A DNA stretch of 50,237 bases, filler included, from Jimgerdemannia flammicorona (lineage: Eukaryota), in the NCBI GenBank assembly GCA_003990765.1. It is 2 parts of 2 records of this genome, joined end to end, with 100 filler letters (N's around TTAATTAATTAA, not from the genome) between each part and the next. Parts side by side here need not be neighbours in the genome. Positions count along the whole stretch, not along the records: positions 25,175 to 50,237 come from RBNJ01000887.1; 1 more part is not named here. The stretch is one strand, 5' to 3'. Positions within the stretch are counted from its first letter, which is position 1. Each line of letters opens with the position of its first letter. This document shows, piece by piece, positions 1 to 50,237 of this stretch. The position numbers and the translations under genes were made by a program. The notes beneath the pieces are model-generated. The model did not search any database. It saw only the letters and a list, made by a program, of their open reading frames with translations, and had not been told where the DNA came from.

Positions 1-2237
1 AACACTATAGTTTCACACTTGTACCAATTGAACTTAGCCCCAGAGTTCTCCTCATATCACTCTGCTGTCTTCATGAGCTCCTTAACATCAGCAATTGATC
101 TCAGGCTAATCACTATGTCATCTGCAAAGGCCCCAACTTTCCACCCAATTCCAAAGACAGAGAGCCCCACTATCTTCTGCCTGATTCTGTCCATTAGGGG
201 TTCCAGAAAAAGAGTATACAGAATGGGAGACAGTGGGTCTCTCTGGGGCACACCCTTACCCAGAGAAAACAACACCCCTCTATGTCCATTACACATGAGT
301 GCAGCCCTACTCCCTTTCAGTAGGCTGATCATTACTGACCAGAACTAGTGTGGTACCTCAGTCCTGTCCAATACCTTTGCCAGTCAGACTTGCTGCACCT
401 GGTTGTAAACCTTCTCCTGGTCCAAGAAGATCAGTTGCCCATCCAGTCCACAAGCTCACACCCCTTCAATAACTCCATGCACCCAGGCTGTGCCATCCCT
501 AATGAGTTGGCCTCTTACAAAACCCCTCTGTTCCACACCCAAGACTTGCTGGGCCACCTTCTGTAGCCTCGCAACCACTACCTTAGTTACTAACTTTCTG
601 TCTATGTCTAGCAGCATAATCAGCTGCCAGTTCTTTCCATCCTCTTGCCTTTCTTTGTTCTTGTAAAGCAATGTCACCAGCCCCAGATCCTGCTTCTCCA
701 CCCATCTCCCAGTCTGTAGTATAAAATCACACAATGCCATCATCTCACCCAGTACTCCTGGGACCCCCACCATCTTCTTCCAGAAGTCTCAGAGCAGACC
801 ATCCTCCCCAGGAGCCATACCTGACATTGTTATGGCAAGAACCTGGTGGATCTCCTCCTCTTGTACTGGCAACACCAAGTCATCCAGCCTGTCCACTTGT
901 GGGGAGTGCCAATCCTCTAATACCCAATCAATGGCAGCAGCATCAGCCCCACCCACCTCCTTACTCCACAATCCACTCCATCACTCCTTTAATAATCCAA
1001 AAACATCTTGTATACTATGTACTAGTATAACATTAGAGTTAAACACCCCCTCCCATCTTTGCTGTATCCTTCTCACCTGAAGAGCCCTTGTGAGGTACTT
1101 TGAGGGCCTCTCCTATTCCTTCAAACTCTGCTAATAAAGACATGCCACCAAACTCTGCACCCTTGCCTCTTCCTCTTCCCACAATACCTGTTGTAATTCT
1201 CCAACCTCTATTTTTGCCCTCATTAATCTCCAATCCTCTCCACCCTCCAATATTGCTAGCCCTGCCCAATCCTCTAAGAGTCTAGTCAGTCTAATAGAAG
1301 CCAATTTCACCTGTCACCTCCTCTGCCTCCCAGCCTCCTTGCCAGCCTCACTCCAGTAGACCCTGGCCATCTCTTTCATCCTCATCCACCAAACACCAAC
1401 AGGGACACCCTCCTGCCTCCAGCTTTCCACCCTCAGTTAAATGTCTTCAGCCCACTCATCCCACTGGGTCCTATCATCTAATAAAGATGAATTGAGGCAC
1501 CAATGTCCAGGTCCATTCCCACTCCCCCCAAAATGACCCTGTCCTAACAACCTCCAATGATCCGACCATAGATACCATTCCACCTCCAGCAACTTCTAAA
1601 CATCCAAGCCCCAGCAGCTAGCTGTCAAAATCCAGTTAATCCTCATCCCCAGACCCCCTGCCCAATGTGTGTATACCCTCCTATCCTCCCAACTCTCCCT
1701 ACCAGCATCCACCAGAGCACTCAGCCTTTCTACTTCCTCTAATACCACCAGCCCTCTACTCCTACTCTCAGCTCCCCATCCTTCATCTGTTCTATCCATC
1801 AGTACATTCTAGACCATATTGAAGTCTCAATTAAGTATATCCACCCCAGTCTCTGTAATAACCCCACTCTCCTAGAGACTCTTCACCTAATCCACATGCT
1901 CACTCTGTACAGCAGGGCAGTAACAGGAGTCCACTGTGACCAGCTCCCAACCTGTATGTATCCACTCTCCCCAGACCAATCTATCCCCCCAGCTCCTTAT
2001 ATCCTGTATCTCCCCTCTGTCTTTCCAGACCAGAATCCCAACCCTGTCCTTCCAAATTGCCTTACCTCTCCATTATTTCATCCATTCCAGCCTATCTAAA
2101 TCATCCTCACACCTGACATTCTGCAAGAAGAAGAGATCAGCCTCCAATCCCTTCAGCTAAGTAAAAATGTTCCTATGTCAAGAAGCATCTGATAACTCAT
2201 TTATGTTCAAAGAAAGAATATTGGTTATACTATTCAT
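1..2237 (-). pseudogene. LINE ORF2 pseudogene (APE endonuclease + reverse transcriptase)
   Basis: Starts MNSITNILSLNINELSD; APE-like RINWIL and SDHLE, and GPGHWCLNSSLL; RT motifs LLYKNK..KNWQLIMLLDIDRK, EQRGFVRGQLI, GVPQRDPLSPILY, AFADD; many stops and frameshifts. Confidence 0.9.
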
Positions 2238-2292
2238 AATAAAATATGGTATGTTATCAAGTCCATCCCTACTACTCTATATTTATCTCTTC

Positions 2293-4265
2293 CTATACTA
2301 TGTCCAGATTATGTTCCACAGTCACCTCCTCCTCTGCAGCCCTCTGAGCCTCCAATCCAGTCATCTCCCTATCTGCCTTCTCCTCAAACTCCTCCTGGTA
2401 CTCCAGGCAGGCCTCCTGCCAGAGCTGCAATCCATGACACTTGTTCCAGCAGTATTCAGCCCTCTCACCCATGATACCTGTCAGCTCTGCCTCCATCTCC
2501 TTATCCACCTCATACCCTTCCTCCTCCAGATATACTGCAAGGATTTCTGCCTTCAATGTCAACACCATACCATCTCCCTGAGGGATCTATACCCAACGAT
2601 CATCACTCATTACCCTCAGGTCCACCTCCCCCAACTCTTCAGCCACTAGGTTATTTATCATCCTATAGATCCAAAGTAGGATCCCCACCTCCTTCCCTCC
2701 AGGAGTTGCCAGCCTCCTGCCATTCAGCATCGTTGTATCAGCCCTGGCACTTGTAGACTCATACTACACTTCTGGGATATCCACCAGTTCCTCCCCTCTA
2801 ACTGCCACCACTTGTCTCCTATTCACCACCTCTGGAACTCCAAATTGCACTTGCTGGGCCCCCCACATTGCCACATCCTCTACCACTCTGCTTCAGGAAG
2901 CCAGACCTCACCTGATAAGAGGAGTAGGGATAGGTGGGTTCCCTCCAGCCTCCTCCCAGATCTCAAATGTACCATCCACATATGGGTCATTACCAGTCTC
3001 CTCCCTGTCCTCTCCATTCTCCTTCCCTGCACTCCTGCCACCCTTGTCAGCCCAGACACTCTCTTTGGTACCCCCCATCTTCACCATTCTGCCCACCTCC
3101 TTCTGTGGTCTACCCTCTAGCTTAGCTAGCAAATCTTCTATCTCCTACATTCCTGAGCTCTTTTCCACTGTCAATGTCTACTTGAATCCTCTTCCCATCC
3201 ACCACCTCCAAGTGTATTGACTCCACAAAGGTCTTCCAAGCCTTCACCCACTGCTCCACAGTACCACTCAGCTCTTTCAGTACTTCCAATAAGTCCTCTT
3301 CCTCCTCCTCACTCCCCTTCACCCTCATCAACTTGTATAAGATCACCCCCCAGACCATCACTGAAGGCATCCCTTGCCTTCCTGGTAGCTTTGTTCCCTA
3401 CCAGCTGAATCCTCACATCAACATCTCCAGTCCTGAGCAAGGTCACTTCCCAGACTCTGAATCTGATATCCACCACCTCTCCATACTCCACCATGACCTC
3501 CTTGACTCTCCTTCTTATCTCCACTACCATCACCATGAGCACTCCTGTTACCAGCAGTTATACCACTCTGGAATCCCATCTCAGGCAATGTGTCATTAGA
3601 ATGCACACCTCCCCAACAGTCAATCCAACCTTCAGTGCCTCCTCCAAAGGCCCAGCCTCCTCAAAGCCCACCTCCACTCCCTCCAATCTCTTCAGAAACT
3701 TTACTGATACTGCTCCATCCACCTGCTTATCTATAAGCCCCAGTACTATTTTTGCTATCACTGCTAGGCCCCAGAAGTACAGTGTAACTATGAATACCAA
3801 GATCGATTTTTTGAGTAATTGGGCCACCACCAGGCCCATCACACCATCTGCCAAATCCCCCTAACTTCCAAGCCCCAGCTGCTCAGCTGCACTATCAGTA
3901 GTTCCATCTGGATTTTTTTCCAGATTGACAGTCCTATCACCATCAGCCATTATACTCACCCCAGCTGCTACACACCCAGCTCCACTTCTTCCACTGCTAA
4001 GGACTACTCTCCCATATACTGCTGTCTTCTCCATCTTCTTGGCTTTCCCCAGCCATCCCTCTAACCCAGATGCCTGCTGTCTCCCCTTTACTATCTCCAC
4101 AAAGCTTGCTCTCCCAGACCCCTGTCCTCCACTACTACCTTGTCCTCCTGTCAGCAGTCCCCTCATACCACCCCCCAGGCCAGGGCCTCTCACCATATAC
4201 TGCCAGTTGAATGTGCTTGGGCCACCCTGCCCTGTATACATCTCAGATTGTCTGTTGATTGCTAT
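2293..4265 (-). pseudogene. LINE ORF1 pseudogene
   Basis: Chain of minus-strand ORF pieces upstream of ORF2 (MYTGQGGP..., SVKFLKRLEGVEVGFEEAGPLEE, YLEEEGYEVDKE) matching the same peptides in the copy at 20999-23027. Confidence 0.75.
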
Positions 4266-4894
4266 GTTACTAGTCTCTTTTCTCCAAAAATAATGTTGTA
4301 AGTACTTTCCAAAGATTATATAATCTGAATGGTACCAGAGAAAAGTTTGACCTCTCAACCTATTACTTTACTTCTCTACTCAGATATAAGATTATATATA
4401 TATTAGAGATTATCAGATTATAATAAATTTTTTATAAATATTGAGTTATTTTCTATCATACAGAAATCAATAATATAACTTATAATAGTAAATAATTATA
4501 ATATAAATAATATCAAAAAAAAAATTAAATATTAGCCAGTATTATAATAATAGATAAATATTATAAAAATAAGAAATAGATACTAATAAATATAAATAAT
4601 AAAAATATTTTATAATTATGAAAAATAATATAAATAGGACTAATTAACTAATATAACAGTGACCTCAGAATAATGACATCAGCACAGGAGACAGCCTTTT
4701 CTTGCAAGCCACCAGATCAGAGCACAAGAAGATCATACAGCATATAAGATAAGTAATTATGACCAACTGTGAGTCATTGTGACCACAGTTCAGGCATCTT
4801 GAGAAATATAAAAGAAGGATTAAGAAACTGCTGTAGCAGCAACTCAATAAGATCCACCAATCCTAAAATATCTCAAAGACTTACCATAAATGAA

Positions 4895-6171
4895 ATGCCT
4901 GCTGCTTGCCAAACCTCAAGATCAAGGAACTACCAAGGCACCTCAGTCAAAGAAAGGATGTTCCAAGATATCAGAAGAGTCTTGAGGACTTACATAAGAA
5001 GGACTCCTAGTGTCAACCTGGGCACTGGTGACCCTTATCACTATATCCTCTACTGCCATGAAATGGAAACAAGGATCACTATTGCTACTGAATACCTCCA
5101 AATGTGGCAGGAGTATGAAATAGGAAACCTTCTCTGCCAGGAGTTCCCACAGACCAGCCCTCAAGAGTAACAAGATACCACTCCCATGGATATATACAAA
5201 ACAAGAATAGCTAAGAAGTTCCATCAGATCTTCAGACATGCATCATGGTTGATCCCCTACTTAGAGTATGTTAGAGTCTCAGAATTCAGAGACCTATCAG
5301 CCCACCATATCAATGCACTAGAAGCCAGAGTGGCTACAGAAACCCAGTCCACTATCACCCTCAATCATGATGAAGTAGAAGTCTTCTGGCTAGTGCTTCC
5401 AACAAATTGAATTGAATTGAATTGGACCCAAATTCGATTCAATTCGAAAACTTCAAATTGAATTGAGGCCCAATTCAATTTGAATCAATTTGAATTGAGG
5501 TCCAATTCGATTTGAGGTCCAATTTGAACTCTATTTTTAGAAATTAAATAGCTCGACGAATACATATCCAAATTCAATGTTCTTTAGCTTGTTAGATTCT
5601 TCTTATATAGGGATATCTATCAAGCTAATGATCAGTGAATTTGGACGTGTATTCGTCGAGTTATTACATTTCTAAAAATAGGTTTTGAATTGGACCCTCA
5701 ATTCAATTTGAATTCAATTCGATTTGAACTCAATTCTAATTGAAAAATCCCCAATTCGATTCGATTTGAATGACCCTCAATTCAATTTGATTCAAATTGA
5801 TTAGATTCGTTTGGGAGCACTACTTCTGGCATCCCATCCTCCAGGACAACCCAGACCAATTCCTGCAAGAATTGATCTCAGTATTCCAAGGCCCAAGCAT
5901 CCAGGTTAGACCTCCCCAAGACCCCACATTTGTCCCCTATTTCGTTGAAGAGAACCTCATAGACTGGAGAGCTCCAAACCTTCTTGTTCCTGCCGCTGCT
6001 GAATGTGATGACATCATTGGCAATAATGTCATCCTATGCAACATATACGAAATGTACAACCTGTACGATGATGATGGGAAGAATGAAACATTCATGGACC
6101 TCATCTCCTTCAAAGACATCCTGACCTCTGATGAGGATGAAACCTCTATGGTCTTGAACATTCTGCCCTAA
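4895..6171 (+). pseudogene. LTR (U3)-encoded accessory ORF, about 270-280 aa, here interrupted by a MITE
   Basis: MPAA..RMFQDIRR..GDPYHYILYC..WQEYEIGNLL..TAKKFHQIFRH..VSEFRDL..FWHPILQD..MVLNILP*; the same frame is seen in all six family A LTRs. Confidence 0.75.
5391..5822. mobile_element. Non-autonomous hAT-type MITE, 432 bp, foldback
   Basis: TIRs TAGTGCTTCCAACAAAT / ATTCGTTTGGGAGCACTA; 8-bp TSD CTTCTGGC at 5383-5390 and 5823-5830; empty site in the sister LTR at about 13063-13070. Confidence 0.9.
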
Positions 6172-6425
6172 GTTCCTTAATTATACTGAATTATGCCAGC
6201 ACTCTTTTCCTGTATAACAGCTGTTCCTCCACTGGCATTCTGATGTGACTTAGAATTATTCTGGCATCATTTTCCTGTATCACCAAAATTATACCAGTAT
6301 CCTGAACCTGTGTAACCATCAGTACTGACACTGGAACTTAGCAGTTTTCCATATCCTGGTATTTTGTTTGATTATTGGAATTTATATTTAGCTTTATATC
6401 TTAGTAACCATTGAATTATATTTTG

Positions 6426-6458
6426 TATAAATATCCCTTTTATTTCCTCTGAAATAAA
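6426..6458 (+). promoter_or_regulatory. Family A LTR TATA box (TATAAA) and polyadenylation signal (AATAAA)
   Basis: TATAAAT..AATAAAG at the same position in every complete family A LTR. Confidence 0.6.
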
Positions 6459-6670
6459 GTCAATTCCTCTCAGTATAATACATACAATTTCTTACAAGCA
6501 ATTTAAAGAGATAACAAGACAGTTTAAAGATAAGAAGTTTGAGAACTATAAGACCTTGGGAAGATACTCCAATAAGAACTTGCTTATAACAAACTTGAGT
6601 TAGTCTAAGAGATATATCTTGAAGAGAATCTGACATATTCAAAGGACTCAGCAACCACTACACGACAACT

Positions 6671-6688
6671 TGGTGCCCATTGGCTGGT
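6671..6688 (+). other. Primer-binding site TGGTGCCCATTGGCTGGT (tRNA not identified)
   Basis: 3 nt after the LTR end, begins TGG; identical in element B at 38943-38960. Confidence 0.8.
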
Positions 6689-6793
6689 GATTTAAGATAA
6701 ATCTCTCACTTTTAAGCTGTAAAATGAACAACCACTACAACAACTACCCTGACTACAAGGGTCACCCCTGCAAGAATTCAAGATAAGATAGAA

Positions 6794-9700
6794 ATGCATC
6801 CCCCCACATTCTATGTATATACTACTGAAGAGTCAATTCTGACCTTCATTGAAGACTTTAAACTATTCACCACCATATGAGCTCTTGGTATGGATGCACA
6901 ATTAGCTCTTCTATCTGTCAGTCTCAGAGGACCTGTTAGAGACAAGTTCAATGTAGCTACTATTGCTGATAATGGTGTAGCCAAACTTGCCAACATGAAG
7001 GCCTTCTTCAGAACAATATACTATACTGAAGAGATCAAGCAAGCTCTCAAGGATCAACTCAATACTATCTGCCAGAGACTCAGCAAAGATCCCAACTCAT
7101 TCTATACCCATATCTGCTACCAGATTGTCTTGGCTGGCTATAATGATGCCCTTAAGGAATAAATAGCAGATTCAATTTTTCTCAAAGGAGTTCACCCTGA
7201 AATTGCCCTAGCAATCTGATCTATCCCAGCTATACTGACCCTTGATCAGAAAGTAGTCTTTGTACAGAGATATTAGACTGCCAGACACCCTGCCAAATAC
7301 TCAATAGAGAAAATAACTGGCATCAAGATGGAGTCATCAAAGTTAACTAGTATCATACCCACTATAGTTGTAAATGGACAACCATCCCCACTTATCTCCA
7401 AGACAGCCAAAGCTGACCCAGTGGAGGAACTCACCAAGCAGTTCACCAAGATGACTGCACACCTTAGTGATGTTGTTAGAGAAGTCCAAAGCACCACAGG
7501 AGACCAGTGCAGAGATTTGTAGCTGCTACAGAAGAATGCAATATCACATGCTTCAGATGTGGAGAGGAAGGCCACTATGCAAAGAGCTGCATGACCAAAA
7601 TAAGATGCAAAGCCCAATCAAGCAATGTTAGCAGAACCAGAGAACAAACCAATACAGTAGTCATCAAGGAGATTGGTGATACTGATGATGAAGAATACTA
7701 TGAGGAGCTCGAATTCTACCCTGCTACTGAAGGTACCAGAACCCAGTCCAAGCCCTATGACAAGAAGAGCAACAGCAAGCCAGTTGGAAGACCAAAGAAG
7801 ACCCTAGCTGTCACTATTCAAAGCAAGACCCAATCTAAGGAGATTGATCAAGACATAGAGTTAGATAAAGCTGTCTGTCAAATTATTAAAGACACTACTC
7901 CAGTCTCAGGAGAAAGCAAAAGCAATAAGGAACAGAAGCTATGCAAGACCAAGATCCACCAGTATGATATCTACAAGGACCTCAAGAAACAGAAGGTCAA
8001 TACTACTTTTGGACAGCTAGCTGAAGTCCCTGCCTTCAGACAGTAGTTAAGAGTAGGACTTATAACTACTGCCTAGAATCAAGAGTACAAGATTGTAGAA
8101 GCTCACAATGCACAAGAAGATGATCAAGAAGACTCAGGCAAAGAATCTGAAGACTAGTGCAAAACATCAGCCTATACCTATGTCAGATCAAAGATTGTAT
8201 CTTTGATACTATCATTGATACTGATGCTGAACAATGCCTTATGAGCAAGAAGGCAATTGACCACCTAGACTGGGACATCAAAGAGTCTACCAAGATAGTC
8301 TATGTCACAGCAGTTGCTATATGAGCTATCCTTCTTAGCAAAATCTGAGAAGTGCCCATTAAGATACCATCTCAGTAGATGTGATTGTTACAAGCACCAC
8401 CAACTATGACATCCTTATCAGCAACCAATGGCTTCACAAGACCAAGGCCTTCATTGGCCTCAATGCCCAGAAGATGCAGATCAACTATAGAGGAAGAAAG
8501 GTATGAGTCTCTATCAATATCCACAAAGAAGTTCTATCAGACATAGAGGAAGGAGATGAGGAGGACACAGAAGTCTTCATACACTCAGTGAACAAGAACA
8601 AGAATAAAACACCCAAGCTCACAGATGAGCAGTGGTATAACAAGATCATCAATAGCTATACCCCTTAAGGAAGATGCCCCCATGGTACTAGAATGTACTG
8701 CTCTGAACACCTGAATGACTGCTAGTCTGATATCAGTGAAGTCAGGAAAATCTACCAAGAGAAATATGAGCAAGAAGCTATTAAAGCAAAAAAGAAAGCT
8801 AAAGAAGATGACCAGCCCCCCAAGCTTTAAGCTGACAGTGATGATGAGGAGGAACAAGAACCAGATATCACTCTCAAGGTCAAGAAGTTTCACCCCAAAG
8901 CCAAGATCCCAGAATACAAGACTGAAGGAGCCATAGGAATAGACCTTGCCAGCATTCAAGATGCTACCCTCAAACCACAGACCACCACCCAACTTGGCAC
9001 TGGAATTGGAGTCAAGTTGCCAGAGAACTATGCCAGAATTATCAAGACCAGGAGCAGTCAGGTCAAAAGTAAAATCTCAGTTAAAGGAGGAGTAATTGAC
9101 TCTGATTATACTGGTGCAAACTTTCTCATAGTCAGGAATCACAACTCCACCATCCCATTCAAGTTAAGGAGTATGACAGGATTGGCCAGATGCTGATCCA
9201 CGAAATCAAGAAGCCTAAGATCACTGAAGCCATCAAACTCATCAAGACCAAGAGAGGAGAACAAGGCTTTGGATCTACTGGAAGAGGAGCCTATGCTGCC
9301 ACCAAGATTACCAAACTTGAGCACAAGAGAGATAAGGACCAGAACAAGCACACATATACCATTGGGGAAAACTTTCCCCTGAAAGAACAACTTCTCAAGA
9401 TCCTGCACCAGAATGAAGGAGTACTTACTATAGACTTCAGGGATATTTACAATCAAGAACCCAAGTACTATCATGAAGTTGATACTGGCAATACCAAGCC
9501 CATCTACCAGAAAGCCAGACCTATACCACCTGCCTACAGAGAATGACTGTGAGCAGAACTCAAGGAAATGGAAGAAGTCAGAATCATCAAGCAAGCTATC
9601 AGTCCCTGGGCTTCACCCATTGTTCTTGTCCTGAAGAAAAGAAGCAAGTCTGGAGAGTTTGTACCAAGACTCTGCATTGACTACAGAAAGCTCAATGCAA

Positions 9701-10807
9701 TTACTAAGAAGGATAGGCAGCCCTTGCCAAATATTCAAGAAATTCTTACCATCCTTGAAAGCAAAGCCAAATACTACACTACCTTGGATCTGTTCTCAGG
9801 CTTCCATCAGATTGGTCTCACTCAAGATGCCAGTGAGAAATCAGCTTTCATTCCACCTGATGCCACCTATATCTACCTGTGAATGCCATTTGGAATGTGC
9901 AATTCCCCAGTAAGTTTTCAGTGAATGATGAACAGAGTCTTCAGCAACAAGATTGAAAAATGGCTCTTTGTCTATGTTGATGATGTGATTATCTTCAGTA
10001 ATACTGTATGAGAACATATCAATCATATACAGCTATCCCTCAAGAAGCTCAAGAAGTATGGCCTCTACATCAAGCCCAAGAAATGTAAGTTTATACATAG
10101 CTCAGGAAATTGCCTACCTAGGATACCTCATTAACCAGACCAGAATCCACACAGACCCCATGAAGATCAAGGCTGTTGCAACCTACCTGAGACCCAGAAC
10201 AATCACAGAAGTCTATGCCTTCCTTGGACTGGCCTCCTACTACAGAAGATTCATCAAAGAATACTCCAACATTATAGCACCTATCTACAAGCTACTGAAG
10301 AAAGAGACCAAATTCAAATGAACCAAGGAATGCCAAGAAACCTTCAATGAACTCAAGACCAGGTAGACCCAAGCACCTATCCTCAGAAGACCAGATTGGA
10401 ATCTAGAATTAATACTGCAGACAGATGTGAGTACTATAGGACTTGGAGCAGTCCTAGCTCAGAAGAAAGATGGATATAAATATATCATCTCCTATGTAAG
10501 CTGAGGTACTCACAGAGCAGAACAGAACTATGAGTCATATAAGCTCAAATGTTTAGCAGTAGTTTGGGCAGTAGACAAGTTCCACTACTACCTAGCCAGG
10601 AAACACTTTACTATTCAAACAAACCATTCTGCTCTTGCCTGGCTGTTCCACACTCTGAACCCCAAAGAAATATATGTCAGATGGATCTATAGGCTATAAG
10701 AGTATGACTGTACTGTCAAGCACTGCTCAGGAAGAACCAATACCAATGCTGATGCACTCTCAAGGATACCCTGAAATACTCTCATCAAGACTATTCAACA
10801 TGAATAA
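6794..10807 (+). pseudogene. A1 gag-PR-dUTPase-RT-RNaseH polyprotein pseudogene
   Basis: Zn knuckle CFRCGEEGHYAKSC; protease IIDTDA (DTGA in other copies); RT SPWASPIVLV, RLCIDYRKLN, LDLFSGFHQI, YVDDVIIF; RNase H LQTD, NADALSR; ends IQHE*. Confidence 0.92.
8866..9284 (+). pseudogene. dUTPase domain between protease and RT
   Basis: All five trimeric dUTPase motifs: GIDL, TRSS, GGVIDSDYTG, RIGQM, RGEQGFGSTG. Confidence 0.92.
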
Positions 10808-12034
10808 GGAGTTATAATCAGCTACCTTGAGCAGCAGAAGATGCCCAACCACCTCAAACCCTGGACAATCACCATCATCAACTGGACTTAGAATTAGTTT
10901 GAACTAGACAACACTATACTCAGAAAAGGAGGAAAGCTAGTAATACTCAAATACAAGATGTATCAAGTAATGAAGGAAGTACATGAGCAAGGACACCTAG
11001 GAGGAATCAATACATATAACAAGGCAAAAACAACCATTTAGTGGCCCAAAATGTGAGCAGACCTGTGCCCATTTGTGAAAGGGTGTGATAAGTATCAAAA
11101 ACAGAAACAAGATCAGCAAGACCAGACACCTGGGTCATCAAAAATTAAGTCTATCCCCTTTTACCATATCACAATGGATATCATTGGGCCACTACCAGTA
11201 ACACTATCAGAAAACTGCAATATTATAGTTATTGTAGACCTCTTTACCAAATGGATAGAAGCAGGAGTATTACAAGAAGCCAATGCCCTCTCTATAGCTG
11301 ACTTCCTGCACCAAGAAAGTATCTGCTGCTACAAGATACTGAAGCAAATCACAACAGACTATGGTACAGAATTTGTCAATAGATTCTATGAGATAATGTA
11401 TCAGAAATATAAGATTTGGCACAAGACCACTGTGTACCACCTTGAAGGAAATGGACAGACAGAAAGAACCAACAAGACCCTCAAGAACATTCTGGTGAAA
11501 ATCTCAGAGACATATGAGAATTGGGATAACTACTTCCCAACTACTCTCTCTGTTCTATGAGATATATAGTCACAGAGCACACACTTTACCCCAAGAGAAC
11601 TGCTCTTCAGAGAAGAAGATTCTAATGGAACCTCAGCCACAAAACTAGACCTAACTTGGAGATAGATCAATGCAGAAATCTGGAGACAACACCAAATCAG
11701 GAAGAAGGCTGAATATTACATCATCAAGTCACAAGTGCTGATAAGAAAGAATACAGAAAAGAATCACAAGATCCTAGAACCTATCCAAATTGGAGAAAAG
11801 GTCCTATTGTATTGAAATATAGTAGAAGCCTCATGGTAATGAAAATTGGAGCCCAAATGGGAAGGACCCTTCTACATACAAGATATCAAGAGAACTACCT
11901 TCTGGCTTAGAAAAATCTCAGGGACCATACTGCCTACCATGATACATAGGAACAGACTCAAGAAGTATCATGAACCTATATAAGAGAAGCAAAACATGAT
12001 GACCACCCATGAGATTCTAGTCCACAAATCATAA
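10800..12034 (+). pseudogene. A1 integrase (HHCC-DDE-GPF), separate reading frame
   Basis: HEQGHLGG..CDK, MDIIGPLP, ITTDYGTEF, NGQTERTNKTLK, KLEPKWEGPF; no chromodomain seen. Confidence 0.9.
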
Positions 12035-12337
12035 CAGTATGTCCCATGACCAGCAGGCTATCTGTCTGGACCATTCTCTAAGAGATATGGCACTAGCAAC
12101 TACTCATCTGTGAGACTTTCAAAGCCAGAGGAGTTTGAACTGTCAACTGATTGGTCAAGATCAGAATCAGACCCTTGCTCTATATGAATGGAATGATCCT
12201 GCCAAAATATATAGGGAAGATGCCAGCCCATAAATACCAATTTTCGACTCTTTATCAGAGGTTATGAGATCAGCAAATTTTTCAGGACTGGACCAATGAA
12301 TAAGAATGCTCAAGAAGATCCTTATTCAGGTGGAAGA

Positions 12338-13906
12338 TGTAATGGTAACCTCAGAATGATGACATCAGTATAGGAGACAGCCTTTCCTTGCAAGCCACTA
12401 GATTGAAGCTCAAGAAGATCATATAGTATACAAGATGAGCAATTATGACCAACTGTGAGTCATTGTGACCACAGTACAGATATCTTGAGGAATATAAAAG
12501 AAGGATCAAGGAACCACAGTAGCAGCAACTCAACAAGACCCACCAATCCCAAAATAGCTCAAAGACTTACAATAAATGAAATGTCTGCTGCTTGCCAAAC
12601 CTCAAGGTCAAGGAACCACCAAGGTACCTCAGTCAAAGAAAAGATGTTCCAAGACATCAGAAGAGCCATGAGGACCCACAAAAGAAGGACTCCTAGTGTC
12701 AACCTGGGCACTGGTGACCCTTATCACTATATTCTCTACTGCTGTGAAATGGAAACAAGAATCACTATTACTACTGAATACCTCCAAATGTGGCAAGAGT
12801 ATAAAATAGGAAACCTCCTCTACTGGGAGTTTCCACAGGCCAGCCCTCAAGAGTTACAAGATACCACTCCCATGGATATATATGAAATAAGAACAGCTAA
12901 GAAGATCCATCAGATCTTCAGACATGCATCATAGTCAATCTCCAACTTGGAGTATGTTAGAGTCTCAGACTCTCTGTCAGCCCACCGTATCAATACACTA
13001 GAAGCCAGGGTGGCTACAGAAGCCCAGTCTACTATCACCCTCAATGGTGATGAAGTAGAAGACTTCTGGCATCCCATCCTTCAGGACAACTCAGACAAAT
13101 TCCTGCAAGAATGATCTCAGTATTCCAAGGCCCAAGCATCCAGGTTAGACCTCCCTAAGACCCCACATTTGTCTCCTATTTCATAGAAGAGAACCTCATA
13201 GACTGGAGAGCTCCAGACCTCCTTATTCCTGTCACTACCAAATATGATGACATCATTGGCAATGATGTCATCCTGCACAATATATGCAAAATGCATAACC
13301 TGCTTGATGACAATAAGATGGACAAAACATTCACAGACCTCATCTCCTTTGAAGACATCCTGATCTCTAATGAGGATGAAGCCTCTATGGTCTTGAACAT
13401 TCTGCTCTAAGTTCCTTGGTTATATTGAATTATGCCAGCACTCTCTTTCTGTATAACAGCTATTTCTCTACTGGCATTCTGATGTGACTCAGAATTATTC
13501 CAGCATCATTTTCCTATATCTCCAAAATTATACCAGTATTCTGAATCTGTGCAACCATCAGTGCCAATACTGGAACTTAGCAGTTTTCTATGTCCTGGCA
13601 TTTTGTTTGGTTATTGGAATTTATATTTAGCTTCATATCTTAGCAACCATTAAATTATATTTTATATAAATATTCCTCTTATTTTCTCTGAAATAAAGTC
13701 AGTTCTTCTCAGTGCAATACATATAATTCCTTATAAGCAATCTAAAGAGATAACAAGACAGTTTAAAGATAAGAAGTTTGAGGACTATAAGACCTTGGGA
13801 AGGTACTCCAATAAGAACTTGCTTATAACAAACTTGAGTTAGTCTAAGACATATATCTTGAAGAGAATCTAACATAATTGAAGGACTCAGCAACAACTTT
13901 GTGACA
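12338..13906 (+). repeat. A1 3' LTR (1569 bp), preceded by a PPT; carries the U3 ORF at 12581-13410
   Basis: TGTAAT...GTGACA; purine tract AGGTGGAAGA immediately upstream. Confidence 0.95.
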
Positions 13907-14814
13907 CTAACTAAGGATATTAATTTTATTATAAATATATTTAAAAATAATAATAAACTGAACACTTTTTAATATCTAGATATATTAATATTACTAATAC
14001 AAAAATTATTTAATAATTTAGTTTAAACTATAATATTAATTATTTTTATTAAAAAACTTAAATATAACTAAAAACAAAATGATAATTTATCAATTTTATT
14101 GAAGTTATATAGGTTATATATTTCTCTGCATTATGATGAATGATATAAATCTAATAGAATGGTATAAGGTCATGTACTGGTATATTGAGTTACCATCTCA
14201 TACTCCCACTTAATGAGATATTTAAACCAAAAAAAAGAATACAATATATACTCTGAAAAAAAATGCAAACCAGAATAAAAAGCAATGCAAAATATATATT
14301 CAAAAACTGAAACCATATATAACTCAAAGAACAAGAAATTCTATATCTATGGAATTTTCACAGGTTGAAAAGTATTTTGAAATATATGAAATATCTATAG
14401 AAATATACTGTAACCAACTTAAAGATAAGAGATGTAATCAATATAGAAGGTAGATACATATATTGATAGTATGAAAGGCTTTTGATAGTCTGAAAATTAT
14501 TCCATAGATAATCAAATGCTGGTATATAGCCTTATAAGATCTATTCTTTTAGTATATTACTTGACTATTTTCTTTATATTTGTGATTGAAATGATGTTTA
14601 TTTTATTCTATTATATATAATGTACTATATTCTTGATGAGTGTAATCATAGACTAGTTATCTTAGTATAGTATAGTACTTTCTTATATAAATCTGAGCTT
14701 CTTTAATAGTTTGCAAAGCTTGCTTGATGCTGTATAGTCTTGTATAATTTGTATATGAGCTTACCATTAGAGCTATTATATAGTTGATTGATAGACATAT
14801 AATTTAGTATCTAT

Positions 14815-16072
14815 TGTGACAAGCCAAGACGTACCACCCGAATCATATCTTAACCAGATGATGCGAACAAGATGACGTGAACACTCAGCCTAGTAACTAG
14901 CAACCCTTGCTGCGGAAATTGTATAAATAGCCAGATATACCAGAAAGGGTCTGTTTACCTGTACAGGTCCTGTACACCGTACAGACTCTGTACACCTGCC
15001 ATAAGTAGCAGACCTATAGTTAGCCACATAGTAACCAGATAGCAACCAACTTGTATAAATTACCCCAGTGGCGAGAGTGAATAAAACCTCAGTCTGAAAG
15101 TTGAATACAAACCAAAGCAAAAGTCAATTGTCTGGTACACTTAGGAGAAACGCCTGCCAAAAGCCACTTGATCCAGGAAGGATTGCAACACTTAGGAGAT
15201 ACGCCTGCCAACGAGCCACTGCCAAGAAGTTGTGAGCTTGGTTCTCTTCTCTTCCACTCCGGTCCACTTTCCGATACAAAGCCTGAAGTTTGCTGCCCAA
15301 GTTCAAGGAAGAACTTCGCCGCCGTTTCCCAGTTAGAAGCCTGCCGATTCAGAAAGAATCCGCGCCATCCGAGTTAATTCCCAGTTAAGCCGCCGTTTTC
15401 AAGAAGCCCGCCAAATCTGCATTGTCCGCCACTTTCGAGTTATCCGCATTCCCAGAAGAGCCCGATTCGGAAGAACTCGCGCCCTTCGAGTAGTATTCCC
15501 CGTCGAAGCCGATCCGCGACCTCCGAGTTATCCGAGTTATCCGAGTCACCCGAGTTATCCGAGTTATCCAAGTCACCCAAGTTATCTGAGTTACCCGTTG
15601 TTCCCAGTGAACCCGAGTTATTGAGTTACCCGCCGCCAGTCTTATTCCAGTATAGAAGAACCCGCGCCATATATTCCCAGTGAGCCAAATCAAGTCACCC
15701 GCCAGAAATCGCATACTTTTGGAAACTCGTTGCGCTACACAAAGATCGCCGTGCTACACAAAGATCGCCCGCTACCCAAGAAGGAGAACCGTTAAATTGC
15801 CAGACCGTCACGCACAAGGAGATCGTCGCGCTACACAGAAATTGTGCCATTCCCAGTTGACCCAAGAAGGAAGTCCATTCACACACAAATCGCCACTACA
15901 CCCAGAGAACTGTCCCAAAAAGGAAATCGCTCGCACAGTATCCAGATCTTGACTATTATACCGCTAAACACCAAGAACATTTTGTTGCTTTTAACAAAGT
16001 AACTGGGGGCTCAAGCCAAACTACATCAACCCCCAACCTTGTAATTTGCCTCCATTGAGCCGGCATGTTACA
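14815..16072 (+). mobile_element. Solo LTR (family C, B-related), 1258 bp, CpG-rich
   Basis: TGTGAC...ATGTTACA termini; 4-bp TSD CTAT at 14811-14814 and 16073-16076; TATA/AATAAA block at 15054-15090 resembles the family B LTR at 38723-38760; interrupts the Copia RT. Confidence 0.85.
15523..15594. repeat. 9-bp tandem repeat (CCGAGTTAT) x8
   Basis: Read directly, with variant units CCGAGTCAC, CCAAGTCAC, CCAAGTTAT, CTGAGTTAC. Confidence 0.9.
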
Positions 16073-17844
16073 CTATGTCACTATTCAGAAATACTGTCTT
16101 GCACTATTTAATAGATTTCAAGATTATATATCATACTAATCACAAGGAGTATTATAAGTAAAGTAAGCTTAAATATTAGTAAAAATATCTCATCATAGTC
16201 TATATCATAATCTTGTGAATAAACTTTGTCAATGAAATGAGCTTTATAATACGCTATACTTCTGTCACTCTTATGCTTGATTCTATAGACTCAATTGAAT
16301 CTGATTGCTTGACAAATATAGCTTGGTAGAATATATAAAAAAATAAGTACTAATTCAAGATTACAATATTGTAAATGATTGCCAAGCATTATGTAAGATG
16401 TTGAACTTATAAATAAAGCTCATAACTTTTATTATAAAGAGAGTGATTTTATTAAAGTTGTATAGGTTATGTATTTCTCTATATTACTGATAAATATCAT
16501 AAATCTGATAGAATGGTATAAGGTTATATGCTGGTATATAAAGTTATAATTAAAAGATAAATTTAAAATTTCTAAATTAAAGTTTTATAGAAGTTTTATA
16601 TCTTAGATATTTAATAATATTTTTTCTAATTATTATAAAATATTAGTAATTTTTATAATCTATTATATTCTTATTATTAGAGATCTTAGAGTCTTATATT
16701 GTCTCTACTCAAAGTCTAATATATATTTATATCTAGAAAGAAATATAAGTATTAGAGTAAGAGATAATATTTATATTAGATTTAAGTATAAAGTTAAATT
16801 TTTATTATAGAGAAGAAAGGTTATATTATTATAATATAAATATATATATAAATACTAAGATATATAATGAGAGTAATAATAAAATAGACAACTTAATAAC
16901 AATTGACTAAAATATACAAATATATAAATCTATCTCTTAAATAATATATGAGAATCTCTTTATAGTAGTGATTTTTTAATCTAATTTTTTTGACTTCATA
17001 TTTCCTAACTCAATTTAGCTAAAAAAAGTATAAAAAATCAATAGTTAAATATTTTTAAAAAGTTATCATAATTTTCTAAACTATAAATTTTTAAAATTTA
17101 TATCTAAATTTAGATATATTTCTATCTAAGAGATAAAAATAGAACTTATTTATTATAGAGAAAACAAAGTATATTATTGTAATTAATTATATAACTAACA
17201 AAATAAAAATAGCAAATAGATATAAAGATTAGAGTTAGACTTTAAGTTATAATATATTTATTATATAAAAGATAATATATGTTAGTATTAAACAATATAA
17301 CTACTAAAGATAAAAAAAATTAAAAAAGTACTGTAAAGTAAATAACTAACTAAGAATTAGATAAATTAAATCAGTAATAACTACTCTAAGATAAGGACAA
17401 CATAGACTATTTTATTATAGCTCTGAAGAAAATAAGATATAAAAGTAAAAATAAAAAAAATTAAATTAAAATATATAAACTTCTGAAATCTACTGTAAGA
17501 AAACTGAAAGAAACTATATAATAACCAAATACTAACAGCTAATATAAAATAATAATTTAAAGTTATCTCAATAATAAGAATACAAACTAAGATAAATAAG
17601 AAAATAAAATAAAATAAAAAATACATACAATTACTCTATTATCTAAGTTCTCTATAATTATATTAAGATGAAAGTCTACTATAAAATAACTATTAGAATT
17701 ATATATATTATTAATAGTATAATATACTGACTTATGAAGAGTATGAAGAGAATAAGTATAATATATATATATATTATAGTCTCTTGGAATCCTTTCTTTA
17801 TTAATATACTCATCTATCCTATATATAATACACTGAGTCTACCC

Positions 17845-20800
17845 CTAACTGATCCCCCTAGGGGGACCCCCCCACTCCCACACCTACTTGATTAAAGACC
17901 ACCAGGCCATTAACTATCTCCACCTATCTACAACTTTGTTCACATATCTCATCCATCAATTGGCACTGACATCTACCTTGGAGACCTCATCCAACCTACC
18001 ACCCTGTCAATATATCTCCCAACAACTCCTCTCATCTTAGCAACCTCTCCTGCAATCTCATCTGTTGCCTCTCTTTAAAAACAAAGAGCCAATGTCCAGC
18101 CAGTCCTACCCATACAGCTAAATTCCACTCTATAGTGAGCTATTTATTACCTATACCTCCCACCAACCTATTCCTCAAATCTTCCCAATGATCTCTCTCC
18201 CCATCTGGCCTCCTCTTCACCTCCAGCCAGTCCCCTACTGCTATCCAAAAGTCCCTCAGAACCTCACACTACCTTCTGCATCAGTAGCACCCATCCCCCC
18301 CCCCCATAGTTCAATAGTCCACCACCAAGCTCTTAGGCAGTACAGCCTCTTAGGAAAATCCACCAATCCTAGTCCCCCTCAAACCACTGGCTTAGAAAGA
18401 GTATTCCAACTTATCTGAGACTGCCTCTCAGCCTAAATCTAATCCCTAGCCAGTTTCATCAGTCTCTTCACCACCCAGACCAGAAAGTCCAAGTGATAAG
18501 CAATATACCACAGCTTGGGAAACCAGTAGATATTCAGAATTGATACCCAGCCTGCTAGAGAGATATGGCGACCTCCCCAACCTCTAAGAGCCTCCTGCCA
18601 GATGGCCACCCTCCTCTCTCACCACACCTGTGGCAAGACAGAACTATATACTGAAAGAAAGATACCAAGATACCTCACCACCTCTCCTACAGAGGCAATT
18701 GTTCCAATGACATCCCCTCCTACTAGCCCATTGCCTAACATCATTGTCTCATACTTATGCCAGTTGAGTTTCACTCCAGAATGTGCCTCATACCATTCCA
18801 CCATCTCCTTGAGTGCCTCAACATCTGTAACCAATTCAAGTCCAACTACCATATAATCTGCAAAAGCCCCCACCTTCTACACCATACCATAGATAGAGAG
18901 CTCTGCCACTTTCTGTCGAATTTTATCTATTAAAAATTCTAATAAAAGGTTATATAGAATAGGAGACAGTGGATCCCCCTAAGGAACTCCTCTCTCCAAG
19001 AGAAATACCAGACCTCAGTGGCCTTTACACAACAGTACCACCCTACTGCCCTCCAACAGACTCAATATAGAAGCTCAAAAGATTGAGAGAACTCCAATTC
19101 TATCCAGCACCTTGCCCAGCCATACTGCCAAACTCAGTCATAGGCCTTCTCCTGGTCCAAAAAGGCTAGTCTCCCATCCAATTCACTGGCCTATACCCCT
19201 TCAATGATGCCATAAACCCAAGCCATCCCATCCCTGATAAGTCTGCCTCCAACAAAGCCCTACTGCTCCTCACCCAGCACCTGTTGGGCAACCTTCTGTA
19301 ATCTTGCTACTAGTAATCATCTTCCTGTCTATATCTAGAAGCATAATTAGCTCTAGTTCTTTCAGTCCTCCCTCCTTCCCTTATCTTTGTATAACAGGTC
19401 CACTAGCCCTAAGTCTTACCCTCCAACCCACTGACCATTCAGAAGAACAAGATTACAGAGAGCCACCATCTCTCCTAATACTCCTGGGATCCTCACCATC
19501 TTCTTCCAAAAGTCCTAAGATAAACCATCCTCTCCTAGTACTATTCCAAGCTTAGTCACTACCAGGACTCTCTGGAACTCCTCCTTTTGGACTGGTAGGA
19601 TCAAATCCCCCAGGCCCTCCACATGTGGTGGCTCCCAACTCTCCAAAGCATCTTCAATTGTATCAGCAACAGCACCCCCTTTCTCCTCACTCTACAGCTC
19701 CCTTCACTGCTCCTTCAACAGCCCCAAGATCTATTGTGTACCATGTATCATTTCCCCATCTATATCCAGGACTCCATTCCATTGCTGCTGCACCCTTCTT
19801 GCCTGGAGGAGCCTTGCCAAGTACCTTGTAGGCCTCTCACCCTCCTCAAGCCCCTGCCACCTCAGCTGAGCTGCCAATCCCTTCATATGCGACTTTTCCT
19901 CCTCTCTCAAAACCTGTTGCAACTCCACCACTTCTAGCTTAGCTTGCCCTAGCCTCCAAATATCCCCCTCTCCAGAGTTTAACAACTCAGTCCATTTTAT
20001 CTGTAATCTAACCAGCTGATTGGAAGCATATCTCACCCTTTTCCTTCTCTACCTCCCAGCCTCTCTACCAACTCTACCCAGTAGTCTCTTGCAGCCTCTT
20101 TCAACTTCATCTACCAGATATTCACTGACAAGCCCTCATGTATCCAGCTAGTAATCCTCACCTGAATGTCCTCTGCCCAAGAGTCCTACAACATCTTCTC
20201 ATTTAGCAGAGAGGAGTTAAAGTGCCAATGTCTGGGTCCATCTCTACTCCCCCCAAACTGCCCCTGCCCTAACAGCTCCCAGTGATCTGACCATGGGCCC
20301 ACTCCACCTCTATAGTCCTCCAAACATCCACACCCCAGCTTTTGGCTGTCAAGACTCAGTCAATCCTTACACCCAGGCCATTCACCCAGTACATATAGAC
20401 TCTCCTGTCTCTCTAATGTGTTCTGCCTATATCCCCTAAGGAGCTAAGGTTCTCTATCTCCTCCCATGTATCCAGGCCACCACTCCTCCCACCAGCACAC
20501 CTTCCTCTATCAGTTCTATCTAACTGTAGATTCTGCACCATATTGAAGTCACCTCCCAAAACATCTACCCCATCCTCCAATAGAGTGCCCTCCTCCAAAA
20601 GACTCTTAATCCATACAATACACTCACCCCTGTCTGCAGGGCAGTAGCAAGAGCCAACCCTCACTGGCTCTCACTCAGGTTGACACCATTCTCCCCATAC
20701 CCAACAGTCTCCCCAGCTCCTGATTCCACATAGATCCCCTTTACCACTCTGTACCAAAATTGCCACTTTGCCAATCCAAGCTGTAGCTCCTCCCCATTCT

Positions 20801-20961
20801 CTAGTCTACTCCATTTGATCCACTTCATTCTCACACCATGCATCCTGCAGCAGAAATAGATCAGCCTCCAATCCCTTAAACCAAGTGAAAATGTTCTTAT
20901 ATCACCCAGATCCCCATAACACATTCACATTCAGAGAGAAAATATTAGTTGTACTGTTTAT
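17845..20961 (-). pseudogene. LINE ORF2 pseudogene (APE + RT)
   Basis: GSCYCPAD, LGGDFNMV, WSDH, GPRHWHFNSSLL, WQGLEEGERPTRY, GDPLSPILY, AFADY, SGVKLNWHKY, VRYLGI; 3' limit approximate. Confidence 0.88.
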
Positions 20962-20998
20962 TGAGAGTAATGTTTAGAAGTAAGGTCTTGCTCATCCT

Positions 20999-23027
20999 CT
21001 ACAAATCCACATTCATCCCCTCCTGAGCCATGTCCAGGTTTTGTTCAGCTGCTAATTCCTTCTCTTCAGCCCTCTTTGCCTCCAATCCAATCAGAAGTTC
21101 AGCCAGCTCTCTATCCTCCTTTTCCTCAAATTCCTCATAATACTCCAGGCAGGCCTCCTGCCAGAGTTATAAACCATGATGTTCTGCCCAGCAGTAGGCA
21201 GCCCTCTCACCAGCAACAACCACCTGTTCAGCCTCTCTCTCCTTATCAACCTCATACCCCTCCTCCTCCAGAAAAATTACCAGCACCTCTGCCTTCAGTG
21301 CCTCCACTACTCTATCACTATATAGAATCTGTGTCCAATACTCCTCACTCATCACTCTCAGGTCCACTTCTCCCAACTCTTCAGCTGCAAGGTTGTTCAT
21401 CATTCAGCTCATCCACAGCAGGTTACCCACCTCCTTCTCTCCTGGTTATGCTGGCCTCCCTGTACTCAGCATTGTGGTATCTGCCTCTGTACTTGTAGAC
21501 TTATCTCACTCCTCCTCTGGGACATCCACCAGCTCATCCTCACCAACCACCACCACCTGTCCCCCTTTCACCACATTGGGAACTCCAAAGTATACTTACT
21601 GGGTACCTCACATCAGTACATCCTCCACCACCCTGCTCTTTGCAGCTGGGCCCTGCCTGATAAGAGGGGGGGTATCTTCCAAGACCTGCTCCCAGACTTC
21701 AAATGTGCCATCTATATAAGAGTTCTTATGTGGCATCTTCCCAGCCCACCTTCTGGCCCTCCTCTATATCCCCTCCTCCCTTACTAGCCCAGATACTTGC
21801 TTCAGCACCCCCAGACTCCTTCTCACCACCAGCATTCTTCTTTGCTCCTCCTTCTATGCTTACCAATAACTCTCTCTGCCTCTTGTAACCTTGAGCCCTC
21901 TCCCACTGCCTCTTGTCAGTGCAAATATATTTCTCATCCATAATCTCCAAATGTGTTGACTCTATATATGTCTTCTAGGCCTTCACCCTCCACTCCACTG
22001 CTTCACTTATCTCCTCCAGTACCTCCAACCGATTCTCCTCCTCCTCCTCACTCTCTTTCACCCTTGACATCTTACAGATAAAGGCCCCCCACAGCATTAC
22101 CAAAGGCCAGTCACTCACCTTCCCTATGGCCTCTCTCTTAGCCAGTCTCAATCTGATATCAATGTCTCTAGTCCTGAAAGTAGTCCCCTCCTACATCTGA
22201 AATCTGATATCAATCATATTACTATACTCTGCTATCACCTCCTCCACCCTCCTCCTCATCTCAACCATTGTTACTATAGGCACCCCCTTCATCAGTAACT
22301 GAACCACTCTGGGGTCCCACCTTAGATAGTATACTATGGGAACCATCACTTTACCTATAGTGACTCCAGTCTTTAATACTTCTTCCAGTGGGCCTGCCTC
22401 CTCAAAACTCACTTTGACTCCCTCCAGTCTCTTCAGAAACTTCACTGAGGCCACTCCTGCCACTTGCTTCAAGGTAATCCCAGGACCATCCTTGCTATTA
22501 CTACTAAGCTCCAGAAGCATAAGGTTGCTATAAACTCTGAGATTGACTTCTTGAGTAATGGTGCCACTACAGCCCTGCCACACCATTGGCCAGGTCCCAC
22601 TTCCTTTTTGGTCCCATCAGCCCAGCCCCCCCATCAGCAGTCACATCTGGATTTTTTTCCAGATCCCAGTCATGCCACCATCAGCAGTCCCCCCCCTACC
22701 CCCAGCTGCTGCTACACCAGCCCTTCCATCTGCCAGCCTAGAAGCTGAACCCCCTGCTTCCACTTCCCTCTGCTTCTCCTTCTCCCCTGCCTAACCTCTT
22801 CAAGATCCAACAGGTCATTCTCCATTCTTCAGTATATCAGCAAAGCTCCTCTCCCTCTGCCCTCCTGCCCTTCCTCCAGTACTACTTCCACTGTCTGAGC
22901 TTCCCTGCCCACTCAGACCACTGAAAGAACCCATCCCCAATCCATACCCTCATCTAATATATTGCCAGTCAAAGACTCCAGGTCCATCTGACCTAGTATA
23001 TACATTGGCTTCTTTGTTGGTTGTTAT
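20999..23027 (-). pseudogene. LINE ORF1 pseudogene
   Basis: Same peptides as ORF1 of copy 1 (SVKFLKRLEGVKVSFEEAGPLEE; FLEEEGYEVDKE; RAAYCW). Confidence 0.75.
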
Positions 23028-23336
23028 GACCTTAGTACTATTCTCCAATAAACATCTTGAGAGTGTGTTGTAAAGTATGTGTAATGTGAATGGTAGCTGA
23101 GAAAGGTATTGGTATAATATTTCTCTTATAATTTATCATCAGAGATTCTATTAAGTTACTTATAATCAGAATCTTGTCTAAAGATAGAATATAAATTATA
23201 AAAAAGACTAAATTTATAAAGATAGCTATAATAGAACTAATCTTTATATAGGGCTGATCAAAATAGCTATTGTATGAGATAAGTATAGATCTTGTAAACT
23301 AGAATAAAAGGAGAAGAATACTGTTAGCTCTCTGTT

Positions 23337-23369
23337 TTTTTTTTTTTTTTTTTTGGTTTTACAGACCAC
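23337..23369 (-). mobile_element. Micro-retroposed insertion: 15 nt plus poly(A), flanked by a 12-bp duplication
   Basis: TAGCTCTCTGTT at 23325-23336 and 23370-23381 flanking T18-GGTTTTACAGACCAC. Confidence 0.65.
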
Positions 23370-24289
23370 TAGCTCTCTGTTATCATAAGTAGCTATAAGG
23401 TGTAATATACTGAATAAGTATCTGTAAAAAGGAGACCCATTTCTACTATAGCTAATCCTAAAAGAATAACTAATAAAAGAAGTAGAGTAAGTAAGTTTAT
23501 AAACTTAAGAACAGAGATCCTACTACTAGTTAAGAAATTTATACTAAGCAGGCTAAACCTGGACCTGATCAATTATAAAACTCATAAAATATATAATAAA
23601 GTGCATGCTAAGAAGACTAACAGAATTGTTGCCTATCTATAATATATTAGTTCAAATGGACTTAAAATATATAGTAGAGATTAAATATATATGAAAACTA
23701 TGAATAAAGCTACCAACTATAGATTTGCTGAAAAATCTAACAGTATAGACTACTGTCTCATCAAAAGTCTAACTCAAAATATCTCAATACTCAAAGTATC
23801 AGAAATATTATAAAATAAGAAGTCTGAAGTAGAGAAAGACTATAATTAAATAAAGGTCTAATAAAAGTATAAAAATTATTAGTTTGATTAATAGTAACCA
23901 AGATTATAAGTATTGTAAAAATTAAAAGTCTTTTATGTTTTAGCTATATTTTACAATATAAGATTGATAAACTCAAACTGTATTTTGATATATAATATAT
24001 AAAAATATATATAGAAGGAGAGATACAGAAATAGTTTACTCTTAATTGGTATAGTATTATCAATAAGACCAATATAATTATACTTTTTGAGTTTGAGCTC
24101 TATACTATTTGTATTGAGTCAATTATTATAAAAGTCAACTATTTCTTTCTTTGAAGTAGTAGTTTAAGAGATAAGAGTAATATTATTAGTTTATACTTTT
24201 TAAAACTTTTATTAAAAAAGGTTGCAAGAGAATTTAATAAAATTATCAAATAGCTATGAGAAGAGAAAAAAGCCTTGAACATCTTTCTC

Positions 24290-24985
24290 AACTACTGCTC
24301 AAGTTATACAATTAATTCTACTATAATTTTCATAGTTTATTAGAGAAATATATTAAGAATATATTGTCAATTCAGAGCTCTAAGAAATGTACTAGACAGA
24401 AAGATCTTAGTGTATTTAACTAATAGAATATAGAGAGGGGTCATAGCTTGAGTGCAGGCCTCCTGGGCTTTAGACTAAGTAGATATAAAGTTAATATAGA
24501 TGGGAGGTCTAGAGCTAGCAGACCAGAAGCTGAAAGAATGAGCTTTACTGATAAGATCAAGACTGAGAGATAGTCAGTAGAACTGCATAGATGACTGTGG
24601 AGAAGAAAGGAGAAGACAATAATAGAATAACTAGAAGAGATAGTATAGAGTAATAGGAGTGATAGAGCTGATATAACAGTAACTAGAGAGGAGAGTTGAA
24701 CTGCTAATAGTGAGATAATAGTAAATCTGGAAAAAAAAAATAGATATGATAGCTGTGAGAAGTTAAAAGATATAAGGCTGAAGAATCTGATAGATGGTAT
24801 GATTGGTCAAGTAGTAGTATAACTCAAGAAGTCAGTGTCTAAATTTGTAGTCATTATATACTTCAGAGAACTAGTAGTCATATTAAAGATAGTTCTAGAC
24901 CTTCTGACTCAGCAGATAAAGGGAATTGCTTCAGTTAACTTTCTGTATAGGCTATAGAGAGTAGAGGTTGAATTTGAAGAGGAGG
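24290..24985 (+). pseudogene. Third LINE copy, 5'/ORF1 fragment, heavily mutated
   Basis: ATGTACTAGACAG.. resembles the MYTGQGGP region; GTAAATCTGGAAAAAAA; GCTTCAGTTAACTTTCTG..GTAGAGGTTGAATTTGAAGAG resembles ASVKFL..VEVGFEE. Confidence 0.65.
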
Positions 24986-25074
24986 TATAGATGACAGACC
25001 TTCCACTGATATACCTCATGTTATACAAATATATATGAACTACTTTTATATATTTTTTTTTTTTTTTTTTTTTT

Positions 25075-25174
25075 NNNNNNNNNNNNNNNNNNNNNNNNNN
25101 NNNNNNNNNNNNNNNNNNTTAATTAATTAANNNNNNNNNNNNNNNNNNNNNNNNNNNNNNNNNNNNNNNNNNNN
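25075..25174. other. Assembly gap with artificial linker (N44-TTAATTAATTAA-N44)
   Basis: Exactly 100 bp; the 12-mer places stop codons in all six frames. Confidence 0.97.
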
Positions 25175-25722
25175 AAAAAAAGGATACTCTAACATCGTAG
25201 CACCTATCTACGAGCTACTGAAGAAGGAAACAAAATTCGAATGGACCAAGAAGTACTAAGAAACCTTCAATGAACTCAAGATCAGATTGACCCAAGCATT
25301 TATCCTCAGAAGACCAGATTGGAACCTAGAATTCATCCTACAGACAGATGTAAGTGCTATAGGACTTGGAGCAGTCCTAGCTCAGAAGAAAGATAGACAT
25401 GAATATGTCATCTCCTATGCAAGCTAAGGTACCTGTAGAGCAGAACAGAACTATAAGTCATGCAAGCTTGAATGCTTAGCAGTAGTTTGGGCAGTAGACA
25501 AGTTCCACTACTACCTAGCTGGGAAATACTTTACCATTTAAACAGATCATTCTGCTCTTGTCTGGCTATTCCACACTCTGAACTCCAAAGGAATATATAC
25601 CAGATGGATCTACAGACTGCAAGAGTATGACTGTACTGTCAAACCCTGCTCAGGAAAGACCAATACCAATACTAATGCACTCTCAAGGACACCCCGAAAC
25701 ACTCTCATCAAGACTATTCAAT

Positions 25723-26970
25723 ATGAATAAGGAGCTATACTATGGATTAATCAGCTACCTTGGGCAGTAGAAGATGCCCAACCACCTCAAACCCTGGACA
25801 ATCACCATCATCAACCAGACTTGGAAACAGTTTGAACTAGACAACACTACACTCAGAAAAGGAGGAAAGCTAATAATACCTGAACATAAGAAGTATCAAG
25901 TAATGAAGGAAGTACACAAGCAAGGATACTTAGGAGGAACCAACATATATAACAAAGCAAGAAGAACCATATAGTGGTCCAAGATAGAAGAAGACCTATG
26001 CCAATTTGTCAAAGGGTGTGACAAGTGTCAAAAACAGAAACAAGATCAGTAAGACCAGGCACCTGGGTTATCAAGAATTGAGCCTATCTCCTTCTACTAT
26101 ATTGCAATGGATATTATTGGGCCACTACCAGTAACACCATCAGGAAACTGCTATATTATAGTTATTATAGACCTCTTCACCAAATAGATAGAGGTGGGAG
26201 TATTACAAAAAGTCAATGCTCTCTCTATAGCCAACTTCCTGTACTGAGAAATCATCTGCCACTACAAGACACCAAAGCAAATCACAACAGACCATAGAAC
26301 AGAATTTATCAATGGATTCTACAAAATAATATATCAGAAATACAAGATATAGTACATCAAGACTACTGCATACCACCCTCAAGAAAATGGACAGATAGAG
26401 AGAACCAACAAAACCCTCAAGAACATCCTAGCAAAGATCTCAGAGACATATGAGAATTAGGATAACTATCTCCCAACTGCCCTCTCTATTCTATGAGATA
26501 TATGGTCACAGAGCACACACTTTACCCCAAGGGAGCTACTCTTCAGAGAAGAAGATTCTGATGGAACCTCAGCCACAAATCTAGACCTAACTTGGAGATA
26601 GGTTGATGCAGAAATCCGGAGACTACACCAAATCAGGAAGAAGGCTGAAGATTATATCACCAAGTCATAAGTACTGATAAGGAAGAATGCAGAAAAGAAT
26701 CACAAGATCTTAGAATCTATCTGAATTGGAGAAAAGGCTCTACTGTATTGAAATATGGTAGAAGCCTCATAGTTATGAAAACTAGAGCCCAAATGGGAAG
26801 GACCCTTCTATGTGCAAGATATCAAGGGAACCACCTTCTGGCTTAGAAAAATCTCAGAGACTATGCTGTCCACCACAGTATATAGGAACAGACTCAAGAA
26901 GGACTACAAACCTATACAAGAGAAGCAAAATGTAATAACTACCTATGAGGTTCTAGTCCATGAATCATAA
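25723..26970 (+). pseudogene. A2 integrase, 416 codons from ATG to TAA, with internal stops
   Basis: MNKELYYGLISYL..HKQGYLGG..CDKCQ..MDIIGPLP..KWEGPF..VLVHES*. Confidence 0.9.
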
Positions 26971-27523
26971 CAGTATGTCCTGTGACCAGTAGGCTATCTG
27001 TCTGGATCATTCTCTAAGGGATATGGTACTGGTAACTACTCATCCATGAGACTTTCAAAGTCAGAGGAGTTCAAACCACCAACTGATTGGTCAAGATCAG
27101 AATCAGGCCCTTGCTCTATATGAAGTGAGCAACCCTTCACCATCATGCCAAAATACAAAAGGAAGATGTCAGCCTATAAATACCACTTTTCGACCCCTTA
27201 CCAGAGATTATGGGATCAGCAAATTTTCAGAACTGGACTAATGAATAAGGACACTTGAGAAGATCCTTATTCAGGAGGAAGATGTAACAGTGACCCCAGA
27301 ATGATGACATCAGCACAGGAGACAGCCTTTCCTTACAAGCTACCAGATTGGAGTACAAGAAGATTATATGGCATATGAGATGAGCAATGATGACCAACTG
27401 TAAGTCATTGTGACCACAGTATAGTATCTTGAGGAATATAAAAGAAGGATCAAGGAACTGCAGTAGCAGTAACCAACAAGACCCATCAATCCCAAAATAG
27501 CCCAAAGACTTACCATAAATGAA

Positions 27524-28336
27524 ATACCTGCTGCCCACTAAACCTCAAGGTCAAGGAACCACCAAGGTACCTTGGCTGAAGAAAGGATGTTCCAAGACAT
27601 CAGAAGAGCTATAAGGACCTGCTCAAGAAGGACTCCTAGTGTCAACCTGGGTACTGGTGACCCTTATCACTATATTCTCTACTGCTATGAAATGGAAACA
27701 AGGATCACTATTGCTACCGAATACCTCTAAATATGGCAGGAATATGAAATAGGAAACCTCCTCTGCTGGGAGTTCCCACAGACCAGTACTCAAAAGCTAC
27801 AAGATGCCACTCCCATGGATATACATGAGACAAGAACAGCTAAGAAGATCCATCAGATCTTCAGATATGCACCATAGTTGATCTCTAACTTGGAGTATGT
27901 TAGAGTCTCAGATTTCAGAGACCTATCATCCTACCATATCAATGCACTAGAAGTCAGGGTGGCTACAGAAGCCTAGTCTACTATCACCCTCAATAGTGAT
28001 GAAGTAGAAGACTTCTGGCACCCCATCCTCCAAGACAACTCAGACCAATTCCTGTAAGAATTGATCTCAGTATTCCAAGGCCCAAGCATCCAGATTAGAC
28101 CTCCCCAAGACCCCACATTTGTCCCCTATTTGGTGGAAGAGAACCTTATAGACTGGAGAGCTCCAGATCTCCTTGTTCCTGCTACTGCCAAATGTGATAA
28201 TGTTATTGGAAATAACATCATCCTGTATGACCTATATAATCTTGATGAAACATTTGTGAACCTTATCTCCTTTGAAGATATCCTGACCTCTGATGACAAG
28301 GATGAAGCCCCCATGGTCTTAAACATTCTGCTCTAA
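27524..28336 (+). pseudogene. U3 accessory ORF, 271 codons start to stop (start decayed ATG>ATA)
   Basis: 813 nt; stops fall where other copies have CAA/CAG/TGG. Confidence 0.75.
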
Positions 28337-28345
28337 GTCCCCTGT

Positions 28346-28510
28346 TACACTGGATAATGCCAGCACCAGTATTCTGAGGTAACACTGGATAATACCAGTA
28401 CCAGCATTCTGAGATAACACTAGATAATACCAGTATTGGTATTCTGAGGTGATGTAAAATTGTTCCAGCACTGGCATTTTGATATAATACTGAATTATAC
28501 CAGCATCCTG
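28346..28510. repeat. 35-bp tandem repeat array in U3 (about 4.5 units)
   Basis: Unit approximately AACACTGGATAATACCAGCACCAGCATTCTGAGGT; about 2.5 units in A3 LTRs. Confidence 0.8.
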
Positions 28511-29071
28511 AACCTGTACAACCATCAGTACCGACTCTGGAACTTAGTAGTTTTAGTTATTAGAATTTATATTTAGCTTTATATCTTAGCAATCATTGAA
28601 TTATATTTTGTATAAATACCCCTCTTATTTCCTCTGAAATAAAGTCAGTCAAGTTTACTTACACACACTTTCTTGCAAGTAATCTAAGAGATAACAAGAC
28701 AGTTAAAGATAAGAAGTTTGAGGACTATAAGACCTTGAGAAGGCACTCCAATAAGAACTTGCTTATAACAAACTTGAGTTAGTCTAAGAGATACATCTTG
28801 AAAAGAATCTGGTATATTTGAAGGACTCAGCAACCACTACATGACAATATATATCTTATATAAGGTAAGGTCTTTTCTACTTAAGCTCTAGTTTTTATGA
28901 TTATGAAGCTTTTACTATATTTTAATATAGTAGGACTTTATCTCCTATCTTGATAATCTTTAAGAGCTTGTAAATTTTTTCTGCATTATTCTATTATAGA
29001 GTCTGTATCTTAGTTATATAATCCTCACTCTTCTTCCTGATTTAGTATAGTCTCTATATCTCTGTATCCAT

Positions 29072-30588
29072 TGTCATGTAGTGGTTGCTGAGTCCTTCAA
29101 ATATGCCAGATTCTCTTCAAGGTATATCTCTTAGACTAACTCAAGTTTGTTATAAGTAAGTTCTTATTGGAGTGCCTTCCCAAGGTCTTATAGTCCTCAA
29201 ACTTCTTATCTTTTAAACTGTCTTATTATCTCTTAAATTGCTCACAAGGAATTGTGTATAAGTAAACTTGACTGACTTTATTTCAAAGGAAATAAGAGAG
29301 GTATTTATACAAAATATAATTCAATGGTTGCTAAGATATAAAGCTAAATATAAATTTCAATAACTAAAATAAAATGCCAGAACAGGAAAAACTGCTAAGT
29401 TTCAGTATCAGCACTGATAGTTGTACAGGTTCAGGATGCTGGTATAATTTTGTATCACATCAGAATACTGGTACTGGTATAATTTGGTATCATATCAGAA
29501 TACTGGTGCTGGCATAATTTAGTGTAATCAAAGGACTTTAGAGCAGAATGTTCAAGACCATAGGGGCTTCAACCTCATCAGAGGTCAGGATGTCTTTGAA
29601 GGAGATAACGTCCATGAATTTGTCATCATTACATATATTACATGAGATGATATCATCACTGATGATATCATTATATTCAGCAGTAGTGGGAACAAGGAGG
29701 TCTGGGGCTGAGGTTCTCTTCCACAAAATAGGGGACAAATGTGGGGTCTTAGGGAGATCTAACCTGAATGCTTGGGCCTTGGAATACTGAGATTAATTCT
29801 TACAGGAATTGGTCTGAGTTGTCCTGGAGGATGGGATGCCAGAAGTCTTCTACTTCATCACTATTGAGGGTGATAGTGGACTGGGCTTCTGTAGCCACTC
29901 TGGCTTCTAGTGTATTGATATGGTGGGCTGACAGATCTCTGAAGTCTGAGACTCTAACATACTCTAAGTTGGAGATCAACTATAGTACATGTCTGAAGAT
30001 CTGATGGATCTTCTTAGCTATCCTTGTTTTGTGTATATCTATGAGAGTGGTATCTTGTAGTTCTTGAGTGCTTGCCTATGAGAACTCCTAGCAAAGGAGG
30101 TTTCTTATTTCATACTCCTGCCACATTTAGAGGTATTTAGTAATAATAGTGATTCTTATTTCTATTTCACAGTAGTAGAGGATATAATGATAAGGGTTAC
30201 TAGTATCTAGGTTGATACTAAGAATCCTTCTTGAGCAGGTCCTCATGACACTTCTGATGTCTTGGAATATTGTTTCTTTAACTGAGGTACCTTAGTGGTT
30301 TCTTGACCTTGAGGTTTGGTGAGCAGCAGGCATTTTGTTTGTGATAAGTCTTTGAGCTATTTTGAGATTAGTGAGTCTTGTTGGTTATTGCTACTGTGGT
30401 TCTTTGATCCTTCTTTTATATTTCTCAAGATATCCATACTGTGGTTACAATGACTCACAGTTAGTTATCATTACTTATCTTATAGTTCAGGTAGTCATGC
30501 CATATGATCTTCTTGTATTCCGATCTGGTGGCTTGTAAGGAAAGGCTGTCTCCTGTGCTGATGTCATCATTCTGGGGTCACTATTACA
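29072..30588 (-). repeat. A3 3' LTR (U3 ORF at 30333-29538)
   Basis: Reverse complement of the family A LTR; PPT at 30589-30598. Confidence 0.93.
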
Positions 30589-30901
30589 TCTTCCTTCTGA
30601 ATAAGAATCTTCTTGAGCATCCTTATTCATTGGTCTAGTCCTGAAAAATTTACTGATCCTATAACCTCTGGCAAGGGGTCAAGAAGTGGTATTTATGAGC
30701 TGACATCTTCTCTTTATATTTTGGCATGATAGTGAAGGGTCACTCCCTTCATATAGAGCAAGGGCCTGATTCTGATCTTGACCAATCAGTTGACAGTTCA
30801 AACTCCTCTGGCTTCAAAAGTCTTATGAATAAGTAGTTGCTGGTGCTGTATCCTTTAGAGAATGGTCCAGACAGATAGCCTTCTGGTTACAGGACATGCT
30901 G

Positions 30902-32146
30902 TTATAATTTACAGACTAGAACCTTATGGGTAGTCATTATATTTTGCTTCTCTTATATAGGTTCATGATACTTCTTGAGTCTGTTCCTATGTACCATGGT
31001 AGGCAGTATGGTCCCTGAGATTTTTCTAAGCTAGAAGATAGTTCTCTTGATATCTTGTATATAGAAGGGTCCTTCCTATTTGGGCTTCAGTTTTCATGAC
31101 TATGAGGCTTCTTCCATATTTCAATATAGTAAGATCTTTTCTCTGATTTGGATGGGTTCTAGGGTCTTGTGATTCTTTTCTACATTCTTTCTTATCAGTG
31201 CTTGTAACTTGATGATGTAATCTTCAGCCTTCTTCCTAATTTAGTATAGTCGCTGGATTTCTGCATTGACCTATCTTCAAGTTAGATCTAGATTTATGAC
31301 TGAGGTTCTATCAGAATATTCTTCTCTGAAGAGTAGTTCTTTTGGGATAAAGTGTGTGCTCTGTGACCATATGTCTCATAGAACAGAGAGGACAGTTGGG
31401 AGGTAGTTATCCCAATTCTTATATATCTCTGAGATCTTTGCCAGGATGTTCTTGAGGGTCTTATTAGTTCTCTCTGTCTGTCTATTTTCTTAAGAGTGGT
31501 ATATAGTAGTCTTGATGTGCTGAATCTTGTATTTCTGATACATTATTTCATAGAATCTATTGATAAATTCTGTACTATGGTCTGTTGTGATTTGCTTTGG
31601 TGTCTTATAGTAGCAGATGATTTCTTGGTATAGGAAGTCAGCTATAGAGAGGGTATTAGCTTCTTGTAATGCTCCTGCTTCTATCTATTTGATAAAGAGG
31701 TCTACAATAACTATAATATAGCAGTTTTCTGATAGTATTACTGGTAGTGACCCAATGATATCTATTATGATGTGATGGAAGGGGATAGGTGCAATTCTTG
31801 ATGACCTGAGTACTTGGTCTTGCTGATCTTATTTCTATTTTTGGCACTTGTCACATCCTTTGACAAATTGGTGCAGATCTTCTTCTATTTTGGGCCACTA
31901 TATAGTTCTTGCCTTATTATATATGTTGGTTCCTTCTAGGTATCCTTGCTTATATACTTCCTTCATTACTTGATACTTCTTATATTCAGGTATTACTAGC
32001 TTTCCTCCTTTTCTGAGTATAGTATTGTCTAGTTCAAACTGTTTCCAAGTCTGGTTAATAATAGTGATTATCTAGAGTTCAAGATAGTTGAGCATCTTCT
32101 ACTGCTTAAGATAGCTGATTAATCTATAGTATAACTTCTTATTCAT
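30902..32146 (-). pseudogene. A3 integrase, separate frame, 415 codons with stops
   Basis: Starts at CATGAATAA (minus strand); CDKCQ and KLKPK*EGPF motifs. Confidence 0.88.
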
Positions 32147-35100
32147 GTTGAATAGTCTTGATGAGAGTATTTCAGGATGTCCTTGAGAGTGCATCAGCAT
32201 TAGTGTTGGTTCTTCCTGAGTGGTGCTTGATAGTACAGTCATACTCTTACAGTCTATAGATTTATCTGGTATATATTTCTTTAGGGTTCAGAGTATAGAA
32301 TAGCCAGATAAGAGTGGAATAGTCTGTTTGAACAGTGAAGTGTTTCTCAGCTAGGTAGTAGTGGAACTTGTCTACTGCCCAAACTACTACTAAGTATTTG
32401 AGCTTACATGACTTATAGTTCTATTCTACTCCATGGGTACCTTAGCTTATATAGGAGATGATATATTCATATTCATCTTTCTTCTAAGCTAGGATGGCTC
32501 CAAGTTCTATAGTACTTGCATCTGTCTGCAAGATGAATTCTAGGTTTCAATCTGGTCTTCTGAGGATGGGTGCTTGAGTCAACCTGGTCTTGAGTTCATT
32601 GAAGGTTTCTTGGCATTCCTTGGTCCATTCAAATTTGGTTTTCTTCTTCAGTAGCTTGTAGATAAGTGCTGCAATGTTGGAGTATCCTTTGATGAATCTT
32701 CTATAATAGCTGGCCAGTCCAAGGAAGGCATGGACTTCTATGGTTATTCTGGGTCTTGGGTAGGCTGCAACAGTCTCAATCTTGGGGTCTGTATGGATTC
32801 TGGTCTGGTTGATGAAGTGTCCTAGGTAGGCAATTTCCTGAGCTATAAACTTGCATTTCTTGGGCTTGATATAGAGGCCATGCTCCTTGAGCTTCTTGAG
32901 AGCTAGCTGTATGTGGTTGACATATTCCTGTGCAGTATTGCTAAAGATGATTACATTATCAATATAGACAAAGAGTCATTTTCCAATCTCATTGCTAAAG
33001 ACTCTGTTCATCATTTGCTGAAAACTTACTGGGGCATTGCACATTCCAAATGACATTCACAGGTAGATATAAGTGGTATCAGGTATGATGAAGGCTGATT
33101 TCTCACTGATATCTTGAGTGAGACCAATCTGATGGAAGTCTGAAAAATGATCCAAGGTGGTATAGTATTTGGCTTTACTTCCAAGAGTGGTAAGGATTTT
33201 TTGAATATTTGGCAAGGACTGCCAATCCTTCTTGGTGATTGCATTGAGCTTCCTGTAGTCAATGCAAAGTCTTGGTGCAAACTCTCCAGGCTTGCTTTCT
33301 TTCTTTGAGGCAAGGACAATGGGTGAAGCCCAGAGACTAATAGCTTGCTTGATGATTCTGGCTTCTTCTATTTCCTTGAGTTCTGCTCATACCATTCTCT
33401 GTAGGCAGGTGGTATAGGTCTGGCTTTCTGGTAGATAGGCTTGATATCATCAGTATCAACTTCATGATAATACTTGAGTTCTTGATTGTGGATATCCCTG
33501 AAGTCTGTAGCAAGTACTCCTTCATTCTGATACAGGATCTTGAAAAGTTGTTCTTCCAGGGAAAAGTTTTCTCTAATGATATATGTGTGCTTGTTCTGGT
33601 CCCTGTCTTTCTTGTGCTCAAGTTTGGTAATTTTGGTAGCAGCATAGGCTCCTCTTCCAGTAGATCCAAAGCCTTGTTCTCCTCTCTTGGTCTTGATGAG
33701 TTTGATGGCTTCAGTGATCTTGGGCTTCTTGATTTTGTGGATCAGCATCTGGCCAATTCTGTCATGCTTCTTGACTTTATATGGAGTGGTGGAGTTGTAA
33801 TTTCTAACTATGAGAAAGATCTTGCCAGTGTAATCAGGGTCAATTACTCCTCCTTTAACTGAGATTTCACTTTTGGCCAGACTGCTCCTGGTCTTGATAA
33901 TTCCAGCATAGTTCTCTGGTAGCTTAACTCCAATTCCAGTACCAAGTAGGGTGGTGGTCTGTGGTTCAAGGATAGTATCTTAAATGCTGGCAAGGTCCAT
34001 TCCTATGGCTCCTTCAGTCTTATATTCTGGGATCTTGGCTTTAGGGTGAAACTTCTTGACCTTGAGGGTGATGTCTGATTCTTGTTTCTCCTCATCATCA
34101 CTGTCAGCTTGAAGCTTGGGGGACTGGTCATTTTCTTCAGCTTTTCTTTTTACTTCAGTGACTTCTTGCTTATGTTTCTATTGGTGGATTTTCCTGACTT
34201 TACTGATACAGGACCAGCAGTCATTCAGGTATTCAGAGCAGTATATTCTAGTATCATGGGGGCATCTTTTTTGAGAGACATAGCCATTAATGATCTTGTT
34301 GTACCACTGCTCATTTGTGAGCTTAGGTGTCTTGTTCTTATTCTTGTTCTTATTCACAAAGTATATGAAGACTTCTGTGTCTTCTTCATCTCCTTCCTCT
34401 ATGTCTGATAGGACATCTTTATAGATATTGATAGAGACTTATACCTTTCTTTCTCTATAGTTAATCTGTATTTTCTGGGCATTGAGATCAATGATGGCCT
34501 TGACTTTGTGAATGCCAATGAGGATGTCATAGTTGGTGGCACTTGTAACAATCACATTCACTGTGAAGGTAGCTCCTCTTATCTTGATGGAGACTTCTCA
34601 GATTTTGTCAAGGAGAGTAGCTTATATATCATCTGCTGTGACATAGACCATCTTGGTAGACTTTTTGATGTCCCAGCCTAGGTGGTCAATTATCTTCTTG
34701 CTCATGAGATATTCTCCAGCACCAGTATCAACAATGATATCAAAGATACAATCTTCAATCTGATATGGGGTATAGACTGATATCTTGCACTGGTCTTCAG
34801 ATTCTTCGCCTGAGTCTTCTGATTCTTCCTATGTATTGTGAGCTTCTACAATCTTATACTTTTGATTCTTGGCAGTAGTTGCAAGTCCTACTCTCAACTG
34901 CTATCTAAAGGCAGAGACTTTGGCTAGCTGTCCAAAAGTAGCATTGACCTTCTGTTCCTTAAGGTCCTTGTAGATATCATACTGGTGGATCTTGGTCTTG
35001 TATAGCTTCTGTTCCTTCTTGCTTTTGCTTTCTCCTAAGACTGGAGTAATGCCTTTAATGATTTGGTGAGCAGCTTTATCTAACTCTATATCTTGATCAA

Positions 35101-36151
35101 TCTCCTCAGGTTGGGTCTTACTTTGGATAGTAACAGCTGAGGTCTTCTTCAGTCTTCCAACTGACTTGCTATTACTCTTCTTGTCATAGGGCTTTGACCA
35201 GATTCTGATATCTTTAGTAGTAGGGTAGAATTTGAGCTCCTTATAGTATTCTTTATTGTTAGTGTTACCAATCTTCTTGATGACTACTGCATTGGTTTGT
35301 TCTTTGGTTCTGCTAGCATTACTTGGTTGGGCTTTGTATCTTGTTTTGGTTATGCAATTCTTTACATAGTGGCCTTCTTCTCTATATCTGAAGTATGTGA
35401 TATTGTATTCTTCTGTAGCAGCTGCAAATCTCTGCACTGGTCTCCTGTTGGCACTTCAGACTTCTCTAACAACATCACTAAGATATATAGTTATCTCAGT
35501 AAACTGCTTGGTGAGTTCCTCCACTGGGTCAGCTTTGGTTGTCTTGGGGGTAGGTGGGGTTGGTTGTCTGTTTACAATGATAGTGGGTATGATACTAGTT
35601 GGCTTTAATGGCTCCATCTTGATACCAGTTATTTTCTCCATTGAGTATTCAGCAGAGTGTCTGGCATTCCAATATCTCTGTACAAAGACCACTTTCTGAT
35701 CAAGGGTCAGTATAGCTGGAGTAAACTGGATTGCTAGGGTAATTTCAGAGTAAACTTCTTTGAGAAAGGTTGAATCTGCTATTTGTTCCTTGAGGCAGTC
35801 ATCATAGCTAGCCAAGACAATCTGATAGCAGATTCAGATATAGAATGAGTTGAGATCTTCACTAAGTCTCTGGCAGATAGTATTGAGTTGATCCTTAAGA
35901 GCTTGCTTGATCTCTTCAGTATAGTATGTTGTTCTGAGGAAGGCCTTCATGTTGGCAAGTTTGGCTGCACTATTATCAGCAATAGTAGCTACATTGAACT
36001 TGTCTCTGGCAGGTCCTCTGAGGCTAACTGATAGAAGGGCCAATTGTACATCTACACCAAGGACTTGTATGGTAGTGAATTGTTCAAAGTCTTCAATGAA
36101 GATCAGGATTGACTCTTCAGTAGTATATCTATAGAATATGTAGGGATATAT
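32139..36151 (-). pseudogene. A3 gag-PR-dUTPase-RT-RNaseH pseudogene
   Basis: SVSLRGPARDKF, IVDTGAG, GGVIDPDYTG, RGEQGFGSTG, RLCIDYRKLN, LQTDAS, NADALSR. Confidence 0.92.
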
Positions 36152-36277
36152 TTCTATCTTGTCTTAAATTCTTGTAGGGGTGACTCTTGTAGTTAGGGTA
36201 GTTATTGTGGTGGTTGTTCATTTTTCAGCTTGAAAGTGAGGGATTCATCTTGAATCACCAGCCAATGGATACCAAGT

Positions 36278-37757
36278 TATCACATAGTAGTCACTGAGTT
36301 CTTCAAATATACCAGATTTTCTTCAAGGTATATCTCTTAGACTAACTCAAGTTTGTTATAAGTAAGTTCTTATTGGAGTGTCTTTTTAAGATCTTATAGT
36401 CCTCAAACTTCTTATCTTTTAAACTGTCTTGTTATCTCTTAGATTACTTGTAAGAAATTATATATAAGTGAACTTGACTGACTTTATTTTGAAGAAAATA
36501 AGAGGGGTATTTATACAAAATATAATTCAATGATTGCTAAGATATAAAGCTAAATATAAATTCTAATAACTAAAATAAAATTCCAGGACAGGAAAAACTG
36601 CTAAGTTCTAGTGTTGGTACTGATAGTTGTACAGATTCAGGATACTGGTATAATTTTATATTACATCAGAATACTAGTGCTAGTATAATTTAATGTTACA
36701 TCAGAATGCTGGTGCTGGCATAATTCAGTGTAACCAAAGGACTTTAGAGCAGAATGTTTAAGACCAGCCTTATCAGAGGTCAGAATGTCTTCAAAGGAGA
36801 TGAGGTCTGTGAATTTGTTGTTATCATATATATTGCATGGGATGATATCATCACTGATGACATCATCATGTTCAGCAGTAGCAGGAACAAGGAGGTCTGG
36901 GGCTCTCCAGTCTATGAGGTTCTCTTCCACAAAATAGGGGACAAATGTGGGCTCTTGGGGAGATCTAACCTGGATACTTAGGTCTTGAAATACCTGAAGG
37001 ATGAGATGCCAGAAGTCTTCTACTTCATCACTGTTGAGGGTGATAGTAGACTGGGCTTCTTAGCCACTCTGGCTTCTAGTGCATTGATATGGTAGGCTGA
37101 CAGATCTCTGAAGTCTGAGACTCTAATATACTCCAAGTTGGGGATCAACCATGGTACATGCCTGAAGATCTGATAGATCTTCTTAGCTGTTCTTGTTTTG
37201 TGTATATTCATGGGAGTGGTATCTTATAGTTCTTGAGTGTTGGTCTGTGGGAACTCTCAGCAGAGGAGGTTTCCTATTTCATACTCTTGCTATATTTAGA
37301 GATATTCAGTAGCAATGGTGATCCTTGTTTCTATTTCATAGCAGTAGAGGATATAATGATAAGGGTCACCAGTACCTAGGTTGATACTAGGAGACCTTCT
37401 TGAGTGGGTCCTCATGGCTCTTCTGATGTCTTGAAACATTCTTTCTTCAACTGAGGTGCCTTGATAGTTCCTTAACCTTGAGGTTTGGTGAGCAGCAGAC
37501 ATTTTATTTGTAGTAAGTCTTTGAGCTATTTTGGGATTAGTGGGTCTTGTTGGTTGCTGCTACTGCAGTTTCTTGATCCTTCTTTTATATTCTTCAAGAT
37601 ACCAATACTGTGGTCACAATGACTCATAGTTAGTCATCATTGCTCATCTTGTAGTCCAGATAGTCATGCTATATGATCTTTTTGTATTCTGATCTGGTGG
37701 CTTGTAAGAAAAGACTATCTCCTGTACTAATATCATCATTCTAGGGTCACTATTATA
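36278..37757 (-). repeat. A3 5' LTR (U3 ORF at 37502-36744)
   Basis: Matches 29072-30588 apart from small deletions. Confidence 0.93.
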
Positions 37758-38468
37758 CCATATATTTCTATATAATATCTTTATTAGATAATAAGATTCC
37801 TTGAGAACTTTCTTCTCTGAATAGTATTTCTCAAGAGATAAAATGCAGATATCCTAGAGAGCAGATGATACTATTAGCAGATAGTAATCTCAGTTTTTAT
37901 AGTTATTGCAGATCTTAGTAATAATATTCTTAAGAGTCTTATTGATTCTTTCTACTTATCCATTTCTCTGAGAGTGATAGACATATACTGAATCTTGTAT
38001 TTCTTATAGAGAACTACTTTATGAATTCTGTTTCTCTATCTATAGTTACTTGCATTGGAGTTTTAAATTAGCAAATAATTTCTTTATAGAAAAATTAACA
38101 ATTGACTGTATATTGACTTTCTTGAGTAATCCTACTTCTATCTATTTTATAAAAAGATATACAATAATAATGATATATCAGTTATCAGTAAAGTCAAGAG
38201 TGAGAGCTAATTATATCTATTGTAATGTGAGTAAATAGTACTAATTCTATATATACTAATCTTGGAGTCTAATTTTATTAGTCTTATATATTTCTGTTTC
38301 TGGTATTTGTTATAGATCTTGATAAATTATCTGATATCTTTCTCTATTTCTGACTACTACATTATTCTTCTTGCCTTATCATATATATATATTTCTTCTA
38401 GATAGTTAAGTTTATATATTGATTTCATTGCTTGTTCATTCTTATATTTAGATATAACTAGTATATAG

Positions 38469-38939
38469 TGTGATGGCTGATCCGAATTAGTAATATGAAA
38501 CAGGGGAATTAGACATTTGATCGTGGTACCTAAATCTGATTCCCAATATAGCTTAGCCTCATAAATAGCAGCCACATTCCACAAAGTGCAGAAACTTTAA
38601 TGTTTGCAAAGATTTAGGAGATGTTAGAATCTTTGTGATCAGCGAAATCTTAGCAGATGTTAAAAGATTCAGCACTTACGAATTGAGCCATTACTTAGCT
38701 ACCTTATAGTTAGCAAAACTTGTATAAATAACCCAGTATCTTAGAGTGAATAAACCTCAGATCAAAATAGTTCAAAGCAAAGAGATAGCAAAGGAACTAG
38801 TAAGCCTGCAGGCAGATACACTTTGAACTCACCCACTCTCCCCTACAACTCAAAGGACTCTGCGAGAGTTAGAGAAGATCAAGTTTTCAAGATACAGAAA
38901 TCTGACATACTTTCAAGAGTAAGCATCCACTATGTTACA
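38469..38939 (+). repeat. B 5' LTR (471 bp)
   Basis: Same length as, and colinear with, 44731-45201; TATAAA at 38723, AATAAA at 38749. Confidence 0.96.
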
Positions 38940-39059
38940 ACTTGGTGCCCATTGGCTGGTGATTCAAGATGAATCCCTCACTTTCAAGCTAAATAACAAA
39001 CAACTATCCCTACCCAAACAACCATACAAACTGAGCCCCAATACCCAGACAAGATAGAT

Positions 39060-42000
39060 ATGAGACCACCAGTATTCCATAGATATACCTCAGATGAATC
39101 AATCATCACCTTCATTGATAATTTTGAGCAGTATGTCACTGTAAGGATCCTGACAGCAGCACAGCAAGTAGCCCTCATGCCCTTCAGCCTATGAGGTCCT
39201 GCCAGAGCAGCATTCACAGCCACAACCTATACAGGAAATGATACTGATACTATACTGACAGTACAGAAGACCTGGCTCTGAAATACATATTATACAGATG
39301 AGATCAAGCAAGCTCTGAAGGATCAGCTCAATACAACATACCAAGGAATAAGTAAGGATCCAAACACATTCTATACCAGAATTCAATATCAGATAATTCT
39401 CGTAGATTATACTGCTGCTACATATCTAAGATCAAGTAGCTGAAGCAACCTTCATGAAAGGAGTCTACCCAGAAATAGCTATGGCCATCTGCTTATCACC
39501 AGTGATTCTGGATCTGCTACAGAAGGTCACCTATGCTCAGCAATACTGGATAGCCAGACACCCACAAGACTATACAATAGAGAGAGTTACAGGAGTCAGA
39601 ATCGAAGTATCTAAGTCAACCAGTGTGATCTCCACCACAATGATCAATCGAAACACACCTCAGTCCAAAGCTATAGAGCAGCAAAAGAACAGTGACCCTT
39701 TGGAGGAACTTACCAAGAGGTTCGCAGAAATGACTGCCCACTTGGGGGATGTAGTAAAGGAGATCAGAGGAAGAGACTGCTGCTCTGTCCAGAAGTTTGC
39801 TGCCACCTCAGACAAGAAGAAAGGCACCTGCAATACTTGTGGAGAAGAAGGCCACTACTCCTATGAATGCATGAGTGAAACTAAGTGCAAGGCTCAACCA
39901 AGCAATGCTATATAAAACAAGGAGCAGGCCAATACAATTACCTTTGAGAAAATTGGAGATTCTGATGAAGAAGAATGGGAGGCCTATCCTGCTCAGACTA
40001 CTAAGAAGGATGTTCACAAGGAACCCTACAAGAGACCACCAGGAAGACTCAAGAAGAACCCAGTAGAAAAGCAGATGGAAATGGTCACCAAAAGCCAAGC
40101 TGAAGAGATGGACCAAGATATGAAGCTTGAGCAAGTAGTTCAAGATACATATTATCCAAGGAACTACCCCAGCCAGCAAAGGAGAAAAAGAAAAGAAACT
40201 TTGCAAGATCAAGACATTCAAGTATGATATCTTCAAGGATCTTAGCCAACAAAAGATCAATGCAACCTTTGGTCAGCTCGCAGAAATCCCAACATTTAGA
40301 TAATAAATGAGGTTCAGACTCGCCGAAACAACTAAGGAGTAAGGATGGAAGATAACCAAGACCAATAATATTCAAGAGGACTCAGGAGAAGAAAGTGAAG
40401 ACAATCGCAAAACCTCTGCCTATGCAATATGCCAAATCGAAGATAGAATCTTTGAAGCCATCATTGATACTGGAGCAGGAGAATGCCTTCTCAGCAAGAA
40501 GACAGCAGACTGCCTAGGTTGAAAGGTTGAAGAAGCAACCAAGTTGGTGTTTGTTACAGCAGATGGCACAAGAGCCACCCCTCTGGGAAAGATCCAAGAT
40601 GTCCCCATCAAGATTAGAGGAGCAACCATCCCAGTAGATGTAATCATAACCAATGCCACAAACTATGACATCCTTATTGGCAATCAATAGCTTCACAAAG
40701 CCAGGGCAGTAATCGACCTCAATGCTCAGAAGATGCAAATCACCTATTGGGGACAGAAGATACAAATTTCCATCAATATCAACAAAGGAGTCTTGCCTGA
40801 TATGGAGGAAGAAGAGAGCGAGCAGGAGGAAGCTTATATGGTAACCATTCCAAAGAGGAAAGTAGGATGGATGAGTGAAGAAGAATGGTGCAAGAAGATC
40901 ACAGAAGGCTATGCACCACAAGGAGTCTGTCCTCACAGGATCAAGATATACTGTATGGAGCATGTCAATGATTGCTATCAATGCACCATCAGAATCAGAA
41001 AGATTCACTAGGAAAGAAGACAGAAGGCTCTTGAAAAACAGGTTAGAGAAGAAAAGAAGGAGGAAGATGACAAACCACCAGCCCTCCTGGAGAACAGTGA
41101 TGATGAAGAAATCAATGTCAAGATTCGAAGAACCCACCCTGATGCAGTTCTGCCAGAATACAAGTTAGAAAATGCAGCTGGAATAGACATTGTTACAGTA
41201 GAAGAAGTCATACTGGAACTCCAGACAACCACCCTACTTGTAACTGGACTGGAAATGACCATTCCAAAAGACCATGTTGGGATCCTCAAGACAAGAAGCA
41301 GCCTGGCCAGAAGCAAAATTATGATTGAAGGAGGAGTCATCGATTCTGACTATACTGGAGAAATCCTGCTCATTGCTAGAAATCACAATCCTATAATCCC
41401 ATTCCCAGTCAAGAAGAAGGACTGATTGGCATAGATGCTGATCTTCCCAATCCTACAACCAAGGATTATAGAAGTCAAGAATCTGGAGGAAATGAAAAGA
41501 GGAAAGAAAGGATTTGGATCCATAGGAAGAGGAGTATTCACCAGTACCAAGATCACCAAACTGAAGCATAAGAAGGAGAAAAATACAAACAAGCACAGCT
41601 ATACCATTGGAAATGAATTCCCACTCAAGGGGGAACTCAAGAAAATACTCCATGAATTTGAGGATGTCCTTGCCACAGACTTCAAGGATATCAAAGGAAA
41701 GACTCCACACTACTATTATGAGGTAGATACCGGAGACATCAAACCAATTTACCAGAAGGCAAGACCTGTCCCACCAGCTTACCGAGAATGGCTCAGAGAA
41801 GAAATCAAGCAGATGGAAGAAGCTGGTATTATCAAAGAAGCCAGCAGTCTCTGGTCTTCACCAGTTGTACTAGCCCTGAAAAAAGGAAGCAACCCTGGAG
41901 AATTTGCCCTAAGACTCTGTGTTGACTACAGAAAGCTCAATGTAGTTATCAAGAAGGATTGCCAACCACTGCCCCTCATCAGTGACATTCTTATAACACT

Positions 42001-43048
42001 GGGAGACGAAGCACAGTACTACAGCACCTTAGACTTATACTCAGGATTCCACCAAATCGGACTCACAGAGATGGAAAGTGAAAAGTCAGCCTTCATCACT
42101 CCAGACAGAACCTACATCTACCTATAAATACCATTCAGGATGTACAATATACCAGCAAGCTTTCAGCAAATGATGAACAAAATCTTCCACTATAATATAG
42201 GAAGATGGATGATGGTCTATATTGATGATGTAATCATCTACAGCAAGATACCTGAGGAACATCTGCAGCACATATGGCAGATAATGGAGAGACTAAGACA
42301 ACATGGCCTTTACATCAAACCCAAGAAGTACAAGTTTGCAGAAATCGAGATCTCCTACCTTAGCCATATTATCAATCAAGATGAAACATACATGGACCCC
42401 CTCAAGATACAAGTAGTAGCAGCATACCCAAGGCCCACCACTGTTACAGAAGCCCAAGCCTTCATGGGACTTGCCTCCTACTATCGCAGATTTATTAGAG
42501 GATTCTCCAACATTGCAAGTCCAATCTATGAACTCAATAAGAAGGATACCAAGTTCCAGTGGACTGGCAGACAACAAAAAGTATTTGATAAACTCAAGAT
42601 CAGACTAACTCAGACACCCATCCTCAGATGACCCAATTGGACTCAAGAATTCATTCTGCAGACAGATGCAAGTGCACAGGGACTAGGAGTAGTCCTAGCT
42701 TAGAAAGAAGACAAAAAAGAGTATATCATTGCATACCTTAGCCATGGAACCTGAGGAGCTGAAAAAGAATATGAATCCTACAAGTTGGAATGCCTTGCAG
42801 TTATTTGGGCTGTAGAAAAGTTCCACTACTATCTGGCTGGAAGACACTTCACCATTCAGACAGACCACTCAGCTCTTACCTGGCTACTGACAACCAGACA
42901 ACCCAAAGGAATCTATGCTAGATGGATAATGAAGCTACAAGCCTATGATGTAACCATTGTACACTGCCCTGGAAGAACAAATTCCAATATAGATGCTCTC
43001 TCACAGATACCCCAAAACACTGTCAACCAACAAATCAATCATGAATAA
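39060..43048 (+). pseudogene. B gag-PR-dUTPase-RT-RNaseH pseudogene
   Basis: CNTCGEEGHYSYEC; IIDTGAG; AAGIDI, TRSS, GGVIDSDYTGE, RGKKGFGSIG; RLCVDYRKLN, YIDDVIIY; LQTDAS, NIDALSQ; ends INHE*. Confidence 0.93.
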
Positions 43049-44244
43049 AGAACTTTACTATGGAATTATCACATATCTGAGATAGCGAAAGATATCCCAA
43101 CATCTGGAAGAATGGATGCAAATGATTATCAATAGAACATGGAAACAATTTGAAACTGACAGATAAATACTGAAGAAAGGAAAACTACTAGTCATACTAG
43201 AACATAAGAAGGAGCAAAGCAATGAAATCAGTATATGAACTTGACCATCTAGGAGGAATGAATACATATGATAAGGCAAGAAGAACAATATGGTGGCCAG
43301 GAATGGAGGAAGATATCAGACAATTTGTCAAAACTTGTGACAAATACTAGAAACAGAAGCAAGACCAATGAAACCAAGCCCTGGGATCAGCATATATAGA
43401 ACCAGTACCATTTGCCCACATAGTAATGGATGTAATCAGCCCTCTACCCTTGACCCTGACTGGTAACTGATATATCATTGTCATCATAGACCTTTTTATG
43501 AAGTGAATAGAAGCAGGACCCCTCAAGGAAGCCAATGCACAGTAAATTGCCAATTTCTTCTACAAAGAAATCATCTGCCAGTTTAAGACCCCAATACAAG
43601 TAACTATAGATAGAGGAACAGAATTCATAAACCAGTTCTTTGAGGTTCTCTACAAGAAGTACAAGATCCAGCACATTCAGACCACAGCCTATCACCCCCA
43701 AGGAAACAGATAAGCAGAAAGGACCAATAAGACCCTCAAGAATGTTATTGCCAAGATCTGTGATAACTATGAAAACTGGGATCACTATCTGCCAATAACA
43801 TTATCTGCTCTCTGGGATATCAGATCACAAAGTACCCACTTTACTCCTTGGGAAATGCTGTTCAGAGAAGAAAGTTCTTGAGAAACCCTATCATCTAATA
43901 GAGATACTATATGGAGACATATGGATGGAGAAATACAGAGGCTACACTAAATCAGAAAGAAGGCTGAGGATTACATAATGAAAGCACAGGCACTACAACA
44001 GAAGAATGCAGAAAAAACCCACAAGCTCTTAGAGATTATCAAGATAGGAGACAAAGTCCTAGTGTATCAGAACATGGTAGAAGCCTCATGGTCATGAAAA
44101 CTAGAGCCTAAGTGGAAAGGACCTTACCTTATACAAGATATAAAAGGAACCACCTTTTGGCTATGAAAACTCTCAGGTACAATCATCCCCACTACCATCT
44201 ACCAAAACTAACTTAAGAAGTATTATGACCAGTCAACGAAGTAA
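43041..44244 (+). pseudogene. B integrase, separate frame
   Basis: MNKELYYGIITYL..HLGG..CDK..MDVISPLP..TIDRGTEF..AERTNKTLK..KLEPKWKGPY..LKKYYDQSTK*. Confidence 0.9.
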
Positions 44245-44752
44245 TACTGCTGCTCTCAGAATTACTAGTGCAGCCCAGTGAACCATCAAAAGACAGTGGT
44301 GTCCCACTGAGCCACCAACAATGGAAGAATCCTTTGATAGTATCTAGAGTATAGTGCAAACACACTTATTATGAATCTCACATTTCAAGGCCTACCAGAA
44401 CTGAACTGAGTTCCAGGAATACTTCAAGTTAGGACAGCTACTGAATTCAAGACCGAAGATGGGAAAAGAAGACTGGATCAGAGAATATCAGCTCTCCTAC
44501 ATTCAGATCACAATTGCAAAAAGAGTGCACAAGTTATTCAAAGACAATGAGTCAGCCTTAGCCCATTTCTGAGGAGTAACCACCTCAGGAGACTTTGGAT
44601 ATATCAAGAGATAATATTGGAAGGATGTAATGATACAAATTGCATAGTATAAGGAAATACAAATCATAGAAGCCTGGGAATTCGAGTGAATAGAATGCTC
44701 CCAAGATGAATCACCTATTCAGAAGGAAGATGTGATGGCTGATCCAAATTAG
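44225..44752 (+). pseudogene. Putative ORF3 (accessory gene, about 175 aa) between integrase and the 3' LTR
   Basis: One frame reads FQEYFKLGQLL..ITIAKRVHKLFKD..GVTTSGDF, resembling the family A LTR ORF; 8 internal stops; start codon uncertain. Confidence 0.6.
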
Positions 44753-45201
44753 TAATATGAAACAGGGGAATTAGACATTTGATCATGGTACCTGAATCCA
44801 ATTCCTAATATAGCTTAGTCTCATAAATAGCAGCCACATTTTGCAAAGTGTAGAAACTTTAACATTTGCAAAGATTTAGGAGATGTTAGAATCTTCGCGA
44901 TTAGCAAAATCTTAGCAGATGTTAAAAGATTCAGCACTTATGAATTGAGCCATTACTTAGCTACCTTATAGTTAGCAAAACTTATATAAATAACCCAGTA
45001 TCTTAGAGTGAATAAACCTCAGATCGAAATAGTTCAAAGTAAAGAGATAGCAAAGAAACTAGTAAGCCTGTGGGCAGATACACTTCAAACTCACCCACCC
45101 TCCCCTGCAACTCAAAGGACTCTGCAAGAGTCAGAGAAGATCAAGTTTTTAAGATACAGAAATCCGACATACTTTCAAGAGTAAGCATCCACTATGTTAC
45201 A
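44731..45201 (+). repeat. B 3' LTR (471 bp)
   Basis: Direct repeat of 38469-38939. Confidence 0.96.
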
Positions 45202-48200
45202 ATAGCTTTTCTTTCTTTAATATTTCTCTATTAGTTTTGAATTATTTCTATATTCTGTTAATAATTATTTATATTCATTCTTTTAGATATTGAGACATCT
45301 TTTACTATTTCAGATAAGTAATAATTCTATAATAGAGCTCCTTATTTATAGTTGGATTACTAGTTGAGAATTCTTCAGAGTATTTATGAGAAGATATCTA
45401 TATTGATATTGGTTCTTCTAGGATAGTATACATATGATAGTTATATTATAGACTTATAACTTTATAATCCATCTGATATATATATATTTCTTTGGGTTAT
45501 CTGATAGTTAGTAGCTAAGTATAGATTATATAGTCTATCTATATAGTGAAGTATCTTCTAGTAAGATAGTAGTGAAACTTTTCTATAGTTCAGATAACTG
45601 TAATATATTCTAACTTATATAATTTATATTCTTTTTTAGCTCCTCAGGTTTCTCTACTGAGATATATAATGATATACTCTACTTTATCTTTTTTCTAAAC
45701 TAAGACTACTTCTAGTCTTTATGTACTTATATATATCTATAAGATGAATTCCTGAGTCCAATTAGATCTTCTCAGAATAAATACCTGGGTCAGTCTAATC
45801 TTGAGTTTATTGAATATTTTCTATTATCTATTAGTCTATTAAAACTTGATATCTTTTCTATTGAGTTTATAAATTAGATCTATAATATTAAAAAATCCTC
45901 TAATAAATCTATATTAATATGAGATAAGTCTCATAAAGGCTTGAGCTTTTATAATAGTAGTAGGTCTTAAATATACTACTACTGCTTGAATCTTGAAAGA
46001 GTTTGTATATATTCCATCTTAATTGATAATGTAGCTAAGGTAAAAAATCTCAATTTCTACAAACTTGTACTTCTTGAGCTTGATATATAGACTGTGATTT
46101 CTCAATTTCTCCATTATCTGTTAAATATACTATAGATACTCTTCTGATATCTTATTATAGATAATTATATTATCTATATAAATTATTATCCATTTTCTCA
46201 TATTTACTAGAAGATTTTATTTATCATTTGCTGGAAACTTACTAAAGTATTACATATTCTAAATAGCATTAGCAGGTAGATATCAGTTCTATCTGGAGTA
46301 ATGAAGGCTGATTTTTTACTTGCTGCTTCTGTGAGACTGATTTAGTAGAATTCTGAATATAAATTCAAGGTGCTGTAATATTATACTTTATCTCTCAGAG
46401 TTATGAGAATATCACTGATAAGAGATAGTAGTTAGTAATTCTTCTTAGTAATCAGATTAAGCTTCTTATAATCAGTACAGAGTTTTGAGAAAAATTCTCC
46501 TAGTTTACTTCCTTTCTTTAAAGCTAGTATAACTGGTAAAGCCCAGGGGTTACTGGTTTTTTTTTTGATAATATTAGCTTTTTCTATCTGTTTGATTTCT
46601 TCTCTAAGCCATTTGTAGTAAGCTGATGAGATGAGTCTTGTCTTCTGATAGATTGGTTTGATATCTTCTATATTTATATTATAGTAGTAGTATGGTATCT
46701 TTTCTTTAATATTCTTAAAATTGGTAGTAAGAATATCTTTAAATTTATAGAGTATCTTCTTGAGTTTCTTCTTGAGTGGGAATTTATTTTCAATAGTATA
46801 ACTATACTTATTTATAGTTTTCTCCTTCTTGTAGTTTAGTTTGATAATCTTAGTATTAATGAGTACTTCTCTTTCAGTAGATCTAAATTCTTCCCTTCCT
46901 CTTTCTGTTTCCTCCAACTTCTTGACTTCTATGATCTTTAGCTAAAGGACCAGAAAGATTAATATCTGTATCAGTTAGTCCTTCTTCTTGATTAAGAATA
47001 GAATTGTAGGATTGTAGTTTCTAGCAATAAGTAGTATTTCTCTAATATAGTCTAAATTGATGACTTCTCCTTTAATAGTAATATTGCTTTTAGCTAGACT
47101 ACTTCTTGTCTTGAGAATTCTAATATAGTCTTTTGGAATAGTTATCTCTAGACCAGTTGTAAGTAGGATAGTTGTCTAAAGTTTGAGTGCAGTTTTCTCT
47201 ACTATAGCAATATATATTCTAGCTAAATTTGCTAGCTTATATTATATCAAAATAAATTTTCTAAATTTTGATCTTGATTTTTTCATCATAATCATTATCT
47301 TCTAGAAGAGCAAGTAGTTTATTATTATCTTCTTTCTTCTTTGTCTTTTCTTATTCTTTGAGGGCCTTTTCTCTTTTTTGATAATAGATTTTCTTTACTC
47401 TAATAGTATACTTATAATAGTTATTGACATGCTTTATACAATAAATTCTGATCTTATGTAGGCAGACTTCTTGGAATATATATCTTTTAATAATCTTATA
47501 CCAGTCTTCTTTACTCATCTATTCAATTTTTTTTTTTTTTTTTTTTTTTTTTCTAAGTGGTCACCATATAAGCTTCTTCTTACTCACTTTCTCCTTCCTC
47601 TATCTTGAAGAGTACTCTTTTGTTGATATTAATAGAAATTTATATCTTCTATCTATAGTAAATAATTTATATCTTCTAAGTATTCAGGTTAATTATTACC
47701 CTAGCTTTATGAAGCTACTGATTGCTAATAAGAATATCATAGTTGGTAGTATTGATTATGATCACATCTACTAGAATAGTTACTCCTCTAAAATTGATAG
47801 GAATATCTCAGATCTTTCTCAGAGATATGGCTCTTATACTATCTACTATAATAAATACTAACTTATTGTTTCTTCAACCTCCCAACCTAGGCAATCTGCT
47901 GTCTTCTTATTGAGAAGATATTCTCTTACTTTAGTATCAATGATGACTTCAAAGACTTTATCCTTAATCTGATAGATTATATAGACAGAGGTCTTGCAAT
48001 TGTTTTTACTCTCTTCTCTAGAGTCTTCTTGAACATTATTAGTCTCAGTTATCTTCCAATATTAGTCCTTAGTTGTCTTAGTAAGTTCTAATCTTATTTA
48101 CTATCTAAATATGAGAATTTCTACTAACTGACAAAAGGTTATATTGACTTTTTATTAGCTGAGATCATTGAAGATATCATACTTGAAAGTTTTGATCTTA

Positions 48201-49584
48201 TAAAGTTTTTTCTCCTTTTCTTCTTCACTAGCTAGAGCTAGAGTAGTTTCTTGAATAATATCTTGAACTACTTACTCAAGCTCTATATCTTGGTCTATTT
48301 CTTTAGCTTGACTTTCTGTAATAGTCTTTATCTGTTTTTTTTACTAAATTCTTCTTAGATCTTTCTGATAGTCTCTTATAGGATTCTCTGTAGATATTCT
48401 TCTTAGCAGTCTGAGTAGAATAGGTCTCTCATTCTTCTTCATTAGACTCTTCAATTTCTTTGAAGATGATAATATTGATCTGTTCTTTATTTTGAGTAAT
48501 ATTGCTTAGCTGAGCCTTATACTTAGTCTTACTTATATATTTGTATAAGTAGTGGTCTTTTTCTCTACAGATATAGTAGATATATCTCTTCTTATTTAAG
48601 GTAATAGCAAACTTCTGAACTAGGTGACAGTCTCTTCCTCTGATTTCCTTTATTAAGTCTTCTAGATAGATAGTTATTTCAGCAAACTTCTTAGTGAGTT
48701 TTTTTATAGAGTTACTATTTCTTTATTATTTTATATTCTTTGACTATAGTGTGTTCTAATTAATTATTATAGTGAAGATTATACTAGTTATCTTGAGTGC
48801 TTCAATTCTAACTTCAGTGACTCTTTCTATTATATAAGTTTATAGATATCTGACTATTCAATATTGCTGAACATAAGTAACTTTCTATTATAGATCCAGA
48901 ACTACTAGTAATAAGTAGATAACTATGACTATCTCTAGATATATTTCTTTCATAAAGGTTACTTCAGCTACTTGGTCTCAAATAGTATTAGCATAATCTG
49001 TAAGGATTATATAATATCAGATTCTAGTATAGAATGTATTTGGATCCTCACTCATTTCTTAGTATATTATATTGAGCTAATCTTTTAGAGCTTACTTAAT
49101 CTTATCTATATAATAGATAGTTCAGAGCCAGGTCTTTTTTACTGCTAGCATAGTATTATAATCTACTTCTATATAAGTTATAACTATGAATACTACTCTT
49201 GCTGGGCCTTAGAGACTAAAGAATATAAGGGCTACTTGTTGTCTTACTGTTAGAGTTCTTATAGTAATATATTACTCAAAATTATCAATAAAGATAATAT
49301 ATTTAATTCATCTGAAGTATATCTATAGAATATTAGTAGTCTTATATCTATCTTATCTAGATGTCTTAATTTAATTTATATAATTGTTTAGATAATAGTA
49401 ATTATTCATTATTTAGCTTAAAAGTGAGGAATTTATCTCAAATTATCAGCTAATAGATATTAAGTTATAATATAGTAAATATCTAATCTCAGAAATATAG
49501 TAGATTTCTGTATCATAAAACTTGATCTTGTTCTGACTCTTGCAGAGTCCTCAGAGTAGAGGTGTAAGTTCAAAGTATATCTAT

Positions 49585-50237
49585 TGTAACGGTGACCCCG
49601 GAATGATGACATCAGCACAGGAGACAGCCTTTCTTTACAAGCCACCAGATCAGAGTATAAGAAGATCATACGGCATGCGAGATGAGCAATGATGACTAAC
49701 TGTGAGTCATTGTGACCACAGCACAAGCATCCTGAAGAATATAAAAGAAGGATCAAGGAACCGCAGTAGCAGCAGCCAACAAGAACCCCAATCCCAAAAT
49801 AGCTCAAAGACTTACCACAAACAAAATGCCTGCCGCCCACCAAACCTCAAGGTCAAGGAATCATCAAGGTATCTCGGTCGAGGAAAGGATGTTTCAAGAC
49901 ATCAGAAGAGCCATGAGGACCTGCTCAAGAAGGACTCCTAGCGTCAACCTGGGTACTGCAGACCCTTATCACTTTATCCTCTACTGCTGTGAAATGGAAA
50001 CAAGGATCACCATTGCCACCGAATGCCTCCAAATGTGGCAGGAATACAAAATAGGAAACCTCCTCTGCCGGGAGTTCCCACAGGCCAGCCCATAAGAGCT
50101 ACAAGATGCCACCCCCATAGACCTACGTGAGGCAAGGACAGCAAAGAAGATCCATCAGATCTTCAGGCATGCACCATGGTCGATCCCCAACTTGGAGTAT
50201 GTTAGAGTCTCAGACTTCAGAGACCTGTCATCCCACC
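49585..50237 (+). mobile_element. Family A copy A4, start of an LTR (least decayed copy), inserted into the LTR of B'; U3 ORF begins at 49826
   Basis: TGTAACGGTGACCCCGGAATGATGAC; preceded by CTAT; retains CpGs lost in other copies. Confidence 0.92.

What the first reader, a model, noticed from the sequence alone, without database searches (positions are those of the whole stretch)
27524..28336. About 270-aa protein-coding gene embedded in the LTR U3 of family A
Seen: all six family A LTRs carry the same reading frame (4895-6171, 12581-13410, 27524-28336, 30333-29538, 37502-36744, 49826-end). It runs from MPAAHQTSRSR to PMVLNIL(L/P)*, with a basic N-terminus, a central motif block and an acidic C-terminus. 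Stops are mostly copy-specific and sit where other copies have CAA/CAG/TGG. Length differences in the acidic tail appear to keep the frame. It lies upstream of the LTR TATA box, so it could only be on the element RNA as the 3' LTR copy. Established: U3-encoded genes are known in retroviruses (MMTV sag; HIV nef overlaps U3) but are not a standard feature of fungal Gypsy elements. I see no signal peptide or transmembrane segment, so it is not env-like. Function unknown; a regulator or anti-silencing factor is speculation. Solo LTRs would disperse the whole gene.
Basis: partly seen in the sequence, partly recalled or inferred. Interest (0 to 1): 0.8.

Follow-up and report, generated by a model that had tools for sequence, protein, structure and literature searches.

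The report
Retrotransposon gene inside its own LTR
A family of fungal jumping genes carries a real, conserved protein gene of unknown family, with what looks like its own promoter, inside the terminal repeat that normally holds only control signals, while sister families keep a related gene just outside the repeat.

Summary
Confirmed, with one correction. The 270-codon frame at 27524-28336 is a decayed copy of a real gene lying wholly inside the 1.56-kb LTR of a dUTPase-bearing Ty3/Gypsy family in a fungal genome. Shared indels keep the frame (16 of 21, against 5 of 41 outside), shared transversions give dN/dS about 0.3, stop-free copies exist, and homologues reach 28% identity. The claim that it can be read only from the 3' LTR is not supported: a TATA box lies about 87 nt before the start in 68 of 71 copies, so 5', 3' and solo LTRs each hold promoter, gene and poly(A) signal. 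Related genes occur in three other families: inside the LTR (D) or between pol and the PPT (B, C), so the gene has crossed the PPT at least twice. It is all-helical, has no transmembrane segment, and has no Pfam, PDB or fold match. Best guess (0.4): an early, trans-acting activator or anti-silencer, Tas-like in logic and MMTV-sag-like in layout. No expression data. This scan had already noted the same arrangement on other pieces of this genome (8 notes).

The parts
27283..28846 (+). Family A LTR (3' LTR of a 5'-truncated element), 1564 bp, TGTAA...TGACA
27272..27282 (+). Polypurine tract; it and about 40 bp upstream are homologous to the spacer after family B's ORF3
   Evidence: z 8-9
27437..27444 (+). 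TATA box 1, predicted promoter of the LTR gene, 87 nt before the start codon
27524..28336 (+). ORF3, focal decayed copy (ATA start, five stops, no frameshift): basic N-terminus, helical core (about codons 20-155), acidic tail
28347..28450 (+). Three 35-bp tandem repeats in U3, between the ORF and TATA box 2
28611..28643 (+). TATA box 2 (predicted genomic promoter) and AATAAA at 28638; the module is shared with short-LTR families and is closest to family C
   Evidence: (58 of 63)
4652..13906 (+). Full-length family A element 1 (TSD CTAA): 5' LTR 4652-6667, PBS about 6668-6687, gag zinc knuckle, dUTPase, RT, integrase, 3' LTR 12338-13906
4895..6171 (+). ORF3 copy in the 5' LTR of element 1, split by a MITE
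5391..5822 (.). 432-bp palindromic MITE with 8-bp target duplication (hAT-like, label recalled) inserted in ORF3
12581..13410 (+). ORF3 copy in the 3' LTR of element 1 (frameshifted)
29072..37757 (-). Full-length family A element 3 (TSD ATGG): 5' LTR 37757-36278, 3' LTR 30588-29072
29538..30333 (-). ORF3 copy in the 3' LTR of element 3 (frameshifted)
36744..37502 (-). ORF3 copy in the 5' LTR of element 3 (frameshifted)
49585..50237 (+). Family A LTR cut by the window end; ORF3 from 49826
38469..45201 (+). Family B element (472-bp LTRs without the ORF, TSD ATAG, same PBS and PPT as family A); sister lineage by RT and integrase
44225..44689 (+). Family B short ORF3 relative (about 153 codons, core only) between integrase and PPT; its TATA box lies 86 nt upstream, inside integrase codons

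Best explanation
A third, separately transcribed accessory gene (ORF3) of a dUTPase-bearing fungal Ty3/Gypsy lineage. SHOWN: it is protein-coding and was under purifying selection in the replicating lineages; in family A it lies wholly in U3 between a first TATA box and the LTR's TATA/AATAAA module; relatives sit inside the LTR in family D and just before the PPT in families B and C. INFERRED: TATA box 1 drives a short unspliced mRNA that ends at the LTR poly(A) signal, from 5', 3' and solo LTRs alike. INFERRED, weakest step: the soluble protein works in trans and early, its helical core binding element DNA or chromatin and its acidic tail recruiting host co-activators, so that it raises transcription from TATA box 2 against the host's cytosine-methylation silencing, in the manner of foamy-virus Tas. 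Sitting in U3 doubles the gene dose per insertion and lets it survive solo-LTR formation.
For: Coding: shared indels in frame 16 of 21 against 5 of 41 (p=9e-7); shared transversions at codon positions 14:4:17, dN/dS 0.31 (p=0.0016), the only one of six frames below p=0.05; between subfamilies 0.025 transversions at position 2 against 0.10 at four-fold sites; 19 of the 30 best protein matches have no stop; database homologues at 70-78% and at 47, 41 and 28%; core identity between families A and C 38-42%, as high as RT (37-46%) and above integrase (24-34%). Promoter: TATAWAWR 60-100 nt before the start in A 68 of 71, B 18 of 20, C 15 of 15, against 1-3% in shuffles; in B it lies inside integrase codons (22 of 22), where A's integrase has none (0 of 35). 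Protein: all-alpha core (pLDDT 64.7), no transmembrane segment, basic N-terminus and acidic, aromatic/leucine-rich tail in A, C and D. Tas has its own internal TATA promoter, is 209-308 aa and has an acidic activation domain (PMC3798896, section 3.2 part 1). Host pressure: CpG observed/expected 0.03 in the focal copy against 1.0 in a host gene stretch.
Against: No transcript, protein or activity data. No known DNA-binding fold or family. Family B keeps only the core, with no acidic tail and no net basic N-terminus, so the tail cannot be essential to the family's function. A basic cluster is present in only 3 of 7 proteins. No clear motif is shared between the two promoter regions of a family (best p 0.02-0.045 among 18 tests). 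Family D has no canonical TATA (0 of 12), only TATTTAA (7 of 7). A/T motifs are immune to deamination, so TATA conservation within one family is weak evidence by itself. Shared against private transversions was only borderline (p=0.052), and over the whole ORF dN/dS was 0.48. A fish-retrovirus 3' ORF proposed as a transactivator proved dispensable for transcription (PMC12193657, abstract).
Confidence: 0.4

Rival explanations
1. Same gene and promoter, but the protein antagonises a host silencing component (RNAi, or the DNA or histone methylation machinery) by protein contact rather than by activating the LTR.
For: Heavy C-to-T decay on both strands (CpG 39-42%, CpA 17%, CpC 13-16%, CpT 7%) implies methylation-based silencing. 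The core is as conserved as RT between families with unrelated LTR bodies, which suits a conserved host target. Short tail motifs (DLI.F, P..LN[FI]) recur in A and C. Transposon-encoded anti-silencers exist (VANC; PMC10398659, abstract).
Against: No similarity to known suppressors. VANC-type tandem-repeat targets: 35-bp repeats in A only, none in B, only 9-12-bp repeats in C and D by TRF.
Confidence: 0.25
2. A post-transcriptional or particle helper: RNA export (Rev/CERV-like), translation, or moving particles or pre-integration complexes through hyphae.
For: Small helical protein at the 3' accessory position; kept by a pol-less family C derivative (L107); family B shows the core alone suffices. 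A C. elegans LTR element encodes an export factor (PMC10309623, search listing only).
Against: No arginine-rich motif conserved across families. A separate promoter suits an early regulator better than a structural partner (inference).
Confidence: 0.2
3. A gene that works for the host or against competing genomes (for example a small helical enzyme or addiction factor) and rides in the LTR for dispersal.
For: Conserved polar residues (His, Glu/Asp-Tyr, His-Gln) could form an active or metal site. Solo LTRs spread the whole cassette.
Against: No enzyme family or fold match; the HEPN toxin rows in Foldseek have E>1 and TM<0.2. Inserted copies decay (dN/dS of private transversions 0.7; stops track CpG loss), so the host does not preserve them.
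Confidence: 0.1
4. Not a functional gene: a captured relic or chance frame kept open by rapid amplification.
For: No window copy is shown intact; no expression data; no known family.
Against: Frame-keeping indels, codon-position bias, 28-47% identical homologues in separate families with the same start and a TATA at a like distance.
Confidence: 0.03

Closest known systems
MMTV sag/naf ORF with the U3 promoter P2 (PMC9412291, passages)
   Same: ORF wholly inside U3, so present in both LTRs; a second promoter inside U3; the element also encodes dUTPase.
   Different: Betaretrovirus with env, against an env-less fungal Gypsy. No sequence likeness (no Pfam hit). No transmembrane segment here, whereas Sag is a membrane protein (recalled). 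Sister families keep the gene outside the LTR.
Foamy-virus Tas/Bel1 with its internal promoter (PMC3798896, passages and section 3.2 part 1)
   Same: 3' accessory gene of 200-300 aa with its own TATA promoter; acidic C-terminal region. In family B the TATA lies inside the upstream coding gene, as the foamy promoter lies inside env.
   Different: No homology or fold match. DNA binding and activation untested. Tas's promoter is outside the LTR. Family B lacks the acidic tail.
Additional ORFs of LTR retrotransposons: plant aORF-3S and aORF-3R (Athila, Bagy2, Grande gene 23), fungal Boty (PMC7264820, parts 1-2 of 3), bdelloid ORF3s (PMC5408684, passages)
   Same: Conserved extra ORF 3' of pol, in most copies of a family. 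Grande gene 23 has its own promoter and is nuclear. Bdelloid ORF3s are shared between lineages, some with dUTPase.
   Different: Those described lie in the internal region, not inside the LTR. Sense ones are env-like or enzymes and are usually spliced; Grande and Boty are antisense. This protein matches none of them.
dUTPase-bearing fungal Gypsy elements (PosPlaTy3, Phanerochaete, Tuber Tmt1; PMC2864245, passages)
   Same: Ty3/Gypsy pol with dUTPase ahead of RT, in a fungus.
   Different: That paper surveys chromodomain-bearing elements; no chromodomain was found here. No LTR-internal gene appears in the passages read (a figure legend lists an 'add. ORF' of unknown function, position not seen).
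VANC anti-silencing proteins of VANDAL DNA transposons (PMC10398659, abstract)
   Same: Element-encoded accessory protein under methylation pressure; tandem repeats in family A's U3.
   Different: DNA transposon and plant; no homology; activity untested.

Membership tests
Ty3/Gypsy LTR retrotransposon | LTRs with TG...CA ends, PBS, PPT, target duplication | tested here: met
   (4-bp duplications)
Ty3/Gypsy LTR retrotransposon | gag, then RT-RNase H-integrase order; Ty3-like RT | tested here: met
   Pfam order. Best named solved match of family B RT is Ty3-G Gag-Pol (E 1e-30; the top row, E 2e-31, is labelled only RT/RNase H). Best match of the family A-type integrase is Ty3-G. Protease not separately identified.
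Chromovirus | chromodomain at the integrase C-terminus | tested here: not met
   no Chromo hit in the 462-aa frame that runs to the integrase stop of relative L031
env or env-like ORF3 | transmembrane segment | tested here: not met
   highest 19-residue hydropathy 0.19-1.07 in six proteins
env or env-like ORF3 | expression from a spliced RNA | not testable with these tools
   no usable RNA run
MMTV sag-type LTR ORF | ORF wholly inside U3 of both LTRs | tested here: met
   (families A and D)
MMTV sag-type LTR ORF | active promoter inside U3 upstream of the ORF | tested here: inconclusive
   TATA motif in 68 of 71; activity not shown
MMTV sag-type LTR ORF | sequence homology to Sag | tested here: not met
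   no Pfam family for P0001, none credible for 24 aligned members
Foamy-virus Tas | own TATA promoter 3' of pol | tested here: met
   motif level only: A, B and C canonical, D variant
Foamy-virus Tas | acidic activation domain | tested here: inconclusive
   acidic tail in A, C, D (14-29 D/E against 2-8 K/R), absent in B; activity untested
Foamy-virus Tas | DNA binding to response elements in both promoters | not testable with these tools
   motif comparison found nothing clear
Foamy-virus Tas | sequence or fold homology | tested here: inconclusive
   no Pfam or PDB sequence hit; fold searches gave no match, on a model of pLDDT 65
VANC-type anti-silencer | binds tandem-repeat targets and removes silent marks | not testable with these tools
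   35-bp repeats in family A LTR only
Sense additional ORF between pol and 3' LTR (aORF-3S) | conserved sense ORF in the internal region before the PPT | tested here: not met
   not met for family A (inside the LTR); met for relatives in families B and C

The most novel reading that the evidence does not exclude
An env-less fungal Gypsy lineage has independently reached the complex-retrovirus design: a self-contained regulator cassette (promoter, gene, poly(A) signal) of a new protein family that has crossed the PPT into or out of the LTR at least twice, in family A perhaps by capture from a distant family. Every LTR, solo LTRs included, would then be a potential source of a trans-activator or anti-silencer, so past insertions could license the reactivation of relatives and help explain the repeat load of this genome.
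Probability: 0.3. Interest if true: 0.85.

Novelty: new variant of a known kind. Interest (0 to 1): 0.62.

Why it matters
LTR retrotransposon LTRs are treated as non-coding. Here a conserved gene with its own predicted promoter sits inside them in two families, and sister families show the same gene outside, which gives a natural series for how U3 genes such as MMTV sag can arise. The protein is a new family with no fold match and is as conserved as RT between families, so it probably does something the elements need. Annotation pipelines would miss it, or call it a host 'hypothetical protein' (some database members carry that name). The function is untested and the scan had already noted the arrangement elsewhere in this genome.

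Tried and rejected
Pfam: no family for P0001; three chance-level families among 24 members; HTH_Tnp_Mu_2 at E 0.03-0.11, below cut-off, in 2 of 6 family B proteins, not accepted. PDB by sequence: nothing under E 0.9. ESM Atlas: low recognition scores, unnamed clusters only or no hit. First fold: pLDDT 35.5, unusable. Second fold: Foldseek PDB and BFVD no match at E<=0.001; VIA best Z 4.7; this does not show the fold is new. Homodimer prediction: no verdict. RNA: no RNA holder listed; the one run laid is only guessed to be RNA and holds contigs, so it says nothing on expression. Viral contigs: no relative. Metagenome scan: one locus, L031. Source and taxon look-up of the homologues could not be made. 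Relic of a B-type ORF3 in family A's integrase-PPT interval: not detected in 26 intervals by protein profile (best E 3.2), DNA profile or global alignment (z<1). Shared response element between the two promoters: none clear. Primer tRNA: one pattern search found none; no tRNA or Rfam match in the window. 'ORF3 of A was captured from C' is left open, not accepted: identities and the TATA-2 module favour it, but the unrooted ORF3 core tree groups A with B (85/91), as RT and integrase do, with B on a very long branch. The D_L114 RT row fell apart from D_L101 and may belong to another element. In the 79-row alignment L001 and L069 (duplicates) and L031 were left out. Literature: searches listed no report of a conserved gene inside a retrotransposon LTR, judged mostly from listings. 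The library lacks most subscription papers, and no supplements were read.

Full report
Setting. The window is two contigs joined by N from a 231-Mb genome. Three fungal class I-III chitin-synthase N-terminal domains in long open frames mark the host as a fungus. Family A elements carry a gag zinc knuckle, dUTPase, RT, RNase H and integrase in Gypsy order. The best named solved matches are Ty3 for the RT of sister family B and for an A-type integrase, and no chromodomain was found. Two full-length elements (4652-13906, TSD CTAA; 37757-29072, TSD ATGG), a 5'-truncated one ending in the focal LTR (27283-28846) and a cut LTR at 49585 give six LTRs. Own-genome searches gave 3716 DNA and 6972 protein first-look candidates, which are not copy numbers.

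The observation. In 38 rows chosen by DNA likeness, not by open frame, 118 of 122 stops lie where other copies have CAA, CAG or TGG. They recur at hot codons (only 7 of 25 sites are single-copy). Stop number falls with CpG content (rho -0.82). Decay is C-to-T on both strands, strongest at CpG (about 40%) but also at CpA and CpC (13-17%). That fits methylation-driven deamination after insertion (inference).

It is a gene. Shared indel events keep the frame in 16 of 21 cases inside the ORF and 5 of 41 outside (p=9e-7); private events do not differ clearly (26 of 52 against 24 of 68, p=0.08). In the first 215 codons of a 79-row alignment, transversions shared by three or more copies fall 14:4:17 on codon positions and give dN/dS 0.31 (p=0.0016). 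The other five frames give p>=0.07, private changes give 0.70, the direct shared-private contrast is borderline (p=0.052), and the whole ORF gives 0.48. Between subfamilies, position-2 transversions run at 0.025 against 0.10 at four-fold sites. Of the 30 best protein matches 19 have no stop, a set biased towards open frames. Database homologues exist at 70-78% and at 47, 41 and 28% identity.

A family, in two positions. The distant proteins led to two more dUTPase-Gypsy families in the same genome. In family C the stop codon abuts the PPT and the LTR is short (about 0.65-0.8 kb), so the gene is internal, at the env position; one pol-less C derivative keeps it (L107). In family D it starts about 210 bp inside both 2350-bp LTRs. 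Family B, sister to A by RT and integrase, has 472-bp LTRs and a 153-codon frame between integrase and PPT (44225-44689). It matched the profile in 18 of 19 loci that could be oriented (6.4-21.5 bits, 17 above the 8.1-bit maximum of 2000 shuffles). Profile against profile gave probability 85.8 and E 5e-6, and it has 10 database relatives. B's kinship is likely but less secure. With RT and integrase grouping AB against CD, in-LTR (A, D) against internal (B, C) needs at least two moves across the PPT; the direction is not determined. In A, the PPT and about 40 bp before it are homologous to the spacer that follows B's ORF (z 8-9), so A's gene lies downstream of the orthologous PPT: a translocation, not a mere shift of the LTR border. 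A's LTR is mosaic: the TATA-2/AATAAA module is C-like (z 6.6-9) and the U5 end B-like (z 6.3). A-C core identity (38-42%) equals RT and exceeds integrase. Capture of a C-like block by template switching is therefore plausible. Against it, the ORF3 core tree groups A with B (85/91; B on a branch of 2.4), and no relic of a B-type gene was found in A's internal region.

Expression. The lead that the gene has its own promoter came from earlier scan notes, and I tested it. TATAWAWR lies 60-100 nt before the start in 68 of 71 A copies (mode 87), 18 of 20 B (86) and 15 of 15 C (72), against 1-3% in shuffles. In B it sits inside integrase codons (22 of 22), where A's integrase has none (0 of 35). D has none canonical (0 of 12), but TATTTAA in 7 of 7 copies scored. 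CRE-like and TGASTCA sites lie upstream in 59 and 60 of 69 A LTRs (labels recalled, no chance control). The downstream TATAAATA...AATAAA module (58 of 63) is shared with the short LTRs and is taken as the genomic promoter and poly(A) signal. Of 49 complete LTRs, 24 scored as 3' (one more has a mutated PPT), 18 as 5' and 6 as solo. No RNA evidence could be had.

The protein. An AlphaFold model from 24 natural sequences (pLDDT 64.7) shows an all-helical core, about residues 22-153, with a weaker region to 190. No family or fold match was found. There is no transmembrane segment. A, C and D add an acidic tail, with short motifs repeated in A and C; B has the core alone.

Mechanism. I commit, at 0.4, to an early trans-acting activator or chromatin anti-silencer of the element's promoter. 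The basis is the separate TATA promoter, the size and the acidic tail, by analogy with foamy-virus Tas (PMC3798896, passages and section 3.2 part 1), and the host's methylation pressure. Against it are the tail-less B protein, weak nuclear-signal evidence, no shared response element and the snakehead 3' ORF precedent (PMC12193657, abstract). Rivals: antagonist of host silencing proteins (0.25), RNA export or particle helper (0.2), host-directed or enzymatic cargo (0.1), non-gene (0.03). That it is a real gene I put at about 0.95, and that TATA box 1 is its promoter at about 0.8.

Comparison and novelty. The layout matches MMTV, whose U3 holds the sag/naf ORF and promoter P2 (PMC9412291, passages), without homology. 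Extra ORFs of retrotransposons are reviewed as lying in the internal region (PMC7264820, parts 1-2 of 3; PMC5408684, passages). dUTPase in fungal Gypsy elements is known (PMC2864245, passages; PMC2774666, passages). Eight searches listed no conserved gene inside a retrotransposon LTR; the one phrase hit I opened was unrelated (PMC1560396, passage), the other listings were not opened, the library is partial and no supplements were read. Verdict: a new variant of a known kind (accessory ORF3), with a new protein family and an unusual, repeatedly reached position. The scan had noted it on other pieces of this genome; those notes are not independent support. Interest 0.62.

Noticed in passing
window 5391-5822: 432-bp AT-rich palindromic MITE with short terminal inverted repeats and an exact 8-bp target duplication, inserted in ORF3 of a 5' LTR.
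   Followed up: partly
window 28850-29075, 37758-38463, 45203-49582: Pieces of an older family B-related element on the minus strand, apparently interrupted by family A elements and a younger B element: a nested cluster.
   Followed up: partly
window about 14810-15990: CpG-rich LTR-like stretch with two TATA boxes (about 14915 and 15054), a D/B-type TATA-AATAAA module, 9/27-bp tandem repeats (15522-15597) and a family D-like primer site; no ORF3 match.
   Followed up: no
window 1-3947 and 18737-22685: Two decayed elements 67% alike on the minus strand with strong C skew and a weak RT hit (E 0.003); probably LINE-like.
   Followed up: no
L107 4985-8899 (G000:C1117): Family C derivative with both LTRs and ORF3 but no detectable pol, with a 5-bp target duplication.
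   Followed up: partly
family A, B and D insertions: 4-bp target duplications; solo-LTR sites mostly end in AT. One family C copy shows 5 bp.
   Followed up: partly
window 6668-6687, 38941-38960: Families A and B share an identical primer site; the matching tRNA was not found (His-like by recall). Family D's site resembles a tRNA-Pro primer (recalled).
   Followed up: partly
LTR cores of families A-D: The TATA-AATAAA module pairs A with C and B with D, against the pol grouping of A with B: LTR parts were exchanged between distant families.
   Followed up: partly
LTR pairs: Pairs differ by 7-11% transitions but mostly under 1% transversions (1-2% for element 1), so ordinary LTR dating would overstate their age.
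   Followed up: partly
L008, L027, L018: Extra partial family A LTRs next to a full one, in L008 a tandem partial duplication of the ORF-bearing 5' part.
   Followed up: no

Follow-up and report, generated by a model that had tools for sequence, protein, structure and literature searches.

The window, a stretch of 50,237 nt of DNA from Jimgerdemannia flammicorona, holds the remains of a dUTPase-bearing Ty3/gypsy-like LTR retrotransposon lineage, in decayed copies that belong to two families (A and B). Pfam searches of the window copies reveal a zinc knuckle (CCHC), protease (PR), dUTPase, RT and RNase H (RH) upstream, and Integrase_H2C2 and rve domains downstream. The order PR-RT-RNase H-IN, with the integrase (IN) 3′ of RT, is displayed in Pfam searches both by these copies and by the intact relatives described below. 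In copy B the LTR sequence runs TGTGATGG...GTTACA, and the tetranucleotide ATAG flanks the element on both sides as a target-site duplication. Copy B sits inserted within copy B′, and its zinc knuckle lies in a different frame because of decay. The A copies are ~84% identical among themselves, and A and B are 65-69% identical to each other. The chromodomain that chromoviruses have at the IN C-terminus was not matched by Pfam in the window frames or in ORF2 of the related locus L004. Coordinates of the features are in Table 1.

Table 1. Features of the retrotransposon copies in the window.
Feature	Position	Strand	Basis or remark
Copy B 5′ LTR (TG...CA)	38469..38940	+	LTR comparison
Copy B gag(CCHC)-PR-dUTPase-RT-RNase H region, ORF1 remnant	38941..43048	+	Pfam, translation
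Copy B pol tail, 39 nt after the D-A-L-S-Q codons (42992-43006), ending in TAA 43046-43048	43007..43048	+	Sequence, frame
Copy B junction ATGAATAA; IN start codon 43041-43043, pol stop 43046-43048; IN in +1	43041..43048	+	
Copy B IN remnant (H2C2 + rve)	43041..44286	+	Pfam, tblastn, alignment; 13 in-frame stops in 360 codons; 43041-43217 in ATG frame, 43207-44286 in next frame
Copy B ORF3 remnant, overlapping IN 3′ end	44225..44686	+	tblastn with L011 ORF3 (69% identity, 154 aa); ORF3 alignment
Copy B 3′ LTR	44731-45202	+	93% identical to 5′ LTR
Copy A1 junction ATGAATAA	10800-10807	+	
Copy A1 junction and IN remnant	10800..12031	+	Alignment, tblastn; 11 in-frame stops in 406 codons
Copy A2 junction ATGAATAA	25723-25730	+	
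Copy A2 junction and IN, wholly in ATG frame	25723..26967	+	Alignment, tblastn; 14 point stops in 415 codons
Copy A3 junction ATGAATAA	32139-32146	-	
Copy A3 junction and IN, wholly in ATG frame	30914..32146	-	Alignment, tblastn; 17 point stops in 411 codons
Copy B′ decayed junction TATAAATAA	about 45342-45350	-	Within CTATAAATAAGGAG at 45338-45351
Copy B′ decayed junction and first part of IN	45203..45350	-	Alignment, tblastn; IN remainder at 38461-37803, across the B insertion

The gag-PR-dUTPase-RT-RH frame ends at a TAA, and the IN frame opens at an ATG that overlaps this stop, one base on, in the +1 frame. The RNase H frame ends in ...(Q/N)(H/Y)E-TAA and the +1 frame reads MNKELYYG(L/I)I.YL; translation of both frames thus bears out the stop/start overlap described in an earlier note on this DNA. 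The junction that the note placed in A1, A2, A3 and B, and in decayed form in B′, is present at all five positions as (c/t)ATGAATAA (TATAAATAA in B′), 39 nt past the RNase H D-A-L-S-R codons. It should be noted that the ATGAATAA octamer is in itself unremarkable, with 10 matches in the window against 5.04 expected. The signal lies in the one common aligned column that the junction occupies in 5/5 element copies. Since families A and B differ as much as they do and both carry the junction, it is common to two long-diverged families.

The copies in the window are dead, each IN being interrupted by 11-17 in-frame stops, mainly C>T/G>A. The whole IN is retained in the ATG frame only in A2 and A3, where it is broken by point stops alone, and the A2 IN is 81% identical to the intact IN of the metagenome locus L016. 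Two lesions near the junction, both absent from the earlier note, alter the frame in other copies. Copy A1 has a 10-nt deletion immediately past the junction, so its IN lies in the RNase H frame by accident, and in copy B a 1-nt insertion ~165 nt downstream of the junction shifts the remaining IN to the third frame.

Relatives of the window copies were found in metagenomes. All 18 loci (16 distinct) that include the IN N-terminus have an ATG at the homologous position, and in every one a long ORF1 of up to 1746 aa, without an IN domain, ends within -5 to +8 nt of the IN ATG. The first base of the ORF1 stop lies at +1, +5, +7, +8, -2 or -5 relative to the A of the ATG. Six of the loci have IN at +1 relative to ORF1, and the other 12 have it at -1. 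The 18 loci include L013, whose contig begins 175 nt upstream and for which an ORF1 stop was nevertheless assigned. In Pfam searches the relatives' ORF1, of 1281-1746 aa, displays CCHC, PR, dUTPase, RT and RNase H domains and ORF2, of ~410-430 aa, displays H2C2 and rve. Gag to RNase H is one unbroken ORF in the lineage, and there is no gag/pol recoding site. L016 (family A) and L011 (family B) are near-intact counterparts of the window copies with an identical ATGAATAA junction. Four further loci (L009, L030, L031 and L036) were left out of the junction evidence; their IN match starts at profile position 52-63 and they have no recognisable N-terminal IN segment (tblastn E > 0.5). A search of IMG/VR gave no close relative, its 7 loci being at most 30% identical.

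Six junction variants are conserved in a clade with up to ~60% difference among its IN proteins. The tail from RNase H to the stop is weakly conserved, yet it always ends at the ATG, and it is exactly 39 nt long in 7/8 sequences of the window's clade; this 39-nt tail is rich in C and A. In that clade the junction has the form cATGAATAR, which sets IN in the +1 frame, and an A is found at position -3 in 6/6 sequences. Among stand-alone IN homologues, of which 22 were retrieved out of 47 found, 20 begin exactly at the homologous Met (M[NDE]x.l.Y) and the remaining two have this Met at residues 19 and 8. Most stand-alone IN proteins derive from prokaryote-style gene callers, and because such callers always begin at a start codon, only the shared homologous position of the start is informative.

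Fused integrases serve as controls. Among more distant IN loci, 31/48 carry IN inside a long ORF that extends 100 residues or more upstream of it. Of the fused proteins the best reaches 34% identity (197 bits), against 36-81% for stand-alone forms. The best 150 cluster representatives include 26 that stand alone, with a start at profile position 1-2. A Met occupies the extrapolated homologous position in 1/16 fused representatives inspected and another residue in 15/16. No IN domain is present in any of 17 dUTPase-bearing ORF1 homologues at 40-51% identity. Proteins that combine dUTPase with IN form a separate, more distant group; 4/6 also have a chromodomain and they are only 36-40% identical to the ORF1 of the split lineage. 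P0202 and other long proteins (2000-3500 aa) were considered as fused close relatives and rejected, as they belong to a different canonical fused family in which the match begins at about profile position 17. The IN tree, with 10 fused outgroups, recovers the split lineage as a single clade (SH-aLRT 99), inside which the junction types form clusters.

This comparative evidence shows the split IN layout to be ancestral and functional, and kept in intact relatives. The earlier note had proposed that IN has a stand-alone ORF in this lineage, and had named intact copies with RH and IN in one continuous frame as the case against it. The reverse is the case: in intact relatives the two frames stay apart, in separate ORFs, with a stop/start overlap.

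Many members of the lineage carry a third, unnamed ORF (ORF3), which starts 20 to ~400 nt before the IN stop. ORF3 matches no Pfam family. Its AlphaFold model is all-helical (pLDDT 81.7), with no PDB match at E <= 0.001 and no usable match in Atlas.

Published cases of termination-reinitiation, fungal viruses included, have stop and start within ~20 nt and usually out of frame, according to the available text of PMC10275272. The spacing and frames at the 18 junctions fall within this range. The conserved ATG, the tight adjacency of stop and start and the variable frame relation together favour coupled termination-reinitiation after ORF1, on a polycistronic RNA, as the probable way in which IN is expressed, though with no great assurance. 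Three routes to IN had been suggested for this DNA, termination-reinitiation, +1 frameshifting and a subgenomic RNA; the first is the one favoured by the comparative data, because the frame flips between +1 and -1 while ATG and stop stay adjacent, and the other two are less likely.

The genome of the lineage is polycistronic, with ORF1 encoding gag(CCHC)-protease-dUTPase-RT-RNase H, ORF2 encoding IN and, in many members, an ORF3. In the favoured scheme ribosomes finishing ORF1 on the full-length RNA would restart at the adjacent AUG and yield a free IN that begins Met-Asn-Lys-Glu-Leu-Tyr-Tyr, at a molar level below that of the ORF1 product. Control of stoichiometry, which in other elements is at gag/pol, would then have moved to RH/IN. 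We infer that IN is made as a free protein, and its route to the particle would follow from this, namely that it joins the particle or the cDNA by binding and not within Gag-Pol.

Signals that might promote a restart after an ORF of 4-5 kb were sought by motif and folding searches, and no reinitiation-promoting cis element was found by these in the window's clade. Neither the 90 nt upstream of the junction (z -0.7 to +2.3) nor the 90 nt downstream (z -1.35 to +1.0) fold better than shuffled sequences in this clade. Only in the TRATG clade does a stem loop precede the junction, by 6-10 nt (z -2.6 to -4.1), with changes on both sides in 5/13 pairs. The calicivirus-type TURBS motif was rejected as a general element, TGGGA being present within 150 nt upstream in 1/18 junctions, at -135. 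A search of sequencing runs gave one soil-metagenome DNA run with a small word share (0.08) and no RNA run.

A different source of IN should also be considered, in which a spliced or subgenomic RNA, an internal promoter or an internal ribosome entry site would give rise to IN, and to ORF3 as well, and the adjacency of stop and start would reflect genome compaction only. Spliced RNAs serve to express gypsy-type env and foamy-virus pol, and the lack of a reinitiation-promoting motif or structure in the window's clade would agree with such a route. The start of ORF3 well inside IN, unlike the tight coupling at the IN start, gives a hint that another route, e.g., a subgenomic RNA, may be needed for one or more downstream genes, and IN could share it. 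However, a separate messenger leaves the ORF1 stop unconstrained, yet the stop stays close to the ATG in all 18 loci, through six junction types and both frame relations, and the poorly conserved ORF1 tail extends just enough to end at the ATG. In addition, 7/8 sequences of the window's clade have a GT count of 0 from the RNase H catalytic-motif codons to the stop, and so offer no splice donor in this stretch ahead of the junction. For the same reason a GT-AG intron bridging the RH and IN frames, which the earlier note had raised as a way in which its reading could fail, is excluded for this ATGaaTAR clade. A separate messenger or internal entry is considered unlikely.

Programmed ribosomal frameshifting, which would give a Pol-IN fusion with IN packaged in the polyprotein, is less probable still. 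For the window's clade it would imply a +1 slip at GAA-UAR-R, in which U is skipped and AAR/AGA is read, in the manner of stop-stimulated +1 shifts; for the clades that have IN at -1 it would imply a -1 slip. One base skipped at the stop codon does enter the IN frame at its third codon, and ahead of the ATG the IN frame stays open for 1-67 codons, but this overlap zone is just 1 codon in L005 and 6 codons in L017. Slippery-form heptamers are present in the overlap zone of two lineages with IN at -1, as CCCTTTC and AAAGGGA (L013, L014, L024) and CCCAAAC (L026), whereas 5/9 scanned -1 loci, of the 12 such loci, have none. The stem loop just upstream of the TRATG-clade junction might speak for frameshifting, yet it lies upstream of or around the candidate slip site and not downstream. 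A -1 site of the form X XXY YYZ followed by downstream structure was accordingly not found, since heptamers occur only in these four loci and no downstream structure was seen; a -1 site does not apply to the window, whose IN is at +1. The Ty1/Ty3 elements shift by +1 at CUU-AGG-C or GCG-AGU-U, and heptamers of this type are absent from 18/18 junction segments (up to 120 nt upstream and 30 nt downstream of the ATG). In addition, the direction of the shift would have switched between +1 and -1 several times within one clade. Finally, frameshifting needs no ATG, yet an ATG stands at the homologous codon in every locus, where nearly all fused relatives inspected have another residue.

That the split is a functionless artefact, from decay of dead copies or a shared inactivating mutation, is very improbable, for although every window copy is full of stops and two have indels near the junction, this is contradicted by the intact relatives with complete ORF1 and IN ORFs in identical layout, by the near-intact L016 and L011, and by the conservation of six junction variants across so divergent a clade.

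Several known systems can be compared with this lineage. Canonical Ty3/gypsy elements (Metaviridae; Ty3, Tf1) share with it the TG...CA LTRs, the short target duplication, the gag zinc knuckle, the PR-RT-RNase H-IN order, the H2C2 zinc finger, the DDE core and the GPY/F region. They differ in that here IN is outside the Pol polyprotein, in its own ORF starting at the ORF1 stop (18/18 loci, 5/5 window copies), gag to RNase H is one ORF and many members have a third ORF. In foamy viruses Pol is made independently of Gag, the whole Pol coming from a spliced mRNA. These resemble the lineage in the uncoupling of a replication enzyme from Gag fusion, and in both cases an enzyme so uncoupled would therefore be packaged by binding; the difference is that in the lineage the uncoupling affects IN alone, apparently through a restart of translation.

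Fungal Gypsy elements with a dUTPase are on record as PosPlaTy3-5 of Postia placenta and elements of Phanerochaete and Tuber (PMC2864245). The dUTPase is likewise between PR and RT, but these elements are described with a single Gag-Pol ORF or two ORFs, and a separate IN is unmentioned in the available part of that account. The non-LTR retrotransposon SART1 has UAAUG stop-start coupling (Kojima et al. 2005, as cited in the available passages of PMC10275272 and PMC5972666). It is thus a retroelement in which overlapping stop and start codons serve to translate the downstream ORF of a bicistronic RNA. In SART1, however, the junction is that of ORF1/ORF2 and a downstream RNA structure is required, whereas the window lineage is an LTR element with an RH/IN junction and no downstream structure detected.

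Coupled termination-reinitiation is also described in fungal RNA viruses, as in the hypovirus CHV1 (UAAUG) and the victorivirus HvV190S, with an upstream pseudoknot (available sections of PMC10275272 and PMC2699510). Stop and start in these overlap or are a few nt apart and out of frame, and the stem loop upstream of the TRATG-clade junction resembles the victorivirus arrangement; the differences are that these are RNA viruses and not a retrotransposon, and that the window's clade is without upstream structure. The Caulimoviridae (cauliflower mosaic virus), with transactivator-dependent reinitiation and polycistronic translation (PMC10275272, available text), are reverse-transcribing relatives of Ty3/gypsy in which reinitiation after long ORFs allows several close ORFs to be translated from a single long RNA. 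They are plant viruses, however, with no integrase and with a dedicated transactivator protein. That ORF3 has a role like that of this transactivator is pure speculation.

A full-text literature search, with Repbase, GyDB and subscription journals outside its scope, gave no earlier account of a separate IN ORF or of reinitiation in an LTR element. We tentatively propose, as a broader claim held with some reserve, that a widespread and so far undescribed Ty3/gypsy-like clade may have uncoupled IN from Gag-Pol and may express it by stop-start coupling on the polycistronic genomic RNA, with ORF3 possibly taking part in expression or packaging. If true, this would be the first termination-reinitiation in an LTR retroelement. 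Annotation pipelines that assume a single Pol ORF will wrongly score elements of this kind as broken, or invent introns.

In textbook retroviruses and LTR retrotransposons integrase enters the particle as the tail of Gag-Pol, and enzyme levels in such elements are set at the gag/pol boundary by frameshifting, readthrough or degradation. In the window lineage the only translational break comes just before IN. Should IN be made by reinitiation, termination-reinitiation would reach beyond RNA viruses and non-LTR elements to LTR retroelements, and the lineage would have an alternative means of holding IN scarce. It would then offer a natural case of IN reaching the replication complex outside the polyprotein, in which the way a free IN finds the cDNA or the particle would become directly testable.

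Each LTR-retrotransposon copy in the window has the RNase H frame ending ...(H/Y)-E-stop, 39 nt past the D-A-L-S-R codons, and the sequence M-N-K-E-L-Y-Y-G, the start of integrase (IN), is read +1 base from that frame. The octamer ATGAATAA, formed by the stop codon that closes the upstream gag-PR-dUTPase-RT-RNase H frame (ORF1) and the IN ATG, is not rare by itself, with 10 matches in the window against 5.04 expected. The signal is not the octamer frequency but the alignment column shared by all five copies. The recurring stop-start junction described in the earlier note stands, with two disruptions that had gone unnoted: a 10-nt deletion immediately 3′ of the junction in A1 and a 1-nt insertion ~165 nt 3′ of it in B. 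A complete IN is kept in the ATG frame in A2 and A3.

LTRs, domain set and domain order mark the element as a Ty3/gypsy-type retrotransposon. Stop-masked frames give the Pfam order zinc knuckle, aspartic protease, dUTPase, RT, RNase H, with Integrase_H2C2 and rve after them. Self-comparison shows nested LTR elements in the window. The three family A copies are ~84% identical among themselves and B and B′ ~73%, with 65-69% identity between families. B has 472 bp LTRs that are 93% identical with TG...CA ends, and ATAG is present on each flank (38464-38468 / 45203-45206). B is a clean nested insertion inside B′, whose integrase it splits ~150 nt past the junction. Past the A1 3′ LTR, 13062-13898 repeats the start of the internal region (5822-6659) at 89% identity, which points to a recombinant or to LTR-internal-LTR-internal units in tandem. 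A lone B-like IN fragment lies between A2 and A3 (28850-29080, minus strand; 82% identity to 43916-44142).

Every copy in the window is dead, with 11-17 in-frame stops in IN per copy; these are fossils. A2 shows 228 differences from an intact relative, of which C>T or G>A accounts for 154 (56 of these at CpG sites), and the same changes dominate the decay of A1 and A2 (reference L016) and of B (reference L011). This pattern is consistent with host methylation-driven or RIP-like repeat mutation.

Element copies, stop-start junctions, stem loops and third ORFs (ORF3) in the window and in related metagenome loci (L numbers)
Feature	Copy or locus	Position	Strand	Remark
Element	A1	~4651-13906	+	family A
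Element	A2	25179-28849	+	family A; 5′ part lost in N runs 25075-25118 and 25131-25174
Element	A3	36993-29072	-	family A
Element	B	38469-45202	+	family B
Element	B′	49582-45203, resumes 38463-37758	-	family B
Junction ATGAATAA	A1	10800	+	
Junction ATGAATAA	A2	25723	+	
Junction ATGAATAA	A3	32139-32146	-	
Junction ATGAATAA	B	43041	+	
Junction TATAAATAA	B′	~45342-45350	-	
Junction ATGA	L001, L003, L004, L005			IN -1 vs ORF1
Junction ATGaaTAR	L006, L011, L016, L023			IN +1 vs ORF1
Junction ATGn5TGA	L007, L008			IN +1 vs ORF1
Junction T(A/G)ATG	L010, L013, L014, L017, L024			IN -1 vs ORF1
Junction TGAtcATG	L018			IN -1 vs ORF1
Junction ATGgatcTAG	L025, L026			IN -1 vs ORF1
Stem loop	L010	1805-1835		
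Stem loop	L013	130-165		
Stem loop	L017	1323-1349		
Stem loop	L014, L024			same place
ORF3	window	44225-44686		
ORF3	L003	5960-6652		
ORF3	L006	7189-7704		
ORF3	L007	from 2998		
ORF3	L010	3063-3782		
ORF3	L011	5795-6256		
ORF3	L013	1396-2004		
ORF3	L017	from 2635		
ORF3	L018	from 2436		
ORF3	L023	from 2134		
ORF3	L026	7232-7639		

A stop-masked A2 IN query returned 47 proteins (245-781 aa), among them the intact P0003 at 81% identity. The homologous Met is the exact first residue in 20 of 22 proteins fetched, and residue 19 or 8 in the other two. In a search limited to longer proteins, no fused form exceeds 34% identity or 197 bits. In an exhaustive profile search, 26 of the best 150 cluster representatives are stand-alone proteins of 244-635 aa whose matches begin at profile position 1-2. 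The Met-homologous position was extrapolated for 16 fused representatives: 15 have R, E, Q, L or A there, and the remaining one has M. P0202 and similar long, high-scoring hits were set aside as an unrelated fused family. From the ORF1 side, 17 of the best 120 hits to an RT-RNase H query carry dUTPase (40-51% identity, at least 90% coverage), all of them without an IN domain; none is found either in three more dUTPase hits, P0110 and P0114 (both partial) and P0135 (32% identical). dUTPase and IN occur together in six more distant proteins (36-40% identity), four of them with a chromodomain. Three ORF1 relatives of 43-45% identity (P0086, P0088, P0113) have NUDIX (PF00293) without a dUTPase domain, and no IN domain in the same ORF. 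Thus the split layout may reach past the dUTPase clade.

Metagenome contig DNA was retrieved with a 21-protein IN alignment (537 relatives confirmed, 80 kept). In the 32 loci that best match the IN profile, many of them cut by contig ends, at most 67 residues of the IN frame are open upstream of the match; 31 of 48 more distant loci show the canonical fused form, in which the ORF that holds IN extends 100-1419 residues upstream of it. All 18 loci that contain the IN N-terminus (16 distinct, since L003/L004 and L025/L026 are near-duplicates) have ATG at the homologous codon, preceded by a long ORF in a different frame whose stop adjoins it. The L013 contig begins 175 nt upstream; the upstream frame is broken in L014, L024 and L025. 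Where the contig permits, the upstream ORF is 1281-1746 aa, with CCHC, PR, dUTPase, RT and RNase H domains and no IN domain, and the downstream ORF is ~418 aa with H2C2 and rve. L016 and L011 are near-intact counterparts of families A and B with the same ATGAATAA, and their nearest rows on the IN tree (84% and 78% identity). Intact relatives thus bear out the proposal that IN is a separate ORF in this lineage. On that tree (27 rows, quick method, 10 hand-picked fused loci, duplicates and fragments left out) the split lineage is one clade versus the fused forms (SH-aLRT 99), within which loci group by junction type, with several changes of frame relation.

Most relatives also have a third ORF of ~135-240 aa, whose ATG is mostly just past the IN H-R-N-R-L-K-x-Y-H motif, 20 to ~400 nt before the IN stop; family A (L016) seems to have no long ORF3. 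Features of ORF3 are a weakly conserved helical core (..FL..YF...AI..L.GV..) and often an acidic tail; it falls in no Pfam family, and its AlphaFold model, all-helical at pLDDT 81.7, matches nothing in PDB or Atlas. Elsewhere in the window, 1-3947 and 18737-22685 are two copies, 67% identical, of another repeat whose plus strand is strongly C-rich (GC skew ~-0.45, GC 0.48). The first encodes an RVT_1 reverse transcriptase on the minus strand, with no LTR-element domains nearby, and the repeat is thus probably a non-LTR retrotransposon. The region 16001-18000 is very AT-rich (GC 0.22), without a Pfam match in any frame.

Common to all members are an ATG at one fixed IN codon, an ORF1 stop -5 to +8 nt from it, and a poorly conserved ORF1 tail just long enough to reach the ATG; the frame relation varies. 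Reinitiation after long ORFs is described, in the text available of PMC10275272, with stop and start within ~20 nt, often sharing bases, and out of frame. The fixed ATG, adjacent stop and variable frame match that signature, and we lean towards termination-reinitiation as the source of IN, whereby ribosomes ending ORF1 would reinitiate at the adjoining ATG. Against this reading, a TURBS pentamer is found in only 1 of 18 junctions, and no significant RNA structure is found near the window-type junction. The T(A/G)ATG clade displays a strong stem loop ending 6-10 nt upstream of the junction (z -2.6 to -4.1 versus shuffles). L010 and the L013 group differ in sequence yet share the pairing, and in 5 of 13 pairs both partners are changed; the RNAalifold covariation term, with six sequences only, does not support the stem loop.

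Supply of IN from a separate mRNA or by internal entry is rather unlikely, as it would give no reason for the ORF1 stop to fall at the ATG every time. Frameshifting is more doubtful still: slippery-form heptamers are present in L013, L014 and L024, where they lie inside the stem, and in L026, but nowhere else; the Ty1 and Ty3 heptamers are absent from all 18 junction segments, repeated +1/-1 switches would be required, and the ATG would be superfluous. A GT-AG intron bridging RNase H and IN, named earlier as a possible refutation, is excluded for the window's clade, where seven of eight sequences have no GT from the RNase H motif to the stop (B has one). That the split is an artefact is very improbable. 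On balance, comparative anatomy favors a lineage with IN in its own, translationally coupled ORF.

In the usual Ty3/gypsy element IN is part of Pol, and the window lineage departs from that. A dUTPase between PR and RT is described for fungal Gypsy elements in the accessible part of PMC2864245, but there with single or two-ORF (gag, pol) structures only, whereas the split lineage has a separate IN. The retrotransposons treated in the available portions of two reinitiation reviews are non-LTR only, SART1 and LINE-1, beside caliciviruses, influenza B, pneumoviruses, CHV1, HvV190S and cauliflower mosaic virus (PMC10275272, PMC5972666). Full-text literature searches, Repbase/GyDB records and subscription-only papers aside, turned up no account of a separate IN ORF or LTR-element reinitiation, and an earlier curator's note may exist; the accessible parts of PMC5911963, PMC4427930, PMC6431247, PMC3248453 and PMC13468544 hold nothing relevant to either. 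The split IN is real, and it belongs to a diverse, mostly metagenomic clade of retrotransposons that extends well beyond the window.

Follow-up and report, generated by a model that had tools for sequence, protein, structure and literature searches.

We analyzed a 50,237-nt stretch of Jimgerdemannia flammicorona DNA (hereafter the window) and found this 50-kb segment to be a nest of decayed LTR retrotransposons. The elements were assigned to two families, A and B, with LTRs of 1481-1569 bp and 472 bp, respectively (Table 1). The two LTRs of one A element differ by ~12% while LTRs of different A elements differ by 12-16%, so nearly all of the differences must have arisen after insertion. In family B, the two LTRs of element B1 run TGTGATGG...GTTACA and are 93% identical to each other by self-BLAST, and the final 42 nt of the 3' LTR can be aligned with the end of the A LTR. 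The PBS-like block of B1, ACTTGGTGCCCATTGGCTGGTGATT, recurs in family A with an identical sequence. An older, AT-enriched B copy on the minus strand (B2), which is 73% identical to B1, hosts the insertions of B1, A3, A2 and A4. Since B2 has no part equivalent to positions 44142-45202 of B1, the region downstream of pol that contains ORF3 is represented in the window by only one copy.

Table 1. Positions in the window of the elements, LTRs, genes and signals of families A and B
Feature	Position	Strand	Remarks
Family A element A1	LTRs ~4651-6668 and 12338-13906	+	
A-type LTR gene, A1 5' LTR copy	4895..6168	+	Split by ~430 bp insertion at 5391-5822
A1 spacer, pol stop (11981-11983) to PPT	11984..12328	+	All frames closed
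A1 3' LTR	12338..13906	+	1569 bp; PPT at 12329-12337
A-type LTR gene, A1 3' LTR copy	12581..13410	+	Decayed: stops, one frame change near 13111-13165; tblastn with P0004/P0005, HMM
Family A element A2	From behind assembly gap at 25179 to 28848	+	
A-type LTR gene, A2 3' LTR copy	27524..28336	+	LTR positions 242-1054 of 1565
Family A element A3	29071-37757	-	
A-type LTR gene, A3 3' LTR copy	29538..30333	-	tblastn, HMM
A-type LTR gene, A3 5' LTR copy	36775..37502	-	tblastn, HMM
Family B element B1	38469..45202	+	Decayed Ty3/gypsy-type, gag-PR-dUTPase-RT-RNaseH-IN-ORF3; self-BLAST LTR pair, TG...CA ends
B1 5' LTR	38469..38940	+	472 bp; followed by primer binding site common to family A
B-type ORF3	44225..44689	+	154 codons + TGA stop; one codon more than relatives
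B1 pol (IN) frame stop codon	44242..44244	+	17 nt downstream of ORF3 start
B1 polypurine tract (PPT), AGAAGGAAGA	44721..44730	+	Conserved CCTATTCAG block just upstream
B1 3' LTR	44731..45202	+	472 bp; TATA-like at +253, AATAAA at +281
A4, family A LTR fragment	49578-50237		
A-type LTR gene, A4 LTR copy	49826..50237	+	Cut by window end

A near-intact related element was found on a metagenome contig (L001). It carries a 1258-aa gag-PR-dUTPase-RT-RNaseH ORF, a broken IN and then ORF3, which is open at 5795-6256 (153 codons). Pfam placed zf-CCHC, aspartyl protease, dUTPase, RVT_1, RT_RNaseH and Integrase_H2C2 on L001 in that order. The pol of L001 was 69% identical by tblastn to that of B1 over 40151-43045, the A pol was 50-64% identical to L001, and both were collinear with it. 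Judging from these alignments, A and B are sister families with a collinear pol. The hallmarks of Ty3/gypsy elements were observed, namely direct LTRs with TG...CA ends, a PBS-like block after the 5' LTR, a PPT before the 3' LTR and the domain order PR-RT-RNaseH-IN, which was detected by Pfam on L001 and by collinear matches on B1 and A1. Pfam found no chromodomain in the C-terminal IN piece of L001, the feature by which the chromovirus branch is recognized, and gave there a weak MLVIN_C match below the cut-off. The order PR-dUTPase-RT-RNaseH of L001, with which A and B are collinear, is like that described for PosPlaTy3-5 of Postia placenta, a fungal Gypsy element with a dUTPase between PR and RT (PMC2864245).

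ORF3, a third gene of family B

The first-pass annotation had proposed that a third gene, concealed by stop codons, follows IN in family B and reads from 44225 to 44752. Translation of this span reproduced the proposed peptide, with eight internal stops and a final one. Since nine stops were counted in either of the remaining frames of the B spacer, the stop counts carry no coding signal, and the caution already attached to the proposal, that the number of stops was close to random expectation, was justified. A decayed copy in which the number of stops is close to random may nevertheless belong to a real gene, and here it was the search for intact relatives that decided the question. When the X-masked B peptide was searched against a collection of 5.8 billion proteins, nine of 18 candidates turned out to be related to the B frame and intact (length 98-153 aa, 64-77% identical), all of them open. 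The longest, P0007, aligned its Met with the ATG at 44225 and its ...EAWEFE end with the TGA at 44687-44689. This TGA, 31 nt upstream of the PPT, is the true stop of ORF3, and the last 63 nt of the span first annotated lie outside the gene. Between start and stop, the window copy has seven in-frame stops (44279, 44345, 44372, 44402, 44570, 44612 and 44645) and zero frameshifts; at each of the seven positions, a sense codon was present in every intact relative that covered it.

The same relatives corrected two details of the original description. The ATG at 44225, which had been thought to be perhaps a decayed ACG, turned out to be the conserved start, as it corresponds to Met in all six full-length relatives and in L001. 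The frame had been described as overlapping the end of IN and as running through the PPT to end inside the LTR. The overlap was found as described: ORF3 and pol share 20 nt in different frames, with the IN frame of B1 closing six codons past the ORF3 ATG. The extension into the LTR had to be given up in view of the earlier stop.

In L001, ORF3 starts within ACCATGG, and its stop is followed by 31 nt, the PPT and the start of the LTR. The ORF3 differences between B1 and L001 were distributed over codon positions 1, 2 and 3 as 36, 15 and 70 of 154 codons. The dN/dS between the two was 0.07 in the ORF3 frame versus 0.74 and 2.09 off frame; the ratio is rough since dS is saturated, but the frame-specific signal is still clear. 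ORF3 has been kept open and under purifying selection in the relatives. It is an additional ORF besides gag-pol and is conserved among copies and families. Together, the intact relatives, the open copy in L001 and the in-frame dN/dS bore out the proposal of a hidden third gene in family B, and the segment 44225-44689 of the window is a defunct copy of a genuine accessory gene (153 codons) belonging to a dUTPase-bearing Ty3/gypsy-type family.

The LTR gene of family A and its relation to ORF3

A frame with a QEY...AKKIH motif was detected in all six A LTR copies of the window, with the QEY codons at 5108, 12794, 27737 and 50039 on the plus strand and at 37289 and 30120 on the minus strand. The copy in the A2 3' LTR is the sole window copy in which one tblastn segment spanned all 271 residues of the intact relative P0004. 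Close intact relatives of the A frame were 271, 247 and 215 aa long and showed 75-81% identity; the more distant intact ones, four in total, include proteins of 214, 342 and 200 aa. A search of 1.84 billion representatives with the A profile returned six hits at E up to 0.001. Five of these (P0005, which had been found before, P0016, P0017, P0018 and P0019) were short orphan proteins, with identities to P0004 of 47% for P0016, 41% for P0018 and 28% for P0019, all three of full length, and 74% for P0017, a C-terminal fragment. The sixth, P0020, was judged to be a low-complexity repeat protein. The A-type frame, too, is a real gene. It lies wholly within the LTR and upstream of the TATA-like motif and of the promoter inferred from it, which by motif position would place it in U3, and it occurs in both LTRs of A1 and of A3.

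The first-pass annotation had also put forward that ORF3 is homologous to this LTR gene, so that the same accessory gene would occupy two locations. With window sequences only, the evidence for this was borderline. BLASTP of the B frame against two A copies gave 23.1 bits (E 0.002) and 19.2 bits (E 0.024). When the B spacer was aligned with LTR copies by Smith-Waterman in three frames by three frames, the real score was reached in 3/200 shuffles for one LTR copy and in 52, 71 and 114/200 for the three others. Scores of this kind would be compatible with ORF3 and the A gene being unrelated orphans, and the helical nature and similar composition of both proteins could moreover inflate profile scores; nonetheless, we consider a chance resemblance highly improbable in the light of the comparisons made with the intact relatives. 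In hhalign, the B alignment matched a narrow A alignment with 68% probability (E 4.8e-5) and a broad one with 88.8% probability (E 2.5e-6) over 112 columns, both values to be read with the shallowness of the two profiles in mind (Neff 1.4 and 2.1; probability below 95%). The score of 46.5 was reached by none of 200 column shuffles of the B alignment, which preserve composition (mean 13.2, maximum 20.1), and a reversed control scored 15.0.

The matches were reciprocal and specific when the window was scanned in six frames. With the B profile, all non-self hits to i-E 1 were A LTR copies; all six copies were matched in one register, although individually weakly (i-E 0.021-0.88), and one more hit had an i-E of 6. 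With the A profile, the best non-self match was ORF3 of B1 (i-E 0.034), followed by matches at 1.5 and 1.8. Similarly, when the intact P0007 was compared with the whole window by tblastn, an A LTR copy was matched in addition to ORF3 itself, with E 4.2e-5 and 151 aligned positions. P0019 bridged the two sets, matching P0007 by BLASTP with 32 bits (E 2e-6). In an independent MAFFT alignment of both sets, the order of five motifs was preserved: E-x-F-x-x-I, H-F/Y, [FW][QH]EY, AK[RK][IV]H[KQ]hF (h, hydrophobic) and DF. AlphaFold models of the two proteins were poor (pLDDT 53.0 and 49.2), too low for a fold comparison; both low-confidence models were helical, and the order of the helices was the same over the shared part. 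With the intact relatives included, the proposed homology is well supported, and ORF3 and the A LTR gene appear to be distant homologues, with ~24% identity over ~110 residues. Compared with the identities to L001 of 50-64% and 69% for the pol of A and B, this value indicates that the accessory gene has diverged much faster.

The PPT/LTR junction and the two layouts

The PBS, the PPT and the LTR ends are common to families A and B. A, B and L001 have in common a conserved block of ~35 nt, which consists of the stretch before the PPT, the PPT and the first LTR bases, and the pattern CYTATTCAG-purine tract-TGTRAYRG was the same in A1, A2, A3, B1 and both ends of L001. The same gene is thus seen on opposite sides of one conserved PPT/LTR-edge junction. 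Similarity more than ~35 nt upstream of the PPT was not significant (10/500 at best, otherwise 131-223/500). In A and B, a TGAATA(A)GRATG match occurs collinearly at one and the same distance upstream of the PPT; it was rejected on the same grounds (not significant, 10/500 at best), and protein-level alignments of spacer to spacer (43-48 points) were noise-like on inspection.

The two layouts differ in more than the position of the gene. In family A, a non-coding spacer of ~345 nt separates pol from the PPT, and the gene is preceded by ~243 nt of LTR; neither of these has a counterpart in B. In addition, the A gene exceeds the B gene by 118 codons. Behind the gene, the similarity is closer. 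The A LTR downstream of the gene stop measures 470-514 bp versus 472 bp for the whole B LTR, and the TATA-like motif and AATAAA lie 256-278 and 285-305 nt behind the A stop versus 253 and 281 nt into the B LTR. Families A and B agree in the order of the TATA-like motif, AATAAA, TAAAGAGATARCAA and the final 42 nt, and the offsets are similar.

These measurements bear on the explanation that had been offered with the original description for the ~1.1-kb difference in LTR size, namely that a shift of the PPT/U3 boundary took the gene into the A LTR. The size argument itself held, as the part of the A LTR behind the gene matches the B LTR in length. A plain shift of the boundary did not, since the sequence of the PPT and the LTR edge is conserved between A, B and L001. 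In its literal form, the model starts from a B-like ancestor in which plus-strand priming moved upstream of ORF3, so that ORF3 and the old PPT and U3 became part of the A LTR. The matching lengths and the co-ordered motifs are what it would predict, but we find it rather doubtful. A, B and L001 agree in the sequence of the PPT, of the block preceding it and of the first ~8 bases of the LTR, so a new priming site would have to be a copy of this module and not a shifted boundary. No relic of a PPT or of an LTR start was found behind the A gene. The greater length of the A gene, the spacer and the stretch of LTR ahead of the gene are likewise not accounted for. A conserved junction combined with the extra spacer and pre-gene LTR of family A calls for a rearrangement, either of the gene or of the PPT/LTR-edge module.

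Searches for remnants of such an event gave negative results. No trace of ORF3 was detected in the A spacer (157/200 shuffles; neither ORF3 profile matched), and similarity of the spacer to the A gene was within the shuffle range (53/200). The U3 interiors of A and B did not align above shuffles (98/200 and 138/200), and the same was true when the start of the A LTR was compared with the 3' region of the A gene (46/200 and 11/200, within the shuffle range) and when the start of the L001 LTR was compared with the A LTR (186/200). A spacer with no trace of the gene, together with the differing positions and an identity of only ~24% where pol has 50-64%, could also mean that the two genes, though homologous, were acquired separately, by two captures from one host or foreign gene family or by recombination between families. 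Accessory genes, however, commonly diverge much faster than pol. Moreover, apart from the low-complexity P0020, the A-profile hits were all orphans of the same kind, and a search with a merged profile found 17 proteins among 4613 candidates, none of which had a Pfam domain or an informative name. Since the profiles match orphans only, no host gene family is in sight, and separate acquisition seems improbable to us.

We therefore favor the reading that the window contains a decayed but real ORF3, that it is homologous to the A gene and that the gene was relocated across a conserved PPT/LTR edge, which as a whole we regard as very probable. The common ancestor of the two families would have had one accessory gene at its 3' end, and a rearrangement would then have brought it into the LTR in one of the lineages or out of the LTR in the other; either direction may be envisaged. 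The most likely route would be a duplication during reverse transcription that included the PPT/LTR-edge module or the gene, followed by the loss of one copy. Such a relocation would account for the additional ~1.1 kb of the A LTR.

Known accessory genes, possible function and meaning

Extra genes have been described in LTR retrotransposons, but we are aware of few that have been tied to a function; a gene wholly inside an LTR is, to our knowledge, textbook material only in the case of retroviruses, MMTV being an example. The sag gene of MMTV, nef of HIV/SIV and bel2/bet of foamy viruses are accessory genes that lie in or overlap the U3 of the 3' LTR and are copied into both LTRs. The A-type gene resembles them in its U3 position and in its presence in both LTRs. 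It differs in that sag, nef and bel2/bet belong to vertebrate retroviruses, whereas the A-type gene has a homologue outside the LTR in a sister family. Pfam searches with the window peptides and four intact relatives revealed no sequence relation of the A and B peptides to sag, nef or bel2.

Drawings of fungal Gypsy elements include an extra ORF' (PMC2864245). ORF3 of family B is like such additional ORFs (aORFs) in lying on the sense strand between pol and the PPT/3' LTR and in being conserved in the family; it differs in that Pfam shows no sequence relation to a named family and that a sister family carries its homologue inside the LTR. The text of a review on plant aORFs contains zero occurrences of 'within/in/inside the LTR'. 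In the literature searched, in which subscription journals are sparsely covered, neither this protein family nor any gene internal to the LTR of an LTR retrotransposon was found to be described. The nearest working model for the putative function of ORF3 may be CERV of Cer1, a Ty3/gypsy element of C. elegans; according to the study of that element, CERV is the product of a spliced mRNA and is required for nuclear export of the genomic RNA (PMC10309623). CERV is far larger (517 aa) and is derived partly from upstream exons (PMC10309623).

Searches for known domains gave little. With Pfam, neither the three window peptides (A-type and B-type; E up to 1) nor four intact ORF3 relatives (E up to 0.01) gave a match. 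A sequence search of the PDB found nothing with the A profile and one chance-level match with the B profile (asparaginase, E 0.06). In the ESM Atlas, the best values were 0.83 for P0004 and 0.95 for P0007, in both cases with unnamed clusters of hypothetical proteins only; the two proteins share some Atlas clusters, which we did not count as evidence. The A-type N-terminus is basic (+4 to +5 per 30 residues in P0004), and the C-terminal tails of A-type proteins are strongly acidic and dotted with hydrophobic residues (-7 to -13 per 30 residues in all four proteins that reach the C-terminus). The B-type protein corresponds to the near-neutral core alone.

In both layouts, the gene falls within the 3' portion of the genomic transcript, and for its expression a subgenomic mRNA would be required, probably a spliced one, as is the case for retroviral env, MMTV sag and CERV of Cer1. 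A soil-metagenome DNA run contained 0.10 of the sequence words and yielded 1710 short contigs of the family at 80% likeness, with mainly transition differences. Three 100-nt 'joints' in this DNA were present on single low-depth contigs and were not read as splicing. Going by composition and position, we tentatively suggest that the ORF3 product may be a small regulatory protein of helical structure that acts on the RNA of its own element or on transcription. More speculatively still, the A layout could be a sag-like arrangement outside retroviruses, in which a conserved regulator captured into U3, with its basic N-terminus, helical core and acidic tail, would act as a Rev-, CERV- or Tas-like factor of new fold for RNA export or transcription.

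Within one 50-kb window, the same orphan gene is found in two sister families, in each on a different side of a conserved PPT/LTR edge, which provides a concrete case for how LTRs grow by gene uptake. Location in the LTR has consequences for the gene, as it is doubled with each insertion, retained on solo LTRs and placed upstream of the promoter. If the gene was indeed captured into U3, each solo LTR of family A would keep a potentially expressible copy of it, while the sister lineage would keep it in the classical position between pol and PPT, and the A/B pair would be a natural before-and-after of gene capture by an LTR.

dUTPase domain in the polyproteins

The interval between protease and reverse transcriptase in L001, a metagenome contig carrying a near-intact element related to family B, was found to encode a dUTPase domain (residues 625-752 of the polyprotein; E 2.9e-28). 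Both family A, the LTR retrotransposons with a gene inside the LTR, and its sister family B were collinear with this arrangement. In PosPlaTy3-5 of Postia placenta, the dUTPase is likewise described as lying between protease and reverse transcriptase, a placement like that in A, B and L001 (PMC2864245).

Features located in the window and in contig L001
Feature	Position	Remarks
dUTPase domain	L001:2715-3098	Pfam PF00692
dUTPase region, A1	window about 8366-9190	collinear match to L001
dUTPase region, B1	inside window 40151-43045	collinear match to L001
Two 44-N runs	window 25075-25118 and 25131-25174	
GC-rich stretches, strong C skew	window 1-3947 and 18737-22685	GC about 49%
B2 remains	window 45203-49582, 37758-38463, 28850-29070	- strand
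Short tandem repeats in U3	window 28360-28450 (A2 LTR); L001:6396-6467	units about 40 nt and 18 nt
A1 flanks, 4 bp CTAA	window 4647-4650 / 13907-13910	read by eye
B1 flanks, 4 bp ATAG	window 38465-38468 / 45203-45206	read by eye
Insert of about 430 bp	window 5391-5822	interrupts the A1 5' LTR gene

Element ends and U3 repeats

Target duplications of 4 bp appear to flank both A1 and B1; the length more usual in the Ty3/gypsy-type group is 5 bp. The 5' part of A2 is cut off at the two N runs, which we read as marking an assembly gap. Since the final ORF3 codons, the PPT and a full LTR come in that order within L001:1-540, with the PBS and gag only afterwards, L001 represents either tandem elements with one common LTR or a wrap-around assembly of the repeat. 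The two LTR stretches of L001 differ in the short tandem repeats of their U3. Such repeats occur in the A2 LTR and in L001, where they directly follow either the gene or the start of the LTR; they vary in number from copy to copy and may be enhancer-like.

Neighbouring and inserted elements

The insert in the A1 5' LTR gene ends in inverted sequences, has a palindrome in its interior and is flanked by a direct repeat of 8 bp of the target (CTTCTGGC). It resembles a small DNA transposon that is non-autonomous; its assignment to the hAT type is based on the 8-bp duplication, a hAT trait. The two GC-rich stretches were 67% identical, and in both the minus strand still encodes pieces of a reverse transcriptase of non-LTR type (...GVPQRDPLSPILY...FADD...); they were taken for decayed LINE-like elements.

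Decay of family copies

The older copy B2 was the target of four subsequent insertions (B1, A3, A2 and A4), and its GC content was 27-28% as compared to about 42% in B1. Transitions made up 602 of the 682 difference places listed among family copies in the soil-metagenome DNA run, and this predominance points to C-to-T decay of the family copies, e.g. by RIP or by deamination of methylated cytosines.
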